Source: an uncultured Clostridia bacterium (GTDB lineage: Bacteria > Bacillota > Clostridia > Christensenellales > UBA1242). From it: DNA of 64,000 bases. A model generated the notes under the pieces. That model was not told the DNA's origin. It did not search any database and was given only the letters and a program-made list of their open reading frames with translations. Location of the stretch: contig CALVNN010000003.1 in assembly GCA_944349765.1 (NCBI GenBank), positions 5,786-69,785 of the forward strand. Direction: 5' to 3'. Positions 1-64,000 of this stretch are shown here, in pieces. Both the position numbers and the translations under genes were made by a program. The stretch's first letter is position 1; every line of letters begins with the position of its first letter.

Positions 1-1200
1 TTTTCTAATCACGCTTTTCCATTGTTTATGTTTACAAAAAGGCTGTATAAAAAATTAAGTCAAAATAATATAAAAGACGTATTCTTTATATCACGGGAAG
101 GACAATATCTAAAAAAGTTATTTGATACTTACGTAAGTATAATTAAAGAAAAATATTCTATAAATGTTGGTATAAATACTCATTATTTGTACGCTTCTCG
201 AAATTCTATGTTGTGTGCTAGTTTGAATGAGTTAGATAAAGAAGATTTTTATTATTTATTTAGGTCTTCTTCTAGTATGAGTATAAGAAATTTTTTGCTA
301 ACATTAGATTTTAGTGATGAGCAAATTATAAGTGTTCAAAATAATTTGCAGATTGATATAGACAAGAAAATAAAAAATTTCGCAAACTCAAAGGGCTTTT
401 ATCTGCTTAAGCGTAACCAACAATTTAGAGAAATTTACAATCAGAAAAGACAAGACCAAAGGCTTGCTTTTACTAAATATTTTGAAGAGTTTGGCGTAAA
501 TGTAGAGCGTGACGGATTTGTAATGGTGGATGTCGGTTGGAAAGGCACTATGCAAGACTTATTTAATAAATATTTTGAAGGAAAGGTTTCTATACTTGGT
601 TACTATGTCGGTAATAAAGGTAAATCTACAAGACGTAGTCAAAAATATGGATTGCTGTATGACAAATATAATAAAAAATTGATTGGTAATTCTATCAATA
701 AACATACTATATTTAATTACGAACAAATTTGCAGAGCTGATCACAATAGATGTAATGGCTATTCATTAGTGGATGGTAAGGCGAAGGTATTGTTTGACGA
801 TAAATTAAATGATACTTTGATATATAAGCGAATTACTGAACCTATGCAAAATCTTATATTAGAAAAATTCAAAAAGATAGCTTACATGGATGATTTATCT
901 TTGTCTAATATAGATAATGTAGCGACATACATGTATTATAATTTAATATTACATAAATCCAAAGAAGATTGGGAATGGTTGTTTAATTGTCAAGATTCAC
1001 ACCACGATAACTTTGGCGATATTAAATATCCATTTAAGGTCGTTAAGAAAAATTTGAGAATGTTTGGATTTAGGGCGTTGGATTTAATGTTTATTATTTT
1101 CAATTACGGAAAAATTAAAAATCTTGTTAATAAAGGAATAAAATCACAAGTCAAAACTTGTGATTTTATTTTTATAAATTTGAAATCTTTATTTGTTTAA
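1..1200 (+). CDS. hypothetical protein, probably truncated at the window edge; possibly a HAD-superfamily-like hydrolase (weak)
   Basis: The reading frame is open from nt 1 (FSNHAFPLFMF...), so the TTG at 22 need not be the start. Motifs FISREGQYLKKLFD and VMVDVGWKGTMQ loosely recall COG5610-type HAD proteins. Function is not established. Confidence 0.4.
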   Translation, partial: FSNHAFPLFMFTKRLYKKLSQNNIKDVFFISREGQYLKKLFDTYVSIIKEKYSINVGINTHYLYASRNSMLCASLNELDKEDFYYLFRSSSSMSIRNFLLTLDFSDEQIISVQNNLQIDIDKKIKNFANSKGFYLLKRNQQFREIYNQKRQDQRLAFTKYFEEFGVNVERDGFVMVDVGWKGTMQDLFNKYFEGKVSILGYYVGNKGKSTRRSQKYGLLYDKYNKKLIGNSINKHTIFNYEQICRADHNRCNGYSLVDGKAKVLFDDKLNDTLIYKRITEPMQNLILEKFKKIAYMDDLSLSNIDNVATYMYYNLILHKSKEDWEWLFNCQDSHHDNFGDIKYPFKVVKKNLRMFGFRALDLMFIIFNYGKIKNLVNKGIKSQVKTCDFIFINLKSLFV

Positions 1201-2448
1201 ATCCTTAAGTCCTTCTCGGCCAACCGTAGTATTATCTTCGTTTCGGTTGTTTAATTCCTCAATAGGGTGGGCACTTTCTTGATAACGGTAATCTTCTCCG
1301 AATTTTTCAATACTCATATTAATTACTTGATGACTCGGCACACTCTCTGTATCCGAATTGATCTTTCGTTGATATTCAAAGAAGAGTGATTTGCTCGGAA
1401 GTTTTTCGTTGTCTATATAGTCTTCTTCATCACTAGTCAAACGAACTGTATCTAATATGACATCTCTGATATATTCCTTATTCTCTCCAAACTTTAAAAG
1501 AGTAGGAAAGTCGGGTTTGGGAAGTATATCTTTGTAAGTCTTTTTCTCATATTTTCCTAAAAGCTCGCTAGCGAGTTTTAAATGTGCTACTTCCATATAA
1601 AAGTGATCTTCCCATATATTCTTAATATATTTATCTGTTTCATCCTGCATCATTGAATAGTATAAGTATGCTTCTGTATATTCGTGCATTACCCAAGATT
1701 CAAGCCAAGTACAGGTAGGATCTTTTAGGGATTCGTATTGAGATACGTGTTGTTCTTCAATAAGAGCAATTTCGCTATACAGCTTTCTTCCGTGGTCGTT
1801 TGGATAAAAATTTGCCAAATTCATATAAAAATTCATTGTTTGTTGTTCAGCAGCTGTTATGATATTAGACACTAATATTGATTGTGGGTTAGCAGTACTA
1901 TTATCAAGACAACGCTTTATATTGTCGGTTGGGTATCTATGTTCGGAAATAGTAGGTCTACCTGGCATAATTTCGGTTAGTTTTCCTACTAAATGTTCAG
2001 ACTCAATACCATAGTCCATTTTTAATAAATTAGCAAATCTGTACAAATGGTCAAAATCTTCAAGTAAAGCAAAATTTAAAGCTTTGATATTATCTTCATT
2101 AGTTTCATTCTTTGCTAAAACGGCAGTTAGCTCAATAGCTAGTTGCTCGTAAGAAATGGTAGTTTCAAGCATATTTTCATCCTTTGGCTTTAAACTGGCA
2201 ATACGTTTTTGCTGTTGTTGTTCTTGTGCTCGAATTATAGCTAAATGTTTCTTTATCTCTGGTTCATCGCAATGTCTAGCAAATTGATGTAAAAACCAAT
2301 TTGATTCAAATTCTGTCCCGTTCATAAGTATTACACGAACTTTTGTAAATGGGTCAGTATTTGTTTTGTCGTATGGTTTGCTGTACATTTTTGACCAATT
2401 CATAAAATAGTCATTGACGTCTTTGGATTTTACCTCAAATGGATTCAT
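1189..2448 (-). CDS. ferritin-like (di-iron carboxylate type) domain protein
   Basis: Start moved to the ATG at 2448 (MNPFEVK), which sits 8 nt after a GGAGG. Two E..H-type motifs (LEDFDHLYRF, IEEQHVSQYE) are typical of ferritin-like four-helix bundles. Confidence 0.5.
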   Translation of the reverse strand: MNPFEVKSKDVNDYFMNWSKMYSKPYDKTNTDPFTKVRVILMNGTEFESNWFLHQFARHCDEPEIKKHLAIIRAQEQQQQKRIASLKPKDENMLETTISYEQLAIELTAVLAKNETNEDNIKALNFALLEDFDHLYRFANLLKMDYGIESEHLVGKLTEIMPGRPTISEHRYPTDNIKRCLDNSTANPQSILVSNIITAAEQQTMNFYMNLANFYPNDHGRKLYSEIALIEEQHVSQYESLKDPTCTWLESWVMHEYTEAYLYYSMMQDETDKYIKNIWEDHFYMEVAHLKLASELLGKYEKKTYKDILPKPDFPTLLKFGENKEYIRDVILDTVRLTSDEEDYIDNEKLPSKSLFFEYQRKINSDTESVPSHQVINMSIEKFGEDYRYQESAHPIEELNNRNEDNTTVGREGLKDLNK

Positions 2449-2757
2449 ATTATTTTTACCTCCTTGTTTTATAATTACCAAAAATGCTTGCTTTTAAACG
2501 CTAATTAACTTTAAAATTTTTATAAGTAATTGCTTCTTATTTGATAAATTTTTTAAAATTTGTTAGTATAAATTAGCTTAAAACGACACATTAATCAGTC
2601 TTTATGGCATATATTTTATTGCCGATAATAGATTGATTTTAAGAATTTATGAGCTTAGCAATTATAGCTTTATAGGTCTTATGGATGAAACGGCAATGAG
2701 GGCAAAGTTGCTGTTTTTTTGTTTTTTATGCAATTTTAAGTAATACAAGGAGGATTT

Positions 2758-3034
2758 ATGATTTCAAAAATATAAAAATAGAATGATTATTGTTTTGACT
2801 GCTTTTGCAGCTTTTTTGGCAACATTTAATGAAACATTTTTAAATATTGCTTTTGACAGTATTTGTGCTAGCTTTGGGGTAGAGTTTTCCTTAGTTCAGT
2901 GGCTTGCGACGGCTTATATGCTGGGGGCTGCTATAATGATACCAGTGTCATCTTTTTTGTATAGGAAGATACCTACTAAAGTGTTATTTTTGTGCACGTT
3001 AGGATTTTTGATTGTGGGTAGTATTGTTGCTTGA
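2758..3034 (+). pseudogene. remnant of a DHA2/EmrB-type MFS transporter (N-terminal ~85 codons only)
   Basis: A strong RBS (AAGGAGG) precedes the ATG at 2758, but that frame stops after 5 codons. The MFS-like TM1-TM2 sequence (LTAFAAFLATFNETFLNIAF...WLATAYMLGAAIMIPVS) resumes in another frame at 2783 and ends at codon 83, followed by a hairpin. A full MFS has 12-14 TM segments. Confidence 0.6.
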
Positions 3035-3262
3035 ATTTTGCTATTAATATGGTAAATAAAGACCTTTCAAATTAATTTTTCAAGCTAAAGATCATTTCTT
3101 TAGCTTTTTTGTATAAAAATTCATAAAAATTGTAAAAAATTGTAAAAATTTACTTTTTGTAAGCTTTATAGTTGATTTTAAAGGGTAAAAATGTTATTAT
3201 TAAATAGTTTTAGGGCATTAAATATCATAAAAAGTGGCATTTTATATATAAAGTAGGTAAAT

Positions 3263-4678
3263 ATGAAATATGATGATAAGGATTTAGATACAAAATACAA
3301 TGAGTTTGTAGATAATAGCGAACAAATACATTTGAATTGCAATAGTAAGGAAGAACTAGATGTTTTTAATATTTATCAACTCAGATATTTAGGGTGGCAG
3401 GTAGGAGTACGACGTCCAACCACCTATAAAAAAGCTGAATTAATTGATGAGATATGGAGTGTATATACTGGTGAGAAAAAGCCACATATAAAAGCCTCCA
3501 AAAAAGGTAATTCTTCCAAAAATTTAGAGAAACTACAGGGGTTGACCCAAAAAGTTGATGAGTCGTCTTTAAGCGATAAATTCTCATTGACAAAGTCGCA
3601 AATACTTACTTTAAATAGTAGTTCGTATGATTTTGAGAGGGCTGAAGAACTTTCTAAAGTTGACGTGTGTGGATTGGTGTTAAAACAACAAGAATACTAT
3701 GTGCTTATTCCAAATAATTGGTGTGATGACGTTTATTTTATTCCAAATATTGTCGTAGAAAAATACCATTTAAGTACTGGTGACTATATAGAGGCTAAGG
3801 CTGAGAGTAAGGAAGACTTTAATCGTTTGATAGTCACTAAAGTGATAAATATTAATGGCAACCCTATAGATTATTCTACAAACATAGACTTTATGGTTGC
3901 AAAACCTATTGATACTAAGAAAGAATTATTCGTATCTACAAATGAAGTCGAAAAATCTGTACTAAATACTATTTGCCCTATCAAAACTGGTGATAGAGTT
4001 ATCATTTGTGCAAATGATAAACTAGAGCTAGTTACTGGAATTTATTCTATTGTAAAAAAATTATCTCTTAATCCTAATAATGAAATAGTGTGTATATTGT
4101 TAAATTCAACACCTGAGCATATAAAAGTTTTTGAAAATATTGAAAATATAAGATTAATTTCTGCTTCGTTTGATGTGGACGACGTGTGTCAAACTGGTCA
4201 ATTCGAATTAGCCTTAAAACACATTCAGCGTTTAGTAACAAAGACGGAAAAAAATGTCATAGAAATTGTGGTGGATATAGATAATGTTATTTCAGAGTTT
4301 AAAAAAGCTAATATATCTAAAGAAGATTGTATGAAATTGTTAGACCAAAATTTTAGTCTAGCTAAAAATATTCAAAATAATTCCTTGACAATTATGTATG
4401 GAATGTTATACAATAATGATGGTTATTTGGAATTCAATGGAACGGAAAATGTCAAGATTGCTCTAACTGATAGGCAAATGCTTACTATCAGTGACTACAA
4501 GATAGATATTTTAAATACTTATCGTACTGATATGTCGTCTTTGTACGAAATAAATGAGCTAGACAAGGCAATTAGGACATTTGTCGCTTTGGGTGATTAC
4601 AATTCGCAACACTTGAAATTCGAACAAATAATGAAGTCGTGCAGTAGTGTAAAGGATTTACTTGAAAAATTAAAATAG
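3263..4678 (+). CDS. Rho-like protein (Rho_N plus CSD-like RNA-binding plus RecA-fold architecture) with a degenerate Walker A motif
   Basis: The protein lines up with E. coli Rho (from memory). [27 protein letters not shown] matches [50 protein letters not shown] matches [36 protein letters not shown] matches LLIDERPEEVTEM. The GKT P-loop is absent. Confidence 0.6.
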   Translation: [471 protein letters not shown]

Positions 4679-4692
4679 TAGGGAGATGTTTT

Positions 4693-4893
4693 ATGATTTT
4701 TGAACCACCTGTTGAAGAAATGGTTGATAAAGTAGGTAATGGCTATTTACTAGCAAATTTAATGGCTAAGAGAGCGAAGATGTTATTCCAACATCCGACT
4801 GAAGAGTTGGAGAATGGTACTAAGACTGAATTGCAGATTGCCGCAGAAGAGATTTATGCTGGTAAAGTAGTAATAGATGATACTCAAGCTTAA
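4693..4893 (+). CDS. rpoZ: DNA-directed RNA polymerase subunit omega
   Basis: 66 aa. PPVEEMVDKVGNGYLLANLMAKRAKML matches the conserved RpoZ N-terminus (B. subtilis [27 protein letters not shown]). A GGGAG RBS lies upstream. Confidence 0.85.
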   Translation: MIFEPPVEEMVDKVGNGYLLANLMAKRAKMLFQHPTEELENGTKTELQIAAEEIYAGKVVIDDTQA

Positions 4894-4911
4894 GCTTAAA
4901 GGAGGGTGTGT

Positions 4912-5544
4912 ATGAATTTTGCGTATGACTTTATAGGTGAGGCAAAAGCTCTGGGGACGAGAAAAAACTCATTGAGCGGTTTCTTAGCCTTTATCTATAA
5001 TTGGTTTGGACGAATTGGCTTTTGGATTTTTGGCCCGATGGTTGTAGATACGGCAATTGTATTATTGGTGATGTATTTTGCTATGAGACCTGAGCAACTT
5101 GAAGTTTTCCATGTGATCATAATGCTCGTAGCTGTAGTAGCATTGTTGTTTATTATAGGTTATGTAGTTAGGTATATCTATAGATCTAGTAAAGGTAAAG
5201 CAGGTATTATCTACAGTGAGCAAAGAATTATTAATATACTTCAGATAGAAAACAATGAAGTAAAATACTCACTTAATAAATTTAATAAGACTCAAGATTC
5301 TACAGAAAAAGTATACGCACTAAACTATATATTGTTGAGTATAGAAGACGCTATTGATGTGGTTGAAGAAGAACTAGATAGGATGAATGGAAAAATGCAA
5401 GATATTGATGAAGGCTTAAAAGCTATATATAATAGCGAGTATGAATACATAGAATCTTTGTATGAAAGATTGGTATCTAAGTACAATGATATGGTAAAAG
5501 AACGAAAAGAATTTATAAAAGAAAATAATCTTAATATTGAGTAA
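4912..5544 (+). CDS. membrane protein with a C-terminal coiled-coil region, function unknown
   Basis: Start moved to the ATG at 4912, downstream of an AGGAGG. Two to three hydrophobic helices are followed by a charged helical tail. Terminator at 5551-5575. Confidence 0.6.
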   Translation: MNFAYDFIGEAKALGTRKNSLSGFLAFIYNWFGRIGFWIFGPMVVDTAIVLLVMYFAMRPEQLEVFHVIIMLVAVVALLFIIGYVVRYIYRSSKGKAGIIYSEQRIINILQIENNEVKYSLNKFNKTQDSTEKVYALNYILLSIEDAIDVVEEELDRMNGKMQDIDEGLKAIYNSEYEYIESLYERLVSKYNDMVKERKEFIKENNLNIE

Positions 5545-5550
5545 AAATTA

Positions 5551-5575
5551 CCCACATATATATGTGGGATTTTTA
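5551..5575 (+). terminator. rho-independent terminator
   Basis: CCCACATATA/TATGTGGG stem followed by a T-run. Confidence 0.8.
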
Positions 5576-5744
5576 TTATATACAGATAAGTTGATTTGAT
5601 GTAATTTCATCAGCAATTGATTAAAAAAATAATCAATCTTTAGTGATAAAATTTGAAATGCACACTGATTTTTTTATTTTGCATCTTGACTTATTTGTCT
5701 TTATAATATATACTTAAATTAATATAAGTTAGGAGCTTAAATCT

Positions 5745-6557
5745 ATGAGTAAATCAAATGCGGATAGTTATTTCAAAGAATTTTACCTTGACTCTATAGT
5801 CCATGAGCTGGATAAAGAATTAAAGTCTCAAGGTAAGTTTAAGAAATTTATGCATGACTTCAAATATTTGCGTGGTGTAGGCGGTATTAGCTCTCGTATA
5901 CTTGCTAGTGCTACTGCTGGTCCGCTAATTACATATTTTATTGTTCAAAATGGGTTCTTGCCATATGTTATGTCTTTAGGGCTTTGTGGTGCTTTCTTAG
6001 TAATACCACCAGTTATCAGAAGAACAGTGCTTAAAAATAAGGCAAATAATGACCAAATATTTAAGGCAATATATAATATGAAAGAAGATTTGGATGCTTC
6101 TATTTACAATATAAAGCGTGGGGTAAGAGATTTACAAAAAGCAGTAAATGACCAACGTCGTACGCATAGTAATAATGTTACGCAAAAGCTAGAAGCTATG
6201 GATTATATTTGTGGACCACTTAAAAGCTCTGTAAAATACTTCAACAATGAGATTGAACATTTGCAAGAGGTTGCTTCATCGACTAAGGATGCTAAATTAA
6301 AGTCACGTATTGATGATTTTGTTGAAAAAGCAACGGAGTGGAAAGAGCATCTTGAGTATTTGTACGATGAATCAATGTACGCTGCATATTATATAAATGA
6401 CAATGCTGAATATGAAGAAGATCGTGAATTAGGTAATAAGATAATAATGTATGCTGGTGGTTTGCCATACAAATCAGTTGCTTGTGGGACTTCCAAGAAC
6501 ATTGAATATGAAAATGTAGTACAAAACCGCCCAAGGGATATTGAATTAGGTAGATAA
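5745..6557 (+). CDS. membrane protein with a long helical cytoplasmic region, function unknown
   Basis: AGGAG RBS upstream. Two central hydrophobic helices are followed by a coiled-coil-like region. No recognisable family. Confidence 0.6.
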   Translation: MSKSNADSYFKEFYLDSIVHELDKELKSQGKFKKFMHDFKYLRGVGGISSRILASATAGPLITYFIVQNGFLPYVMSLGLCGAFLVIPPVIRRTVLKNKANNDQIFKAIYNMKEDLDASIYNIKRGVRDLQKAVNDQRRTHSNNVTQKLEAMDYICGPLKSSVKYFNNEIEHLQEVASSTKDAKLKSRIDDFVEKATEWKEHLEYLYDESMYAAYYINDNAEYEEDRELGNKIIMYAGGLPYKSVACGTSKNIEYENVVQNRPRDIELGR

Positions 6558-6593
6558 AAAGCTTAAGCATTTGATGCTTAAGCTTTTTTGTTA

Positions 6594-6914
6594 CTAATAT
6601 GATATGAGTGGATAAATTACTAGTATCATAATAATATACATGATGATGCTTAAAACTATCCCTGAAATAAAACCAATTAAGGCACCTTTACCAGCTATTG
6701 AAGCGTTGTTTGGGGCAGTGTCTTTCCATACTAAGTATAGAATAAGTCCAATAAGAGGGAAGAAAAATCCCAAAAATCCCCAGCCTATACTACCTGAATC
6801 CTTAGATTTTTTTATAGGAGTAGTATCGTTGCTAGTTTGTTTTAGTATTTTTCCGCAGTTAAGGCAAACATCAGCATTATCATTTACTTCGTGTCCGCAA
6901 TTTTGACAGTACAT
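6594..6914 (-). CDS. zinc-ribbon domain membrane protein
   Basis: Start moved to the ATG at 6914 (MYCQNCGHEVNDNADVCLNCGK), downstream of an AAGGAG. A CxxC...CxxC ribbon is followed by two TM helices. Confidence 0.7.
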   Translation of the reverse strand: MYCQNCGHEVNDNADVCLNCGKILKQTSNDTTPIKKSKDSGSIGWGFLGFFFPLIGLILYLVWKDTAPNNASIAGKGALIGFISGIVLSIIMYIIMILVIYPLISY

Positions 6915-6978
6915 AAAAGTCTCCTTAAATTTGTTGAAATGATTGTAGCTCAATCTAGATTAAGCATAACATATGATT

Positions 6979-7974
6979 TTATTTATTGCAAGATAAATTT
7001 TTATAAACCTCCACAGCAAGTGCAACAGTAGCACCTACCATAGGGTTGTTTCCCATACCTATAAAACCCATCATTTCGACGTGTGCAGGTACAGATGAAC
7101 TCCCAGCGAATTGTGCGTCGCAGTGCATGCGTCCCATAGTGTCGGTTAGTCCGTAGCTAGCTGGTCCAGCTGCTACATTATCAGGATGAAGTGTCCTACC
7201 CGTACCTCCGCCTGAAGCTACAGAGAAGTAAGGTCTATTATTATTTACGCACCATTTCATATAAGTGCCGGCGACAGGATGTTGAAATCTCATAGGGTTG
7301 GTGCTATTGCCAGTGATAGATATATCGACGTTTTCATGTATCATAATAGCCACACCTTCTTCTACATCATACGCACCAAAAATGCGGATATTGCTTCTAG
7401 GTCCTGTACCAAATTTAATTTCATTCACTATTTCGAGTTTATCCTTTTCGTGGATAAACTTAGTTTTTACATAAGTAAAACCATTTATTCTAGCTATTAT
7501 ATATGCAGCATCTTTGCCAAGGCCATTGAGTATTACTTTGAGTGGCGTTTTTCGAACTTTGTTGGCGTTGCTTGCAATACCTATTGCACCTTCAGCAGCG
7601 GCAAATGATTCGTGTCCAGCCAAAAAGCAAAAGCATTTTGTATCTTCATCAAGTAGTTGACTGGCAAGCTTCCCGTGGCCTACTCCGACTTTTCTTTGCC
7701 ATGCTACAGATCCAGGAGTGCAAAAAGCTTGAAGACCTTCACCTATTGCTAAGGCTATGTCTTTAGGGGAGTCTAAATTTTTTTTGATAGCTATGGCACA
7801 GCCAAGAGTATATGCTTCTATGGCATCGTCAAAAGCAATAGGTTGTACGCCCTTTACAATGTCAGCTACGTTGATGTTTTTATCAAGACAGATTTTTTTA
7901 GCTTCGTCGATATCTTTTATATTATATAACTTTAATGTTTCTTTTATGCTCGCTTGTTTTTTAATTGATGCCAT
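6979..7974 (-). CDS. GGGtGRT family protein (conserved, function unknown)
   Basis: Contains the literal signature VASGGGTGRTLHPDN, encoded near 7200-7222. At 331 aa it is typical for this family. Confidence 0.8.
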   Translation of the reverse strand: MASIKKQASIKETLKLYNIKDIDEAKKICLDKNINVADIVKGVQPIAFDDAIEAYTLGCAIAIKKNLDSPKDIALAIGEGLQAFCTPGSVAWQRKVGVGHGKLASQLLDEDTKCFCFLAGHESFAAAEGAIGIASNANKVRKTPLKVILNGLGKDAAYIIARINGFTYVKTKFIHEKDKLEIVNEIKFGTGPRSNIRIFGAYDVEEGVAIMIHENVDISITGNSTNPMRFQHPVAGTYMKWCVNNNRPYFSVASGGGTGRTLHPDNVAAGPASYGLTDTMGRMHCDAQFAGSSSVPAHVEMMGFIGMGNNPMVGATVALAVEVYKNLSCNK

Positions 7975-8638
7975 TTTTCACCTCACGTGGGTCAACAAAT
8001 TTTACCCCATCTTCATATCTGCCATAGGTCTTAGTGCTTTGTTTTACAGCGTCGGTATTTGAAGCTTGTCTAAGTTTGGTTAGTAATTCGCTCGTATCAA
8101 TATACTCATAACCTATTATTTCATTATTAGCATCCAAAGCTAATTTAGTGATATACCCTTCGGCTGTGTTTAGGTAGATAGGACCATCATTTATATTTGA
8201 ATAAATAGTCCCAACACTACTGCATTTGCTTTTACCTAAGTCGTCAAGTGCCGAACCTATCTCTAGTCCGTTTTCGCTGTAAGCTGACTGGCTACGACCA
8301 TATACTAGTTGTAAAAAGACCTTTTTCATAGCGACATTGATGGCGTCACATACCAAATCTGTATTAAGTGCTTCAAGCAAGGTCTTGCCCGGTAGTATTT
8401 CGCCAGCCATAGCCGCAGATTGAGTCATACCACTACAGCCGATAGTCTCGACTAGTGCTTCAACTATAATACCTTTTTTTACATTTATAGTGAGTTTACA
8501 AGCTCCTTGCTGTGGTGCACATCCACCTACGCCGTGGCTAAATCCACTAATATCTTCAATTTTTTTTGCTTGTACCCATTCGCCCTCAACGGGGATAGGT
8601 GAAGCCCCTTGAGCTTTGCAAAAAGAAATTTTATCCAT
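7961..8638 (-). CDS. IscU/NifU-N-like iron-sulfur scaffold-fold protein with a C-terminal extension
   Basis: GGCAPQQGACKL, ETIGCSGMTQSAA, GKTLLEAL and LVCDAIN line up with the IscU motifs ACGDVMKL, TYGCGSAIASSS, GKSLDEA and HCSILAEDAI, with three Cys retained. It overlaps the downstream GGGtGRT gene by 14 nt. Confidence 0.65.
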   Translation of the reverse strand: MDKISFCKAQGASPIPVEGEWVQAKKIEDISGFSHGVGGCAPQQGACKLTINVKKGIIVEALVETIGCSGMTQSAAMAGEILPGKTLLEALNTDLVCDAINVAMKKVFLQLVYGRSQSAYSENGLEIGSALDDLGKSKCSSVGTIYSNINDGPIYLNTAEGYITKLALDANNEIIGYEYIDTSELLTKLRQASNTDAVKQSTKTYGRYEDGVKFVDPREVKNGIN

Positions 8639-8872
8639 AAATGCTCCTTAAATTTTGTATATAATATTTATTATAACCATTAAACCTAAAAAAAGCAAAT
8701 GTTGTAGATAAATTGGTGAAAAAATGCTTAATTAATGGTAAAATTTTTACAACAAAACATAAATTTGTACAAATTTTCACATTTTTGAATAAAAATTGTA
8801 CAAAAATAGTTGAGTTTTTAAAAATTATTTGTTATTATGTCACTACAAAACAACAATTTGAGGAGATTTTGT

Positions 8873-9559
8873 ATGAAATATTTTACGTGCTTAATTTTAA
8901 GTAATAGTGAGGGGAGGTTAAATAATTTAACTGAATTAGCTAAGACAAACGACTTTGTTGTAGTTAAGACACGTTCAGTTGTTGAGTTTATACATGCTGT
9001 GGGGTTTTATAAACCAGAATGTATTTTAATAGATGTTGACTCGTTTTCGGGAGATGATGTCATAAAATTGGTGCTAAACTCGGATAAAAAGTATTTGAAA
9101 GATGCTATTGTCCTTAGTGAGATTGAGCTAGACGGTTATACTTGCATAAATTTTGATAATGTGTCTAATATGCTTAATCTCAAAAAGACCGCTATTACTG
9201 AGAAAAAATTAATCAGTTTTACCGATGAGCAACTGTCTACCGCTAGTAGTGCCATTCGACAAAAGCTTATAGAGCTAGGATTTATTCCGAAATATAATGG
9301 ATTTCATATGCTTGCAGAGATTGTGTTGCTTTGCTGTATAAACCATGATAGTGCTAATATGCATAAATTCATTTTACCAGCTGTGGCTCATAAGTTTGAC
9401 ACGACTGTGAGCAATATTACGCAGTGTGTACGTAAAAGCATCAAGTGTAGAGATGTAAGGAAATATGATTATCCTTATGAAAAGCCTACGCTCAAACAAA
9501 TGGTAAAATATATAGATGAGTTATTGAATGATAAATTTTTGGAAATTATGCATAAATAG
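8873..9559 (+). CDS. Spo0A C-terminal (DNA-binding) domain protein with a degenerate receiver-like N-terminus
   Basis: Start moved to the ATG at 8873, downstream of a GAGGAG. GFHMLAEIVLLC...ILPAVAHKFDTTVSNITQCVRKSIK resembles the Spo0A_C segment KGYLYLREAI...[25 protein letters not shown]. In the N-terminus the acidic DD pocket is replaced by LSNSEG and the conserved Lys is absent. Confidence 0.55.
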   Translation: MKYFTCLILSNSEGRLNNLTELAKTNDFVVVKTRSVVEFIHAVGFYKPECILIDVDSFSGDDVIKLVLNSDKKYLKDAIVLSEIELDGYTCINFDNVSNMLNLKKTAITEKKLISFTDEQLSTASSAIRQKLIELGFIPKYNGFHMLAEIVLLCCINHDSANMHKFILPAVAHKFDTTVSNITQCVRKSIKCRDVRKYDYPYEKPTLKQMVKYIDELLNDKFLEIMHK

Positions 9560-9647
9560 CCAAATACCAACAATTTAACTTAAAATATGTTATTAAACAT
9601 ATATTTTGATTGTGTTAAAATTAAATTAGTCAAAGGAGGTGTCTATT

Positions 9648-9995
9648 ATGTCTAATGATTTGAGAAGACTGGCTCAATTAGCCAAAAAGCGACTTAATGG
9701 TGCGTCAAAAGAGAATGAAACAGCAAAAACTAATACATATACTTTGTATAACAACTTATATAAACATAACTATCAGATAAGGGTGGTAAGTGATAACGAC
9801 GATAAGCTCTATAGCAAGGTATGTAGTATATTAAGCGAAAATTTTGATAATCCGTATGTTCTGGCGGAATTGGTAGACAAGGAAGTATTTGCCACTCTTA
9901 ACGAAGATGAAAAAATGCGCTATATGTTAAATATAGTAGATAAGTATAGCAAATTAAAAGAAAAGTATGTCAAAGAACACAGAAATATTGGTTAA
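9648..9995 (+). CDS. hypothetical protein
   Basis: Start moved to the ATG at 9648, 7 nt after an AGGAGG. 115 aa, followed by the terminator at 10002-10032. Confidence 0.6.
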   Translation: MSNDLRRLAQLAKKRLNGASKENETAKTNTYTLYNNLYKHNYQIRVVSDNDDKLYSKVCSILSENFDNPYVLAELVDKEVFATLNEDEKMRYMLNIVDKYSKLKEKYVKEHRNIG

Positions 9996-10001
9996 ATTTA
10001 A

Positions 10002-10032
10002 AAATCTCTTGTTTATTTAAGAGATTTTTTTT
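10002..10032 (+). terminator. rho-independent terminator
   Basis: AAATCTCTT/AAGAGATTT stem followed by a T-run. Confidence 0.8.
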
Positions 10033-10062
10033 ATAAAAAGATAAAAAAATGTAGAAAAACGT

Positions 10063-10091
10063 TTGCAAAATATGATAGATGTGGTTATAAT
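10063..10091 (+). promoter_or_regulatory. sigma-A-type promoter (TTGCAA, 17 nt, TATAAT)
   Basis: -35 at 10063-10068 and -10 at 10086-10091, with a 17-nt spacer. It lies upstream of the small ORF at 10195. Confidence 0.55.
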
Positions 10092-10194
10092 AAAGACAAA
10101 TAACAAAAAATGTCTATTAGACTATCCGAGTTTAAGAGAGTTGCTGACTAATCTTAGGTAGGTCGAATAGACGAAATAGGGGGAACGTTAAAAT

Positions 10195-10350
10195 ATGAGA
10201 AATAGTTATATTGTGGGGGATGTAGGCTTTTTAGCTGTAAATTATAATAGTTATAAGTCCATACTTTTAACCTACTCAAATATAACTTGCACAACTACTA
10301 ACACTAACGGTGCTAGCGTTTTTGCTTTATTTAGACACATAGGACTATAA
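10195..10350 (+). CDS. small ORF (51 aa), or the coding-looking part of a ~280-nt small transcript
   Basis: The ATG at 10195 lies 10 nt after AGGGGGA. Translation: MRNSYIVGDVGFLAVNYNSYKSILLTYSNITCTTTNTNGASVFALFRHIGL. It falls below the ORF-track cutoff. It is bracketed by its own promoter and terminator. Confidence 0.4.
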   Translation: MRNSYIVGDVGFLAVNYNSYKSILLTYSNITCTTTNTNGASVFALFRHIGL

Positions 10351-10373
10351 GAAATAGGCCTAGTGTCTTTTTT
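10334..10373 (+). terminator. rho-independent terminator overlapping the small-ORF stop
   Basis: GACAC(A)TAGG pairs with CCTAGTGTC (9 bp, one bulge), followed by TTTTTTGTTATTT. Confidence 0.65.
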
Positions 10374-10394
10374 GTTATTTGCGTTCAAAATCCC

Positions 10395-10423
10395 TTGATG
10401 AATAAAAAGCGGGTTTGTATATA
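10395..10423 (+). promoter_or_regulatory. sigma-A-type promoter of the giant LRR gene (TTGATG, 17 nt, TATATA, with TG directly upstream of the -10)
   Basis: -35 at 10395-10400 and -10 at 10418-10423. An AAGGAG RBS at 10437-10442 follows. Confidence 0.5.
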
Positions 10424-10449
10424 CAATATAATAGTAAGGAGAGATGCAT

Positions 10450-13400
10450 ATGCAGAAGAGTAAAAAGAGTACGGTGATATTATCGGCAATAATGATAATA
10501 TTATCTGTATGCCTAATATTAGGTGTCACCTTAGCATATTTTACCGACACAAGACGAAGTGAAAGTGCAGTGAATTTTGGTAAGATAGAGATAAGTGTAG
10601 ACGAACCATTTTCAGAGGAGGTGACGCTAAAGGATGTATTGCCAGGTGACAAACTAACCGATGCTATTAAGTTTAGCAAAGCGGTAGATAGTGAACCTAT
10701 GTACATAAGGGCAAAAGTATCCTTTGAGTCAGATGATGCAAGTCTATCTAGTCTTATAGATGAGCTAAACACTTCAGCTATAGAGACTGTGGATGGGACT
10801 GACTATGTATGGAGTGGTAAGAAAGGTAAGTTTTATTATCTAGTAGAGGCAGGAGATACTAGTAGGGCTTTTGCTGTATGCGATACTAGTGAGATAACTC
10901 TAACTAACGCAATAGAATTACCTAGATCATTAAACCAAATGGCAGACTATGGTCAGTATTTCAAAGAGATTACGCTCAAAGTAGAGCTTCAAGCAATACA
11001 AGTGGCTAGTGTAAATAATAATATCATAGAGATAGACTCAGTGTTTGAAGAACTATTTGGAGAAGCTTATTATACCTTTGATAATCTCTATGAAGTGACA
11101 GGGAATACTATAACAGGTTTAAGCGAAGAAGCTAAGACCTTTAGTGAGCTTACAATCCCTACTAGCTATGAGAGAGATGGCGAGACAATTGACATTACTA
11201 GGATAGGTGCAAGTGTATTCCAAGATAATGAGAATATAGTTAGCTTAAGCATACCAGAGGGTATAACGGGTATAGGCGAGTATGCCTTTAACGGAGCTAC
11301 CAATCTAACTAATATAACACTCCCTACCGGTATAACTAGTATAGGTAGAGACGCATTTGTAGATACCGCATGGTACAATTCTCAAGCTGACGGGCTAGTA
11401 TACGCATCAGATTGGTGTATAGGCTATAAAGGTACAGTACCTACTACTTTGACATTTAGTGATACTTGTGTAGGTATAGCTGACTATGCCTTCTATAACT
11501 GTACAGAGCTAACCGGTACGCTTACTTTACCAGCAAATATCGTGTATATAGGTCAACACGCTTTTGACGGCTGTACAAATCTAACAGTAGTAGACTTTGA
11601 GGGTAATCCTGTGTCTACTCCAAGTGGAGCATATGCAGGTGTAAATAACGCTCAAGGTGAAAGTACTATGGCTTTGACCAGTATAGGTACAAGTGCTTTC
11701 TATAATTGTACATCTTTAAACGCAGTACATATAACCGACCTTAAAGCATGGGTAAGTATAAACTTCAGTAACGCACAGGCTAACCCATTATATGAAGCAG
11801 GTAATCTATATCTGAATGGTGAGGCACTAGTAGACTACACTATGCCTAGTGATATAACCAAGATACGAGCATACTCATTCTACAATTGCCAAAACATTAC
11901 TGGTACTCTTACTCTTAGCGAAGGAGTGAATATAATAGGACTAAATGCATTTAGTAATTGTTCTAATATGTTGACCTTATCCTTACCAGAGAGTCTCTGG
12001 ATAGTAGGTTACAACGCTCTAAGCGGATGTAGCAAACTAGTCCAAGTAGAGAATAAACCAAACCTATCTTTAAGTGGGCTACCAAACAACGCAGGACAAT
12101 CTGTAGCTACTGACGCTAGTGAATTTACCAATTCTATTAGTACAGTAAATGATAAGTACATAATACTAACAGATACTACAGGAACCACAACAAATAAATA
12201 CTTAGTAGGTCTAGTAGATACATCTATAACCGATGCTACAGATATACCAAATGATGTATCTTATATTTATCCAGATGCATTTAGTGCTAGTAGTAATCTA
12301 GATTTAGTATTACCTAGCGGTATTACAACGATATCCGATAAAGCATTTAATGGTATAGATCTAAAAAGTGTAGTAATTCCAGATACTGTAACTACTATAG
12401 GCGCTAACGCATTCCAAAATTGCACAAACTTAACTAGTATAACAATAGGAGATGGTGTAACAGATATAGGTGTTAGTGCATTTGCAAATTGTACAAACTT
12501 AACAAGCGTGACAATAGGACAAGGTGTAAAGAGTATAGGAAATTCAGCATTTAGTGGTTGTACAGGACTAACAGAGATAAACTATAATGCAATAAATTGT
12601 GAAGATTTATCTGCAAGCCCATTTTCTAATGTGGGACAAAATACAGAGGGGATAACGGTAAATATAGGAGCAAGTGTACAAAGAATACCAGCATGTTTAT
12701 TTTATTCTGGCAACACAAATAACGCACCAAATATAAAAAGTGTCACAATAGGAGAAAGTGTAGCAAGCATAGGTGGTCAAGTGTTTTGGGGTTGTACAGC
12801 TTTAACTGAAATAAACTATAATGCAATAAATTGTGCGGATTTATCTTCTGGTAGTAGAGTATTCTTTCAGTCAGGACAAGCTACAGATGGTTTAACAGTA
12901 ACTATAGGACCAAATGTACAAAGGATACCAGCATACTTATTTTATGAATCTGGTTCAAATTTTGCACCAAAGATAACAAGTGTAGTGTTTGAAGAAGTAA
13001 GTCATTGTGAAAGTATTGGTAATTATGCGTTTAGGAGCTGCTCAGGTTTAGCTAGAGTAGTGTTGCCTTCAAATGTACATTATTCTACATACTCATTCTC
13101 AGATAGTACAGTAATTGTAAATATTAGTGATCTAGAAACTGAGTATAACAATGCATACTATCGTGGCGTAGGGGATAATCCTTACCATACTCTAGTGATA
13201 TCAAAAGATACTTCTATAACTAGTTGTCAAATACACCCTGATACAGTAGTAATAGCTGAAGAAGCATTTTATAATTGTAGGAATTTAGAAAGTGTCGTAT
13301 TTGAGGGAAATAAATGCACAACTATAGGAGATTATGCTTTCTATTATTGTAGTAATTTAAATATAGAATTACCAAGCAGTTTAACGATTATAGGTGAAAA

Positions 13401-16400
13401 TGCATTTAGATATTGTAATAGTATAACTAGCATTAAAATTCCTGAAAATGTAAGTAGTATAGGCGAATATGCTTTTTACAATTGTGAAGGGTTAACAAGT
13501 ATAGAAATACCAGAAAATGTAACGAGTATAGGTCGTTCTGCATTTTTAGCTTGTTACGCCTTAACAGAAATTAAGTACAATGCAATAAATTGTAGCGATT
13601 TAGCTTCTGATAGTGCTATATTCCAAAGTTCAGGACGAGACACAAATGGAATTACAGTAACAATAGGAGCAAGTGTGCAAAGCATACCAGCTTATATATT
13701 TAATGGAGTGTCAAAGATAACTAGCGTAGTGTTTGAAGGGGAAAGTCAGTGTATAAGCATAGGGAATTATGCATTTAATGGGTGTTCAGCTTTAACCAGT
13801 ATAAGTATTCCTGATAAAGTAATGAGTATAGGTGAAAATGCTTTCGGTAGTTGCTTTGGATTAACCAGCATAACAATCCCAGAAAGTGTAACAAGTATAG
13901 GTCGTAATGCATTCTATGATTGTACAGGATTAATAGAGATAAACTATAATGCAACGAATTGTGATGATCCAATTGATAGCATATTTATTTATGCAGGGAA
14001 AAATAATAGCGATGTTACGTTAACAATAGGGGCAAATGTTCAAAAGATTCCAGCATATTCGTTTTATAATTCAAGAATAACAAAGGTAGTGTTTGAGGAT
14101 GGAAGTCAATGTACAAGTATAGGAAACTATGCATTTAGGAATTGTAGTAATTTAACTAGCATAAGTTTCCCTAATAGCTTAACTACCATTGGAGATTACG
14201 CTTTTGCTGATTGTAGTAACTTAAATGGCATCACTATTCCTAGCACTATAACCGATTTAGGTGCAGGTGCATTTGATGGGCTTACATATACAACAGAATA
14301 TGATAATGCTTATTATTTAGGTGTGGGAGATAATCAATACTATATGCTACTCAAAGCAAAAAGTACCTCTATAGAAAGTTGCGAAATTAATTTACAAACA
14401 GTAGTTATTAATGCTAGTGCTTTTGAGGGATGTACATCGCTAAAAAATATTAGCATACCAGAAAATGTAAAAAGAATAGGTGCAAGAGCTTTCTATGGCT
14501 GTAGTGGGTTAATTGATATAACTATGCCAGAAAGTCTAACAAGTATAGGTGAGTGGGCTTTTTATAATTGTAGCAGTTTAACAAGTATTACAATACCTAC
14601 TAGAGTAGCAAATATGGGAAATTATGCATTCTATAATTGTACAAAATTAACAACAATAAACTACAATGCGGTGGGTTGTAATGACCTAGCTAATAATAAT
14701 AACGCTTTTAGATATGCAGGCAATTATGCAAGTGGCATAACAGTAAATATAGGAGCAAATGTTCAAAGAATTCCAGCATATTTATTTAATCCTTATAATA
14801 GCTCAAGTTACGCACCAAAGATAACAAATGTGAAATTTGCCGAAGGAAGCCAATGTGAAGAAATAGGAGATTATGCATTCTATTATTGTAGAAACTTAAC
14901 AAGTGTAACATTACCAGTAGATACGATTTATAGTTCGACTTCATTTAGTAGTAGCACTTCAGTTGAGGGTGGGTTTATTCAAAGTGACGCTGACGCTATT
15001 GAATATGACAATGCCTATTATTTAGGTGTAAATGGCAATCCGTATCATACTTTAGTAAAAGCAGTAAGTACCGATATAACTACTTGCACTATACATGAAG
15101 ATACTGTGGTAATAAGTGCTAATGCGTTTGAAAATTGTAGTAGTTTAACTAGTATAACAATTCCAGAAAATGTAGCAAATATAGGAAATTATGCTTTTAG
15201 AGGATGTACAGGTTTAACCGAGATAAACTACAATGCAACGAATTGTGAAGATTTAACATCTAATAGTTTCGTTTTCAATAATGCTGGTTCAACAGAAAAT
15301 GGATTAGGTGTCACAATTGGTGCAAATGTAGAAAAGATTCCAGCGTATTTATTTAGAGGCATTTCAAAAATGACAGGTGTTTTGTTTGCGGAAGAAAGTC
15401 AGTGTGCAAGTATAGGGCTCCGTGCTTTCTATGGTTGTACTGGTTTAACAAGTATAACAATACCAAAAAGTGTAACAAATATAGGAGGACAGGCATTTTA
15501 TAATGCTACAGCATTAACAGAGATAAACTATAATGCAACGAATTGTGCAGACTTGTCTTCTAACGCTGGAGCATTTTACAACGCAGGAAACATAGGAGGT
15601 GGGATACAATTAAATATAGGTAAAGGTGTGCAAAGAATACCAGCAAGTTTATTTGGTGTGCAACACTATGATAGCAACTTCGCACCCAAAATAACAAGTG
15701 TAACTTTTGAGGGTGAAAGTCAATGCGCAAGTATAGGCAATTATGCTTTCCAGTATTGTGATAGCTTAACGGATATAGTAATACCAGACAGTGTAACGAG
15801 TATCGGAAATTCTGCATTTTCTTATTGTATAGATTTACAAAGTGTAACAATAGGGCAAGGCGTAACAAATATAGACCATAATGCATTTAGTAACTGTACA
15901 AAATTAACTGAGATTCACTATAATGCAACTTATTACAATGACATATTATCTAATAATTACATTTTTATGCGCACTGGTTCAACAGAAAATGGATTAACTG
16001 TTACTATAGGTAAAAATGTACAAAGGATTCCATCATATCTATTTTATAGTTCAAATATTTCAAGCGTAGTATTTGCTGAGGGTAGTCAGTGTACAAGCAT
16101 AGGAATTTCTGTGTTTGGTAATTGCTCTAGACTTACAGAAGTATATATTTCAAGTATAAGTGAATGGTTACAGATGCAGTTTGAGGGATCCACCTCAAAC
16201 CCATTAGGTTATGCGAATAAACTTTATGTAAATAACCAATTAACTACAGAAATAACAATACCAGAAAATGTAACAAGTATAGGAAATTATGCGTTCTACA
16301 GTTTTACAAGCTTACAAAGTATAGCAATAGGTCAAGGTGTAACAAGCATAGGTAGCTACGCATTCTATAATTGTAATAATTTATCAACTATAACAATACC

Positions 16401-17691
16401 AGATAGTGTGACTAGTATAGGTAGTTATGCATTATCTAGTTGTACAGGCTTACAAAGTGTTACAATAGGACAAGGTGTTACAAATATAGAGAATAATGCA
16501 TTTTATGGTTGTACAAGCCTATCAGAGATAAATTATAATGCAACAAATTGTGAAGATCTATCTTCTGATAATCAAGTATTCTATAATGTAGGACAAAGTA
16601 CAGATGGCGTAACTGTAAATATAGGCGCAAATGTACATAGGATACCAGCATATCTATTTAATCCAAGCGACAATTCTAGCTATTCTCCTTATGTTTCAAG
16701 TGTAATATTTGATAACGGTAGTCAGTGTATCAGTATAGGTGACTATGCATTTGCTTATTCTAGTAGTTTATATGAAATAAATTTGCCAGATAGTTTGGTA
16801 AGCCTAGGTCATTACGCATTCTATAATTGTTATGTATTAACTGATATTACTATACCAGTTAATGTCAAAGCTATAGGTTATTGTACTTTCAGTAACTGTA
16901 TAAATCTGATGTCTGTAACAGTTTCAAGTACATTAAAGTATATAGATTTCAATGCTTTTTACGGATGTGATGGATTGTCTGAAGTGGTTTATAATGGAAC
17001 AGATGCAGAGTGGCAAGAATTAATAAACAATACAGAAAGTGGCAATGAAGACTTTATAGAGCACAACGGGACTATAAATCTTTATGATATGCAAGTAAAT
17101 GCGTATAGTGTAGATGGTAGCACCAAGACAGCATTTGATAATAATTTTGAAGTAATTAAGGCTGATGGAACTGTGGTAACAGATAATATACAAGTCTATG
17201 CTGGTGAGCGTATAGGTGTTAAGTTGTTTACTGAAGTTATAAACGGTAAATATTATCAAGTAAGCTCCATCAAGTTAAAATTGAGTGATGGAAGCACACA
17301 AACCATCAATGCAAATATAATAAATGCTATATATGATGAGAGTGAAATGTTCTACTTCTTTGTACCAGTTACAGTAAGTGGTGCAGTTAGTCTAGAGCTA
17401 GAGTACACTCCATTCCAAATATTAAATATTGATTTAACTTCCAGTCAAGCAAGCTTTTTGACTTATATTTATAAGACTGGCGGCGGTACGATGTTTGAAA
17501 CAATTCGTCTTAATCAAGAGAATTTATTTAAGTTGTGGAATGGCGAATATAGAGTAACTTTACCAGACTTTATAGGGACTATAAAATATGAAGATGGTTC
17601 AACAGCTGGGACTTTCACGACTACTTGTGATGGTACACAGATAATGATATACGTTGAAGGTGAAGATAATCCTAATGTTATCATAATATAA
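10450..17691 (+). CDS. giant secreted protein: SipW-type signal peptide, TasA/camelysin-like N-domain, BspA-type leucine-rich repeats (LRR_5), and a beta-rich C-terminal region
   Basis: The ATG at 10450 is preferred over 10444 because it lies 7 nt from AAGGAG. N-terminus KKSTVILSAIMIILSVCLILGVTLAYFTDT is followed by VLPGDKLTDAIKF (TasA has LKPGDKLTKDFQF). Dozens of repeat units of the type ITIPxSVTSIGxxAFxxCxxLTS follow. No LPXTG motif and no C-terminal TM helix. Confidence 0.8.
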   Translation: MQKSKKSTVILSAIMIILSVCLILGVTLAYFTDTRRSESAVNFGKIEISVDEPFSEEVTLKDVLPGDKLTDAIKFSKAVDSEPMYIRAKVSFESDDASLSSLIDELNTSAIETVDGTDYVWSGKKGKFYYLVEAGDTSRAFAVCDTSEITLTNAIELPRSLNQMADYGQYFKEITLKVELQAIQVASVNNNIIEIDSVFEELFGEAYYTFDNLYEVTGNTITGLSEEAKTFSELTIPTSYERDGETIDITRIGASVFQDNENIVSLSIPEGITGIGEYAFNGATNLTNITLPTGITSIGRDAFVDTAWYNSQADGLVYASDWCIGYKGTVPTTLTFSDTCVGIADYAFYNCTELTGTLTLPANIVYIGQHAFDGCTNLTVVDFEGNPVSTPSGAYAGVNNAQGESTMALTSIGTSAFYNCTSLNAVHITDLKAWVSINFSNAQANPLYEAGNLYLNGEALVDYTMPSDITKIRAYSFYNCQNITGTLTLSEGVNIIGLNAFSNCSNMLTLSLPESLWIVGYNALSGCSKLVQVENKPNLSLSGLPNNAGQSVATDASEFTNSISTVNDKYIILTDTTGTTTNKYLVGLVDTSITDATDIPNDVSYIYPDAFSASSNLDLVLPSGITTISDKAFNGIDLKSVVIPDTVTTIGANAFQNCTNLTSITIGDGVTDIGVSAFANCTNLTSVTIGQGVKSIGNSAFSGCTGLTEINYNAINCEDLSASPFSNVGQNTEGITVNIGASVQRIPACLFYSGNTNNAPNIKSVTIGESVASIGGQVFWGCTALTEINYNAINCADLSSGSRVFFQSGQATDGLTVTIGPNVQRIPAYLFYESGSNFAPKITSVVFEEVSHCESIGNYAFRSCSGLARVVLPSNVHYSTYSFSDSTVIVNISDLETEYNNAYYRGVGDNPYHTLVISKDTSITSCQIHPDTVVIAEEAFYNCRNLESVVFEGNKCTTIGDYAFYYCSNLNIELPSSLTIIGENAFRYCNSITSIKIPENVSSIGEYAFYNCEGLTSIEIPENVTSIGRSAFLACYALTEIKYNAINCSDLASDSAIFQSSGRDTNGITVTIGASVQSIPAYIFNGVSKITSVVFEGESQCISIGNYAFNGCSALTSISIPDKVMSIGENAFGSCFGLTSITIPESVTSIGRNAFYDCTGLIEINYNATNCDDPIDSIFIYAGKNNSDVTLTIGANVQKIPAYSFYNSRITKVVFEDGSQCTSIGNYAFRNCSNLTSISFPNSLTTIGDYAFADCSNLNGITIPSTITDLGAGAFDGLTYTTEYDNAYYLGVGDNQYYMLLKAKSTSIESCEINLQTVVINASAFEGCTSLKNISIPENVKRIGARAFYGCSGLIDITMPESLTSIGEWAFYNCSSLTSITIPTRVANMGNYAFYNCTKLTTINYNAVGCNDLANNNNAFRYAGNYASGITVNIGANVQRIPAYLFNPYNSSSYAPKITNVKFAEGSQCEEIGDYAFYYCRNLTSVTLPVDTIYSSTSFSSSTSVEGGFIQSDADAIEYDNAYYLGVNGNPYHTLVKAVSTDITTCTIHEDTVVISANAFENCSSLTSITIPENVANIGNYAFRGCTGLTEINYNATNCEDLTSNSFVFNNAGSTENGLGVTIGANVEKIPAYLFRGISKMTGVLFAEESQCASIGLRAFYGCTGLTSITIPKSVTNIGGQAFYNATALTEINYNATNCADLSSNAGAFYNAGNIGGGIQLNIGKGVQRIPASLFGVQHYDSNFAPKITSVTFEGESQCASIGNYAFQYCDSLTDIVIPDSVTSIGNSAFSYCIDLQSVTIGQGVTNIDHNAFSNCTKLTEIHYNATYYNDILSNNYIFMRTGSTENGLTVTIGKNVQRIPSYLFYSSNISSVVFAEGSQCTSIGISVFGNCSRLTEVYISSISEWLQMQFEGSTSNPLGYANKLYVNNQLTTEITIPENVTSIGNYAFYSFTSLQSIAIGQGVTSIGSYAFYNCNNLSTITIPDSVTSIGSYALSSCTGLQSVTIGQGVTNIENNAFYGCTSLSEINYNATNCEDLSSDNQVFYNVGQSTDGVTVNIGANVHRIPAYLFNPSDNSSYSPYVSSVIFDNGSQCISIGDYAFAYSSSLYEINLPDSLVSLGHYAFYNCYVLTDITIPVNVKAIGYCTFSNCINLMSVTVSSTLKYIDFNAFYGCDGLSEVVYNGTDAEWQELINNTESGNEDFIEHNGTINLYDMQVNAYSVDGSTKTAFDNNFEVIKADGTVVTDNIQVYAGERIGVKLFTEVINGKYYQVSSIKLKLSDGSTQTINANIINAIYDESEMFYFFVPVTVSGAVSLELEYTPFQILNIDLTSSQASFLTYIYKTGGGTMFETIRLNQENLFKLWNGEYRVTLPDFIGTIKYEDGSTAGTFTTTCDGTQIMIYVEGEDNPNVIII
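12571..16780 (+). repeat. nine divergent copies of an ~80-130-codon super-module inside the LRR gene
   Basis: The module reads LTEINYNA(I/T)NCxDLSS...G(I/L)TV(N/T)IGANVQRIPAYLF...APKITSVxFxxxSQCxSIGNYAF. DNA copies of the ATAAACTA(T/C)AATGCAA(T/C)(A/G)AATTGTG core start near 12571, 12811, 13570, 13941, 14657, 15222, 15521, 15913 and 16527. Three EYDNAYYLGVGDNPYHTLV modules start near 13141, 14296 and 15001. Confidence 0.85.
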
Positions 17692-17700
17692 ATAAAATCA

Positions 17701-17737
17701 AGATTTGCTTAAAAACAAATAAGCAAATCTTTTTTTA
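17701..17737 (+). terminator. rho-independent terminator
   Basis: Perfect 10-bp stem AGATTTGCTT/AAGCAAATCT followed by T7. Confidence 0.85.
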
Positions 17738-17743
17738 TTTAAT

Positions 17744-17771
17744 CATATTGGGCGGGGAGGGTGCATAGTAT
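17744..17771 (+). promoter_or_regulatory. candidate sigma-E-type sporulation promoter upstream of spoIVA
   Basis: CATATT (17744-17749), a 14-nt spacer, then CATAGTAT (17764-17771). The remembered B. subtilis sigma-E consensus is xHATAxx, 14 nt, CATACAHT. Confidence 0.4.
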
Positions 17772-17799
17772 ATAGCAAGTTTTATTAACGGAGGTTTGA

Positions 17800-19278
17800 A
17801 TGAAACAGTTTGATGTATATGAAGACATTGCCGAGCGTACTAATGGTGATATTTATGTCGGTGTTGTCGGTCCGGTTAGATGTGGTAAGTCTACATTTAT
17901 TACGAAATTTATGAATCTTTTAGTATTACCTAATATCACCAATAAATATAGTCTTGAGAGGGCTAAAGACGAGTTACCACAATCTGGCGATGGGAAAACT
18001 GTTATGACCACTCAGCCTAAGTTTGTGCCTAACGAGGCGGTTAAGATAAGTATAAAGGACAAAGTGGAATTGAATGTCCGAATGATTGACTGTGTTGGGT
18101 ATATGGTGGCGGGGGCTCTTGGTGCTGAAGAAAATGACAGACCACGTTTAGTGAAGACACCTTGGAGTGACAAGGAGATGCCTTTTGAAGAGGCTGCGGA
18201 AGTAGGTACTTCTAAGGTAATAGAGGATCATAGTACGATAGCCATACTTATGACTACTGATGGGAGTATAACAGACATAGAGCGAGAAAATTATGTAAGT
18301 GCTGAGGAAAAGGTGGCTACTAAATTAACCAAAGCTAATAAACCTTTTGTAATAGTAGTGAATACCTTGTCTCCAAAAAGTGACAAGACCAAAGCTTTGG
18401 TAAACGAACTAGAACAAAAATACAATGCCCCTGTATTAGCACTTGACGTAGATAAACTGGATGAGGATGATATTGATGATATATTTGAAAAGATGCTTAC
18501 TCAATTCCCACTTGTCAGCATAAAAGTTAAACTTCCTAACTGGCTACAAGCCTTGCCTTTTGACAATGCACTTATTCAAGAGATAATTACAGAAGTTAGC
18601 TCTATGGCTGATGGTGTCAAAAAGATAGGCGATTTTAAGAGCGATAATGTACTATTTATGGATAGTGACAAGTTTGAGCCTTTGGTAGTGCAAAATATTA
18701 AGATGGGTGAGGGCAAGATAATATTTGAAGTCGTACCTAAGCCACATCTATTTTACAGCGTGCTTAGCGAACAGTGCGGGACTGAGATTCAGGATGATTT
18801 CCATTTGATTAGTTATTTGAAACAATTAACTCACGCAAAGAGTGAATACGACAAACTAAAAGTAGCACTTGCCGAGGTGGAAGAGACTGGTTATGGAGTA
18901 GTTTATCCGAACTTAGATGAGATGAAACTCGAAGAGCCTCAAATTGTTAAGCAAGGTAATAGGTCGGGTATACGCTTGAGAGCGAGTGCACCGAGCTTAC
19001 ACATTATGAAAGTAGATGTTGAGACCGAAATCAATCCTATAGTTGGTAATGAGATGCAAAGTGAAGAGCTTGTAAAGGATTTGTTGAATGAATATGAGTC
19101 TAATCCTTTGGGCCTATGGCAGACCAATATGTTTGGTAAGTCATTGCATCAATTAGTTAAAGAGGGATTGACTGGCAAGTTAAATGCTATGCCTGTAGAT
19201 GTGCAACGCAAAATGCGTAAGACCTTGACTAGAGTAATAAACGAGGGCAAGGGCGGAGTAATCTGTATACTACTTTAA
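17800..19278 (+). CDS. spoIVA: stage IV sporulation protein A (spore coat morphogenetic ATPase)
   Basis: N-terminus MKQFDVYEDIAERTNGDIYVGVVGPVRCGKSTFI carries the Walker A motif. Both the 492-aa length and the C-terminal GGVICILL-type ending are typical of SpoIVA. Confidence 0.9.
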   Translation: MKQFDVYEDIAERTNGDIYVGVVGPVRCGKSTFITKFMNLLVLPNITNKYSLERAKDELPQSGDGKTVMTTQPKFVPNEAVKISIKDKVELNVRMIDCVGYMVAGALGAEENDRPRLVKTPWSDKEMPFEEAAEVGTSKVIEDHSTIAILMTTDGSITDIERENYVSAEEKVATKLTKANKPFVIVVNTLSPKSDKTKALVNELEQKYNAPVLALDVDKLDEDDIDDIFEKMLTQFPLVSIKVKLPNWLQALPFDNALIQEIITEVSSMADGVKKIGDFKSDNVLFMDSDKFEPLVVQNIKMGEGKIIFEVVPKPHLFYSVLSEQCGTEIQDDFHLISYLKQLTHAKSEYDKLKVALAEVEETGYGVVYPNLDEMKLEEPQIVKQGNRSGIRLRASAPSLHIMKVDVETEINPIVGNEMQSEELVKDLLNEYESNPLGLWQTNMFGKSLHQLVKEGLTGKLNAMPVDVQRKMRKTLTRVINEGKGGVICILL

Positions 19279-19284
19279 AAATAT

Positions 19285-19318
19285 AGTTAAAAGAGTAAAA
19301 TCTTTTAACTTTTTTTTG
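19285..19318 (+). terminator. rho-independent terminator
   Basis: AGTTAAAAG/CTTTTAACT stem followed by a T-run. Confidence 0.75.
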
Positions 19319-19414
19319 TTCTATGATGGGATATTTTTTAAGTTTTTCATTCTTGCATAACGCATACTATTATGTTATAATAAACATTATATATGTAAAA
19401 AGGAGGCTACAAGT

Positions 19415-20674
19415 ATGTTTGTTGATTACGCTGTAATTACTATCAAGGCAGGTAATGGGGGTGACGGTTCGGCACATTTTTTGAGAGATGCACACCATAT
19501 TGCTGGCGGTCCTGATGGCGGTAATGGTGGTAAGGGCGGTGATGTGTATTTTGTAGCCGACCCTCAAAAGAGTAACTTGGTGGATTTTTATTATACCAAA
19601 AAGTTTGTTGCTGGTAATGGCGGTAATGGTGGCGGGCAAAATTGCAATGGTAAGCGTGGTGAGGATCTAATCATCAAAGTGCCTAGAGGTACTGTAATAA
19701 AAGACAAACAAGGTAATGTAATTGCTGATATTATAGGTGATGAGCCTGTACGTGTGTTGCGTGGTGGTAAAGGTGGTAGAGGTAATACGTTTTATGCTAC
19801 TGCTACAAGACAAACACCAAATTTTGCACAAACTGGTGAGTTGGTCAAAGCTTATAAGGTCGTGCTTGAGTTAAAACTAATTGCTGATGTAGGCTTGGTT
19901 GGATTGCCTAATGTCGGAAAATCTACTGTATTAAGCTCGGTAAGTAATGCAAAGCCAAAGATAGCGAATTATCATTTTACTACACTTGACCCAAATGTAG
20001 GTGTAGTCAAGTACAAAGACAAGGCTTTTGTTGTAGCAGACATTCCTGGGCTTATTGAGGGAGCTAGTGAGGGGGCTGGTCTTGGGCATAAGTTTTTAAG
20101 GCATATTGAACGTACTAGGATGCTAGTACACGTGGTGGATATTAGCGGTATTGAGGGAACTGACCCTGTGGCTAGTTTTAAGTTAATAAATGAGGAATTA
20201 AGAAAGTATAGTGATAAACTAGCTTCAAAAAAGATGATTATTGCTCTAAATAAATGTGATTTGTTACCACCAGAGAGTACGGCTATAGATGATTTTAGGC
20301 GTCAATTTCCTGATTATACGATAGTGCCAATAAGTGCCGCTACTATGAAAGGTGTTGAAGACCTTATTATTGAAATACTAAAGGTATTAAATACTTTACC
20401 AGTTGAAATAGAGCACGAAGAAGGCGGTTTTGTTCTGGATGAGCGAGACGTCACTAGTCTTAATGTAGAGCTTAATGAGGACGGCGTATACGTGGTGAGT
20501 GGCGGTAAAATTGATGAGCTAGTTCGGGGTATAGTGCTGACCGATACTCAAAGCTTTGCTTATTTTCAAAAACGCCTTAAAAAAGACGGTATTATAGATA
20601 AACTCAAAGAAGCGGGAGCTAAAGAAGGCGACGATGTTATGATAAATAATATTATGTTCACTATGGTTGATTAG
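19415..20674 (+). CDS. obg: GTPase Obg/CgtA
   Basis: MFVDYAVITIKAGNGGDGSAHF, a glycine-rich Obg fold, GLPNVGKST and DIPGLIEGA G-motifs, and a C-terminal OCT-like domain. Confidence 0.9.
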   Translation: MFVDYAVITIKAGNGGDGSAHFLRDAHHIAGGPDGGNGGKGGDVYFVADPQKSNLVDFYYTKKFVAGNGGNGGGQNCNGKRGEDLIIKVPRGTVIKDKQGNVIADIIGDEPVRVLRGGKGGRGNTFYATATRQTPNFAQTGELVKAYKVVLELKLIADVGLVGLPNVGKSTVLSSVSNAKPKIANYHFTTLDPNVGVVKYKDKAFVVADIPGLIEGASEGAGLGHKFLRHIERTRMLVHVVDISGIEGTDPVASFKLINEELRKYSDKLASKKMIIALNKCDLLPPESTAIDDFRRQFPDYTIVPISAATMKGVEDLIIEILKVLNTLPVEIEHEEGGFVLDERDVTSLNVELNEDGVYVVSGGKIDELVRGIVLTDTQSFAYFQKRLKKDGIIDKLKEAGAKEGDDVMINNIMFTMVD

Positions 20675-20682
20675 GAGGGAGT

Positions 20683-20976
20683 ATGATTACTACTAAAGAA
20701 CGCAGTAAATTAAAATCTATCAGTATGAATATGCAAGATGGGGTTATTGTCGGTAAGGATGGGTTAACGGATAACGTAGTCACAAGCGTTGAAAAGTTAC
20801 TAGAAGCTAAGGAGATTGTTAAGGTAAAGGTCTTAAACAATTCTGACATTACCCCAAGAGAACTTTGTGGTAAGCTGTGTGAGGCTTTAAGAGCCGAACC
20901 TGTGCTAGTTATAGGCAACAAGGCTGTAATTTATAGACGCAGACAGTCCGATGATAAACCTCATTTGTTAGACTGA
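20683..20976 (+). CDS. yhbY: YhbY/CRM-domain RNA-binding protein
   Basis: 97 aa. KERSKLKSISMNMQDGVIVGKDGLTDNVV...VKVKVL pattern. Confidence 0.75.
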   Translation: MITTKERSKLKSISMNMQDGVIVGKDGLTDNVVTSVEKLLEAKEIVKVKVLNNSDITPRELCGKLCEALRAEPVLVIGNKAVIYRRRQSDDKPHLLD

Positions 20977-20986
20977 TTGTAAATAG

Positions 20987-21017
20987 AAAAAATAGACTCT
21001 TCATAGTCTATTTTTTT
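20987..21017. terminator. bidirectional rho-independent terminator between convergent genes
   Basis: AAAAAATAGACT/AGTCTATTTTTT stem flanked by A-runs and T-runs. Confidence 0.8.
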
Positions 21018-21022
21018 ATGGG

Positions 21023-22042
21023 TTAACTATTAAATTTTTCCATTACTTTCATTGCTATTGAATTATCAACCAAATCAGAAAAAGCAACTTTTGCGTCCAA
21101 ATATCCCGCATCTACCATAATAGTTTGTAATTTATCTAGTGCGTTAGCATTCATAACTGGAGTATTATTCCACGCGTCAATCATCTTGTAGCTTTCTACT
21201 GCTTTCTTTATAGATTCTAGACTAGTGCCTGCAAAGGATGGTTCTAGGGCTTTCGCTACGTCATCAAGCGAATTGTTCATTATATAGTAGTAGCCTTTCA
21301 TTACGGCGGTTAAGAATTTTTCAATTTTTTCTTGGTTATTTTTTAAATAATCTTCTTTTGCCATAAAAGCAGTATATGGGATTTCACCACTTGCTTGACC
21401 TACACTAGCTACAATATAGCCTTTTTCAAGTGCTTCATATTCACTAGCTGTTGGTTCAAACATTGTACAATATGAATCAGTACTTGCTTCAAAAGCAGCA
21501 GTTACCATATTAAACGCATGCTCTAGATTTAGCTTGGTGTCTACATTGCCACCGATTTCATCACCAGGCTTCAGACCATTTTGCTCTAATACATATTGAA
21601 GTACCATAGCAGGAACTCCGCCTCGACGTCCACCTATAATTTCCTTACCTTTAAGATCTGACCATTCAAAGTCTGGGTCAGGTGTCTTACTCATTAGGAA
21701 TGAACCGTCACGCTTAGTTAGCTGACCAAATATTACAGGGGAGTTTTGAGCACCTTCAGATACCACATATATCGCAGCTTCTGGTCCCATAAGACCTATA
21801 TCTGCCTCATTGCTAAGTATCGCCGCCATAGATTTATCTGCACCACCACCATTAGTAAGTTCGACGGTGAGCCCCTCTTCTTCAAAGTAATCATTGTTTA
21901 TTGCTACATATAATGGAGCATAAAATATACTATGTGTAACTTCATTTAATCTTATTACATTCGAGGAGGTTGTTCCACACCCTGCGAGCATAAAAGATAG
22001 TGATAATACTAATGCACAAACAAATATGCTAAGTTTTTTCAT
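21023..22042 (-). CDS. ABC-transporter substrate-binding lipoprotein, NMT1/THI5-like (NitT/TauT family)
   Basis: Lipobox ...FMLAGCGT. IRLNEVTHSIFYAPLYVA, GGGADKSMAAILSNEADIG and GGRRGGVPAMVLQY are typical of this SBP family. Confidence 0.7.
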   Translation of the reverse strand: MKKLSIFVCALVLSLSFMLAGCGTTSSNVIRLNEVTHSIFYAPLYVAINNDYFEEEGLTVELTNGGGADKSMAAILSNEADIGLMGPEAAIYVVSEGAQNSPVIFGQLTKRDGSFLMSKTPDPDFEWSDLKGKEIIGGRRGGVPAMVLQYVLEQNGLKPGDEIGGNVDTKLNLEHAFNMVTAAFEASTDSYCTMFEPTASEYEALEKGYIVASVGQASGEIPYTAFMAKEDYLKNNQEKIEKFLTAVMKGYYYIMNNSLDDVAKALEPSFAGTSLESIKKAVESYKMIDAWNNTPVMNANALDKLQTIMVDAGYLDAKVAFSDLVDNSIAMKVMEKFNS

Positions 22043-22184
22043 TTAATTCTCCTTTTGTATATAGTTACAAAATATTCTATTCATTAAATTTTATATTTGT
22101 TAAAAATTTATAGAAAAGGCTTGAAATTTGCAACTTTGTTTGCTATAATTTTAATAACTAGATTTAAAAAGGTTGGCGTGATTT

Positions 22185-22445
22185 ATGAATTTTGATACAA
22201 TTTATTTATTAGCAGACTTGGCAGATTGGTTTGCAAACCCTTTGGCTGTACTTGGCGTAGTGCTTGCGGCTATTGGTTTGGCTACCGCATTTATTGCTAA
22301 GCGTATTACGAAAGCTGTTCGTCATACAGATAATATTGATACCTCAGATAAGTTATATGTAGGTATTTGCTTGTTTGGCTTGGTGATGATTTTGGTGGCC
22401 TTGGTTTTGGTGGCTGTGGCTTCATCACAATTGCCTGAAGTATAA
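22185..22445 (+). CDS. small membrane protein (2 TM)
   Basis: 86 aa with two hydrophobic helices. A TTGAAA, 17 nt, TATAAT promoter lies upstream and a terminator at 22449-22478 downstream. Confidence 0.55.
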   Translation: MNFDTIYLLADLADWFANPLAVLGVVLAAIGLATAFIAKRITKAVRHTDNIDTSDKLYVGICLFGLVMILVALVLVAVASSQLPEV

Positions 22446-22509
22446 AAGATTACGCATTTTAATGCGTATTTTTTTTGTTTTTTATGATTAATTGGTGTAT
22501 AATAACAAT

Positions 22510-24321
22510 ATGAATGATAAGATTAGAGAAAAATTAAAAAATATGCCTTTAAAGCCAGGCGTCTATATTATGAAAGACATAAATGGTAATGTCATCTATG
22601 TTGGTAAGGCCAAAAGACTAAAAAATCGTGTAAGCAGTTATTTTAACGGTAGTGCCAAGCATACTAAAGTTTTGTCCTTAGTGGAGCATATTACAGATTT
22701 GGATTATATTATTTGTGATACTGAGTACGATGCACTAGCGCTTGAAAGCAATTTGATAAAAAAATATATGCCTTTTTATAACATTCTATTAAAAGACGGT
22801 AAGGCTTACCCTTACATAAGGGTAGACGTGAAATCTCCTTATGGCAAAGTAGAAGTAGTTCGAAAAGTAGCAAATGATGGAGCTAAGTATTTTGGACCTT
22901 ATGTGGAAGGTGTGAGGGCTAGAGAGCTTTTGGAACTTATCAATAATACTTTTTTATTGCCTAACTGTAATCATAAACTAAGTGTTGATAAGCCTATTAA
23001 ACCTTGTATAAATTATAGTATGGGGTTGTGCGTCGCACCTTGTGCGCATTATGTGACGCCTCTTGAGTATAAGCAAAGACTAGATAAGGTAATTGATTTT
23101 TTAAATGGCAACGATAGTGCTATAGAAGAAGAATTAAGATCACAGATGGATGAAGCTGTCCAAAAGGAAGATTTTGAGAGGGCAATTAAGCTAAGAGATT
23201 ATTTAAAAGTTGTGAGTAAATTAAATAGCAAGGTGATAGCTCAGTTGCCTAAGACTTTAAGTGCGGACATTATTGCATATATAAGTAATGGTATCAATAA
23301 TAGTATTGCGATAGGGTCGATTAGGGCTGGTAAGCTATTAGGTATATTCACGCAGTCTACTGACCTTATGGATGATAATATGCTAGAGGATTTTGTGGTG
23401 CATTACTATTCAGATAGACTTATACCGAGTGAAATATATATAAATAGACCTATTTCACAAGAGGTGGCTAAATATCTTGGTACTTTGGCTAACCATAAAG
23501 TAGAAATATACGAGCCTCAAAAAGGTGTAAAAAAAGCGCTTTTAGATATGGCTATAAAAAATGCTAACCAACACTTCATAAAGTCTAGTGATAGGTCGAC
23601 TATTGTCTACAATAAGACTTTAGGTGCTGTGTATAGCTTGCAAGAAGAGTTGCATTTACCAAAGCCACCTATGAGGATAGAATGTTATGATATTTCGCAT
23701 ATAAGTGGTACTTATAAAGTGGGTTCTATGGTGGTGTTTATAGGCGGACAACCAGCCAAAAATCATTATAGGAAGTTTAAAATCAAAGAAGTAGAGGGAA
23801 ATAACGACTTTGAGAGCTTAAAAGAGGTCTTAAAGCGACGACTGGGTAATATAATTGAGGGGAACGATGATGTGAGTCTTGGTGCGGTGCCTGACCTTAT
23901 GGTAATTGATGGCGGTAAAGGGCAACTTAGTAGTGTAATGGAAATATTTGAATCACTTAATAATCCTATCACTAATCAGATAAAAGTAGTGTCATTAGCT
24001 AAGCGTATTGAAGAGGTGTTTACACCGCATAATAGTGAGCCTATTATATTAGACCATCATCATTACTCACTGAAATTACTTCAAAAAATTCGTGACGAGG
24101 CACATAGGTTTGCTATAACGTTTCACCGCTCTTTAAGAGGAAAAGGGATGATAGTAAGTGTGTTAGATGATATAGAAGGAGTGGGCGAGAAGAGAAAGCT
24201 GGCATTGATTAAGCATTTTAAGTCGTTAGAAAATATGAAAAATGCGTCACTTGCAGAATTAGAAAGCGTAGAGGGCATAAATAAAAAAGTCGCTTTAAGC
24301 ATATATAACGCATTGCATTAA
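22510..24321 (+). CDS. uvrC: excinuclease ABC subunit C
   Basis: GIY-YIG N-terminus (PGVYIMKDINGNVIYVGKAKRLKNRV), a UvrBC-interaction region, an Endo-V-like domain and a C-terminal (HhH)2. The ATG at 22510 is preferred to the TTG at 22492. Confidence 0.9.
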   Translation: MNDKIREKLKNMPLKPGVYIMKDINGNVIYVGKAKRLKNRVSSYFNGSAKHTKVLSLVEHITDLDYIICDTEYDALALESNLIKKYMPFYNILLKDGKAYPYIRVDVKSPYGKVEVVRKVANDGAKYFGPYVEGVRARELLELINNTFLLPNCNHKLSVDKPIKPCINYSMGLCVAPCAHYVTPLEYKQRLDKVIDFLNGNDSAIEEELRSQMDEAVQKEDFERAIKLRDYLKVVSKLNSKVIAQLPKTLSADIIAYISNGINNSIAIGSIRAGKLLGIFTQSTDLMDDNMLEDFVVHYYSDRLIPSEIYINRPISQEVAKYLGTLANHKVEIYEPQKGVKKALLDMAIKNANQHFIKSSDRSTIVYNKTLGAVYSLQEELHLPKPPMRIECYDISHISGTYKVGSMVVFIGGQPAKNHYRKFKIKEVEGNNDFESLKEVLKRRLGNIIEGNDDVSLGAVPDLMVIDGGKGQLSSVMEIFESLNNPITNQIKVVSLAKRIEEVFTPHNSEPIILDHHHYSLKLLQKIRDEAHRFAITFHRSLRGKGMIVSVLDDIEGVGEKRKLALIKHFKSLENMKNASLAELESVEGINKKVALSIYNALH

Positions 24322-24346
24322 AAGCTACCAGTAATGGTAGCTTTTT
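24321..24346 (+). terminator. rho-independent terminator
   Basis: AAAGCTACCA/TGGTAGCTTT stem followed by Ts. Confidence 0.8.
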
Positions 24347-24471
24347 AGTTTAAATAACATTTAGTATTTTTTAGTCAAAAATGATGGTTTTAATAATTGT
24401 ATAATATTTAATTGTGTTTAGAAGAAAATACTTGATTTTAGTTTTAATATATGTTAGACTAATAAAGTTAT

Positions 24472-24560
24472 AGAGAGGTGTCTGAGTGGTCTATGGTGCT
24501 GCCTTGGAAAGGCAGTGTTGTGTTGAGCAACCGCAGGTTCGAATCCTGTCCTCTCTGCCA
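24472..24560 (+). tRNA. tRNA-Ser (anticodon GGA), CCA encoded
   Basis: Acceptor stem AGAGAGG/CCTCTCT. Anticodon stem CTGCC/GGCAG with loop TTGGAAA. Long variable arm, a GGTTCGAATCC T-arm and a terminal GCCA. Confidence 0.9.
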
Positions 24561-24713
24561 ACAATAAAAATCCTCCCAAAATTTGGGGGATTTCTTTTAT
24601 TTTAGGTGCAATTTAGGTGCAATTAGCTACATTTATTTTATATTATAAATGGAAATAACATTTTAATAAGTTAATTGTGAGCGTAGTCGTTTAGAGTTAT
24701 TATTTGAATGTAT

Positions 24714-24741
24714 TTGACATTGACCTAAAATTTGTTATACT
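24714..24741 (+). promoter_or_regulatory. sigma-A-type promoter (TTGACA, 16 nt, TATACT)
   Basis: -35 at 24714-24719 and -10 at 24736-24741, upstream of the M60-like gene. Confidence 0.5.
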
Positions 24742-24773
24742 AAAATTAATTGTTAGGTGTTAGGGGCGAGTAA

Positions 24774-27700
24774 ATGAAAAAGAGTAAAGTTGCAAGTCTT
24801 TTAGTTTGTATTATATTTGCTGTCTGTTGTTTTACTGGATGTGGACAAGATACTACGTATAAAGTAAAAGACTTAAATGTGTCTTCTGCCGTGCTTAATG
24901 GTATGAAAGTGTATACATATGATGAGATAAAAAATCAGAAGGTTACGATAAGGCAACCTGTAATGGAAGTGTTAGAGCGGGGCTTAAGTAGGACTGAGCC
25001 TCAAGTTATGTTGGATACATTTACATTACCTAATACTGACGTTTCTGTTACTTTTTCCGATTATCCTGGTCAAGGGCATTCGGTCAGTATGACTAATTTT
25101 GAAAAATATATGTTATTAAGGCAAGCGACATATAATAGAGACAATGCACAAGCAATGGCGGAAAATGGAACACTCAAAAAACATCCGGCTGCCGATATGC
25201 AATATGGTGCAGTACCAGTTGCAAATAATGCAGTCAAAAAACGCATCATTACAGATCCTGACTATAAAAATTCTTATCTTACAACGGGGTTGTATTTACC
25301 AGCTGGAGAGATAGCGACTGTTACTATTAGTGGTTTAAAAAATGGTGAAAGCATTCAATTAACTACGCAGTTACAACAATCTTTAGCTTGGGTAGCTGGA
25401 GGTTATTCGAATGAGTCTCAGTACTTTACGGCAATGGATAATCTTATAATACAGGAGTCTCAGTCTGAAAATCCTAATTATAATAGTTTGGATATAAAAT
25501 TGCACTCACAGTATTCAAGACAAAATACTGAAATACCTGTCTTAGGTGTAACATTTACTTTTACTGAAAATAAGACATACAAGATAGGCAGTGCTTTTGG
25601 CGGACAACTACATATTGCTAGTACGAATGCATCTACCCCAGTTAAAATGGAAATAACTGGTTGTGTAGAGACGCCTCATTTTATACTAGGTGTGACAAGC
25701 CCCGAATATTTTGAAGAGTATTTACGAGAAGCTCCAGGTGTGATGTGTACTTTGGACACAGAGAATGGTCAATTAGTCGGTCCAGCTAGCTATATGAGGC
25801 AGACGGATGATATTTTGAAAGTAGCATATATGTGGCATTCTAATTTTGCAATTGATGTTTCTTTTAATGGGCGAGCTTATAACTACGCAAATATTTTGAA
25901 ATTTGACCGTCATGTGCCAGCCGGCAGTGCTGTAGCTCTCAATGCATACGTATCTGCTATGCCTGATGGTTGGTTGGGTTCGTGCTTGAACTTTGAAAAT
26001 TTTAAAAAATACGGCAATTGGGGTACATTACACGAATTAGGACATATGCACGATAATGCTTATGGTATGACATGGGGTATGGCTAGTAATCAAGAGGGCG
26101 AAGTCCGTAATAATGTATTGACAGTCTTAAATTATCTATTAACTTGTGATATGGACCCTAGAATTACTAATATTGAACATGGCGAATCAATGCATCCATT
26201 TACAGCACTTCAAAGTATGCTAAATATATCTAATAAGACAGATTATGCTAATTTAGGCTATTTTGAATGTGTGTCACTATATGCTAATATTATGCATCAA
26301 TTGTCACCTGAAAAATTTGTGGAATTATTGTATTCATATTCAGATACTAAAAGGTACGTAAGCAATTCACGAGCCGATTTTGCCTATAGGCTTAGTGTAG
26401 TATATGGCTTAGATTTTCGTCCTTTCCTTAATGAAATGTATTATGCAAATGTAACTACAGATATGTTTACTGAAGAGCAATTGCTGAATATGGACAAGCT
26501 AGATGAATTTTGGCCTATAGCTTGTTATTATGCGAATGGCGTGGGGAGTAGTGAGACCGCAAGTAAACATAAAGTAGATTTAAAGGCAGAGACAACTTTT
26601 GATTTTGCTAATATGATTATTTGTCCTAAGGATTTTAGTATAGTAGAAATTACGGATGCAAAATATGGATCTATAAAAAAGGTGAATGATACTGAAGTGG
26701 TTTATACTCCGCCAACTGGAAGTTATGAAACGGATGAGTTTTCTGTAATTTGTCAGATAGAAGACGGACTTAAAATAGAGCTTCCTATCCGTTTGCAATT
26801 AACCACAAATGGTGAGTCTGCTTTGGATTTGGGTGATAAACCTATGTTTGTTGCTAGTATAAAAAATTTTACAAGTAAAAACATTATTGATAAATCAAAA
26901 TGGAATGTTATTGAAGCTCCAATTCCTGAGACCGCTAATACTGATCCTAATGTGCTAATTGATGGTAGTGCGTCTACTTATTATCATACTAAATATACTG
27001 GTGGGACAAAGACTCCAATGCCTCATAATTTTGTGATTGATATGGGGCAAGTTAACAAAATTGACTTCTTCCAAGTAGATGTGAGAAATAATGCAAATAG
27101 TTTTGTAAATGATTACGAATTGTATGCATCTATAGGTGGCGAGGAGTATGATTTGATTTCGTCGGGTACGCTTAACTACAATGGCACAACTGCATTAATT
27201 AATTTCAACATCACTGAAGCAAGATATTTAAAATTTGTGGCTGTATCTGCTACAGGGGGAACGTTTACTGTAATTTCTGAGTTTACGACAGGTTTATCAG
27301 CCGAAGTGCAAAAAGTCGTAGCACCAAATGCTGAAGAAAATTTTTATAATGGGTTTGAGACATCAAATCAAGGTGGCGGGCTTGTATCCACTACTAAAGA
27401 CAGCGTGCTTGTAATGTCTTTTGAAGGTGAACAATTTGCTTTGTTTGCTAATACCTCTCAAAACTCGGGTAAAATAGCTGTCTACATAGACGGTGAGTTG
27501 GGGGATATAATAGATTTAAAGGATGAACTATCTTTATCTACTTTAGTCTATAAATCTAAGTTGCTAGAAGATAGACCACATACTGTAGAAATTAAGACAT
27601 TAGATAACTCGGAGGTGCATTTAGGTTATATGACAATAGGTTATGAAGCTACACTACTCAATTCTGCAAATATATATAAAGAACAAGCTTTGACTATAGC

Positions 27701-27929
27701 ACTTGTGATATTTTGTGTGCTATTTGTAATACTTTTAACATTTATTATTTTATACTTTAAGTTTCCAAAATTTAGATTAAGTGTTAATAAGTTGTTTAGT
27801 ATAGACAATCAAGTTGCTGTACAAAATGCTGATAATAGTAAAATAGACGATGCAGATAAAAAGAGCTTGAGTAGTACAAAAAAATCTAAAACGACGAAGA
27901 AAAAATCATCAACTAATGACAAAAAATAG
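24774..27929 (+). CDS. M60-like (enhancin-type) zinc metallopeptidase lipoprotein with an F5/8-type-C-like carbohydrate-binding region and a C-terminal TM anchor
   Basis: Lipobox CCFTGCGQD. HELGHMHD (nt 26031-26045) sits in a context typical of peptidase M60 (GTLHELGH...QEGEVRNN). NVLIDGSASTYYHTKY...FVIDMGQ is discoidin-like. A TM helix (LTIALVIFCVLFVILLTFIILYF) is followed by a K/S-rich tail. Confidence 0.7.
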   Translation: MKKSKVASLLVCIIFAVCCFTGCGQDTTYKVKDLNVSSAVLNGMKVYTYDEIKNQKVTIRQPVMEVLERGLSRTEPQVMLDTFTLPNTDVSVTFSDYPGQGHSVSMTNFEKYMLLRQATYNRDNAQAMAENGTLKKHPAADMQYGAVPVANNAVKKRIITDPDYKNSYLTTGLYLPAGEIATVTISGLKNGESIQLTTQLQQSLAWVAGGYSNESQYFTAMDNLIIQESQSENPNYNSLDIKLHSQYSRQNTEIPVLGVTFTFTENKTYKIGSAFGGQLHIASTNASTPVKMEITGCVETPHFILGVTSPEYFEEYLREAPGVMCTLDTENGQLVGPASYMRQTDDILKVAYMWHSNFAIDVSFNGRAYNYANILKFDRHVPAGSAVALNAYVSAMPDGWLGSCLNFENFKKYGNWGTLHELGHMHDNAYGMTWGMASNQEGEVRNNVLTVLNYLLTCDMDPRITNIEHGESMHPFTALQSMLNISNKTDYANLGYFECVSLYANIMHQLSPEKFVELLYSYSDTKRYVSNSRADFAYRLSVVYGLDFRPFLNEMYYANVTTDMFTEEQLLNMDKLDEFWPIACYYANGVGSSETASKHKVDLKAETTFDFANMIICPKDFSIVEITDAKYGSIKKVNDTEVVYTPPTGSYETDEFSVICQIEDGLKIELPIRLQLTTNGESALDLGDKPMFVASIKNFTSKNIIDKSKWNVIEAPIPETANTDPNVLIDGSASTYYHTKYTGGTKTPMPHNFVIDMGQVNKIDFFQVDVRNNANSFVNDYELYASIGGEEYDLISSGTLNYNGTTALINFNITEARYLKFVAVSATGGTFTVISEFTTGLSAEVQKVVAPNAEENFYNGFETSNQGGGLVSTTKDSVLVMSFEGEQFALFANTSQNSGKIAVYIDGELGDIIDLKDELSLSTLVYKSKLLEDRPHTVEIKTLDNSEVHLGYMTIGYEATLLNSANIYKEQALTIALVIFCVLFVILLTFIILYFKFPKFRLSVNKLFSIDNQVAVQNADNSKIDDADKKSLSSTKKSKTTKKKSSTNDKK

Positions 27930-27978
27930 GCATTTGAAATTTAAGTTGTGAATGTACATATTAAATACCATTTTTTGT

Positions 27979-28007
27979 TTGACATTGTTTTGACAATTTA
28001 TTATAAT
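27979..28007 (+). promoter_or_regulatory. consensus sigma-A promoter (TTGACA, 17 nt, TATAAT)
   Basis: -35 at 27979-27984 and -10 at 28002-28007, upstream of the peroxiredoxin gene. Confidence 0.6.
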
Positions 28008-28036
28008 TATCTTGAAATGCTTAAAAGGAGATATTT

Positions 28037-28708
28037 ATGGAAGAAAATTTTAGAATGCCTTTGATAGGCGATGATGCACCAGCATTTACTGCGGTTACTA
28101 CTCAAGGAGAGATAAACTTCCCTCAAGATTATAAGGGTAAGTGGGTAATACTATTTTCACACCCAGCTGACTTTACGCCTGTTTGTACTACAGAGTTTAT
28201 GACTTTTGCGACTATGATGGATGAGTTTAAAGCACTCAATACCGAACTAATTGGATTAAGTGTTGACTCTCTTTATTCGCATATTGCTTGGCTTAGAAAG
28301 ATTCAAGAAATTGAGTGGAAGGGAATGAAGAATGTTGAAGTTAAATTCCCTTTGATTGAAGACGTTAAGATGGAAATAGCAAATAAGTATGGTATGATTC
28401 AACCTGGACAATCTACCACTCAAGCTGTTAGAGCAGTCTTTGTTATAGATCCTAAAGCTAAGATTAGAGCTATTTTGTATTATCCACTTTCTACAGGACG
28501 TAACTTTGATGAGATTAAACGACTTATCATTGCTCTTCAAAAAGCTGACAGTGATGCTATAGCTACACCAGCAGACTGGAGACCAGGGGATGACGTGATT
28601 ATTCCGACAGCAGGTTCTTGTGGAGTGGCAAAAGAAAGAGTCGAAAGTAAAGATCCAGATCAATATTGTTTAGATTGGTTTATATGCTTTAAGCGTGAGA
28701 AAAAATAG
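28037..28708 (+). CDS. peroxiredoxin (AhpC/TSA family, Prx6-like)
   Basis: WVILFSHPADFTPVCTTE active-site motif. The 223-aa length fits. Terminator at 28701-28728. Confidence 0.9.
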   Translation: MEENFRMPLIGDDAPAFTAVTTQGEINFPQDYKGKWVILFSHPADFTPVCTTEFMTFATMMDEFKALNTELIGLSVDSLYSHIAWLRKIQEIEWKGMKNVEVKFPLIEDVKMEIANKYGMIQPGQSTTQAVRAVFVIDPKAKIRAILYYPLSTGRNFDEIKRLIIALQKADSDAIATPADWRPGDDVIIPTAGSCGVAKERVESKDPDQYCLDWFICFKREKK

Positions 28709-28728
28709 GCTATAGCCTATTTTTTTTA
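28701..28728. terminator. rho-independent terminator between convergent genes
   Basis: AAAAATAGGC TATA GCCTATTTTT. Confidence 0.8.
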
Positions 28729-28888
28729 TACCATATAAAAAAGACAAACATCATATGATTTTTGTTTGTCTTTTTGTCTATATCAAAACTTATTTTGTTT
28801 CATTTGTCTCTATAGTTGTTGCGCTTGAAGCTTTTTTAGATTGTGATATCATTATTAGGTTAAGAAATAATCAGGATATGTTTTATCT

Positions 28889-29968
28889 TTATAGCGTTCT
28901 ATCTTGTGAAGACATTTTGTGTTGGATTGATTTTTCTATTATTTTATTATTTTCTCTATTTTTTATCAAAGTGTTTATTATACTTTGATAGTTTGTTACA
29001 TAATCTTCAATTAACTTTTCTTTTGGAGGTAAGTCAAAATTTTTGAGTGTATCTTCAAGTGTCCATTCTGTATCATTAATTAAAAGTTGTTTATATTCTT
29101 TAATTGTTTCTTCCGAATTTGTTTGAAATTGTTTAAGTATATTTAGTGCTATTATTTGTGGTAGCAAATATCTTGCTTCATACATATTTGAAAAGTTGTG
29201 TGTCTCAATCCTACGAATGCAACGTTCCAAAATATTGGTGTTGTTTAAATACAAATCACTATAATTTTTAATAATATTATCTATTGTTTCTTCACCAGTT
29301 ATTGCTTTAATAATCAATCCATCAAGTAAAGCTTCTCGAGCTTTTAATACATTCAAAACTTGAGCGTTTAGTGCGTTTTCATTAAAGTTTTTAGCTAGTG
29401 TTGGCATGGCGGTGGAGAGGTAGTAGTTTGATATAGCATCTATGATTAATGTAGGTACCTCTGTCATCCTTTTATCTTTTAGTGGTTTGCATTCAATAAA
29501 CGATAGACTAAGAGAATGACAATATTCGTGTATTGCGTTTGAGATGTCGCCTATTCGACCTTCTATATTTACAAATATTTTACGCTGAAATTCACCATTT
29601 TCTAATCTTCGAGAAGAGCAGTAGGAGCGAGCATTAGGATCTCCGTGATTGTCGGTCGAGAAATATTCTCTATTCTTAGCTATTATATCGCCTAAGCTTA
29701 TATGGGTTGGTGCTAGTTTATCCAAAAAGTCATAAAACTCAACAACATTTTTTTCAATTTGTTCTATTGTAAAAGGTTTAGATAAATAAATTAAGTCTTG
29801 ATCAACGTGTATGTCGTTAATATTCAGTTTGGCTATCTTTTCAGCAATGAATAGTTCTTCTTCAAAATAAGGGTTATTAATTCTACATTTTTTGCAATGC
29901 TCTTTAAATTCTTTATCTTGCATTATTTTTTTTATTTTTGATGTTAATGATATTGTTTGATTAGGCAT
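28889..29968 (-). CDS. hypothetical protein with a gluzincin-type HExxH...E motif (possible minimal M3-like metallopeptidase)
   Basis: AIHEYCHSLSL (nt 29516-29530 on the + strand) is followed about 24 residues later by MTEVPT. The rest of the protein is helical. The family is not identified. Confidence 0.45.
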   Translation of the reverse strand: MPNQTISLTSKIKKIMQDKEFKEHCKKCRINNPYFEEELFIAEKIAKLNINDIHVDQDLIYLSKPFTIEQIEKNVVEFYDFLDKLAPTHISLGDIIAKNREYFSTDNHGDPNARSYCSSRRLENGEFQRKIFVNIEGRIGDISNAIHEYCHSLSLSFIECKPLKDKRMTEVPTLIIDAISNYYLSTAMPTLAKNFNENALNAQVLNVLKAREALLDGLIIKAITGEETIDNIIKNYSDLYLNNTNILERCIRRIETHNFSNMYEARYLLPQIIALNILKQFQTNSEETIKEYKQLLINDTEWTLEDTLKNFDLPPKEKLIEDYVTNYQSIINTLIKNRENNKIIEKSIQHKMSSQDRTL

Positions 29969-30164
29969 TATATTCTCCTTTTTATTAATTATAACATATT
30001 CTTGTATGAAAAACTATCTTTATATTTTTTCAGATAAGAAATTTAGAAAAATAATGATTGCATAATATACTTAAATAGCAGAACCAAAGTGTATATAAAT
30101 TTAATAAAAAATGCTTGACAAGCGTAAATAAATTTGATATGCTTAAAACATAATCATAATTAAT

Positions 30165-30252
30165 GGAGAGTTGGCTGAGCGGTCGAAAGCGGCGGTCTTG
30201 AAAACCGTTGAAGTGAAAGCTTCCTGGGGTTCGAATCCCTAACTCTCCGCCA
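30165..30252 (+). tRNA. tRNA-Ser (anticodon UGA), CCA encoded
   Basis: Acceptor stem GGAGAGT/ACTCTCC. Anticodon loop CTTGAAA. Long variable arm and a GGTTCGAATCC T-loop. A TTGACA promoter lies at 30115 and a terminator at 30257-30280. Confidence 0.9.
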
Positions 30253-30256
30253 GATA

Positions 30257-30280
30257 AAAGCACCATTTATGGTGCTTTTA
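30257..30280 (+). terminator. rho-independent terminator
   Basis: AAAGCACCA TTTA TGGTGCTTT. Confidence 0.8.
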
Positions 30281-30365
30281 ATGTATATTTACTTGATTTT
30301 ATTTAAAGAATAATGTACACTTAAAGTTGTGAAATTTTTACAAAAAGAATAAAGAGGTATTTGGA

Positions 30366-32780
30366 ATGCTAGATAAAAAATACAACTTCTTAGACAAAGA
30401 AGCAAAATGGCAAGATTATTGGTTTGACAATGACATATATAAGTTTGAAAATGGAAGCAAGAAAAAGATTTTTGCAATAGACACCCCACCTCCTACAGCA
30501 AATGGGAAAATACATATGGGGCATTTATCATCTTATATACACATAGAAACAATAGCACGACACCATAGAATGAAAGGCGAAAATGTATATTTCCCTTTTG
30601 GCTTTGATGATAACGGACTACCTACTGAAAGGTATGTGGAAAAGATCATAAAGAAAAAAGCTTATGAACTTCCAAGAGCAACTTTTATAAATATATGCTT
30701 GAACGAAATTAAAACACTGGAAGATGAGTTTTTTGATTTATACAAAAAAGCAGGATTTAGTTGTAATCTAAAAACTCACTATTCATCTATCGGTCCAAGA
30801 GCTCAAAAGATTTCTCAAGAGTCTTTTTTCGACCTATATAACAAAGGCTACATTTATCACCAAGAAGCACCAGCACTTTGGTGTACAGAATGCCAAACAG
30901 CTTGTGCCCAGTCAGAGTTAGAAGATAAAGACATAGAAAGCACCTTTAACTATATAAAATTTTATATTTCTGGGACGGATGATTATGTTACTGTCGCAAC
31001 TACAAGACCAGAAATGCTTTGTGGCGTTGTATGTGTATTTATTAACCCAAACGATGAGAAAAATAAGCATTTATTATCTAAAAAATTAGTTGTTCCATAT
31101 TTTGGCTATGAAGTTGAAGTGCTTGCAGATGAGTTGGTTGACCCAGAAAAAGGTTCGGGCGTCGTTATGTGCTGTACCTTTGGAGATACAACCGACAAAG
31201 AGTGGCAAAGAAAACACAATTTGCAAATCAAAAAGTGCTTTACAGACGACGGTAGAATGACCGAACTTGCAAAAGAATTTGCTGGCTTAAAAACGCTTGA
31301 CGCAAGAGAGCAGGTCATTGCTAAGCTAAAAGAAAATGATTTGCTAATTAAGCAAGAAAAAATCGTCCATGCGGTGTCTACACACGATAGATGTGGAACA
31401 CCTGTTGAAATTGCAGTTAAAAAACAATGGTTTATTGATGTGTTAAGCCACAAGCAAGAGCTTTATGATGCTGGACTTAAATTAAATTGGCATCCTAAAA
31501 GTATGCGTGCAAGATATCTAAATTGGGTAGAAAATTTGGCATGGAACTGGTGTATTTCAAGGCAAAGATATTTTGGCGTTCCTTTCCCAGTGTGGTATTG
31601 CAAAAATTGTGGGAAAGTGGTGATTGCAGACAAAAAAGATTTGCCGGTTGATCCACTAACTAGTAGCCCAAACCACCCTTGTGAGTGTGGCTGTAACGAA
31701 TTTGTGCCTGAAAATGATGTTATGGACACTTGGGCAACATCTAGTCTCACTCCACAAATATGCACAGATTTGGTGACAGGAAAGGGGCTAGACGATACAA
31801 TGATTCCAATGGATTTAAGACCAAATGCCCACGACAACATTAGGGTCTGGGATTTTTACACCATCACCAAAAGCTTATATCACTTTAACAAGTTGCCTTG
31901 GACCGATTTGATGATTTCTGGATATGTAACAAGTGAGGATGGTTCTAAGCTAGCAAAATCAAAAGCAAATAGCCAAAATTCTCCTCAGGAAATCATTAAA
32001 ACATATTCAGCTGATGTAACTAGATATTGGGCAAGTAATTTAACACTTGGAAAAGATACCGCTTTTTCATTTGTGGAATTTGAAAATGGCAAAAAATTAG
32101 TAAACAAATTGTGGAATGTTAGCAAATTTGTTTTATCATTCTTAGAGGACTATACACCTAAAAAAGTTAATTTAGAAGTGGTGGATAAGTGGATTTTAGA
32201 AAAATATAAAGATTTGTACACAAAATTTATTAAAAATCTAGACAATTACGAGATAGCTTTGGCAATAAATGAACTTGAAAGTTTCTTTTGGAATTTTTGC
32301 GATAACTATGTAGAAATAGTAAAAAGAAGATTATATAATCCAGACATCTATGGGGAAGAAAAATGCAACTCAGCAAAATATACTTGCTATTATATTTTGC
32401 TTGGCGTGTTGAAGATGTTTTCGATTGTTTTACCACACATCACAGAAGAAATTTATATGGATTACTATGCCGAAAAAGAAAACCAAAAATCTATTCACAT
32501 TTCAAATTACTTAGATTTGGGAAGTGATGTAGACCAAAGCATCATTGCAAAAGGTGATAAAATAATAGACATTGTTTCTCAAGTAAGACAATTTAAGTCT
32601 GTGAACAAAGTATCATTAAAAACTTTTATTAAAGATATCACAATTTCTTCAAATATCAATTCTTTCATTAAAGAGGCAGAAGTAGATATTAAAGCTGTTT
32701 GCTCTGTAAACAACATCATCTATGAAGACAGTCAAGACTTTAATGTAAAAATTGGCGAACTAATTCCAGAAGATAAGTAA
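30366..32780 (+). CDS. valS: valine--tRNA ligase (archaeal/actinobacterial-type, short form)
   Basis: IDTPPPTANGKIHMGHLSSY...FPFGFDDNGLPTE matches the IDTPPPTVSGSLHVGH...GWDDNGLPTE type of ValRS. WCISRQRYFGVPFPVWYC is present, with a KMSKS-like KLAKSKANS. Confidence 0.75.
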   Translation: MLDKKYNFLDKEAKWQDYWFDNDIYKFENGSKKKIFAIDTPPPTANGKIHMGHLSSYIHIETIARHHRMKGENVYFPFGFDDNGLPTERYVEKIIKKKAYELPRATFINICLNEIKTLEDEFFDLYKKAGFSCNLKTHYSSIGPRAQKISQESFFDLYNKGYIYHQEAPALWCTECQTACAQSELEDKDIESTFNYIKFYISGTDDYVTVATTRPEMLCGVVCVFINPNDEKNKHLLSKKLVVPYFGYEVEVLADELVDPEKGSGVVMCCTFGDTTDKEWQRKHNLQIKKCFTDDGRMTELAKEFAGLKTLDAREQVIAKLKENDLLIKQEKIVHAVSTHDRCGTPVEIAVKKQWFIDVLSHKQELYDAGLKLNWHPKSMRARYLNWVENLAWNWCISRQRYFGVPFPVWYCKNCGKVVIADKKDLPVDPLTSSPNHPCECGCNEFVPENDVMDTWATSSLTPQICTDLVTGKGLDDTMIPMDLRPNAHDNIRVWDFYTITKSLYHFNKLPWTDLMISGYVTSEDGSKLAKSKANSQNSPQEIIKTYSADVTRYWASNLTLGKDTAFSFVEFENGKKLVNKLWNVSKFVLSFLEDYTPKKVNLEVVDKWILEKYKDLYTKFIKNLDNYEIALAINELESFFWNFCDNYVEIVKRRLYNPDIYGEEKCNSAKYTCYYILLGVLKMFSIVLPHITEEIYMDYYAEKENQKSIHISNYLDLGSDVDQSIIAKGDKIIDIVSQVRQFKSVNKVSLKTFIKDITISSNINSFIKEAEVDIKAVCSVNNIIYEDSQDFNVKIGELIPEDK

Positions 32781-33163
32781 CCTTTTAAGTACAGGTTGCT
32801 TTTGATGGAGTTAGACTAAAAACTAGTTTTAGTTTGTGTAATTTGAAAATAACAAAAAAGAACACTATTAAAAATTTTAGTGCTCTTTTTCTTTTATACA
32901 GCTGGTTTAAAGGGAGATTAATTAAAAATTATACCACTGTGTGTACATTAAAATAAAAAGCCATAAACCACATATGACTCTTTATTTCCTAATTTCCCTT
33001 GAACATATTGATACTGAAAACAATAGATTACTATCATTGGATTTTTGCGCTGTTACCTGCGGACATTTTTACGCTATTGAATGCGAAAGAATGCAGACAC
33101 TTTGGTGGCTTTAAGATGATATTTCAAAGTGCGTTTCGATATGCTTACCATTCATCTGTTTAG

Positions 33164-33643
33164 GACAGTGTAACGCCTTTACAATGGTTTTACAAGGGCA
33201 GTAATATATCAGTTAACCAAAATAATGAACTTACATTAAATATTGTTTATGATAAAAATTGGCTGGATTATTTTGGAACAAAGCCAAGTAGCAGTTTCCG
33301 AAAGATTTATCTTCAAATTCCTAATAACATGTTAAATAGTATTCAAATATCTACAACAAATGAAAAAATAAAATTAAACAATATCTCGGTCAAAGAGACA
33401 ATTATAATAAATTCAAATGGTGGGGATGTGGAATTTGATAGTCTTTATGTTGGTAAAAAAATTAATATAACCGCAAAAAATGGAAATATAACAGGTAGTC
33501 TTATAGGTGATATAAATGAATTTTCAATATCTTGCACTATAAAGAAAGGTGATTGTAATTTACCGATAAATAAAGAGGATGGAAGTAAATCAATTAATGC
33601 CGATTGCAACAATGGGAATATAAATATTGATTTTATAAAATAA
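33164..33643 (+). pseudogene. 5'-degraded DUF4097-like (beta-strand repeat putative adhesin) gene
   Basis: The 104-aa ORF (GGDVEFDS...KNGNITGS...CNNGNINIDF) is only a C-terminal half. The same frame stays open upstream to a TAG at 33161 (WFYKGSNISVNQNNELTLNIVYDKNWLDYFGTKPSSSFRKIYLQIPNN) with no start or RBS. 32940-33160 is scrambled. Confidence 0.55.
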
Positions 33644-33745
33644 ATGGATCTAAGATACACGAAAGACGTTACTATGAGTAAAAGTTATTAGTTTAGGATT
33701 GGATCAACAATTGTACGCACCTAAAGTAATTAGGTGCGTATTTTT

Positions 33746-34048
33746 TTATTTGTTTTTTATAAATTCTATTAAGTTTTTCTTTTTGCTTGCGGGTAGTGAT
33801 TGTATAAGATTTTCAAGTTCTTTGTCTACATTGTAATCGTATATATTTGCACTAAAAAATCTCTCAATAGGGAAATTGCAAACTTCTAAAATTTGTATAA
33901 GCTTCTCAACAGTCAAAACAATTCTTCCACTTTCAATTTGAGCAATATACTGTGGACTTTTCCCAATAAGTTCGCTTAATTTTCTAGCCGAAAGGTTAGC
34001 AGTATTTCTTACATAACCAACTCTTGTCAAAATTTCTTTAATATCCAT
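33746..34048 (-). CDS. XRE-family helix-turn-helix transcriptional regulator
   Basis: LSARKLSELIGKSPQYIAQIESGRIVLTVEKLIQI is a classic HTH_3 motif. Confidence 0.8.
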   Translation of the reverse strand: MDIKEILTRVGYVRNTANLSARKLSELIGKSPQYIAQIESGRIVLTVEKLIQILEVCNFPIERFFSANIYDYNVDKELENLIQSLPASKKKNLIEFIKNK

Positions 34049-34272
34049 TTTTACCTCTGTGATTTATTTTGTTATCTGTGTTAATAAGGCTATATCATTG
34101 AAATAATCATTTTTATAACTTCAATTAAATTATAAATGAATAAACTAAATTATTTAAAATTGATATACATAAATAATTGACAAATTAATAAAAATGAATA
34201 CGCAGAAACATAAATTTATGTTATAATGAAGTTTGAGAGTATTCTTTTTGGATACTAAAAGGGATTTTGAGT

Positions 34273-34857
34273 ATGGAAACACATAAAAAATTAAAAACTG
34301 CTTTTGCTGGACACAGCCATTTTTCACTAAATACAGATGAAGCAAAAAAAAGATTAATAAAAGCTATAAGGGAAGAAATAGATAATGGATGCCTTTCATT
34401 TACCATGGGAACTTATGGAGATTTTGATACCTTATCACTTAATGTGTGTAGGGAACTAAGGAAGGAGTATAGTGACATAGAGATCGAGGTAGTGATAACA
34501 AGTTTGCACAAAATAAAAAAATTTGTGGAAAAAGATGGTACAGGGACGTTTACGCCATATGAGGATGTTAAAACAATAATGTACTACATAGAAGATGAAT
34601 ATTTTATGAATCGAATTATTTCTAGTAACCAACAAATGATAAACAACTGTGATACATTAATTTGTTATATTAACCCAAAACGCTACAAAAGTGGTGCAAA
34701 AAAGACATTGAATTATGCTAAAAAGAAAGGACTAAAAATAGTAAATTTGTTTAAGCCAGAGGATGAGCCTTTTTATCTTATGAGTATTGAGGAAAAGGAA
34801 AAAGCATTGAAAGACTATATAAAAAATAACAATTCGAATGTAGATTTTAAATTGTAA
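34273..34857 (+). CDS. SLOG-fold protein, YpsA/DUF1273-like
   Basis: TAFAGHSHF...IKAIREEIDNGCLSFTMGTYGDFDTLSLNVCRELRKEYSDIEIEVVITS parallels B. subtilis YpsA (ITGYKPFE...[50 protein letters not shown], from memory). The ATG at 34273 is preferred to the TTG at 34267. Confidence 0.45.
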   Translation: METHKKLKTAFAGHSHFSLNTDEAKKRLIKAIREEIDNGCLSFTMGTYGDFDTLSLNVCRELRKEYSDIEIEVVITSLHKIKKFVEKDGTGTFTPYEDVKTIMYYIEDEYFMNRIISSNQQMINNCDTLICYINPKRYKSGAKKTLNYAKKKGLKIVNLFKPEDEPFYLMSIEEKEKALKDYIKNNNSNVDFKL

Positions 34858-34979
34858 ATATTTTAAATTAATACTTTATAAAAATTTATTAAGCTAATTT
34901 ATGGATTTCATAGAGTTTATAATTTGCTTGCGTGCGTTGTAAGCATATGTTACAATAGGCTTAACGATAAGGAGGGTAT

Positions 34980-35624
34980 ATGAAAGAGATAACTACACGA
35001 TACATTGATGATTTTATGGATAGATTTCCTGAACTAGTATACTTAAGACAGCCTATAATAGAAGCGGTTAATCTGATTGTCGGGCTAGGCAAGCAAAACA
35101 AAATGCTTATTTGCGGAAATGGTGGTAGTGCTGCTGACTCCGAGCATATTGCTGGGGAATTATTGAAAGCTTTTACGTTAAAGCGAAAGGTCGATGATGA
35201 GTTGTATGCAAAACTAACTGATAAGTATGGAGAGGAAGGGGGCTTTATAGCTGACAATCTTCAAAAAGCAGTCAAAGCTATACCTTTAACTTCGTTTTGT
35301 GCTTATAACACCGCTTTTTTAAATGATAACAATGAAAAATTGATGTTTGCACAACTTGTAAATGCTCTTGGGGTAGAGGGGGATATACTACTTGCAATTT
35401 CTACAAGTGGCAATTCAAAAAATGTAGTATATGCTAGCAAACTAGCAAAAGTACTAGGAATTAAAGTCATAGCTCTTACAGGTGAAAAAGGTGGGGCATT
35501 AAAGGACATTGCCGATGTACTAATAAACGTACCAAGCAACATAGTCTATAGAATACAAGAGTATCATTTGCCAGTATACCATTTGATATGTTTATGTGTT
35601 GAAAGTGAATTGTTTGATAATTAA
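34980..35624 (+). CDS. gmhA: D-sedoheptulose-7-phosphate isomerase (SIS domain)
   Basis: LICGNGGSAADSEHIAGELL and LLAISTSGNSKNV motifs. AGGAGGG RBS. Confidence 0.8.
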   Translation: MKEITTRYIDDFMDRFPELVYLRQPIIEAVNLIVGLGKQNKMLICGNGGSAADSEHIAGELLKAFTLKRKVDDELYAKLTDKYGEEGGFIADNLQKAVKAIPLTSFCAYNTAFLNDNNEKLMFAQLVNALGVEGDILLAISTSGNSKNVVYASKLAKVLGIKVIALTGEKGGALKDIADVLINVPSNIVYRIQEYHLPVYHLICLCVESELFDN

Positions 35625-35663
35625 AGAAAAAAGCACTCGACTTGAATAACGAGTGCTTTTATG

Positions 35664-35927
35664 TTAGTTGGCACTATTAACCAAAACGGTTAATTTTGAT
35701 ACTTTTCTAGCTGCGTTATTAGCGTGAAGTACACCTTTACTGCAAGCAGAATCTATCAAAGCTATCACTTCAGGAAGAAGATTTTTAGCAGACTCAACTT
35801 CACCATTAGCTACCAAAGTCTTAACTTTTTTGCTCATAGTAGCAATTTGGCTTTTTATCATTTTGTTCTCAAGAGTTTTCTTAGAAGTAACATCAACTCT
35901 CTTGATTGCAGATTTGATATTAGGCAT
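35664..35927 (-). CDS. rpsT: 30S ribosomal protein S20
   Basis: MPNIKSAIKRVDVTSKKTLENK..., 87 aa. Confidence 0.9.
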   Translation of the reverse strand: MPNIKSAIKRVDVTSKKTLENKMIKSQIATMSKKVKTLVANGEVESAKNLLPEVIALIDSACSKGVLHANNAARKVSKLTVLVNSAN

Positions 35928-36055
35928 TTTGTTCTCCTTATGTATTTTTTAATTTTATATACTTGAGTAGTCTATCATATTTAATACAAAAATGCAATAT
36001 TTTTTTATACTTTTGCACACAATAAATTTGAAAATTTTATTTAGGGGAGTTTAAA

Positions 36056-36910
36056 ATGGCATTTTATACAGATTTGGCGTGTGAAAAATGTACAGATAAG
36101 TTGGCAAAATTAAATGATAAATTAAAATATGGTTGTGAAGAGATAGTAGTTAATATTAATTCACTAAAAAAACAAGAAAAGTATGGACTATATAAGGGCA
36201 ATTATTATTTCCTAGGCTGTCCTAATCTAAATTTATTAGCCCCCATAGTAAGTGATTATATAGTAGAGCAAGTAGCTAATTACTTAAAATTAGAATTGAA
36301 GAAAAAGCTTAAAAAGCAAACAGGTAAAGTTATGGTAGTTGGCTTAGGCAATGAATATTTGACTTGCGATAGTTTAGGAGTTAAAGTGACTAAGGGAATA
36401 GTTGTAACGCCGAGTGGCGTAAATGGTAATAGTTTGTGTGCCTTTTGTCCGGGAGTATTGGGACAGACTGGTATTGAAACTTCTAGCCTTGTAAAAAGTG
36501 TTGTCCAACTTACAAAACCTGATGTCGTTATAGTTGTTGATGCTCTGTGTGCTTTAAGCACCTCAAGGCTTGGTTCGTCTATTCAAATAAATGATGCTGG
36601 CATAGTGCCAGGAGGGGCGGTCGGAAATAATGGACAGATACTTAATAGCAAGTATTTAGGAGTGCCGACGTTAAGCATTGGGGTCCCACTAGTTGTACGC
36701 ACCGAAACAATAATTAGTGACGTATTAAGTGAGTTAAGTGACAATATGGTTGATTTTGACCAGTCTCTATTGAAAAATATTAGAAATTTTATAGTAACAC
36801 CTAAAAACATAGACTCTTTAGTAAAGTTAAATGCTGAGATAATATCTTCAGCAATAAATTTGAGTGTGCTTGATTTAAAAATTGACGAACAAAAAGCTAT
36901 ACTAAGGTAA
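36056..36910 (+). CDS. gpr: germination (spore) protease GPR, short form
   Basis: YTDLACE N-terminus, VVGLGNEYLTCDSLG, VIVVDAL and IGVPLVV motifs of the GPR/HybD fold. Confidence 0.75.
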   Translation: MAFYTDLACEKCTDKLAKLNDKLKYGCEEIVVNINSLKKQEKYGLYKGNYYFLGCPNLNLLAPIVSDYIVEQVANYLKLELKKKLKKQTGKVMVVGLGNEYLTCDSLGVKVTKGIVVTPSGVNGNSLCAFCPGVLGQTGIETSSLVKSVVQLTKPDVVIVVDALCALSTSRLGSSIQINDAGIVPGGAVGNNGQILNSKYLGVPTLSIGVPLVVRTETIISDVLSELSDNMVDFDQSLLKNIRNFIVTPKNIDSLVKLNAEIISSAINLSVLDLKIDEQKAILR

Positions 36911-36943
36911 AACATAAACAAGACCTAATTCATATATAAAGGT

Positions 36944-37648
36944 ATGAATAAAAAGATATTGTTTATAGATAGTGGAGTAGGTGCAATAAGTATTGTAAAT
37001 GCGGTTAGAGAGCTAGAGCCAAGAATAGATTGCCTTGTTTTTATTGATAACAAAAATGCACCTTTTGGAAATAAAAGTAATAAGTTTTTAAATAAAGTCT
37101 GCTTAAAAAATATTAAAACGTTACTTTTAAGATACGACATAGGATTAATTGTCTTAGCTTGCAATACATTGACTGTATCAAGTGTACACTATTTGCGTGA
37201 TAAGCTGGATATACCTATTGTTGGTACAGAACCTAACGTAAAGATAAACGACGACGCTTTAGCATTATGCACAGAATATACAGCAAAGTTTTGTCCGTTA
37301 TTAAAAAAGCATAGCAATATACAAATATTGCCTATGCCTAATTTAGCTACTTTAATTGATGCAAATTTATCTGATTTGAATGAGGTTAAGCCCTATTTAG
37401 CAAAAATGCTAGGTCCTTATAAACAGTATGATAATATTATACTAGGTTGTACTCATTATAATTTTATAAAAAAACAATTAAGCGCAGTTTTTAAAAAAGA
37501 CCTTATATGGATAGAAAATAAATATGGGGTAGCCAAAAGAGTTATACAATTAATAGATGATAACTTTATAGGTGAGCCAAACGTAAAATTAATACTTTCA
37601 AAGCCTGATAGTGATTTCGAAAAAAATCTTATAAAATTTATTCAATGA
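36944..37648 (+). CDS. murI: glutamate racemase
   Basis: ILFIDSGVGAISIV, APFGNKS, LACNT and GCTHY catalytic-Cys motifs. Confidence 0.85.
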   Translation: MNKKILFIDSGVGAISIVNAVRELEPRIDCLVFIDNKNAPFGNKSNKFLNKVCLKNIKTLLLRYDIGLIVLACNTLTVSSVHYLRDKLDIPIVGTEPNVKINDDALALCTEYTAKFCPLLKKHSNIQILPMPNLATLIDANLSDLNEVKPYLAKMLGPYKQYDNIILGCTHYNFIKKQLSAVFKKDLIWIENKYGVAKRVIQLIDDNFIGEPNVKLILSKPDSDFEKNLIKFIQ

Positions 37649-38915
37649 TATCTAAAATCAGTGGTGCTAAAGTAGGTTTAGTATCTGATAAAAGAATAAT
37701 ATTGTCTAATTCTTTATAAGTATTATTTAAATCCTTTTCTTGTATACTATAAAGTTCAGCGATGATTTCACCTTTAGTGACTTTATCGCCTTTTTGTTTA
37801 ATTAAGCGAATTCCGACGCTTAGGTCAATTGTGTCCTGTATATTTTTGCGTCCTCCGCCTAAGTTGTTGACTAATATACCTAATTCTTTTGGCTTGATAT
37901 CATAGATATAGCCATCATTTTTTGCACGGTACACATATGCTGGTTTTAATTCTTTGTCAAAGAAATCTGTAGATCCATTAAGTGCCACAACCATCTCTTT
38001 AAGTTTTTGCAAGCCTTCGCCACTTTGTATAAGTCTATCAAATTCAGCTTGATAGTCGCAATTAATATTAGCTAATTTTAGTATCTGTTTAAACAAAACA
38101 AATACAATATCACTTAGATTACTTTTTTGTCCTTTAAGTAAATTTATGGCGTCGTTAGTTTCTAATTCGCATCCGACAGATTTTCCTAGGGGAGTATTCA
38201 TATCTGTAATTACTGCACTTACTTTTTTGTTATAGGCTTTACCAATAGTTATACACAGACTAGCAAGATGCCTAGCATCCTCTAATGTCTTCATAAAAGC
38301 ACCTTCACCTACCTTAATGTCTAATACAATAACATCATTGTTAGATGCTATTTTTTTGCTCATTACAGAGCTAGCGATAAGTGGGATGCTTTGTACAGTC
38401 GAGGTAACATCTCTTAAGGCATATAATTTTTTATCAGCAGGCACGAGATTTGCGGTCTGTGATAGTATGACGCATCCTACTTGGTTTACAATGTCTATAA
38501 TCTTGTCTTGAGGCTGTTCGAGCTTAATACCTGTAAATACTTCTAATTTGTCTAGAGTACCACCAGTATGTCCGAGTCCTCTTCCGCTCATTTTTGCTAC
38601 CTTTAGCCCTTCGCAAGCAAGTAGTGGTACTAAGGCTATAGACGTCGTATCACTTACACCACCCGTAGAGTGCTTGTCTACTTTAATACCCTTTATCTTG
38701 GATAAGTCCATTATGTCGCCAGACCTGATCATAGCATCAGTTAAGTATATAGTTTCTTCGTCTTTTAGCCCATTTATGCAAATTGCCATTGTCATAGCAC
38801 TAGCTTGATAATCTGCTATGCTTCCTTTTACATAGCCATCCACAAAATAATTTATTTCCTCTTTTGTGAGCTTTTGGTTGGTTCTTTTTTTATCTAAAAT
38901 TTCTAATATATCCAT
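37638..38915 (-). CDS. pdp: pyrimidine-nucleoside (thymidine) phosphorylase
   Basis: KHSTGGVSDTTS, MSGRGLGHTGGTLDKLE and a C-terminal PYNP domain. Confidence 0.9.
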   Translation of the reverse strand: MDILEILDKKRTNQKLTKEEINYFVDGYVKGSIADYQASAMTMAICINGLKDEETIYLTDAMIRSGDIMDLSKIKGIKVDKHSTGGVSDTTSIALVPLLACEGLKVAKMSGRGLGHTGGTLDKLEVFTGIKLEQPQDKIIDIVNQVGCVILSQTANLVPADKKLYALRDVTSTVQSIPLIASSVMSKKIASNNDVIVLDIKVGEGAFMKTLEDARHLASLCITIGKAYNKKVSAVITDMNTPLGKSVGCELETNDAINLLKGQKSNLSDIVFVLFKQILKLANINCDYQAEFDRLIQSGEGLQKLKEMVVALNGSTDFFDKELKPAYVYRAKNDGYIYDIKPKELGILVNNLGGGRKNIQDTIDLSVGIRLIKQKGDKVTKGEIIAELYSIQEKDLNNTYKELDNIILLSDTKPTLAPLILDIIE

Positions 38916-39069
38916 ATGATCTCCTTTTTGTTGAATTCTACTAAAAATATTTATCTAAGTCAAGCGAATAAGCTGAATGTATAAAATATTTGCATACCTA
39001 ACTAAAATATGATATTATCTTTAACGTGGTGCTTCATTTTCATTTTAACAAGGAGGTTGCTTTTTTCAA

Positions 39070-39504
39070 GTGCGTGTAGTGGTACAAAGAGTAAAATATG
39101 CTAAGCTTAGCATAGAAGGTGTAGTAAAAGGTGAAATGGATAATGGCTTGGTTGTCTATGTGGGGTATGGTAAGTCAGATCAAAATAAAAATGATTGGCT
39201 AGTTAACAAAATTTGCGGATTAAGAGTATTTGAAGATGACAATAATAAACTGAATTTATCTGTAAAGGATATTAATGGTAAAATAATGGTCATATCCAAT
39301 TTTACATTATGTGGCAATTGCCAAAAAGGATTTAGACCGAGCTTTGAAGAAGCTATGGAATATAATCAGGCGTTAGAAATGTACAAAGACCTTTTACAAT
39401 CATTTACAGTGGCTATGCCAAATAGCATATTGAGCGGTGAATTTGGTGCTGATATGCAGATAGAGCAAATAAATGATGGACCTGTGAATATCATTATAGA
39501 ATAA
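39070..39504 (+). CDS. dtd: D-aminoacyl-tRNA deacylase
   Basis: GTG start. MRVVVQRVKYAKLSIEG..., ISNFTL and GPVNIIIE. Confidence 0.85.
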   Translation: MRVVVQRVKYAKLSIEGVVKGEMDNGLVVYVGYGKSDQNKNDWLVNKICGLRVFEDDNNKLNLSVKDINGKIMVISNFTLCGNCQKGFRPSFEEAMEYNQALEMYKDLLQSFTVAMPNSILSGEFGADMQIEQINDGPVNIIIE

Positions 39505-39517
39505 TGGAGGTTTAATT

Positions 39518-41119
39518 ATGGCGTTGAAAAATATAAACGAAATAGCAAATAAATTAAAGTTTAATGAAGAAGATATTATTCCTTATGGTAAATTTATCGC
39601 TAAGATTGCTCGTAAACCAAGTAAGCAAAAGGGGAAGTTGGTTCTTGTAACAGCTATCAATCCGACGCCCTCAGGTGAAGGGAAAACTACAGTCAGCGTA
39701 GGTCTTGCTGATGCATTTAATTTAAAGGGAGAAGCGGTGTGCTTAGCCCTAAGAGAGCCTTCTTTAGGACCTGTATTTGGTATGAAAGGCGGTGCGACAG
39801 GTGGCGGACTATCTAGAATTGAGCCGTCGAAATCTATTGACTTACACTTTACTGGTGATATACACGCTATCACGTCGGCAAATAATTTGCTTTGTGCTAT
39901 GATAGATAACCATATTTATTTTGGCAATGAATTAGGATTTGATAAAGTTACCTTTAATAGATGCATGGATATGAATGATCGAGCTTTGAGAAATATAGTT
40001 TGCGGTAGCGAGGGTTGCAGAAGGGAAGAAAAATTCAATATCACTGCTTCTAGTGAGATAATGGCTATACTATGTTTAGCTAAAGATATGGAGGATTTGA
40101 AACGTCGACTTGGCAATATTGTTGTTGGCCTTACTAAAAGTAATCAACCAATCTACGCGAAACAACTTAAAGCCGAAGATGCAATGTGCGTACTTTTGTT
40201 TGACGCAATTAAGCCTAATTTAGTACAGACCCTAATAGGGACACCAGCAATTGTACATGGAGGACCTTTTGCAAATATTGCACATGGGTGTAATAGTATT
40301 ATCGCGACAAACACCGCTTTGGGATGTGCTTCTTATGTGATAACCGAAGCTGGTTTTGGTGCGGATTTAGGTGCGGAAAAATTTTTTGATGTCAAGTGCA
40401 GAAAAGCCAATTTAAAGCCTGATGCGGTAGTGCTAGTGTGTACTATCAAGGCACTTAAATACAATGGCGGTGTGGAAGTAAAAGATTTGCAAGCGCCTAA
40501 TGTCGATGCTGTAGTAAAAGGTAGCGTAAATCTTATAAAACATATCAAAAATATTAAGGAAGTATACAAATTACCACTTGTGGTGGCAATTAACCGATTT
40601 GCTAGTGATAGTGAAGAAGAGATTGAAGTCGTTAAAAATATTGTTAATAAGTTTGATGTGGATTGTGAAGCCGTTGATGTATTTGGCCAAGGTGGGCAAG
40701 GTGCGTTAGGTTTGGTTGATAGGGTTATCAAGGCTTGTGATAGCAAAAATGAATTTACTTTTGCTTATCAGGACGAGGACGACATTGTAACTAAGTGTAC
40801 AAAAGTTGCGTGTAAAATATATGGTGCTAGTGGGGTGGAGCTAACTGAAGAAGCAAAAAAAGACCTAGAGTATATCCAAGGTCTAGGTAAGGCACACTAT
40901 CCAGTTGTAATAGCTAAGACTCAATATTCTTTAAGTGATGACCCGAAAGCATTAGGAGCTCCTAGTGACTTTAAATTGAAAATAAGAGCTTTTGAGCTGA
41001 GAAATGGTGCTGAGTTTATTGTAGCAATAGCTGGGGATATAATGCTTATGCCGGGCTTAAGTAGAGAGCCAAGAGCTACAAAAATGAGATGCAATCAAGA
41101 CGATTTTAATTTAGCGTAG
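39518..41119 (+). CDS. fhs: formate--tetrahydrofolate ligase
   Basis: LVTAINPTPSGEGKTT, EPSLGPVFGMKGGATGGG and VHGGPFANIAHGCNS. Confidence 0.9.
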   Translation: MALKNINEIANKLKFNEEDIIPYGKFIAKIARKPSKQKGKLVLVTAINPTPSGEGKTTVSVGLADAFNLKGEAVCLALREPSLGPVFGMKGGATGGGLSRIEPSKSIDLHFTGDIHAITSANNLLCAMIDNHIYFGNELGFDKVTFNRCMDMNDRALRNIVCGSEGCRREEKFNITASSEIMAILCLAKDMEDLKRRLGNIVVGLTKSNQPIYAKQLKAEDAMCVLLFDAIKPNLVQTLIGTPAIVHGGPFANIAHGCNSIIATNTALGCASYVITEAGFGADLGAEKFFDVKCRKANLKPDAVVLVCTIKALKYNGGVEVKDLQAPNVDAVVKGSVNLIKHIKNIKEVYKLPLVVAINRFASDSEEEIEVVKNIVNKFDVDCEAVDVFGQGGQGALGLVDRVIKACDSKNEFTFAYQDEDDIVTKCTKVACKIYGASGVELTEEAKKDLEYIQGLGKAHYPVVIAKTQYSLSDDPKALGAPSDFKLKIRAFELRNGAEFIVAIAGDIMLMPGLSREPRATKMRCNQDDFNLA

Positions 41120-42072
41120 AATTCTTTTGGTAAAGTGCATGAGGTAGGGGCTTTATCTGTGCGGATACCTTTGAATATAGGCTGACGCATACCTAAGTTG
41201 TCGGTCAAAAGCATATATTCTACAGTGCAAACTAGCTTTGGCTTTATCCATATGACGTCATATTTGATTTCTTTTAATAATGTTATCTGGTATGGCGGTG
41301 AATGAAGTAAGTTGTCTAAAGCAAAATTTAGTATAGTGTCAATATCAAACTTGCTAAATCCGAAGTATATACTAGAGCGTAATACTAGATTTTTGCCTTT
41401 GTATTGTGCTAGTAACAAATCTTTTGGCTTATTTGATTCTATTGTGAAGCCAACTATTACAAAGTCTTCATCTTTCCAATTTTTTATCTTTAGCCAATTA
41501 TGAGTGCGTTTGCCTATTAGGTACTTACTATCTAATCTTTTTGCTACTATGCCCTCCATATTGTTTGCTTTTACTATTTCAAATAATTCTTTTCCCTTTT
41601 CTAAGATTCCTTGAGATAGTTCTATGAAGCTATTTGGCGTGACGGTTTGCCGTAGGAGGTTTTCTCGTTCGGTTAAAGGTAGGTTAGTTATGTCTTTTCC
41701 ATTTATATATAAAATGTCAAATGCGACAAATTTTGCGGGGAGTTCACTTGCTAGACGCTTTATCTTTTTAGCGTCTTTTAGGTGGGCCCTTTTTTGAAGC
41801 CCGCTAAATAAAGGGCGTCCATCTCGGTCAAGTATTACTAATTCGCCATCAAGTATACATTCTTTATTTACTTGTTTGTTGATATCTTTTAGTTCCGGGT
41901 AGGTGGCGGTTATATCTACAAAACGTTTATTTTGAAGATATACGCCATTTTTACTTAGGTGAGCTATTGTCCTAGCACCGTCCAATTTTACCTCAAAATA
42001 ATAGTCTTTGCTGTTAAAAGGCTTATCTATTTCTTCTAATAGCATCGGAGATATGTTTTCGTTTATTTTCAT
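41095..42072 (-). CDS. ligD: ATP-dependent DNA ligase, LigD ligase-domain only
   Basis: Adenylation motif I FEVKLDGAR plus nucleotidyltransferase and OB-fold motifs (EGIVAK, WLKIK). At 325 aa it has no polymerase/primase or phosphoesterase domain. Confidence 0.8.
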   Translation of the reverse strand: MKINENISPMLLEEIDKPFNSKDYYFEVKLDGARTIAHLSKNGVYLQNKRFVDITATYPELKDINKQVNKECILDGELVILDRDGRPLFSGLQKRAHLKDAKKIKRLASELPAKFVAFDILYINGKDITNLPLTERENLLRQTVTPNSFIELSQGILEKGKELFEIVKANNMEGIVAKRLDSKYLIGKRTHNWLKIKNWKDEDFVIVGFTIESNKPKDLLLAQYKGKNLVLRSSIYFGFSKFDIDTILNFALDNLLHSPPYQITLLKEIKYDVIWIKPKLVCTVEYMLLTDNLGMRQPIFKGIRTDKAPTSCTLPKEFYAKLKSS

Positions 42073-42854
42073 TTAACCCTTCTTATTTTTGGTTTTTCCT
42101 CAGCTTTTTCTTGTTCTTTGAGGCTCTTTTTTAGTGCGTCAAGTAGGTTTATTACATTAGGTGGACGATTAGATACTACTTGTTTAATCTGCTTGCCATT
42201 TATTTTAGTTTGTATAGCGTTTAATAATCTTTCGTGATAGTCGTCTTTATAATCACTAGCTTTAAATGGCTTAGTCATACTTTTTATTATATTTAAGGCA
42301 AGTTTATATTCCTCGCTATTTTTGGCAGGTGCTTTGACCGCTTTTGTAGGATTTGCTTGAACTTCTTCATAAAAATACATTGTACTCATTACTAGCGAGC
42401 CGTCTTTTGCTCTAATGACTATTAAGCTTTCTTTTGTGCCTAATATGCTCTTAGCTATGGCTACTTTATTTTCTTTTTGCATAGCATTTACTAATAAAGA
42501 GTAGGCTTGTTCCGCTCCGTTTGGAGAGACATAATAGCTCTTTTCATAGTATATGGGGTCTATATCCTTTAAGTCTGCAAATTGTAATATGGTAATTGTT
42601 TTGTCTTTTTTGGATTTTAATTTTTCAAAGTCATCATTGTCAAATGTCACATATTGGTCGTCGTCGTATTCATATCCTTTAACAATGTCTGAAGCTTGCA
42701 CTTCTCCATCACATTCTGGGCAAGTTTTTATATATCTTATTCGAGAATTATATTTTTTATGTAGCATATTAAATCCAATGTCATTATTTTTTATTACCAA
42801 ATTTAATGTAACTGGGATGTACACCAAGCCAAATGATATTGCTGATTTTATCAT
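42069..42854 (-). CDS. ku: Ku protein (non-homologous end joining)
   Basis: ISFGLVYIPVTL N-terminus and a Ku core with a basic C-terminal tail. Its stop overlaps the ligase start (ATGA). Confidence 0.85.
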   Translation of the reverse strand: MIKSAISFGLVYIPVTLNLVIKNNDIGFNMLHKKYNSRIRYIKTCPECDGEVQASDIVKGYEYDDDQYVTFDNDDFEKLKSKKDKTITILQFADLKDIDPIYYEKSYYVSPNGAEQAYSLLVNAMQKENKVAIAKSILGTKESLIVIRAKDGSLVMSTMYFYEEVQANPTKAVKAPAKNSEEYKLALNIIKSMTKPFKASDYKDDYHERLLNAIQTKINGKQIKQVVSNRPPNVINLLDALKKSLKEQEKAEEKPKIRRVK

Positions 42855-42910
42855 TTTATAAACTCCTATAACACTTTTTAAAATATTTTGTGCAAAAAGT
42901 TAAAATATTA

Positions 42911-42939
42911 TTGACAAAATAAAAAAATACGTATATAAT
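42911..42939 (+). promoter_or_regulatory. consensus sigma-A promoter (TTGACA, 17 nt, TATAAT)
   Basis: -35 at 42911-42916 and -10 at 42934-42939. Confidence 0.65.
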
Positions 42940-42945
42940 AGGCTT

Positions 42946-43080
42946 TGTAAATTGAATATTTCTCTAGAGCTTAAGACAGTAAGTGGCCTATGCCTTAAAT
43001 TTTTGCTTACCGAGGTTCGTTAAGAGTCGTTATATACTCTTTGCGTATTCTTTAGCTCGCAAAGAGTTTTATTTTTATTT
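42946..43080 (+). promoter_or_regulatory. ribosomal protein L10 (rplJ) leader with a terminator-like attenuator hairpin
   Basis: A ~160-nt 5' UTR precedes rplJ. The hairpin ACTCTTTGCG...CGCAAAGAGT (43036-43067) is followed by TTTTATTTTT. This fits the autoregulatory L10 leader of Firmicutes. Confidence 0.55.
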
Positions 43081-43105
43081 ACGACTTTTAACAGGAGGTT
43101 TCTAA

Positions 43106-43600
43106 ATGAGCGTTATACGTGAACAAAAAGAAGCGGTAGTTGAAGAGATCAAGGATAAAGTTTCTAGAGCTAAAGCTGTGGTATTTATCAATTACCAAGG
43201 TATTAATGTTGCAGATGATACAGCACTTCGTGCTAAGTTCCGTGCAAGTAATGTTGAATACCACGTCTACAAGAACCGTCTTCTTCTTCGTGCTTTAAAT
43301 GATTTGGGTATTGAAGGCTTTGAAGATGTGCTTCAAGGTACGACATCTGTAGCTTTTGACTTTGACGAAGAGACTAATGCCGCTAGAATTGCATACGAAT
43401 ATGAAAAAGACAACAATGTATTACAATTAAAATGCGGTATTATGAATAACGCAAAGGTTGAAAAAGACTATGTAGTTAAATTAGCTAAGTTGCCTACTAA
43501 GCCTGCGCTTATTGGTCAATTGCTTAGCGTTCTTAATGGTCCTATCCGTGGACTTGCTGTTGCTCTTAATGCAATCGCAGAAAAAAATCAAGAAAATTAA
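43106..43600 (+). CDS. rplJ: 50S ribosomal protein L10
   Basis: 164 aa. KEAVVEEIKDKVSRAKAVVFINYQGINV pattern. Confidence 0.9.
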   Translation: MSVIREQKEAVVEEIKDKVSRAKAVVFINYQGINVADDTALRAKFRASNVEYHVYKNRLLLRALNDLGIEGFEDVLQGTTSVAFDFDEETNAARIAYEYEKDNNVLQLKCGIMNNAKVEKDYVVKLAKLPTKPALIGQLLSVLNGPIRGLAVALNAIAEKNQEN

Positions 43601-43627
43601 TTAAAATTTTAAGGAGATAGTAATAAA

Positions 43628-43999
43628 ATGGCAGATTTGAATAAGATTGTTGATGAAATCAAAGAACTTTCAGTTGTTGAAGTTAGTGAATTAGTAAAAA
43701 TGTTAGAGGAAGAATTCGGCGTTAGTGCAGCTGCTCCAGTTATGGTAGCTGGTCCAGTTGCTGGTGGCGAAGCTGCTGCTGAAGAGAAGTCAAGCTTTAA
43801 CGTAGTATTAAAGGATGCTGGTGCTAGCAAGATTAATGTTATCAAGATCGTTAAGGAAGTTACTGAATTAAGTCTTGGTGAAGCTAAGGCTTTGGTTGAT
43901 GGTGCTCCTAAGACTATCAAAGAAAATGTTCCTGCTGAAGAAGCTAAGGCTATCGAAGCTAAGCTTAAGGAAGCTGGTGCTACAGTTGAATTAGCATAA
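43628..43999 (+). CDS. rplL: 50S ribosomal protein L7/L12
   Basis: An Ala-rich hinge and [28 protein letters not shown]...[12 protein letters not shown]. Confidence 0.95.
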
Positions 44000-44024
44000 A
44001 GATTTAGAAATTACTGTTTATAAA

Positions 44025-44064
44025 GCAAAAAAAGCCTTCACCTTGTTGTGAGGGTTTTTGCTTT
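44025..44064 (+). terminator. rho-independent terminator
   Basis: GCAAAAAAAGCCTTCACC...GTGAGGGTTTTTGC extended stem followed by Ts. Confidence 0.75.
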
Positions 44065-44245
44065 TCTATTGTTAAAAGTGTTGATTATGTTACTTTAATA
44101 ATATAAAGTTATAAAATTTTAAATTTTTTTTACAAAAATAGTAGACTTTTGGAAATGATATTTATATAATAGCATAAATAAGTTTTGATAGCTTTGTTTT
44201 TGTATGAACTTATTTCATTTATACTTTGTGTATAGGAGATTATTT

Positions 44246-44797
44246 ATGAAAAAGAATGTTTATGTTAGATGCCCAAGATGCGAATTAAATTATATATTGA
44301 AGAAAGATAAGTTTTGTAATGTTTGTAAGAGTGAGATGCAAGCAAGCAATGAAAAGTACGAGGACCTTGATCTAGAGTTGTGTCCTATTTGTCATACAAA
44401 CTTTTTACATGGTGATGAGCAAATTTGTGAGGCTTGCCGTGAAGAAGGCGACTATGATTTAGAGTATGATGACGAAGAGAAAGAGTGGCGTCGTTACATT
44501 GGCGAAGAGGATGAGATTGAGTCAGACGACGAAGAATTAGGTGACAACGCAAGTGTTATAGATATGGATGATGATCATCTGGATTATGATGACGACTTTT
44601 TGGATTTTGACAAGTCTATGGGTGGGGATGATATACCTTCTGATGAGTTTGATTTGGATGATGTTTATGATGATGACGATGAGGACGAAGACGACGAAGA
44701 AGATGATGACGACGATGATGATTTAGATGATTATGACGACGACGATGACGATGACGACGATGATGACGATGATGATGACGACAAAAAGAAGAGGTAA
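44246..44797 (+). CDS. double zinc-ribbon protein with an extreme poly-Asp/Glu C-terminal tail
   Basis: The ATG at 44246 follows an AGGAG. CPRC...CNVC and CPIC...CEAC motifs are followed by ~100 aa that are >60% D/E, ending DDDDDDDDDDDDDDKKKR. Confidence 0.7.
   Translation: MKKNVYVRCPRCELNYILKKDKFCNVCKSEMQASNEKYEDLDLELCPICHTNFLHGDEQICEACREEGDYDLEYDDEEKEWRRYIGEEDEIESDDEELGDNASVIDMDDDHLDYDDDFLDFDKSMGGDDIPSDEFDLDDVYDDDDEDEDDEEDDDDDDDLDDYDDDDDDDDDDDDDDDDKKKR
44661..44782 (+). repeat. GAT/GAC/GAA codon run (coding low-complexity)
   Basis: Near-continuous GAT/GAC triplets encode the poly-Asp tail. Confidence 0.85.
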
Positions 44798-44803
44798 TAT
44801 TTA

Positions 44804-45226
44804 ATGTTGTATATTGGGGCGGATCACGCTGGTTTTAATCTTAAGTCAAAATTGGTGGATTATTTGTCTAGCAAAAATGTTCAGTTTGAGGATGTGGGTA
44901 CTTTTAGCGAAGAAAGTGTAGACTATCCTTTGATAGCACAAAAATTGTGCCTTAAAATACTTGATGGTGACAAAGGAATATTGATATGCGGTACGGGTAT
45001 AGGTATGAGTATTGCTAGCAATAGATTTAAAAATATTCGTGCGGCTCTTTGCTATGACGTTGAAAGCGCAAAATTAGCACGCAATCATAATAATGCTAAT
45101 GTCTTAGTACTTAAAGGGAGAAATCAAGATACCCAGCTTTCTATCAAAATAGTTGAAGCCTTTTTGACTGAGCCTTTTGAGGGCGGTAGACATCAAGGAA
45201 GAATAGACGAATTGAACGATTTATAA
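44804..45226 (+). CDS. rpiB: ribose-5-phosphate isomerase B
   Basis: IGADHAGFNLK and ILICGTGIGMSIASNR, RpiB/LacAB family. Confidence 0.85.
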   Translation: MLYIGADHAGFNLKSKLVDYLSSKNVQFEDVGTFSEESVDYPLIAQKLCLKILDGDKGILICGTGIGMSIASNRFKNIRAALCYDVESAKLARNHNNANVLVLKGRNQDTQLSIKIVEAFLTEPFEGGRHQGRIDELNDL

Positions 45227-45271
45227 TAAAAACTTCTAAGCGAATGGGCTTAGAAGTTTTTTATTATTAGA

Positions 45272-46372
45272 TTAATTTCTTGGCATTGGTCTAAATGGGC
45301 GAGTATCATTGTTTATTGTTGGATTTTCTCTGTCATCATTATCGGTTGCATTAGTATTAGTATTAGTTTTAGCATTAGTATTAGTATCAATACCTGTCAA
45401 ATTCGTGTTAGTGTTAGTGTTAGTGTTAGTGTTAGCGTTAGTGTTTTCATCTGTTACATTATTTTCATTAACTGTATTGTCAGTGTTTGAGTTGTTGTTA
45501 TTGTTATTGTTATTGTTATTGTTATTGTTATTGTTATTGTTTATTATATCGTTAGTAGATAAGTCTGTGTTATTAGTTAGATTAGAGTCATCAGTTTCTT
45601 GACTATTAGAGTCAATAGTATTTGTGTAAGGTGTGCCTGTTTCTTTGTTTAAGTCTTCAGATGTTTCCAAATTGGTTGAACCGACATAAAATTCAGCTTC
45701 GATGTAAGCCATAATTTTGATTTTTCCTGGTGTTATGCTAGACTCTACGCTATCGCTTCTAAGTAAAAATGAATCATATTGACTACAGCTATAATATGAC
45801 ATTTGTTCTTTTATCTCTTTTATACTAACTTCCTTTCCGCCGGATAGTGTTTGTGCTTTGGTGGTAGCATTGTCAAGTGCAAGCTCTAAAGCTTGATTGT
45901 AAGCAGTCTCCCTGTCGCTGTAATCTAATCTTACACCGTTAAAAGTATTGGCACCATTATCTATTAGTCCATTGATAATACTGCTAATTTGATTGAAGTT
46001 TGAAGTCGTAAACTCTAAACAATTTGATACTTGATATCCTATAAGTTCTCTACCTTCACTATAGTCATATTGTTGATAAGCATAATAATTAGTAGTACGT
46101 ATATCTTCTTCGTTAATACCATTCTCTACTAAGTAAGATATAATATTTGTAATTTTTTCATTATTTTCGTTGTTAGCTGAGATTAATTCTTTATTAAAAG
46201 TTTGTACTCCAAGTGATACTATAGCTTTGTCTGGTGTGATACTGATTTCTCCGCTACCAGAAACAGTTATAGTGTTATCATTAGTTTCATAAGCATAAGT
46301 TACTATACTTTGTTGACTTATTAATAATGCTATACATAATAAAAATACTGATAATAAACTTAATTTTTTCAT
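45272..46372 (-). CDS. SIMPL (DUF541) domain secreted protein with an Asn-rich / (Thr-Asn)n C-terminal tail
   Basis: Signal peptide, then ITVSGSGEISITPDKAIVSLGVQT (the SIMPL start), then N22 and TNTNTNTNTN tracts. Confidence 0.7.
   Translation of the reverse strand: MKKLSLLSVFLLCIALLISQQSIVTYAYETNDNTITVSGSGEISITPDKAIVSLGVQTFNKELISANNENNEKITNIISYLVENGINEEDIRTTNYYAYQQYDYSEGRELIGYQVSNCLEFTTSNFNQISSIINGLIDNGANTFNGVRLDYSDRETAYNQALELALDNATTKAQTLSGGKEVSIKEIKEQMSYYSCSQYDSFLLRSDSVESSITPGKIKIMAYIEAEFYVGSTNLETSEDLNKETGTPYTNTIDSNSQETDDSNLTNNTDLSTNDIINNNNNNNNNNNNNNNNNSNTDNTVNENNVTDENTNANTNTNTNTNTNLTGIDTNTNAKTNTNTNATDNDDRENPTINNDTRPFRPMPRN
45405..45545 (-). repeat. two in-frame hexanucleotide microsatellites
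   Basis: (GTGTTA)~6.5 at 45405-45445 and (GTTATT)~8 at 45491-45545 on the + strand. These encode (TN)n and poly-N on the coding strand. Confidence 0.9.
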
Positions 46373-46533
46373 TATTCACCTCTCTTTTTTCTTTAATTAG
46401 ATTGTGAATTAAAATGAAAATTATTTATATTTATTTTGGCTTATTTTATATAATTTTGTAAATAGTAATTTTAGCGGTATTTACTTATTTATTAAAATGT
46501 GGTAAAATCCATATATACTAAAGGAGTGTTGTA

Positions 46534-47385
46534 ATGGATATAAGAGAAGTAATCATACAAACATTAGAGTCACAAAAAGATATTATTTTGCAAACAAATT
46601 TAATTGATGTCAATAATGGCGGAGACAAGATTGAGTTTGAATCTATGATTAAAAGTTTAAAGTGGTTCGAGACTAGTATGCTAGAAGCAGACATATCTTC
46701 TACAAAGATAGAGAGTATGACATTTGTTCAAAAATATGAAGCAATAGGCACTATAGGGCTAATTGTTGAAGATAATAATATTAACGCTATAGTCTATTCT
46801 ATAGTAAAAAGCATTTGGTGCGGTAATAATGTAAAAATCCTATTAGATGATATGAAAAATTTTGGTACAATTAAATCCATTGTTTTAGCTATTGATAGTT
46901 GCATTAAGCTTGATGACCCAGCAAGATATGTTGAAATTGTCATGGATAAAGATGTATTCGTAAAAAATGTCACTGAATTAGACCTTATCATAGTTATAAG
47001 CTCTAAGACTTATTATAACGACTTATTAGAGTTAGTTAAATTACCTATTAAGTACATACCTTTTGCTAAAGGGAATTTTGTTATAACAAATGAAGATTTG
47101 TACAACAAGGCAAATAAGGAAGCTATGGTTGGCTGTGATATTTGCACTACGTTTGAATTAGAAGGTGCACAGTTTGTGGCAGACATAAAAGAAGCTGTAT
47201 TTATGGTAAATACTTGTTTTGATAATTATAAGACTATTCTGTTATCTGACAATAAAGAAGATATTGAATATTTTATACAGCATATAAAAAGCGATATTGT
47301 AGTGGTAAATAATATGAATTCTGATTTAGAACTTCCAAATTTGAATCAATATGATTTGCTAAAGCTCAAGAATTATTTTATATAA
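46534..47385 (+). CDS. hypothetical protein; shortened gamma-glutamyl-phosphate reductase (ProA)/ALDH-fold-like (tentative)
   Basis: IILQTNLIDVNNGG, YEAIGTIGLIVEDNNINAIVYSIVKSIWCGNNVKILL and DICTTFE line up with E. coli ProA [52 protein letters not shown] and STCNTVE (from memory). It is 283 aa versus ~415 aa for ProA. Confidence 0.35.
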   Translation: MDIREVIIQTLESQKDIILQTNLIDVNNGGDKIEFESMIKSLKWFETSMLEADISSTKIESMTFVQKYEAIGTIGLIVEDNNINAIVYSIVKSIWCGNNVKILLDDMKNFGTIKSIVLAIDSCIKLDDPARYVEIVMDKDVFVKNVTELDLIIVISSKTYYNDLLELVKLPIKYIPFAKGNFVITNEDLYNKANKEAMVGCDICTTFELEGAQFVADIKEAVFMVNTCFDNYKTILLSDNKEDIEYFIQHIKSDIVVVNNMNSDLELPNLNQYDLLKLKNYFI

Positions 47386-47394
47386 GAGGATTGT

Positions 47395-49110
47395 ATGGAA
47401 AAGACATTAGAAAGAGTTTCACAAACCGATATAATTAATGGCACTTTGATAGTACCAGGTGATATCACTAAAATAAGTAATTTAGCGTTTCAAGATGTGA
47501 ATTGCGAAAGTATTAAAACTTTGTATTTACCAAAGAAACTTAAAGACTTGAATTTTGAAGGTTTATATAAACTGACTAATTTGAATAATATTATTATAGA
47601 TAATAATTGTATTACTAAGCTTGATAATTTAAAGTTACTTACTAGCCTTAAAAAGCTTACCATTGTTTCAGATGGTACTAGTGTAGAGCTACCTTATAAT
47701 AAACATTATAGATTTAAACCAAATACATCTAAGGGATTACTGATTTACTTCAATTCGACCTCACAAGGTGCTGTGTGCTTATTTAAAAAAGATGATAAAC
47801 TTATCAAGATAACTAATGAATATCTCATAGATTTTTTTGACAAGCAGGGCAAAGCCAAGATGAATGGGACATATACATATGATAAGGTCATAAATATTTA
47901 CCATTGGCGTAAAAAGAATAGATTTTTGCCTAGCAATGTTGTTATCTATAATATGCCATTGAATATGATTGATAATTATTATATCAATAATAATTGCAAA
48001 GTTTGGGGAAAATTAATACAAGAATTAAATGTTACCCCAGAGAATATAGAACCTTTCTTTAAATGTTGTTTGTCACTTGGCATTTTTGATACAAGTAGTA
48101 AAACACGTGATAGAGCTTATGATTATATAACAAATACAAATAAGCTGTTGCCGCTTGAAATGTGGGTTAATTCTTTTCGTAATTGTAATACTGAAAAATT
48201 TGGCTTTAGAAAAGAATTTGCGGAGTTTTATTTAAGAAATTGTCAAACTCCTATTACATTCCTTACTGATGTAAATGATGAAAAAAGCTATGTTTCAGAT
48301 ATGTATAACAACTTAAATAGGATAAACAAAATTTACGCAAACAAAGTAATAAAAACTAATAGAAGAGCAGACTTATTGACTGAGAGAATGGTTATTTCAG
48401 CACTTAAAGACATACATAATCAAAATCAAGCTTTGATTGATTCAATGAATGAGGAAGCTTACCAATCTTTAGCTTCGACTGCTTGTAGGTATGGCTATTC
48501 AGCGAGTGATTGTGTTAAACTTGAGCAACTATTTATTAAAGCCAGTGAACGATTGTCTGAGTTTAATTTTGAGCCAGTTCGTGAGTCAACAGACATAAAC
48601 TTTGAATTGCTTAATAAGTTAGACCCTATATCCATAGCTTTAGGGGATATCACAAATTGTTGTCAAAAACTGGGTGACAATGGTGAGGAGTGTATGAGTT
48701 ATGGTGTTACCGAACCTAATTCGTGTTTTTTGGTGTTTAGGCGAAGTGATACTATACTTGGACAAAGTTGGGTATGGTTTGACAAAATTAAAAAGGTTGT
48801 TTGTCTAGATAATATAGAGGTGCCATACAAAATAGTAGCAGATATGCGAAAACATCAGGAATTTGCTAGTGAAGTGCTAGACTGTATAGAACGTGCTTGC
48901 AAGTATGTTTATAGTAATCTAAATGCTAAAGGTTTTAATGTAAAACAAGTCACAATTGGTAAAAGATTTAATTCTTTGAATGAGTTTTTGAGCAAAAAAT
49001 ATGAGATCAATAATAACGCTACTCTGCTTACTGGTTACCACGGTTATACTGATGCAAGAGAGCAGTACGTTGTATTTAATAAGGATTTAGAGGAAGATAG
49101 ACAACGATAA
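47395..49110 (+). CDS. hypothetical protein, N-terminal LRR-like region plus a Cys-rich C-terminal domain
   Basis: It starts 9 nt after the upstream stop, with an AGAGGA RBS. LRR-like NLNNIIIDNNCITKLDNLKLLTSLKKLTI. C-terminal LGDITNCCQKLGDNGEECMSYG...GQSWVWFD. No family recognised. Confidence 0.6.
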   Translation: MEKTLERVSQTDIINGTLIVPGDITKISNLAFQDVNCESIKTLYLPKKLKDLNFEGLYKLTNLNNIIIDNNCITKLDNLKLLTSLKKLTIVSDGTSVELPYNKHYRFKPNTSKGLLIYFNSTSQGAVCLFKKDDKLIKITNEYLIDFFDKQGKAKMNGTYTYDKVINIYHWRKKNRFLPSNVVIYNMPLNMIDNYYINNNCKVWGKLIQELNVTPENIEPFFKCCLSLGIFDTSSKTRDRAYDYITNTNKLLPLEMWVNSFRNCNTEKFGFRKEFAEFYLRNCQTPITFLTDVNDEKSYVSDMYNNLNRINKIYANKVIKTNRRADLLTERMVISALKDIHNQNQALIDSMNEEAYQSLASTACRYGYSASDCVKLEQLFIKASERLSEFNFEPVRESTDINFELLNKLDPISIALGDITNCCQKLGDNGEECMSYGVTEPNSCFLVFRRSDTILGQSWVWFDKIKKVVCLDNIEVPYKIVADMRKHQEFASEVLDCIERACKYVYSNLNAKGFNVKQVTIGKRFNSLNEFLSKKYEINNNATLLTGYHGYTDAREQYVVFNKDLEEDRQR

Positions 49111-49215
49111 GTTATCTTTTATTTAATTTTTAGCATATTTTGTTTAATCTTGGTTGATAAATTTTATATTTTATGCTAAAATATGGTTATAATATATTGC
49201 GAGGTGAGATTTAAA

Positions 49216-49758
49216 ATGAATATGGATACAATTTGGCACACCATAGATGATAGTCGTATCACAAAAGATGACTTTATGGCTGTGATTGAAATCCCTAAGG
49301 GATCTAAGAAAAAATATGAAATGGACAAAGAGACTGGTTATATGATGCTTGATAGAATTTTGTACACAAGTACTCATTATCCTGCTAACTACGGATTTAT
49401 TCCTAGAACTATGAGCGAAGATGGTGACCCTCTAGATGTCTTGGTGCTTTGCTCAGAGAGTTTGGATACTGGCACTATGGTTAGGTGCTATCCTATAGGT
49501 ACGGTTACAATGATAGATGATGGTAAGAGTGATGCTAAGATTATAGCTATACCTTTTAAAGATCCATTGTATAATGAGTATAAGAGCATTAGTAGCTTGC
49601 CAAAACACGTGGCTAATGAAATGGTACACTTCTTAAAGATTTATAAAGAACTTGAAAATAAGGTTACAGAAGTTAAAGAAATGGAAGGCGATGAAGCAGC
49701 TAGAAATGCTATTCAGGATGCTAAGATTCGTTACAAACTTCAATTTGGTCAAAATTAA
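49216..49758 (+). CDS. ppa: inorganic pyrophosphatase (family I)
   Basis: VIEIPKGSKKKYEMDKETG, YPANYGFIPRT and DGDPLDVLVL. The ATG at 49216 follows a GAGGTGAG. Confidence 0.9.
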   Translation: MNMDTIWHTIDDSRITKDDFMAVIEIPKGSKKKYEMDKETGYMMLDRILYTSTHYPANYGFIPRTMSEDGDPLDVLVLCSESLDTGTMVRCYPIGTVTMIDDGKSDAKIIAIPFKDPLYNEYKSISSLPKHVANEMVHFLKIYKELENKVTEVKEMEGDEAARNAIQDAKIRYKLQFGQN

Positions 49759-49776
49759 AATCTATTAGGAGATTAT

Positions 49777-51732
49777 ATGGATTTTGAGCTTATAACTAGT
49801 ATGAAACCATCAGGTGATCAACCTGAAGCTATTGATAAACTGGTGAAAGGCTTTCAAGACGGACTAAAAGCACAAGTTCTACTTGGTGTAACTGGTAGTG
49901 GAAAGACTTTTACGATGGCAAATGTCATTGCACAACTTAATAGACCTGCGCTAGTGATAGCTCATAATAAAACCCTTGCCGCTCAGCTTTGCAATGAGTT
50001 GCGAGAGTTTTTTCCTAATAACCGAGTGGAGTTTTTTGTAAGTTATTATGATTATTATCAACCTGAAGCTTATATTAGTAGCACAGATACTTATATAGCG
50101 AAAGATTTGAGTATCAACGATGAGATTGATAAACTAAGACATTCAGCTACAAGTTCGCTTCTTGAAAGGCGTGACGTGATAGTTGTTGCGTCGGTGAGTT
50201 GTATCTATGGACTTGGAGCTCCTGAAGAATATTATAACTTGCATGTTTCTCTTCGTGAGGGGGACGAAAAGCCTTTAAAAGATGTAATAAGGCAATTAGT
50301 AGAGATTCAATATCAAAGGAATGATATTGATTTTGTTCGTGGTACTTTTAGAGTGAAAGGTGACACACTTGATATATATCCTGCCGGGGCAGATAATTAT
50401 GCGTATCGTATTGAGTATTTTGGGGATACAATAGAAGCCATATATGAGATTAATCCACTCACAGGTAAATCAAAATCAGCTTTAAGCCATGCAGCTATTT
50501 TCCCAGCAACTCACTATGCTATAGATTCTAAGCGTACGGAGTCAGCATTGAAGCAAATTGAAGAAGATGCTGAAAAAATGAGAAAGTATTTTTTAGAGAA
50601 CGAAAGATTTATTGAAGCACAGAGAATTGCTGAACGTACTAAGTACGATATTGAGATGATAAGAGAAGTCGGCTATTGTAGTGGTATAGAAAATTATTCT
50701 AGGTACTTTGATGGGCGAAAGCCTGGCGAACCACCATATACGCTATTGGATTATTTTCCTAAAGACGCTATCATTATGATAGATGAAAGTCATATTACGT
50801 TACCTCAAATTAGGGCTATGTATGCTGGTGATAAAGCGAGAAAAACTTCTCTCGTAGATTATGGATTTAGATTGCCTTCAGCGTTTGACAATAGACCGCT
50901 TAATTTTGATGAATTTTTGGAAAGGATTGGGCAAACACTTTTTGTGTCAGCGACTCCTCAAAAGTTTGAGCTTGAGTATTCAAATCATGAGATAGTTGAG
51001 CAGATTATTAGGCCGACAGGACTGTTAGACCCAATTATTGTTGTAAAGCCTTCGACAAATCAAATTGACGATTTGACTACGGAGATTTTAGGTGTAGTGA
51101 GTAAAGGTCAAAGAGTGCTTGTAACTACTTTGACTAAAAAAATGGCAGAGAATTTAACCGATTATTTGACTAAGCACACAATTAAAGCTTGCTATATGCA
51201 TAGCGATATTGACACTTTGGAGCGTGTCGAGATTATAAAGAGCCTAAGAGAGGGTAAGTATGATGTTATTGTTGGGATTAACCTTCTTAGAGAAGGGCTT
51301 GATTTGCCTGAGGTTAGCTTAGTTGCTATTTTGGATGCTGATAAGGAAGGCTTTTTAAGAAGTGAAGGTGCTTTAATACAAACTATTGGTAGGGCAGCAA
51401 GAAATGCAGATGGACGAGTTATAATGTATGCTGATAACGTGACCGATAGTATGAAACGTGCTATTTATGAGACAGAGAGAAGAAGAAAAATCCAAAATGA
51501 ATATAATAAAGCTCACAACATAGTACCAAAGACAATATCTAAAGCCATTTCTAATACATTACTAATAACTAAAAAGGATGTTCCAAAGAAGAAGCTTAAC
51601 AAGAAAGAAATAGAGGAAGAAATTAATAGTTTGCGTGAGCTTATGAAGATAGCTACGGATGCTTTGGATTTTGAACGTGCTATTGAAATTAGGGATTATA
51701 TAAATGAATTAAAAAAGAACCATCCTAAGTAA
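49777..51732 (+). CDS. uvrB: excinuclease ABC subunit B
   Basis: [17 protein letters not shown], helicase motifs, a beta-hairpin region and a C-terminal UVR domain. Confidence 0.95.
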
Positions 51733-51740
51733 GGAGGGTT

Positions 51741-52286
51741 CTATTTATTTTCTTCGTCAGATAGTAGATTGATAAATATTGATTCGTATATCTCCGGAGC
51801 TTTGTCTATCCATTTTTTTGTAGCATTTATAGCTGAAGTACGACTATCCATTTTTACAGACATCTCAAATAATGTACCTAGCAAAGGCTCTCGTATTGTG
51901 AATATAGCAGTATAACTACCATCTGCCATTTTTTCGTATTTGGATACGTATTCTTGTCGTCTTTTTATATTTTGTATGTTTAATTTGCAGTATGTAGATA
52001 TCTCATCTCTAAGTGATTGAGGTATCTTATTATAAAACATTGCAAGACAGTTGCGTCCTTCATACGTCAATGTATAATACGCTTCGTGTGAATGTTCGCT
52101 TGGCTGATATATTAGCTTTGTATCCATTAGTTGAGCTATCACTTCTTCACATTCCATATAATTAAGCCACGAATTTCTATGAGTGCATATGTCTATAATT
52201 GAACTATTAGTTAGAGGGATTTCCATCTTCTCTAAAACGAACATTAGTATTAATTTATTTGTGGCACTTTCAGGCATTACGTCCAT
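51741..52286 (-). CDS. DUF4364-like protein (Clostridia-typical, function unknown)
   Basis: MDVMPESATNKLILMFVLEKMEIPLTNSSII... The start is uncertain (ATG at 52286 or 52319). Confidence 0.5.
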   Translation of the reverse strand: MDVMPESATNKLILMFVLEKMEIPLTNSSIIDICTHRNSWLNYMECEEVIAQLMDTKLIYQPSEHSHEAYYTLTYEGRNCLAMFYNKIPQSLRDEISTYCKLNIQNIKRRQEYVSKYEKMADGSYTAIFTIREPLLGTLFEMSVKMDSRTSAINATKKWIDKAPEIYESIFINLLSDEENK

Positions 52287-52419
52287 AGCAGTTATCCTTT
52301 TATAGAAAATCTTTATCATTATAGCAAATATTTTGTAAAAAGTGAAATATTTTTTGTGAAAATTATTGATTTTATTTTTTATTTTGTGCTATTCTATTAT
52401 ATATTAAGTGAGGAGTATT

Positions 52420-53139
52420 ATGAAAAACGTTAGCGTAGAAGAAGCGAGAAAAATAAAAGAATTCTGTAATTCTTGTGATGATATGATTAATGGTAAATTC
52501 ATTTTGGCAGACGTTAAAATATCTAATATTTTGAAGTCAATTGCTCAAAGTAAAGAGTTATATAATCTTATGGCCGAATGTTTGCTTAATTTTAATTTTG
52601 ATGAAGAGTTCCGTAAGGCTAAAATTTCTAATTTGGGCGAGAAGCACTTTAAAATGCCTGATGCTGATTACAAACGTATTGCTTTGACTTTTTGCTTTAT
52701 GGTAGAAGTGGATAATAAGAAAATTGAGTTTTATGATTTTATATCAAATTATTTTAGATCTGAAGATGCTCCAGGTTCGGAATATATGATATTTGCAAAA
52801 ACTATGCTTGTCACTTTTAAGAATGACGTCGTGAATAAGTTTAATCTAGACAATGCAAAAGTCGAAACGGCTTTAACAAAGACTAGTGTGAGTTTATCAG
52901 ATAAACTAATTCGTAAATTACAAGAAATAAAAAATTTAAGTGATATTAATCCAAAAGTAAAAGATAGAAATAAAGAAGTAATATCTATTTATGTTAAGGC
53001 TTTAATAGAAGCTATCAAAATTGGAAATAAAAGGATCATATCAGCATTGGCAATGGCTTTTGATGCTGTTATGAGAAAAGTAAAACCATTACGTGGCTTG
53101 TACGAAGAATTCACAGCTTTACTAATTAAAATTTATTAA
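52420..53139 (+). CDS. hypothetical protein
   Basis: The ATG at 52420 follows a GAGGAG. 239 aa, helical, no recognisable motif. Confidence 0.6.
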   Translation: MKNVSVEEARKIKEFCNSCDDMINGKFILADVKISNILKSIAQSKELYNLMAECLLNFNFDEEFRKAKISNLGEKHFKMPDADYKRIALTFCFMVEVDNKKIEFYDFISNYFRSEDAPGSEYMIFAKTMLVTFKNDVVNKFNLDNAKVETALTKTSVSLSDKLIRKLQEIKNLSDINPKVKDRNKEVISIYVKALIEAIKIGNKRIISALAMAFDAVMRKVKPLRGLYEEFTALLIKIY

Positions 53140-53153
53140 TAATATCAGTACAT

Positions 53154-53199
53154 AAAAACGAGCTTTTATAGACTTAGTTCTATTAAAGCTCGTTTTTTT
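53154..53199. terminator. bidirectional terminator
   Basis: AAAAACGAGCTTT...AAAGCTCGTTTTTTT. Confidence 0.75.
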
Positions 53200-53220
53200 A
53201 GTGTTTGTATTTAAGCAAAA

Positions 53221-53295
53221 ATGGTACCCCCAAGGGGAGTCGAACCCCTGATTCCAGCGTGAGAGGCTAGCGTCTTGACCACTTGACCATGAGGG
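53221..53295 (-). tRNA. tRNA-Glu (anticodon CUC), CCA encoded
   Basis: The reverse complement is GCCCTCATGGTCAAGTGGTCAAGACGCTAGCCTCTCACGCTGGAATCAGGGGTTCGACTCCCCTTGGGGGTACCA. Anticodon stem CTAGC/GCTGG with loop CTCTCAC. The D-loop is Glu-like. Confidence 0.85.
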
Positions 53296-53363
53296 CTTAA
53301 ATGTCAAACAATGTAATTATATCAAAAAAAACTATTTATTGCAATAGTTTTTTTTAAAATAAT

Positions 53364-54137
53364 TTATTTATTAAACATTTTATTTACAATACTCAAAAAC
53401 AATTTTTTAGGAACAATATTTGATAAAAAATAGAATACCTTGTATTTAAAGCCTATTATTTTTTGATATGGCAATCTAGTTTTATTGGTTATCTTGTATA
53501 TTTTCTTAGCTACTTTTTCTACCGGCATTCGCTTATCTTCTCGGCTATCTATTTTTTTTGCTGAGTTAGTAATACTTTCGCCATATCTGTCATTACTTGA
53601 ATCTATCTTGACTCTATTCGCTGTAAAATTAGTTTTGGTATCGCCTGGGCAAATCGCACAGCATTGGATACCGCTTTTTTTACATTCCATATTGAGTCCA
53701 AAGCTTAGCATATTTACAGCTGATTTACTTGCACAATACATTGCTCTATAAGGTAAAGCAAATAATGCACATACAGAGCTTATGTTTATTATCTTGCTTC
53801 CTTTATCCATAAGTGGTAAAGCGCATTGCGTACAATAAAGTACGCCAAAGAAATTGACATCAAATAATTTTTTTACTTCCTCAGCTGGCAGTAATTCAAT
53901 AGCTCCAGACAGCCCAAACCCAGCATTGTTTATAAGTATGTCAATATGTCCATATTTTGTTTTTATACTATCAAAAACTTGTTTTACATTTTCTAAATCA
54001 GATACATCACATATATAGTGATTAGGTGAGTCAATATTGCTTCGTGAAATCGTTATAACATTATCATCTTTTTGAAACAATGAGGCTAACTCTTTCCCAA
54101 TTCCGCTTGATGCACCAGTGATTACTATATTTCTCAT
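53364..54137 (-). CDS. SDR-family short-chain oxidoreductase
   Basis: ITGASSGIG Rossmann motif, NNAG, and the YCASK catalytic Y-x3-K. Confidence 0.85.
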   Translation of the reverse strand: MRNIVITGASSGIGKELASLFQKDDNVITISRSNIDSPNHYICDVSDLENVKQVFDSIKTKYGHIDILINNAGFGLSGAIELLPAEEVKKLFDVNFFGVLYCTQCALPLMDKGSKIINISSVCALFALPYRAMYCASKSAVNMLSFGLNMECKKSGIQCCAICPGDTKTNFTANRVKIDSSNDRYGESITNSAKKIDSREDKRMPVEKVAKKIYKITNKTRLPYQKIIGFKYKVFYFLSNIVPKKLFLSIVNKMFNK

Positions 54138-54152
54138 ATATTACTCCTTACT

Positions 54153-55991
54153 TTACTTTTTTAGATTGCATAATAGTACTGCAATGTCGGCAGGATTAAC
54201 GCCACTTATTCGGCTAGCTTGTCCCAAAGATGCTGGTTTGATAAGATTTAGTTTTTCTATTGCTTCTTTTCTCAGACCGTGAATGTTAGAGTAGTTGTAA
54301 TCTTTTGGTATTAAGATTGTCTCATTTTTTATAAAACTAGCTATCTGTTCTTCTTCTCTTTTCAAGTAGCCGTCGTATTTAATATCAGTAGACAATGTTC
54401 TTAAGGTCATCTCGCTAATGTTTTCAAACACGTTTAAAAATCTCTTAGCTAGGATAGCATCAATATTGTTTCTACGTATTATACCCTCAAGAGTTATACC
54501 GCTTTTTGGTAAATTTTCTTTTGCAAATTCAAACAATTCTCTTACCTCATTAGGTGAGAACGTTTTGTTTAGTTCACTTTTTGCTTTTTCGAGCTCTTGT
54601 AATTTATCATAGTATTTTTTTTGCCTTTTTTCGTTAGCTAGACCTATTTGAATAGCGTAAGGTGTTAGCCTTAAGTCGGCATTGTCTTGCCTTAAGTGTA
54701 ATCTGTATTCTGCTCGGCTTGTCATCATCCTATATGGCTCTTCAGTGCCCTTTGTTACAAGGTCGTCTATCAATACACCAATATAGCTTTCATTACGCTT
54801 TAGTATTAGAGGCTCTTTGCCTTGCAAGTATAATCCAGCATTGATACCAGCAATTAACCCTTGTGCGCCTGCTTCTTCATAACCGCTACTACCATTTATT
54901 TGTCCTGCTGTAAATAGCCCTCTGCAACCTTTGTATTCGAGGGTAGGGTAAAGCTGTGTCGAGTCAATACAATCATATTCTATTGCGTAAGCGTCTCTTA
55001 AAATCTCTACATTTTCAAGTCCTATTATGCTTTTATACATTTGTTTTTGTACATCAATTGGCATAGATGTACTTACGCCTTGAACATAATATTCTTTTGT
55101 GGATAAAGACTCAGGCTCCAAAAATACTTGATGACGTTCTTTATCCGCAAAACGAACTACTTTAGATTCAATACTAGGACAGTATCTAGGACCAACCCCA
55201 CTTATAGATCCATTATACATAGGACATCTATCTAGGTTTTTTAGAATAATGTCTTTTGTTTCTTTTGTGGTATATGTTAAGTAGCATTTAACTTTATTTT
55301 CAGGTTGGGTGTCTGTAAGGAAACTAAAAGTTTGAATTCCTTCATCGCCAATTTGCTCAGTCATAAGTGATAGATTAAGGCTGTCAAAATGCACTCTTGC
55401 AGGTGTTCCAGTCTTAAATCTACGCACATTAAACCCTAGGTTAATCAGACTTTGAGTAAGTTGTTTTGCATTAGCGAAGCCGTTTGGTCCTACATCTCTA
55501 GTATATTCACCAATAATAATACTGCTATTTAGGTAAACACCAGTTGCAACTACCACAGCGTCTGCCTCTAATGTGTCACCCTGTGCGGTTTTTACTGCTT
55601 TAACCACATTATTTTCGGTTATGATATCTATAGCTTCGGCTTGCTTTATATGGAGATTTTGTTGTGACTCTAAGGTACGCTTCATCTCATTGTGATATTC
55701 ATTTTTATCTGATTGCGCACGTAAAGATTGTACGGCTGGTCCTTTACCTAAATTAAGCATTCTTAATTGTATAAGTGTTTTATCTGTATTAATGCCCATT
55801 TGACCACCCAAAGCATCTATTTCACATACTAAATGACCCTTTGCAGTGCCTCCAATAGATGGATTGCATGCCAAAAAAGATATGCTGTCAAGATTTAAGC
55901 ATAACAAAGTCGTATCTATTCCCATTCGTGCCAAGGCGAGCCCAGCCTCAACACCTGCGTGACCGCCTCCAATAACTACTGCTTTTTTCAT
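54153..55991 (-). CDS. mnmG: tRNA uridine 5-carboxymethylaminomethyl modification enzyme MnmG (GidA)
   Basis: VIGGGHAGVEAG FAD motif, GPRYCPSIE and GQINGSSGYEEAGAQG. The ATG at 55991 follows an AAGGTG. Confidence 0.9.
   Translation of the reverse strand: MKKAVVIGGGHAGVEAGLALARMGIDTTLLCLNLDSISFLACNPSIGGTAKGHLVCEIDALGGQMGINTDKTLIQLRMLNLGKGPAVQSLRAQSDKNEYHNEMKRTLESQQNLHIKQAEAIDIITENNVVKAVKTAQGDTLEADAVVVATGVYLNSSIIIGEYTRDVGPNGFANAKQLTQSLINLGFNVRRFKTGTPARVHFDSLNLSLMTEQIGDEGIQTFSFLTDTQPENKVKCYLTYTTKETKDIILKNLDRCPMYNGSISGVGPRYCPSIESKVVRFADKERHQVFLEPESLSTKEYYVQGVSTSMPIDVQKQMYKSIIGLENVEILRDAYAIEYDCIDSTQLYPTLEYKGCRGLFTAGQINGSSGYEEAGAQGLIAGINAGLYLQGKEPLILKRNESYIGVLIDDLVTKGTEEPYRMMTSRAEYRLHLRQDNADLRLTPYAIQIGLANEKRQKKYYDKLQELEKAKSELNKTFSPNEVRELFEFAKENLPKSGITLEGIIRRNNIDAILAKRFLNVFENISEMTLRTLSTDIKYDGYLKREEEQIASFIKNETILIPKDYNYSNIHGLRKEAIEKLNLIKPASLGQASRISGVNPADIAVLLCNLKK

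Positions 55992-64000: not shown

Follow-up and report, generated by a model that had tools for sequence, protein, structure and literature searches.

A gene for a Rho-derived pseudo-ATPase of 471 aa, full-length and colinear with Rho, occupies positions 3263..4678 (forward strand) of the 64-kb stretch of DNA analysed here (the window) and lies directly upstream of rpoZ, the gene for RNA polymerase omega. The assignment is based on homology searches and on purifying selection. Our main reading, to which we give a probability of about one half, is that this protein originated from a Firmicute-type Rho, acts as an ATP-independent factor associated with RNA polymerase (RNAP), and forms a conserved two-gene module with omega. 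The data suggest the reuse of a motor protein as a polymerase-associated factor.

The full Rho layout (N-terminal domain, OB fold and RecA-type core) had been claimed for this protein in the first-pass annotation of the DNA, and profile searches indeed find the similarity to Rho: the NCBIfam rho models match at E 7e-14. The individual scores lie below the model cut-offs, with 51.3 bits against 509.45 for TIGR00767 (profile positions 3-261 of about 415 covered), 51.4 bits against 315 for NF006886, and 41.3 bits against 628 for the Rho short-form paralog model NF041509. Comparison with the Rho chains of PDB by phmmer gave E values from 4e-10 to 4e-7. The layout is borne out most clearly by the alignment of the clade profile to canonical Rho in hhalign (probability 100%, E 5.4e-40, 445 colinear columns end to end) and by Foldseek, where all of the top 50 matches for the predicted model are Rho. 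The same colinear architecture of Rho_N, the OB-fold Rho_RNA_bind and a RecA-type ATPase domain was found in both the clade and the 471-aa protein. Taken individually, the Pfam Rho domains are sub-threshold in the window protein (16.3 against a cut-off of 27, and 12.9 against 24.9); Rho_N is above the cut-off in one relative, L002 (26.0 against 24.9). As judged from sequence comparison, the protein is a true full-length homolog of Rho, with similarity far beyond chance. Almost nothing was retrieved when the protein or the clade profile was used in word-indexed homolog searches, and an exhaustive HMMER search was needed; a locus search with a narrower alignment yielded only four genome loci and five metagenome loci, four of the latter being canonical Rho.

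The N-terminal HeH (Rho_N-like) domain at residues 29-70, together with the basic segment at residues 71-88 (3347..3526, +), was delimited by alignment and conservation. These two regions are the best-conserved part of the clade, with 2.95 and 2.83 bits, respectively, and the RecA core is less conserved; the pI of the N-terminal and basic region is 8.9-10.6 across the clade. The basic segment reads KKGNSSK in the window protein, where relatives have a near-invariant KKGRPxK, so the GRP motif is lost here. A homolog of the OB-fold RNA-binding domain of Rho follows at residues 133-205 (3659..3877, +); it was recognized by HMMER, hhalign and Pfam Rho_RNA_bind (E 0.009 in the window protein and 1e-5 in L004), and AF2 confidence is low in this part. 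Among the residues of the primary RNA-binding site (F64, R66, D78, Y80, E108 and Y110), D78 and Y80 have equivalents here (DDVYFIP vs DDIYVSP); F62, F64 and R66 are replaced by Y, L and P, RNP1 is degenerate (EYYVLI vs GFGFLR) and RNP3 is not conserved. This partial retention of RNA-contact residues and the missing GRP motif of the window protein speak against the reading as an RNAP-associated factor. The acidic character of the OB domain was considered as an argument against RNA binding and rejected, as the OB segment of E. coli Rho carries a net negative charge too and the members of the clade differ in this respect.

The RecA-type core without catalytic motifs spans residues 239-402 (3977..4468, +) and is defined by an AF2 pLDDT of 72-89, by the Foldseek matches to Rho and by the motif table. 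The AF2 model was built on only nine sequences, with a mean pLDDT of 55 and poor values outside the RecA core and the N-terminal domain; the OB domain, the linkers and the relative placement of the domains are not reliable in it, and only its RecA core and P-loop region were used. There, strand 245-250 is joined directly to helix 253-267 by a two-residue turn at the place where the P-loop belongs, and therefore no P-loop is present in the model. The structure prediction proposed in the first-pass annotation thus returned a RecA-type core with Rho matches and a missing P-loop.

The loss of the catalytic motifs is seen in HMMER, MAFFT and hhalign alignments alike. At the former Walker A position, ANDKLELV (residues 250-257; 4010..4033, +) stands opposite APPKAGKT with K181, K184 and T185, and none of the alignments reveals an intact loop; GK[ST] was searched across the whole 471-aa protein and occurs nowhere. 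Walker A is absent from all members of the subclade, and the replaced segment CA(N/E)DKLEL(V/I)TG is common to the window protein and its 62%-identical ortholog. The catalytic Glu and the adjacent Arg (D210-E211-R212) are aligned with N281-S282-T283 (4103..4111, +) and are substituted throughout the subclade, with the exception of P0022/L028, which retains the Glu (DEN) and is without P-loop. V337 (4271..4273, +) is opposite the Walker B Asp265; an Asp occurs at the next position and is not conserved in the clade, where V, Q, E, P, I, H, L or K is found. The ablated Walker A and altered Walker B described earlier are both upheld by these alignments.

The Q- and R-loops constitute the secondary RNA-binding site of the Rho ring, which is used for translocation. 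Both are shortened in the 471-aa protein by deletions that the first-pass annotation had missed: about nine residues are gone after residue ~353 (Q-loop) and about seven near residue ~383 (R-loop). Nearly all subclade members have the same gaps, with segment lengths of 9-12 vs 21 and 10-13 vs 17, respectively; P0022/L028 is again the exception, having a near-full-length Q-loop (19) and R-loop (16). The earlier view that ATP hydrolysis is unlikely is strengthened by the loss of the catalytic Glu, by the deletion of both translocation loops and by the replacement of the P-loop in the AF2 model. Taken together, the protein is predicted to be unable to bind or hydrolyse ATP, or to thread RNA through a ring. 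An Arg is retained at the Arg-finger position: R421 (4523..4525, +), aligned by MAFFT and hhalign with the Arg finger R366 of E. coli Rho, is nearly invariant in the clade (at least 88% conserved, n=25 members). An ATP-free homomer does not explain this conserved Arg, which is a point against the RNAP-factor reading.

The pseudo-Rho clade is found in uncultured Clostridia/Christensenellales-like MAGs and counts at least 11 lineages with 18-62% pairwise identity; intact ORFs of 434-486 aa persist in them down to the 18% level. Between the window gene and its 62%-identical ortholog dN is 0.29 and dS is saturated. By these measures, the Rho-like gene is under purifying selection.

The downstream ORF (4693..4893, +; 66 aa) encodes omega, as had been annotated: it scores 36.4 bits with Pfam RNA_pol_Rpb6 (PF01192; cut-off 26) and 29.2 bits with the rpoZ model TIGR00690 (cut-off 23.6), and the retrieved omega orthologs (n=39) are named DNA-directed RNA polymerase subunit omega by NCBI and JGI. 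Both ORFs exist as first described and are separated by the 14 nt then noted, a junction that holds rpoZ's own GGGAG ribosome-binding site. The absence of gmk was likewise confirmed among all window ORFs of at least 150 aa. A third gene of the probable operon (4912..5544, +) encodes 210 aa with TM helices and a coiled coil and likely starts at ATG 4912 behind AAAGGAGG. Its conservation is limited to three lineages, those of the window, L001 and L020, with 40% identity between the window and L001 products. The probable operon end is a terminator-like hairpin, CCCACATATATATGTGGG, followed by a T-run (5551..5568, +; consensus scan). On the other side, a terminator-like hairpin (3082..3106, +), which is a pattern match from a consensus scan, would close the upstream transcription unit with its MFS-transporter remnant, and a candidate sigma-A promoter, TTGATT-17-TATTAT with a TG extension (3172..3200, +; consensus match only), lies about 60 nt 5' of the Rho-like start. 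Promoter-like sites in this AT-rich region are not enriched relative to shuffles. An Rfam scan of 2400-7000 found no RNA element.

The survey of relatives that had been proposed for the Rho-like/rpoZ adjacency gave a uniform result: the Rho-like gene is directly upstream of rpoZ in 11 of the 11 lineages examined, with a gap of -4 to 204 nt that does not exceed 19 nt in eight of them, and the pair occurs in at least four different genomic contexts. The reverse look-up from the omega side found the Rho-like gene directly upstream in 7/7 omega genes of the same subtype; the most distant omega match (P0223) has a gatCAB-rpoZ-priA context without a Rho-like gene. The linkage is strict and in many cases translationally coupled. 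Moreover, secE-nusG-rplK-rplA adjoin the pair in six lineages. The Rho-like gene is never found at the classical rho-rpmE-prmC-prfA locus, which in L014 is occupied by canonical rho. The association of the Rho-like gene with rpoZ, joined in many lineages by secE-nusG, suggests that it functions within the transcription machinery. Among the hypothetical functions put forward in the first-pass annotation, the RNAP-linked one is the most likely by gene neighbourhood, the adjacency to rpoZ being a correlative argument.

A precedent for such a role exists in Rho itself. In "stand-by" complexes, an open Rho ring without catalytic activity is bound to RNAP by the face of its N-terminal domain (review PMC12360218). 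Pseudo-Rho may dock on the elongation complex in the way inactive Rho can, by the face of its N-terminal domain and an inert RecA scaffold, with nascent RNA or DNA as the presumed partner of its basic N-terminus and OB fold. Bound in this manner, it could modulate elongation or termination, for instance by occupying the site of Rho on RNAP. Alternatively, it may be an accessory subunit that is specific to the lineage and produced in parallel with omega.

A different role for the dead subunit, which we consider unlikely, is that of a non-catalytic subunit, similar to F1-ATPase alpha, in mixed rings that it would form together with a genuine Rho from another locus and through which Rho-dependent termination would be regulated. 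Such a subunit would give its conserved Arg finger to the ATP site of its neighbour and, being without Q- and R-loops, would tune or poison RNA translocation. The near-invariance of the R366-aligned Arg in a subunit whose own ATP site is gone is in agreement with this model, as are the retention of the RecA scaffold and the C-terminal helices, and the position of the gene away from the rho-rpmE-prmC-prfA locus fits a paralog. Weak and indirect support comes from the sense-strand purine content, which is 56% on both strands. In Bacilli, this bias tracks the presence of functional Rho (PMC13323073); here it is a weak hint that Rho still acts in the genome, given that the benchmark is from Bacilli and AT-rich codon usage confounds it. 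However, canonical rho is found neither among the window ORFs of at least 150 aa nor in ~454 kb flanking related loci, the latter count saying little on whole genomes. The model also leaves the tie to rpoZ rather than rho unexplained, and the N-terminal domain, not the ring interface, is best conserved.

Equally improbable in our estimation is that the lineage has abandoned Rho-dependent termination and that this gene, in a degenerate form, is all that is left of its rho, kept for a side activity that needs no ATP, for example RNA chaperoning or nucleoid or RNA binding by the basic N-terminus and the OB fold, with no specific role at RNAP. About 30% of Bacillota are without functional Rho, according to PMC11347177, and a second rho was found in none of the flanks examined. 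Furthermore, the motif table shows a continuum of progressive degeneration of Rho-like forms across homologs, and the same SipL-SleB-YpeB upstream synteny is found in L005, where the P-loop is kept and E211 is replaced by Lys, and in L028, where the P-loop is lost, which suggests a stepwise decay at one locus. Against a side activity of this kind, the strict linkage to rpoZ across rearranged contexts argues for a polymerase-related role, and the strong sense-strand purine bias hints, weakly, at an active Rho.

A Rho decoy derived from a mobile element or phage (an anti-termination or Psu-like anti-Rho factor) and settled in the chromosome is brought to mind by the phage-like head module directly upstream of the gene in four lineages. 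This origin is very improbable: no relative was found among 2.9 million viral contigs, the Rho-like protein has no PHROG or PADLOC matches, the pair occupies stable positions in the chromosome, and in the window, L001, L002, L020, L024, L026 and L028 the neighbours are housekeeping genes, with no adjoining phage genes. Finally, the least credible reading, a decaying pseudogene without function, as the loss of all catalytic motifs might imply, is refuted by the conservation data, namely the intact ORFs in at least 11 lineages, a dN far below dS, and the conserved blocks in common with the 62%-identical ortholog.

The RNAP-associated factor can also be placed in a wider picture, which we put forward tentatively and with the odds somewhat against it. 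A ring-helicase terminator may have turned into a non-motor, lineage-specific RNAP accessory factor, stoichiometric with omega, that sits on the elongation complex, either by itself or together with true Rho in mixed rings, and sets termination or antitermination across an order of uncultured gut Clostridia; it would be the most extreme of more than 100 undescribed clusters of Rho-derived pseudo-ATPases.

The established view of Rho, to our knowledge, is that of a motor driven strictly by ATP. Surveys of Rho diversity have centred on "functional" copies with intact ATPase domains, and no description of the pseudo-Rho family was found in the searchable literature. A conserved and selected Rho without catalytic elements or translocation loops would represent a second, ATP-independent use of the Rho scaffold. 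If it binds RNAP, nature would have provided a test case for the "stand-by" mode, the debated riding of inactive Rho on RNAP, and abundant, uncultured gut Firmicutes would possess a new accessory factor. For annotation, calls of presence or absence of "Rho" made from matches to the N-terminal or RNA-binding domains will misclassify such genomes.

Pseudo-Rho has the same domain order and fold as canonical Rho (E. coli 1PV4/3ICE, T. maritima 3L0O; TIGR00767), the C-terminal helices included, and like it has an Arg at the Arg-finger position and OB residues of the D78/Y80 type. In contrast to canonical Rho, its Walker A, Glu211/Arg212 and Asp265 are replaced and its Q- and R-loops deleted, the pattern of conservation is inverted, with the N-terminal domain above the RecA core, and the gene accompanies rpoZ instead of residing in the rho-rpmE-prfA locus. 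Extra or atypical genes of the Rho family are known as second rho copies and short-form paralogs (NF041509 "paralog_Rho2"; Group A/B and Type 4, D'Heygere 2013 and PMC11347177). In these paralogs, catalytic residues and bicyclomycin pocket are reported to be intact, and some of them have no N-terminal domain; pseudo-Rho is the reverse.

The "Rho-like" category of PMC11347177, treated solely in the supplement of that paper, collects proteins of 421 species with no Rho domain detected other than the N-terminal and/or RNA-binding ones, and is a leftover bin rather than a characterised family. By this operational definition pseudo-Rho would probably fall into it, since ATPase models do not detect its ATPase domain; one relative is named "Rho termination factor N-terminal domain-containing protein" by NCBI. 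In the text of PMC11347177, as far as it was accessible, nothing was found on a RecA core that is retained but inactive, on missing loops or on a link to rpoZ.

The N-terminal signature (LGIFQLR...KKGRPPK) and the overall architecture are common to pseudo-Rho and a P-loop-bearing GSGK[ST]/DKRPE Rho-like group of Clostridia (P0024, P0026, P0030, P0069 and L005). Unlike pseudo-Rho, this group keeps the P-loop and full-length Q- and R-loops; it has Lys in place of the catalytic Glu and is without Arg finger, and L005 has no downstream rpoZ, in contrast to the pseudo-Rho clade. F1-ATPase alpha and V-ATPase B are non-catalytic RecA-type ring subunits in which the scaffold is kept, F1 alpha also keeping the Arg finger, and they still bind nucleotide and alternate with catalytic partners. 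In pseudo-Rho, unlike these subunits, the P-loop is completely lost. The N-terminal HeH domain is in common with Rho_N-only proteins, such as plant RHON1 and the cyanobacterial DUF4912 "Rho-like" proteins (PMC13613805). These proteins are entirely without the OB fold and the RecA core (PMC13613805), whereas pseudo-Rho keeps both.

The product of the Rho-like gene (3263-4678, plus strand; 471 aa), which we call the window protein, is a homolog of Rho over its whole length and is too divergent for the curated models to name it Rho. With the NCBIfam rho equivalogs its E value is 7e-14, yet the score of 51 bits stays far below their cut-offs (315 and 509), and both Pfam matches (Rho_RNA_bind and Rho_N) are sub-threshold. 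The profile of 20 members of its clade (the rpoZ-linked, P-loop-less relatives) was aligned by hhalign with the profile of eight canonical Rho proteins, including that of E. coli, with probability 100% and E 5.4e-40; the 445 colinear columns begin in the N-terminal helical domain and reach the C-terminal helices. In phmmer searches of PDB chains, only Rho was matched significantly (T. maritima, 4e-10; E. coli, 4e-7). The AF2 model has a mean pLDDT of 55 and, because the alignment had just nine sequences, is confident solely in the RecA core and the N-terminal domain; with this model, the top 50 Foldseek matches are all Rho structures (probability 1.00, E down to 2e-11). Thus the full Rho layout claimed in the first-pass annotation is borne out by the profile searches and the structure prediction that it had proposed.

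The same annotation considered ATP hydrolysis unlikely. Judging by the alignment and the model, the ATPase is ablated even more thoroughly than was seen then. In the numbering of E. coli rho (NC_000913.3), the Walker A motif APPKAGKT is replaced by ANDKLELV (residues 250-257), D210-E211-R212, with the catalytic Glu and the adjacent Arg, by N-S-T (residues 281-283), and the Walker B D265 by V337; the two Walker changes had already been noticed. The realignment reveals no intact P-loop, GK[ST] being absent from the entire protein, and AF2 places the helix 253-267 directly after the strand 245-250, leaving no P-loop. The Q- and R-loops, which in Rho form the secondary RNA site for translocation, lack about nine and seven residues, respectively. 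The Arg finger is retained (R421 for R366), and at least 88% of 25 clade members share it. The OB fold keeps equivalents of D78 and Y80 (DDVYFIP vs DDIYVSP), but its RNP1 is degenerate. With such a sequence, the window protein should be incapable of acting as an ATP-driven RNA translocase.

The omega gene rpoZ (4693-4893, plus strand; 66 aa) is recognised by Pfam RNA_pol_Rpb6 (36.4 bits; cut-off 26) and by TIGR00690 (29.2 bits; cut-off 23.6). As initially reported, it lies 14 nt from the Rho-like gene and gmk is absent. The gap contains a GGGAG ribosome-binding site; neither gmk nor a canonical rho was found among the window ORFs of at least 150 aa. A third ORF, encoding a 210-aa membrane/coiled-coil protein, likely starts at ATG 4912 behind AAAGGAGG. 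Consensus matches to a terminator-like hairpin ending the upstream unit (3082-3106), a promoter-like site (3172-3200) and a terminator-like hairpin after the third ORF (5551-5568) suggest a three-gene operon. Just upstream of it, an 83-aa ORF (2783-3034), which matches the MFS_1 transporter model no further than position ~75, looks like a truncated transporter-gene remnant. The third ORF (4912-5544; TM helices and a coiled coil) and the next gene (5745-6557; 270 aa, coiled coil) have no above-threshold Pfam, PADLOC or NCBIfam assignment; both also follow omega in the related locus L020 and are absent there in other lineages, and L001, the locus of the 62%-identical ortholog, shares only the first (40% identity).

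The window comes from the chromosome of a spore-forming Firmicute (~32% G+C; SpoIVA, SpoIIP, GPR, Obg, UvrB/C, Ffh, TrmD and L10 among its genes) and is part of a 127-kb metagenomic scaffold (ENA ERZ28614065). It also encodes an orphan Spo0A-like regulator (8837-9559; 240 aa) with the Spo0A C-terminal DNA-binding domain and no receiver domain detected, and a Ku protein beside an ATP-dependent DNA ligase (41095-42854, minus strand), a bacterial NHEJ pair in a spore-former. A conserved gene pair (6979-8638, minus strand), which occurs also in L006 and L007, encodes a GGGtGRT-family protein (331 aa, 578 bits) and, upstream of it with a 14-nt overlap, a Cys-rich protein of 225 aa without family assignment. 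A giant 2415-aa protein with repeated LRR_5 domains (10444-17691) has similar counterparts near the Rho-like/omega pair in L020 and L026.

Of the clues to function, the rpoZ linkage is the strongest. Searches with the Rho-like protein found the pair in L001-L004 (uncultured Clostridia/Christensenella MAGs). Independently, 39 omega proteins of the same subtype were picked up with a profile built from the five omegas, and all seven of those looked up on long contigs have a P-loop-less Rho-like gene (434-486 aa) directly upstream; the most distant omega match lies in an ordinary gatCAB-rpoZ-priA context with no Rho-like gene. The survey of relatives suggested at the outset thus yields the adjacency in 11 distinct lineages, with Rho-like proteins 18-62% identical and intergenic gaps of -4 to 204 nt (at most 19 nt in eight of the 11). 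At least four different contexts are seen: upstream of secE-nusG-rplK-rplA (six lineages), followed by two membrane proteins (the window, L001, L020), near rnpA-yidC-jag (L024), and flanked by SleB-YpeB on one side and a signal peptidase on the other (L028). Since the pair stays joined while its surroundings change, this is good evidence for functional coupling. In L005, a P-loop-bearing relative without omega occupies the SipL-SleB-YpeB position shared with L028. The L005 gene (9974-11254) has GPKGSGKT and DKRPE, no Arg finger and no downstream omega, and the L028 gene (7197-8657) is P-loop-less with omega; the two, from different MAGs, share the SipL-(SpoIIR)-SleB-YpeB neighbourhood, which suggests a stepwise history with successive degeneration stages at one locus. 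A compact phage-derived head module occupies one and the same position, directly upstream of the pair, in four lineages (L004, 1906-9759; L015, 336-8484; L018, 352-8485; L029, 253-8394), although the identity of their Rho-like proteins is only 31-52%. Its genes encode a portal (phrog_156), a major head protein (phrog_14242), a virion structural protein, DUF7934 and a BhlA-like holin, with no terminase or tail genes recognised, and the module is perhaps domesticated and not an active prophage.

A word-indexed search found only two relatives. When 1.84 billion representatives were searched exhaustively with HMMER, 791 matches had E<=1e-3 and 146 had E<=1e-10. Only about 12 of the ~140 near-full-length matches are fully canonical, and the others have lost catalytic elements in varied combinations. 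The window protein's subclade (P0002-P0022 and the loci carrying the pair) is the extreme case, nearly all members having no catalytic element and both loop deletions. The nearest P-loop-bearing relatives form the GSGK[ST]/DKRPE group, in which Lys stands in place of the catalytic Glu and no Arg finger remains; the NCBI label of one of them is only generic, 'Rho termination factor N-terminal domain-containing protein [Clostridia bacterium]'. The N-terminal signature of the clade is also present in some fully canonical Rho proteins, and therefore the clade descends from a Firmicute-type Rho. The matches P0023-P0151 include more than 100 clusters (50% identity) lacking variously Walker A, the catalytic Glu, Walker B, the Arg finger or the Q/R-loops, most with the HeH and K-x-GRP N-terminus kept; outside the rpoZ-linked clade there is thus a large radiation of Rho-derived pseudo-ATPases that is apparently undescribed.

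Per-column information in the clade is highest in the N-terminal HeH domain (2.95 bits) and the following basic segment (2.83 bits), which carries a near-invariant KKGRPxK; the RecA core (2.04 bits) and the OB fold (1.85 bits) have less. Canonical Rho shows the opposite pattern, its ATPase domain being the best-conserved part. The N-terminal segment is basic in all members (pI 8.9-10.6). In the window protein, KKGNSSK (residues 81-88; 3503-3526) replaces the AT-hook-like KKGRPxK found in nearly all members, including the L001 ortholog, so that the family's most conserved motif is lost specifically in the window lineage.

The Rho-like gene is under selection and genetically coupled to omega. 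We put at roughly one in two the probability that the window protein is an ATP-independent factor acting on RNA polymerase: the conserved basic N-terminus and the OB fold would contact nucleic acids or proteins, while assembly or docking would rely on the inert RecA scaffold. A precedent is the 'stand-by' pre-termination complex, where a Rho ring that is open and catalytically inactive sits on RNAP via its NTD face (PMC12360218). By analogy with F1-alpha, the protein might instead be a non-catalytic subunit of mixed rings with true Rho, which seems rather unlikely; the conserved Arg finger agrees with this model, but a canonical rho is required. The Rho-like gene never occupies the classical rho-rpmE-DUF1385-prmC-prfA locus, which the canonical rho of L014 has, and the sense strand is 56% purine for genes of both strands (all 43 annotated window ORFs). 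Such a bias has been tied to functional Rho in Bacilli in a 2026 study (PMC13323073); in the window it is transcription-oriented and exceeds the 54% reported for B. subtilis. Locus and bias are both weak hints that the genome has a separate canonical rho at another site. It is similarly improbable that the protein is the sole, degenerate Rho of its genome, retained for an RNA- or DNA-binding side activity. A phage-derived decoy is effectively excluded by the lack of any relative among 2.9 million viral contigs and of PHROGs or PADLOC matches, and so is a pseudogene, given dN 0.29 against saturated dS relative to the L001 ortholog, in which the substituted 'P-loop' segment is conserved as well.

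Overall, the initial interpretation of an ATPase-dead Rho relative beside rpoZ is supported, with 'paralog' as a tentative label. A 2024 survey of Rho diversity (PMC11347177) describes functional Rho as having intact RNA-binding and ATPase domains, second rho copies as keeping the catalytic residues, and a 'Rho-like' category (421 species; in its supplement) as having N-terminal and/or RNA-binding domains only. The cyanobacterial DUF4912 and plant RHON1 'Rho-like' proteins differ in having the Rho_N domain alone. In our literature searches, we found no description of a full-length Rho combining a dead RecA core, deleted translocation loops and linkage to rpoZ; the window protein is clearly Rho-derived, yet it fails most of the features that define the Rho family.

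Follow-up and report, generated by a model that had tools for sequence, protein, structure and literature searches.

How could a protein of 2,413 amino acids that carries no conventional anchor be displayed on the surface of a cell? The question arises from an ORF at 10444..17691 (forward strand) of a 64-kb window, which here means the whole stretch of DNA that was analysed. The open reading frame listing gives 2,415 amino acids for this ORF. The second ATG, at 10450, is preferred over the ATG at 10444 because a Shine-Dalgarno sequence, AAGGAGAG (10436..10443, forward strand; read from the sequence), lies 8 nt ahead of it. Translation from ATG 10450 yields the 2,413-aa product of the original prediction, and the CDS including the stop codon occupies 10450..17691 (forward strand). 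Public collections contain the identical 2,413-aa sequence on four contigs, the longest of which is 127,291 bp, and on this 127-kb parent contig the same gene is annotated with PF12389 and LRR_5. An assembly artefact was dismissed, since four contigs carry the same protein.

The gene and the overall architecture of its product

The gene is preceded by 454 nt of intergenic DNA, in which a consensus scan found a promoter-like site, TTGCAA-17-TATAAT (10063..10091, forward strand; 10/12 matches). It is weak evidence for a promoter, as such sites are no more numerous in this region than in shuffled sequences. A terminator-like hairpin with a 12-bp stem and a following T-run (17700..17741, forward strand; consensus scan) lies 9 nt past the stop codon, which suggests that the gene is a monocistronic unit. 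An Rfam scan of the region upstream of the gene detected neither a riboswitch nor any other element, and c-di-GMP control of the gene was dropped for this reason. The genomic context is that of a Clostridia-like spore former of low GC content (~33%), as judged by SpoIVA, SpoIIP, Gpr, and a Spo0A_C protein. A mobile-element or prophage origin was rejected because the locus is flanked by housekeeping genes, has an even composition, and has a loosely syntenic counterpart in a relative.

The protein consists of a K-rich signal peptide, a TasA/camelysin head of ~175 aa, an LRR_5 body of ~1,950 aa, and an orphan C-terminus of ~215 aa, in this order. The K-rich N-terminus and the hydrophobic helix ending in LAYFTDT, both of which had been predicted, read MQKSKKS, TVILSAIMIILSVCLILGV, and TLAYFTDT, and the motif quoted after the helix, VLPGDKLTDAIKF, was located at residues 63-75. 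This N-terminal segment is the only hydrophobic one in the whole 2,413-aa protein, whose C-terminal end reads ...GEDNPNVIII and is devoid of a hydrophobic helix. LPXTG, NPXTG, SPXTG, and LAXTG motifs occur nowhere in the 2,413 residues, and no SLH, cell-wall-binding-repeat, or LysM domain was found by Pfam and NCBIfam in any of three scanned segments. As the original prediction had it, the protein has no recognisable wall or membrane anchor, whether of the sortase, SLH, or choline-binding kind. A Sec-exported giant adhesin is the best explanation of the gene product.

The BspA-type LRR_5 arrays extend over residues 231-2185 (11140..17004, forward strand). PF13306 (LRR_5) matched 18 stretches within residues 231-2150, with 982.1 bits and an E-value of 1.5e-301 (Pfam), in agreement with the predicted body of more than 1,900 aa. 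The DNA repeat period is 69 nt, corresponding to 23-residue units, among which variant modules are interspersed, and the array closes with a cap reading ...VVYNGTDAEWQELI (read from the sequence). In NCBIfam, the LRR body gave partial matches to HupY/LrrG and Gli349. The HupY/LrrG model NF047961 scored 290.6 bits against an equivalog cut-off of 1250, and only the repeat type is shared. The presumed task of the LRR body is to attach to surfaces of the host or of microbes. The orphan region at the C-terminus (residues 2200-2413; 17047..17688, forward strand) is indeed separate from the repeats, as predicted, and contains no hydrophobic helix and no recognisable anchor, while its length is ~215 aa rather than ~230 aa. 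It has no Pfam, NCBIfam, or PDB match, a word-indexed search returned no homologue, and no match to it was found among the 150 best representatives of the head-domain family described below.

The TasA-like head and its signal peptide

The head (residues 30-205; 10537..11064, forward strand) is the first 8% of the protein and is predicted to be a beta-sandwich (jelly-roll) of the TasA/camelysin type from Pfam, a family profile, its match to a PDB entry, AlphaFold, and Foldseek. All three profiles to which the original prediction pointed (PF12389, TIGR04088, and LRR_5) gave matches. However, the match to PF12389 (Peptidase_M73; 30.6 bits, gathering score 22.5) spans residues 12-75, which correspond to profile positions 9-70 of 196, that is, the first third of the model only. 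Homology over the full domain therefore required a family profile and a structure model. Whereas a PDB search with the single head sequence retrieved nothing relevant, a profile of 42 family sequences, covering residues 1-210 of the protein, matched the TasA fibre (8AUR) best, with an E-value of 0.0028. In this alignment, profile positions 33-80 correspond to TasA residues 2-47 (the N-terminal arm), and positions 173-197 to TasA residues 187-211 (the last strand). An earlier AlphaFold model from a 3-sequence alignment was unusable (pLDDT 45), and the model from the 42-sequence alignment (pLDDT 90.5), whose domain ends in a conserved helix at residues 192-203, was used instead. Foldseek with this model gave the TasA monomer 5OF2 the highest probability (0.97) and the highest TM-scores (0.43/0.47) over 198 columns, although the statistics are weak (E-value 0.04, rmsd 5.9 Å, TM below 0.5) and there was no PDB match at an E-value of 0.001 or less. 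Together with the two NCBIfam and Pfam models passing their cut-offs, these results well support the predicted homology of the ~175-aa head to TasA/camelysin.

The signal peptide (residues 1-29; 10450..10536, forward strand) starts with a K-rich n-region, continues in a hydrophobic core of 19 residues, and ends in the c-region T-L-A, with a cut predicted before Y30 (YFTD) from the alignment to the mature N-terminus of TasA. The NCBIfam model TIGR04088 (cognate_SipW) matched residues 16-34 with 20.5 bits, a small margin over its cut-off of 19. In the head family, few columns are as well conserved as T27, A29, F31, and D33, and T27 and A29 are kept in at least 90% of the members. The original prediction of a SipW-type signal is borne out by the TIGR04088 match, but SipW dependence is only plausible, because the site between T-L-A and Y also satisfies the usual -3/-1 rule, TIGR04088 is matched with a marginal score, and no sipW is present near any of the seven loci inspected. 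An ordinary SPase I site and a conventional anchor had both been named as observations that would speak against the prediction; the former does fit the sequence, while the latter was not found.

As had been stated, neither sipW or another signal peptidase gene (S24/S26) nor tapA was found among the 30 other ORFs of the window that were scanned against Pfam; the SpoIVA, Obg, and UvrC ORFs were judged by precomputed Pfam labels. Neither a signal peptidase nor tapA was found in the next 6.7 kb of the parent contig on the upstream side, and no head-domain paralogue was found in the window or in these 6.7 kb. A signal peptidase gene does not adjoin the family members in loci L005, L006, L008, L009, L010, and L011, either.

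Does the mature protein start with a donor strand? TasA polymerises through residues 28-38, the donor strand, and its C-terminal tail forms an inter-subunit interface in the fibre (PMC9674648). The arm with which the mature protein would begin (residues 30-49, YFTDTRRSESAVNFGKIEIS; 10537..10596, forward strand) is collinear with TasA residues 28-47, comprising the donor strand and the connector, in the alignment of the family profile to 8AUR. F31, D33, and F43-G44-K45 of the arm are strongly conserved in the head family, the FGK being conserved in ~60-80% of the members. In the AlphaFold model, the arm has the lowest pLDDT inside the head domain (67-77), as expected for a donor segment, since it would pair with another subunit. 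The family varies at residues 34-40, the counterpart of the donor-strand core in TasA, and shows no conserved hydrophobic residue at the position of TasA I32.

The head-domain family and the closest known systems

An exhaustive HMMER search with the head profile collected 680 cluster representatives, and the best 150 of them were used for counting cargo and length. The head is at the N-terminus in 148 of these 150, and LRR_5 arrays follow in 55. The original prediction had called for a survey of such fusions and knew of no characterised case of the architecture; no published literature on a TasA-like head fused to LRRs was found, but with 55 in 150 the architecture is not rare. Other fused members carry Flg_new, DUF285, or DUF6273, or bodies without annotation that reach 3,686 aa. 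Slightly more than a third of the best representatives (56/150) have 300 aa or fewer, and those checked are complete stand-alone genes. In locus L009, two stand-alone genes (222 and 223 aa) are followed by an 848-aa LRR fusion, while in L008 a 2,671-aa and a 438-aa fusion adjoin each other.

The mean column identity of the family is 24%, and the family can be seen only with the exhaustive search; word-indexed homologue searches gave two matches for the head and seven for the family profile. PF12389 captures the family poorly, as only 18 of the 42 sampled members pass it on their own at an E-value of 0.001 or less. Among species-representative genomes, one scan gave a single distant stand-alone relative, from an uncultured Clostridia MAG and with an uninformative neighbourhood, and another scan gave nothing. 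A JGI metagenome scan gave no match. The head-plus-cargo design is widespread yet unstudied, and the family would make a useful annotation model for metagenomes.

How does the protein compare with known members of the superfamily? It shares with TasA and CalY the special signal class (TIGR04088), and its mature arm and PGDK loop are collinear with those of TasA. The last strand also matches that of TasA (QAIQ against EATQ), and TasA is the best structural match of the predicted beta-sandwich. In contrast, TasA, the biofilm fibre subunit of Bacillus subtilis (monomer 5OF1/5OF2), is a 261-aa single domain encoded in tapA-sipW-tasA, while here the domain heads a far longer protein with no sipW or tapA nearby, the donor-strand core is not conserved in the head family, and the similarity is remote (21 bits with NF046066, the model of TasA proper, against an equivalog cut-off of 450; Foldseek TM 0.43-0.47). 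BsaA and BsaB of Clostridium perfringens (sipW-bsaA-bsaB-bsaC) are clostridial members of the TasA family with a SipW-type signal and form surface oligomers. BsaA tolerates C-terminal fusions, and the heteropolymers proposed for its paralogues resemble the tandem paralogues described above (PMC11580942). Unlike the present protein, BsaA belongs to a sipW operon and has no natural cargo domain, and the BsaA family model TIGR04090 scored 22.1 bits against a cut-off of 60. The cut-offs of NF046066 and TIGR04090 are not reached; the protein is a distant superfamily relative and not an orthologue of TasA or BsaA.

TapA of B. subtilis and AbpB of Pyrobaculum are minor TasA-associated proteins that have been proposed to nucleate or anchor fibres and, in the case of AbpB, to bear adhesin domains in the manner of FimH (PMC9674648, PMC9245690). 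They resemble the present protein in joining a TasA-type N-terminal strand to distal domains, as fibre-associated adhesins or anchors. However, TapA provides only a donor-like strand and an unrelated beta-sandwich, and no sequence relationship to TapA was detected, while here the TasA-like domain is complete. As it has both a donor arm and an acceptor body, the protein could in principle sit anywhere in a fibre.

The BspA-type LRR proteins, such as BspA of Tannerella forsythia and HupY/LrrG of Streptococcus agalactiae, have the same repeat type as the ~1,950-aa body and a presumed role in protein-protein adhesion. BspA is attached via a T9SS C-terminal domain and HupY/LrrG via LPXTG. The present protein has no such anchor and carries the N-terminal TasA-like head instead, besides missing the HupY equivalog cut-off. 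With FimH, PapG, and the tip adhesins of sortase pili, there is a functional analogy only, in that a pilin-like polymerisation domain is fused to a ligand-binding domain and makes the adhesin part of a fibre. There is no homology, the domain order is opposite to that of FimH (lectin domain N-terminal, pilin domain C-terminal), and no chaperone, usher, or sortase is indicated here.

Possible attachment of the adhesin to the cell

It is plausible that the head is a polymerising or anchoring module, because residues 30-49 are homologous to the TasA arm and because stand-alone and fused paralogues stand in tandem in a related locus. The best explanation of the whole, which I hold with slightly less than even confidence, would be that the TasA-like head is a fibre attachment device used in place of a wall anchor. 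Cleavage after Ala29 would fall to a signal peptidase, SipW-type or general, whose gene would lie in another part of the genome. The freed arm would then insert as a donor strand into the head of another subunit, which would be a further copy of the protein or one of the small stand-alone paralogues in the family. The head would become a link in a TasA-like fibre, with the LRR array as a side arm or tip that binds ligands, and the newest subunit, its signal peptide not yet cleaved, may hold the fibre at the cell, as has been suggested for BsaA. The idea of a modular handle is favoured by the almost invariably N-terminal head, the many short members, and the varied cargo. Fusing FLAG or FAST to the C-terminus of BsaA does not prevent its oligomerisation at the cell surface, the oligomers appear to be membrane-anchored, and heteropolymers have been proposed for operons of paralogues (PMC11580942). 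For a TapA-like protein whose distal domains are adhesins, the role of a FimH-like tip has been suggested (PMC9245690). On the other side, a C-terminal extension of 2,200 aa might disturb the TasA-type C-terminal inter-subunit interface, and the absence of sipW beside family members, unlike in the tapA-sipW-tasA and sipW-bsaABC operons, also speaks against the fibre reading.

The fold alone does not imply fibres, since the TasA monomer is soluble and self-complemented (PMC9674648). The head might be a non-polymerising leader or stalk, serving as an export, folding, or spacer module of a monomeric LRR adhesin or agglutinin that, after ordinary cleavage, is released into the matrix or medium or stays non-covalently on the envelope, as reported for camelysin. 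The poorly conserved donor-strand core, the fit of the cleavage site to the general -3/-1 rule, and the lack of a linked sipW, tapA, or paralogue in the window and most related loci are consistent with this, and the orphan C-terminal region could be an unrecognised wall-binding module. However, a mere spacer is hard to credit when the arm motif F-x-D...F-G-K is so strongly conserved in a family of such low mean identity. The cargo-free members of ~220 aa encoded beside fused ones argue that the head has a function of its own, and every characterised relative (TasA, CalY, BsaA, and AbpA) forms filaments (PMC9674648, PMC11580942, PMC9245690). A head that does not polymerise is rather unlikely, though a serious possibility.

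Could the hydrophobic helix be the anchor by itself? An uncleaved signal-anchor would make a type II membrane protein whose TasA-like stalk pushes the LRR array through the wall. The h-region of 19-20 residues is long enough to span the membrane, the AlphaFold helix continues across the putative cut site to residue 36, no dedicated peptidase gene is nearby, and the protein lacks any other anchor; BsaA oligomers were reported to be membrane-anchored via an uncleaved signal peptide at one stage (PMC11580942). Yet it is the model of cleaved SipW-type signals, TIGR04088, that matched above its cut-off, the small residues at -3 and -1 are conserved as cleavage requires, and SipW cleaves the homologous signals of TasA and TapA (PMC9674648, PMC9245690); a permanent signal-anchor is improbable. 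A camelysin-type metalloprotease, acting on host substrates or on its own protein, is suggested by nothing but the Pfam family name, Peptidase_M73. The peptidase label of CalY is considered a likely misidentification (PMC11580942), and residues 1-215 contain no histidine and thus neither HEXXH nor another zinc site, and this function of the head was rejected.

Returning to the fibre, donor-strand assembly with the LRR array displayed on it is plausible, and the chance that the head replaces the conventional wall anchor as the attachment device falls just short of one half. More speculatively, and with a good deal of doubt, the head may serve Gram-positive bacteria as the handle of a general display system that does without sortase: in a lineage of uncultured Clostridia, varied giant proteins would be threaded by donor-strand exchange into fibres of small stand-alone paralogues, with the last subunit holding the base through its uncleaved signal peptide. 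If true, such a display system would be a Gram-positive functional counterpart of the chaperone-usher tip or side adhesins. As far as is known, fibres of the TasA family are all homopolymers, built of small subunits with a single domain, and scaffold biofilms. Should a TasA-like head prove able to carry an adhesin of 2,200 residues, this would account for the cell attachment of hundreds of giant LRR proteins that lack an anchor in gut and environmental Clostridia, and would add a third way to build Gram-positive adhesive fibres, beside sortase pili and type IV pili.

The giant gene and its product

In the window, the ORF listing shows a single very long reading frame at 10444..17691 on the + strand. 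A Shine-Dalgarno sequence, AAGGAGAG, at 10436-10443 leaves 2 nt to the first ATG and 8 nt to the second ATG at 10450. Because of this spacing, the second ATG is the likely start codon, giving a protein of 2,413 amino acids. The identical sequence was found in public collections (NCBI/ENA) as a singleton cluster on four contigs, the longest of which (127,291 bp) has the gene annotated with PF12389 and LRR_5. Further assemblies of the same organism, which is known from metagenome assemblies alone, end within the repetitive gene. A consensus scan revealed a promoter-like site in the 454-nt spacer 5′ of the gene and a 12-bp hairpin followed by a T-run 3′ of its stop codon, and an Rfam search of the upstream region detected no element. 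From its flanking sequences, the gene looks monocistronic.

The SipW-type signal of the original prediction was confirmed. In residues 1-29, a K-rich n-region precedes a 19-residue hydrophobic core and a c-region T-L-A, after which comes YFTD, and the NCBIfam model for the SipW-cognate signal (TIGR04088) scored 20.5 bits (cut-off 19). The long BspA-type LRR array was also borne out: Pfam LRR_5 covers residues 231-2150 with 982 bits in 18 stretches, and the array stops near residue 2185. Its DNA has a repeat period of 69 nt, or 23 residues, and the LRR body is partly similar to HupY/LrrG and Gli349 in NCBIfam. No recognisable anchor exists, as had been proposed; residues 1-29 are the sole hydrophobic segment, and the whole protein, which ends in ...GEDNPNVIII, has no LPXTG-type motif. 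The orphan C-terminus of about 215 residues (residues 2200-2413; 17047-17688, +) matched no Pfam or NCBIfam family, PDB sequence or other protein, including the 150 best representatives of the family described below. Possibly it is a domain specific to this species that serves in binding or wall association.

A divergent TasA-like head domain and its family

Is the region after the signal truly TasA/camelysin-like? The Pfam family of TasA and camelysin (PF12389, Peptidase_M73) matched with 30.6 bits against a cut-off of 22.5, limited to residues 12-75. A PDB search with the head as a single sequence gave nothing relevant. I compared a profile of 42 diverse head domains (A2), 18 of which match PF12389 individually, with the PDB. 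The best match was the TasA fibre chain 8AUR (E 0.0028) and the third-best was the TasA monomer 5OF1 (E 0.035). In the alignment to TasA, profile positions 33-80 fall on residues 2-47, including the mature-N-terminal F-x-D and the PGDK loop, and positions 173-197 fall on the last strand, residues 187-211 (QAIQ vs EATQ). AlphaFold gave a pLDDT of 45 from three sequences, and a confident beta-sandwich (pLDDT 90.5, pTM 0.79) with the A2 input. In Foldseek against the PDB, this model matched nothing at E <= 0.001; the TasA monomer 5OF2 had the top probability (0.97) and top TM-score (0.43/0.47, 198 columns) among the listed matches, the query-normalised TM-score being lowered by a 36-residue signal helix kept in the query. 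Thus, the PF12389 match, the profile and the predicted fold together place the head in the TasA/camelysin superfamily as a divergent member, orthologous to neither TasA (21 bits vs 450, NCBIfam) nor BsaA (22 bits vs 60).

The impression that the architecture is unique did not hold; the head belongs to a widespread, uncharacterised family. In an exhaustive HMMER search with the head, 680 cluster representatives passed E <= 0.001, of which 149 also passed E <= 1e-10 and 58 passed E <= 1e-30; the matches covered essentially all of residues 1-210. Among the best 150 of the 680, the head is N-terminal in 148, and the lengths are up to 300 aa in 56, 301-600 aa in 24, 601-1,500 aa in 59, and over 1,500 aa in 11 (maximum 3,686 aa). 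A phmmer search with the LRR body of the giant protein found LRR_5-like arrays in 55 of these 150; the remaining long members have Flg_new repeats, DUF285 or DUF6273, or lack an annotated domain. The family shares the N-terminal pattern basic / hydrophobic / (T,S)-(L,F)-A-(Y,F,W)-F-(T,S)-D, and its most conserved columns are T27, A29, F31, D33, F43-G44-K45, P65-G66-D67, S81, Y85, R87, K89, W121, Y129-Y130, P158, and A182-Q184.

Genomic neighbourhood

The giant gene is surrounded by housekeeping and sporulation genes, with a gene for a Spo0A_C-domain protein on its 5′ side and SpoIVA, Obg, and UvrC on its 3′ side. The Spo0A_C gene (8837-9559, +) lies on the same strand about 0.9 kb upstream, separated by a 118-aa ORF of unknown function. 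Its 240-aa product has the Spo0A C-terminal DNA-binding domain only (residues 140-205, Pfam E 4.3e-9), with no recognisable receiver domain, and could be a local regulator. In Bacillus, tasA expression is under Spo0A control.

In line with the original statement on sipW and tapA, neither a signal peptidase gene, a tapA-like gene nor a second head-domain gene was found in the window or in the next 6.7 kb upstream. Likewise, no peptidase gene accompanies the relatives at five other loci (L005, L006, L008, L010, and L011), whose neighbourhoods are unrelated. On related metagenome contigs, tandem clusters were found. In locus L009 (312-4625), an 848-aa head-LRR_5 gene is preceded by two complete stand-alone genes of 222 and 223 aa, and in L008 (8643-18238) a 438-aa head-Flg_new gene comes after a 2,671-aa fusion whose body lacks Pfam annotation. 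Upstream of the giant gene, an unannotated 471-aa protein (3263-4678, +) is followed by rpoZ. Locus L006 also has rpoZ and a 433-aa protein (6616-7917; 27.7% identical) upstream of its 2,075-aa relative. The synteny is loose, and this shared arrangement suggests that the adhesin locus has been inherited vertically.

Other genes of the window are as follows. A predicted 1,051-aa lipoprotein (24774-27929, +; N-terminus ...CCFTGC) has Peptidase_M60 enhancin-like and F5/8 type C galactose-binding domains. Since Peptidase_M60 enhancin-like enzymes target mucin or glycoproteins, its sequence hints at a gut-mucosal lifestyle. A 571-aa ORF (47395-49110, +) has an LRR-unit-like N-terminus (ISNLAFQD..., LKDLNFEGLYKLTNLNNIII), no signal peptide, and no Pfam match at E <= 1e-5. 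A Ku protein (261 aa) adjoins an ATP-dependent DNA ligase (325 aa) at 41095-42854 (-); this pair for bacterial non-homologous end joining is typical of spore formers. The ORF of TrmD, the tRNA m1G methyltransferase (60306-61712, +), has 468 aa, about twice the usual length, with an identical call on an independent contig (L013), and may be a fusion or extension.

Proposed display on a fibre and its alternatives

In the giant protein, a TasA/TapA-class Sec-type signal leads directly into a complete TasA-like domain, which is followed by an adhesin-type LRR body; a conventional anchor is missing. In TasA, residues 28-38 of the mature protein are the donor strand inserted into the next subunit; TasA lacking them forms no fibres, and the first strand for the fibre may come from TapA (PMC9674648). 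Clostridium perfringens BsaA oligomerises by the same mode, tolerates C-terminal FLAG and FAST fusions, and is located at the cell surface, where it appears membrane-anchored; cleavage by SipW was proposed to await strand exchange, and heteropolymers were proposed for operons of BsaA paralogues (PMC11580942). A TapA-like protein from an archaeon, which carries distal domains, was proposed to act in a FimH-like way (PMC9245690). In the giant protein, the signal would be cut after Ala29, and residues 30-49, collinear with TasA 28-47, would form the donor arm. These residues are conserved in the family, yet have the lowest confidence in the monomer model. The head would then be a link in a fibre, either a homopolymer or a heteropolymer with small paralogues, and the LRR body would project from the fibre as a binding surface.

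This whole model is tentative, its probability falling a little short of even. Against it, neither sipW nor paralogues are nearby, the statistics of the structural match are weak, the donor-strand core is poorly conserved, and the C-terminal tail of TasA participates in an inter-subunit interface. That the head is instead a non-polymerising leader or stalk, the protein being released or loosely bound, is rather unlikely, and an N-terminus serving as an uncleaved signal-anchor is improbable. The head as a zinc protease is effectively excluded, because it contains no histidine. Display on a fibre is a reasonable and now better motivated proposal.

In the full-text literature, nothing was found that combines SipW with leucine-rich repeats, and TasA and LRR_5 are mentioned together only in one unrelated paper. 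Cargo fusions go unmentioned in a wide-ranging survey of the BsaA/TasA family (PMC11580942). The TasA-family domain and the BspA-type LRR array are already known as parts. What is new is their fusion, and that the head is a common N-terminal module of many different giant surface proteins.
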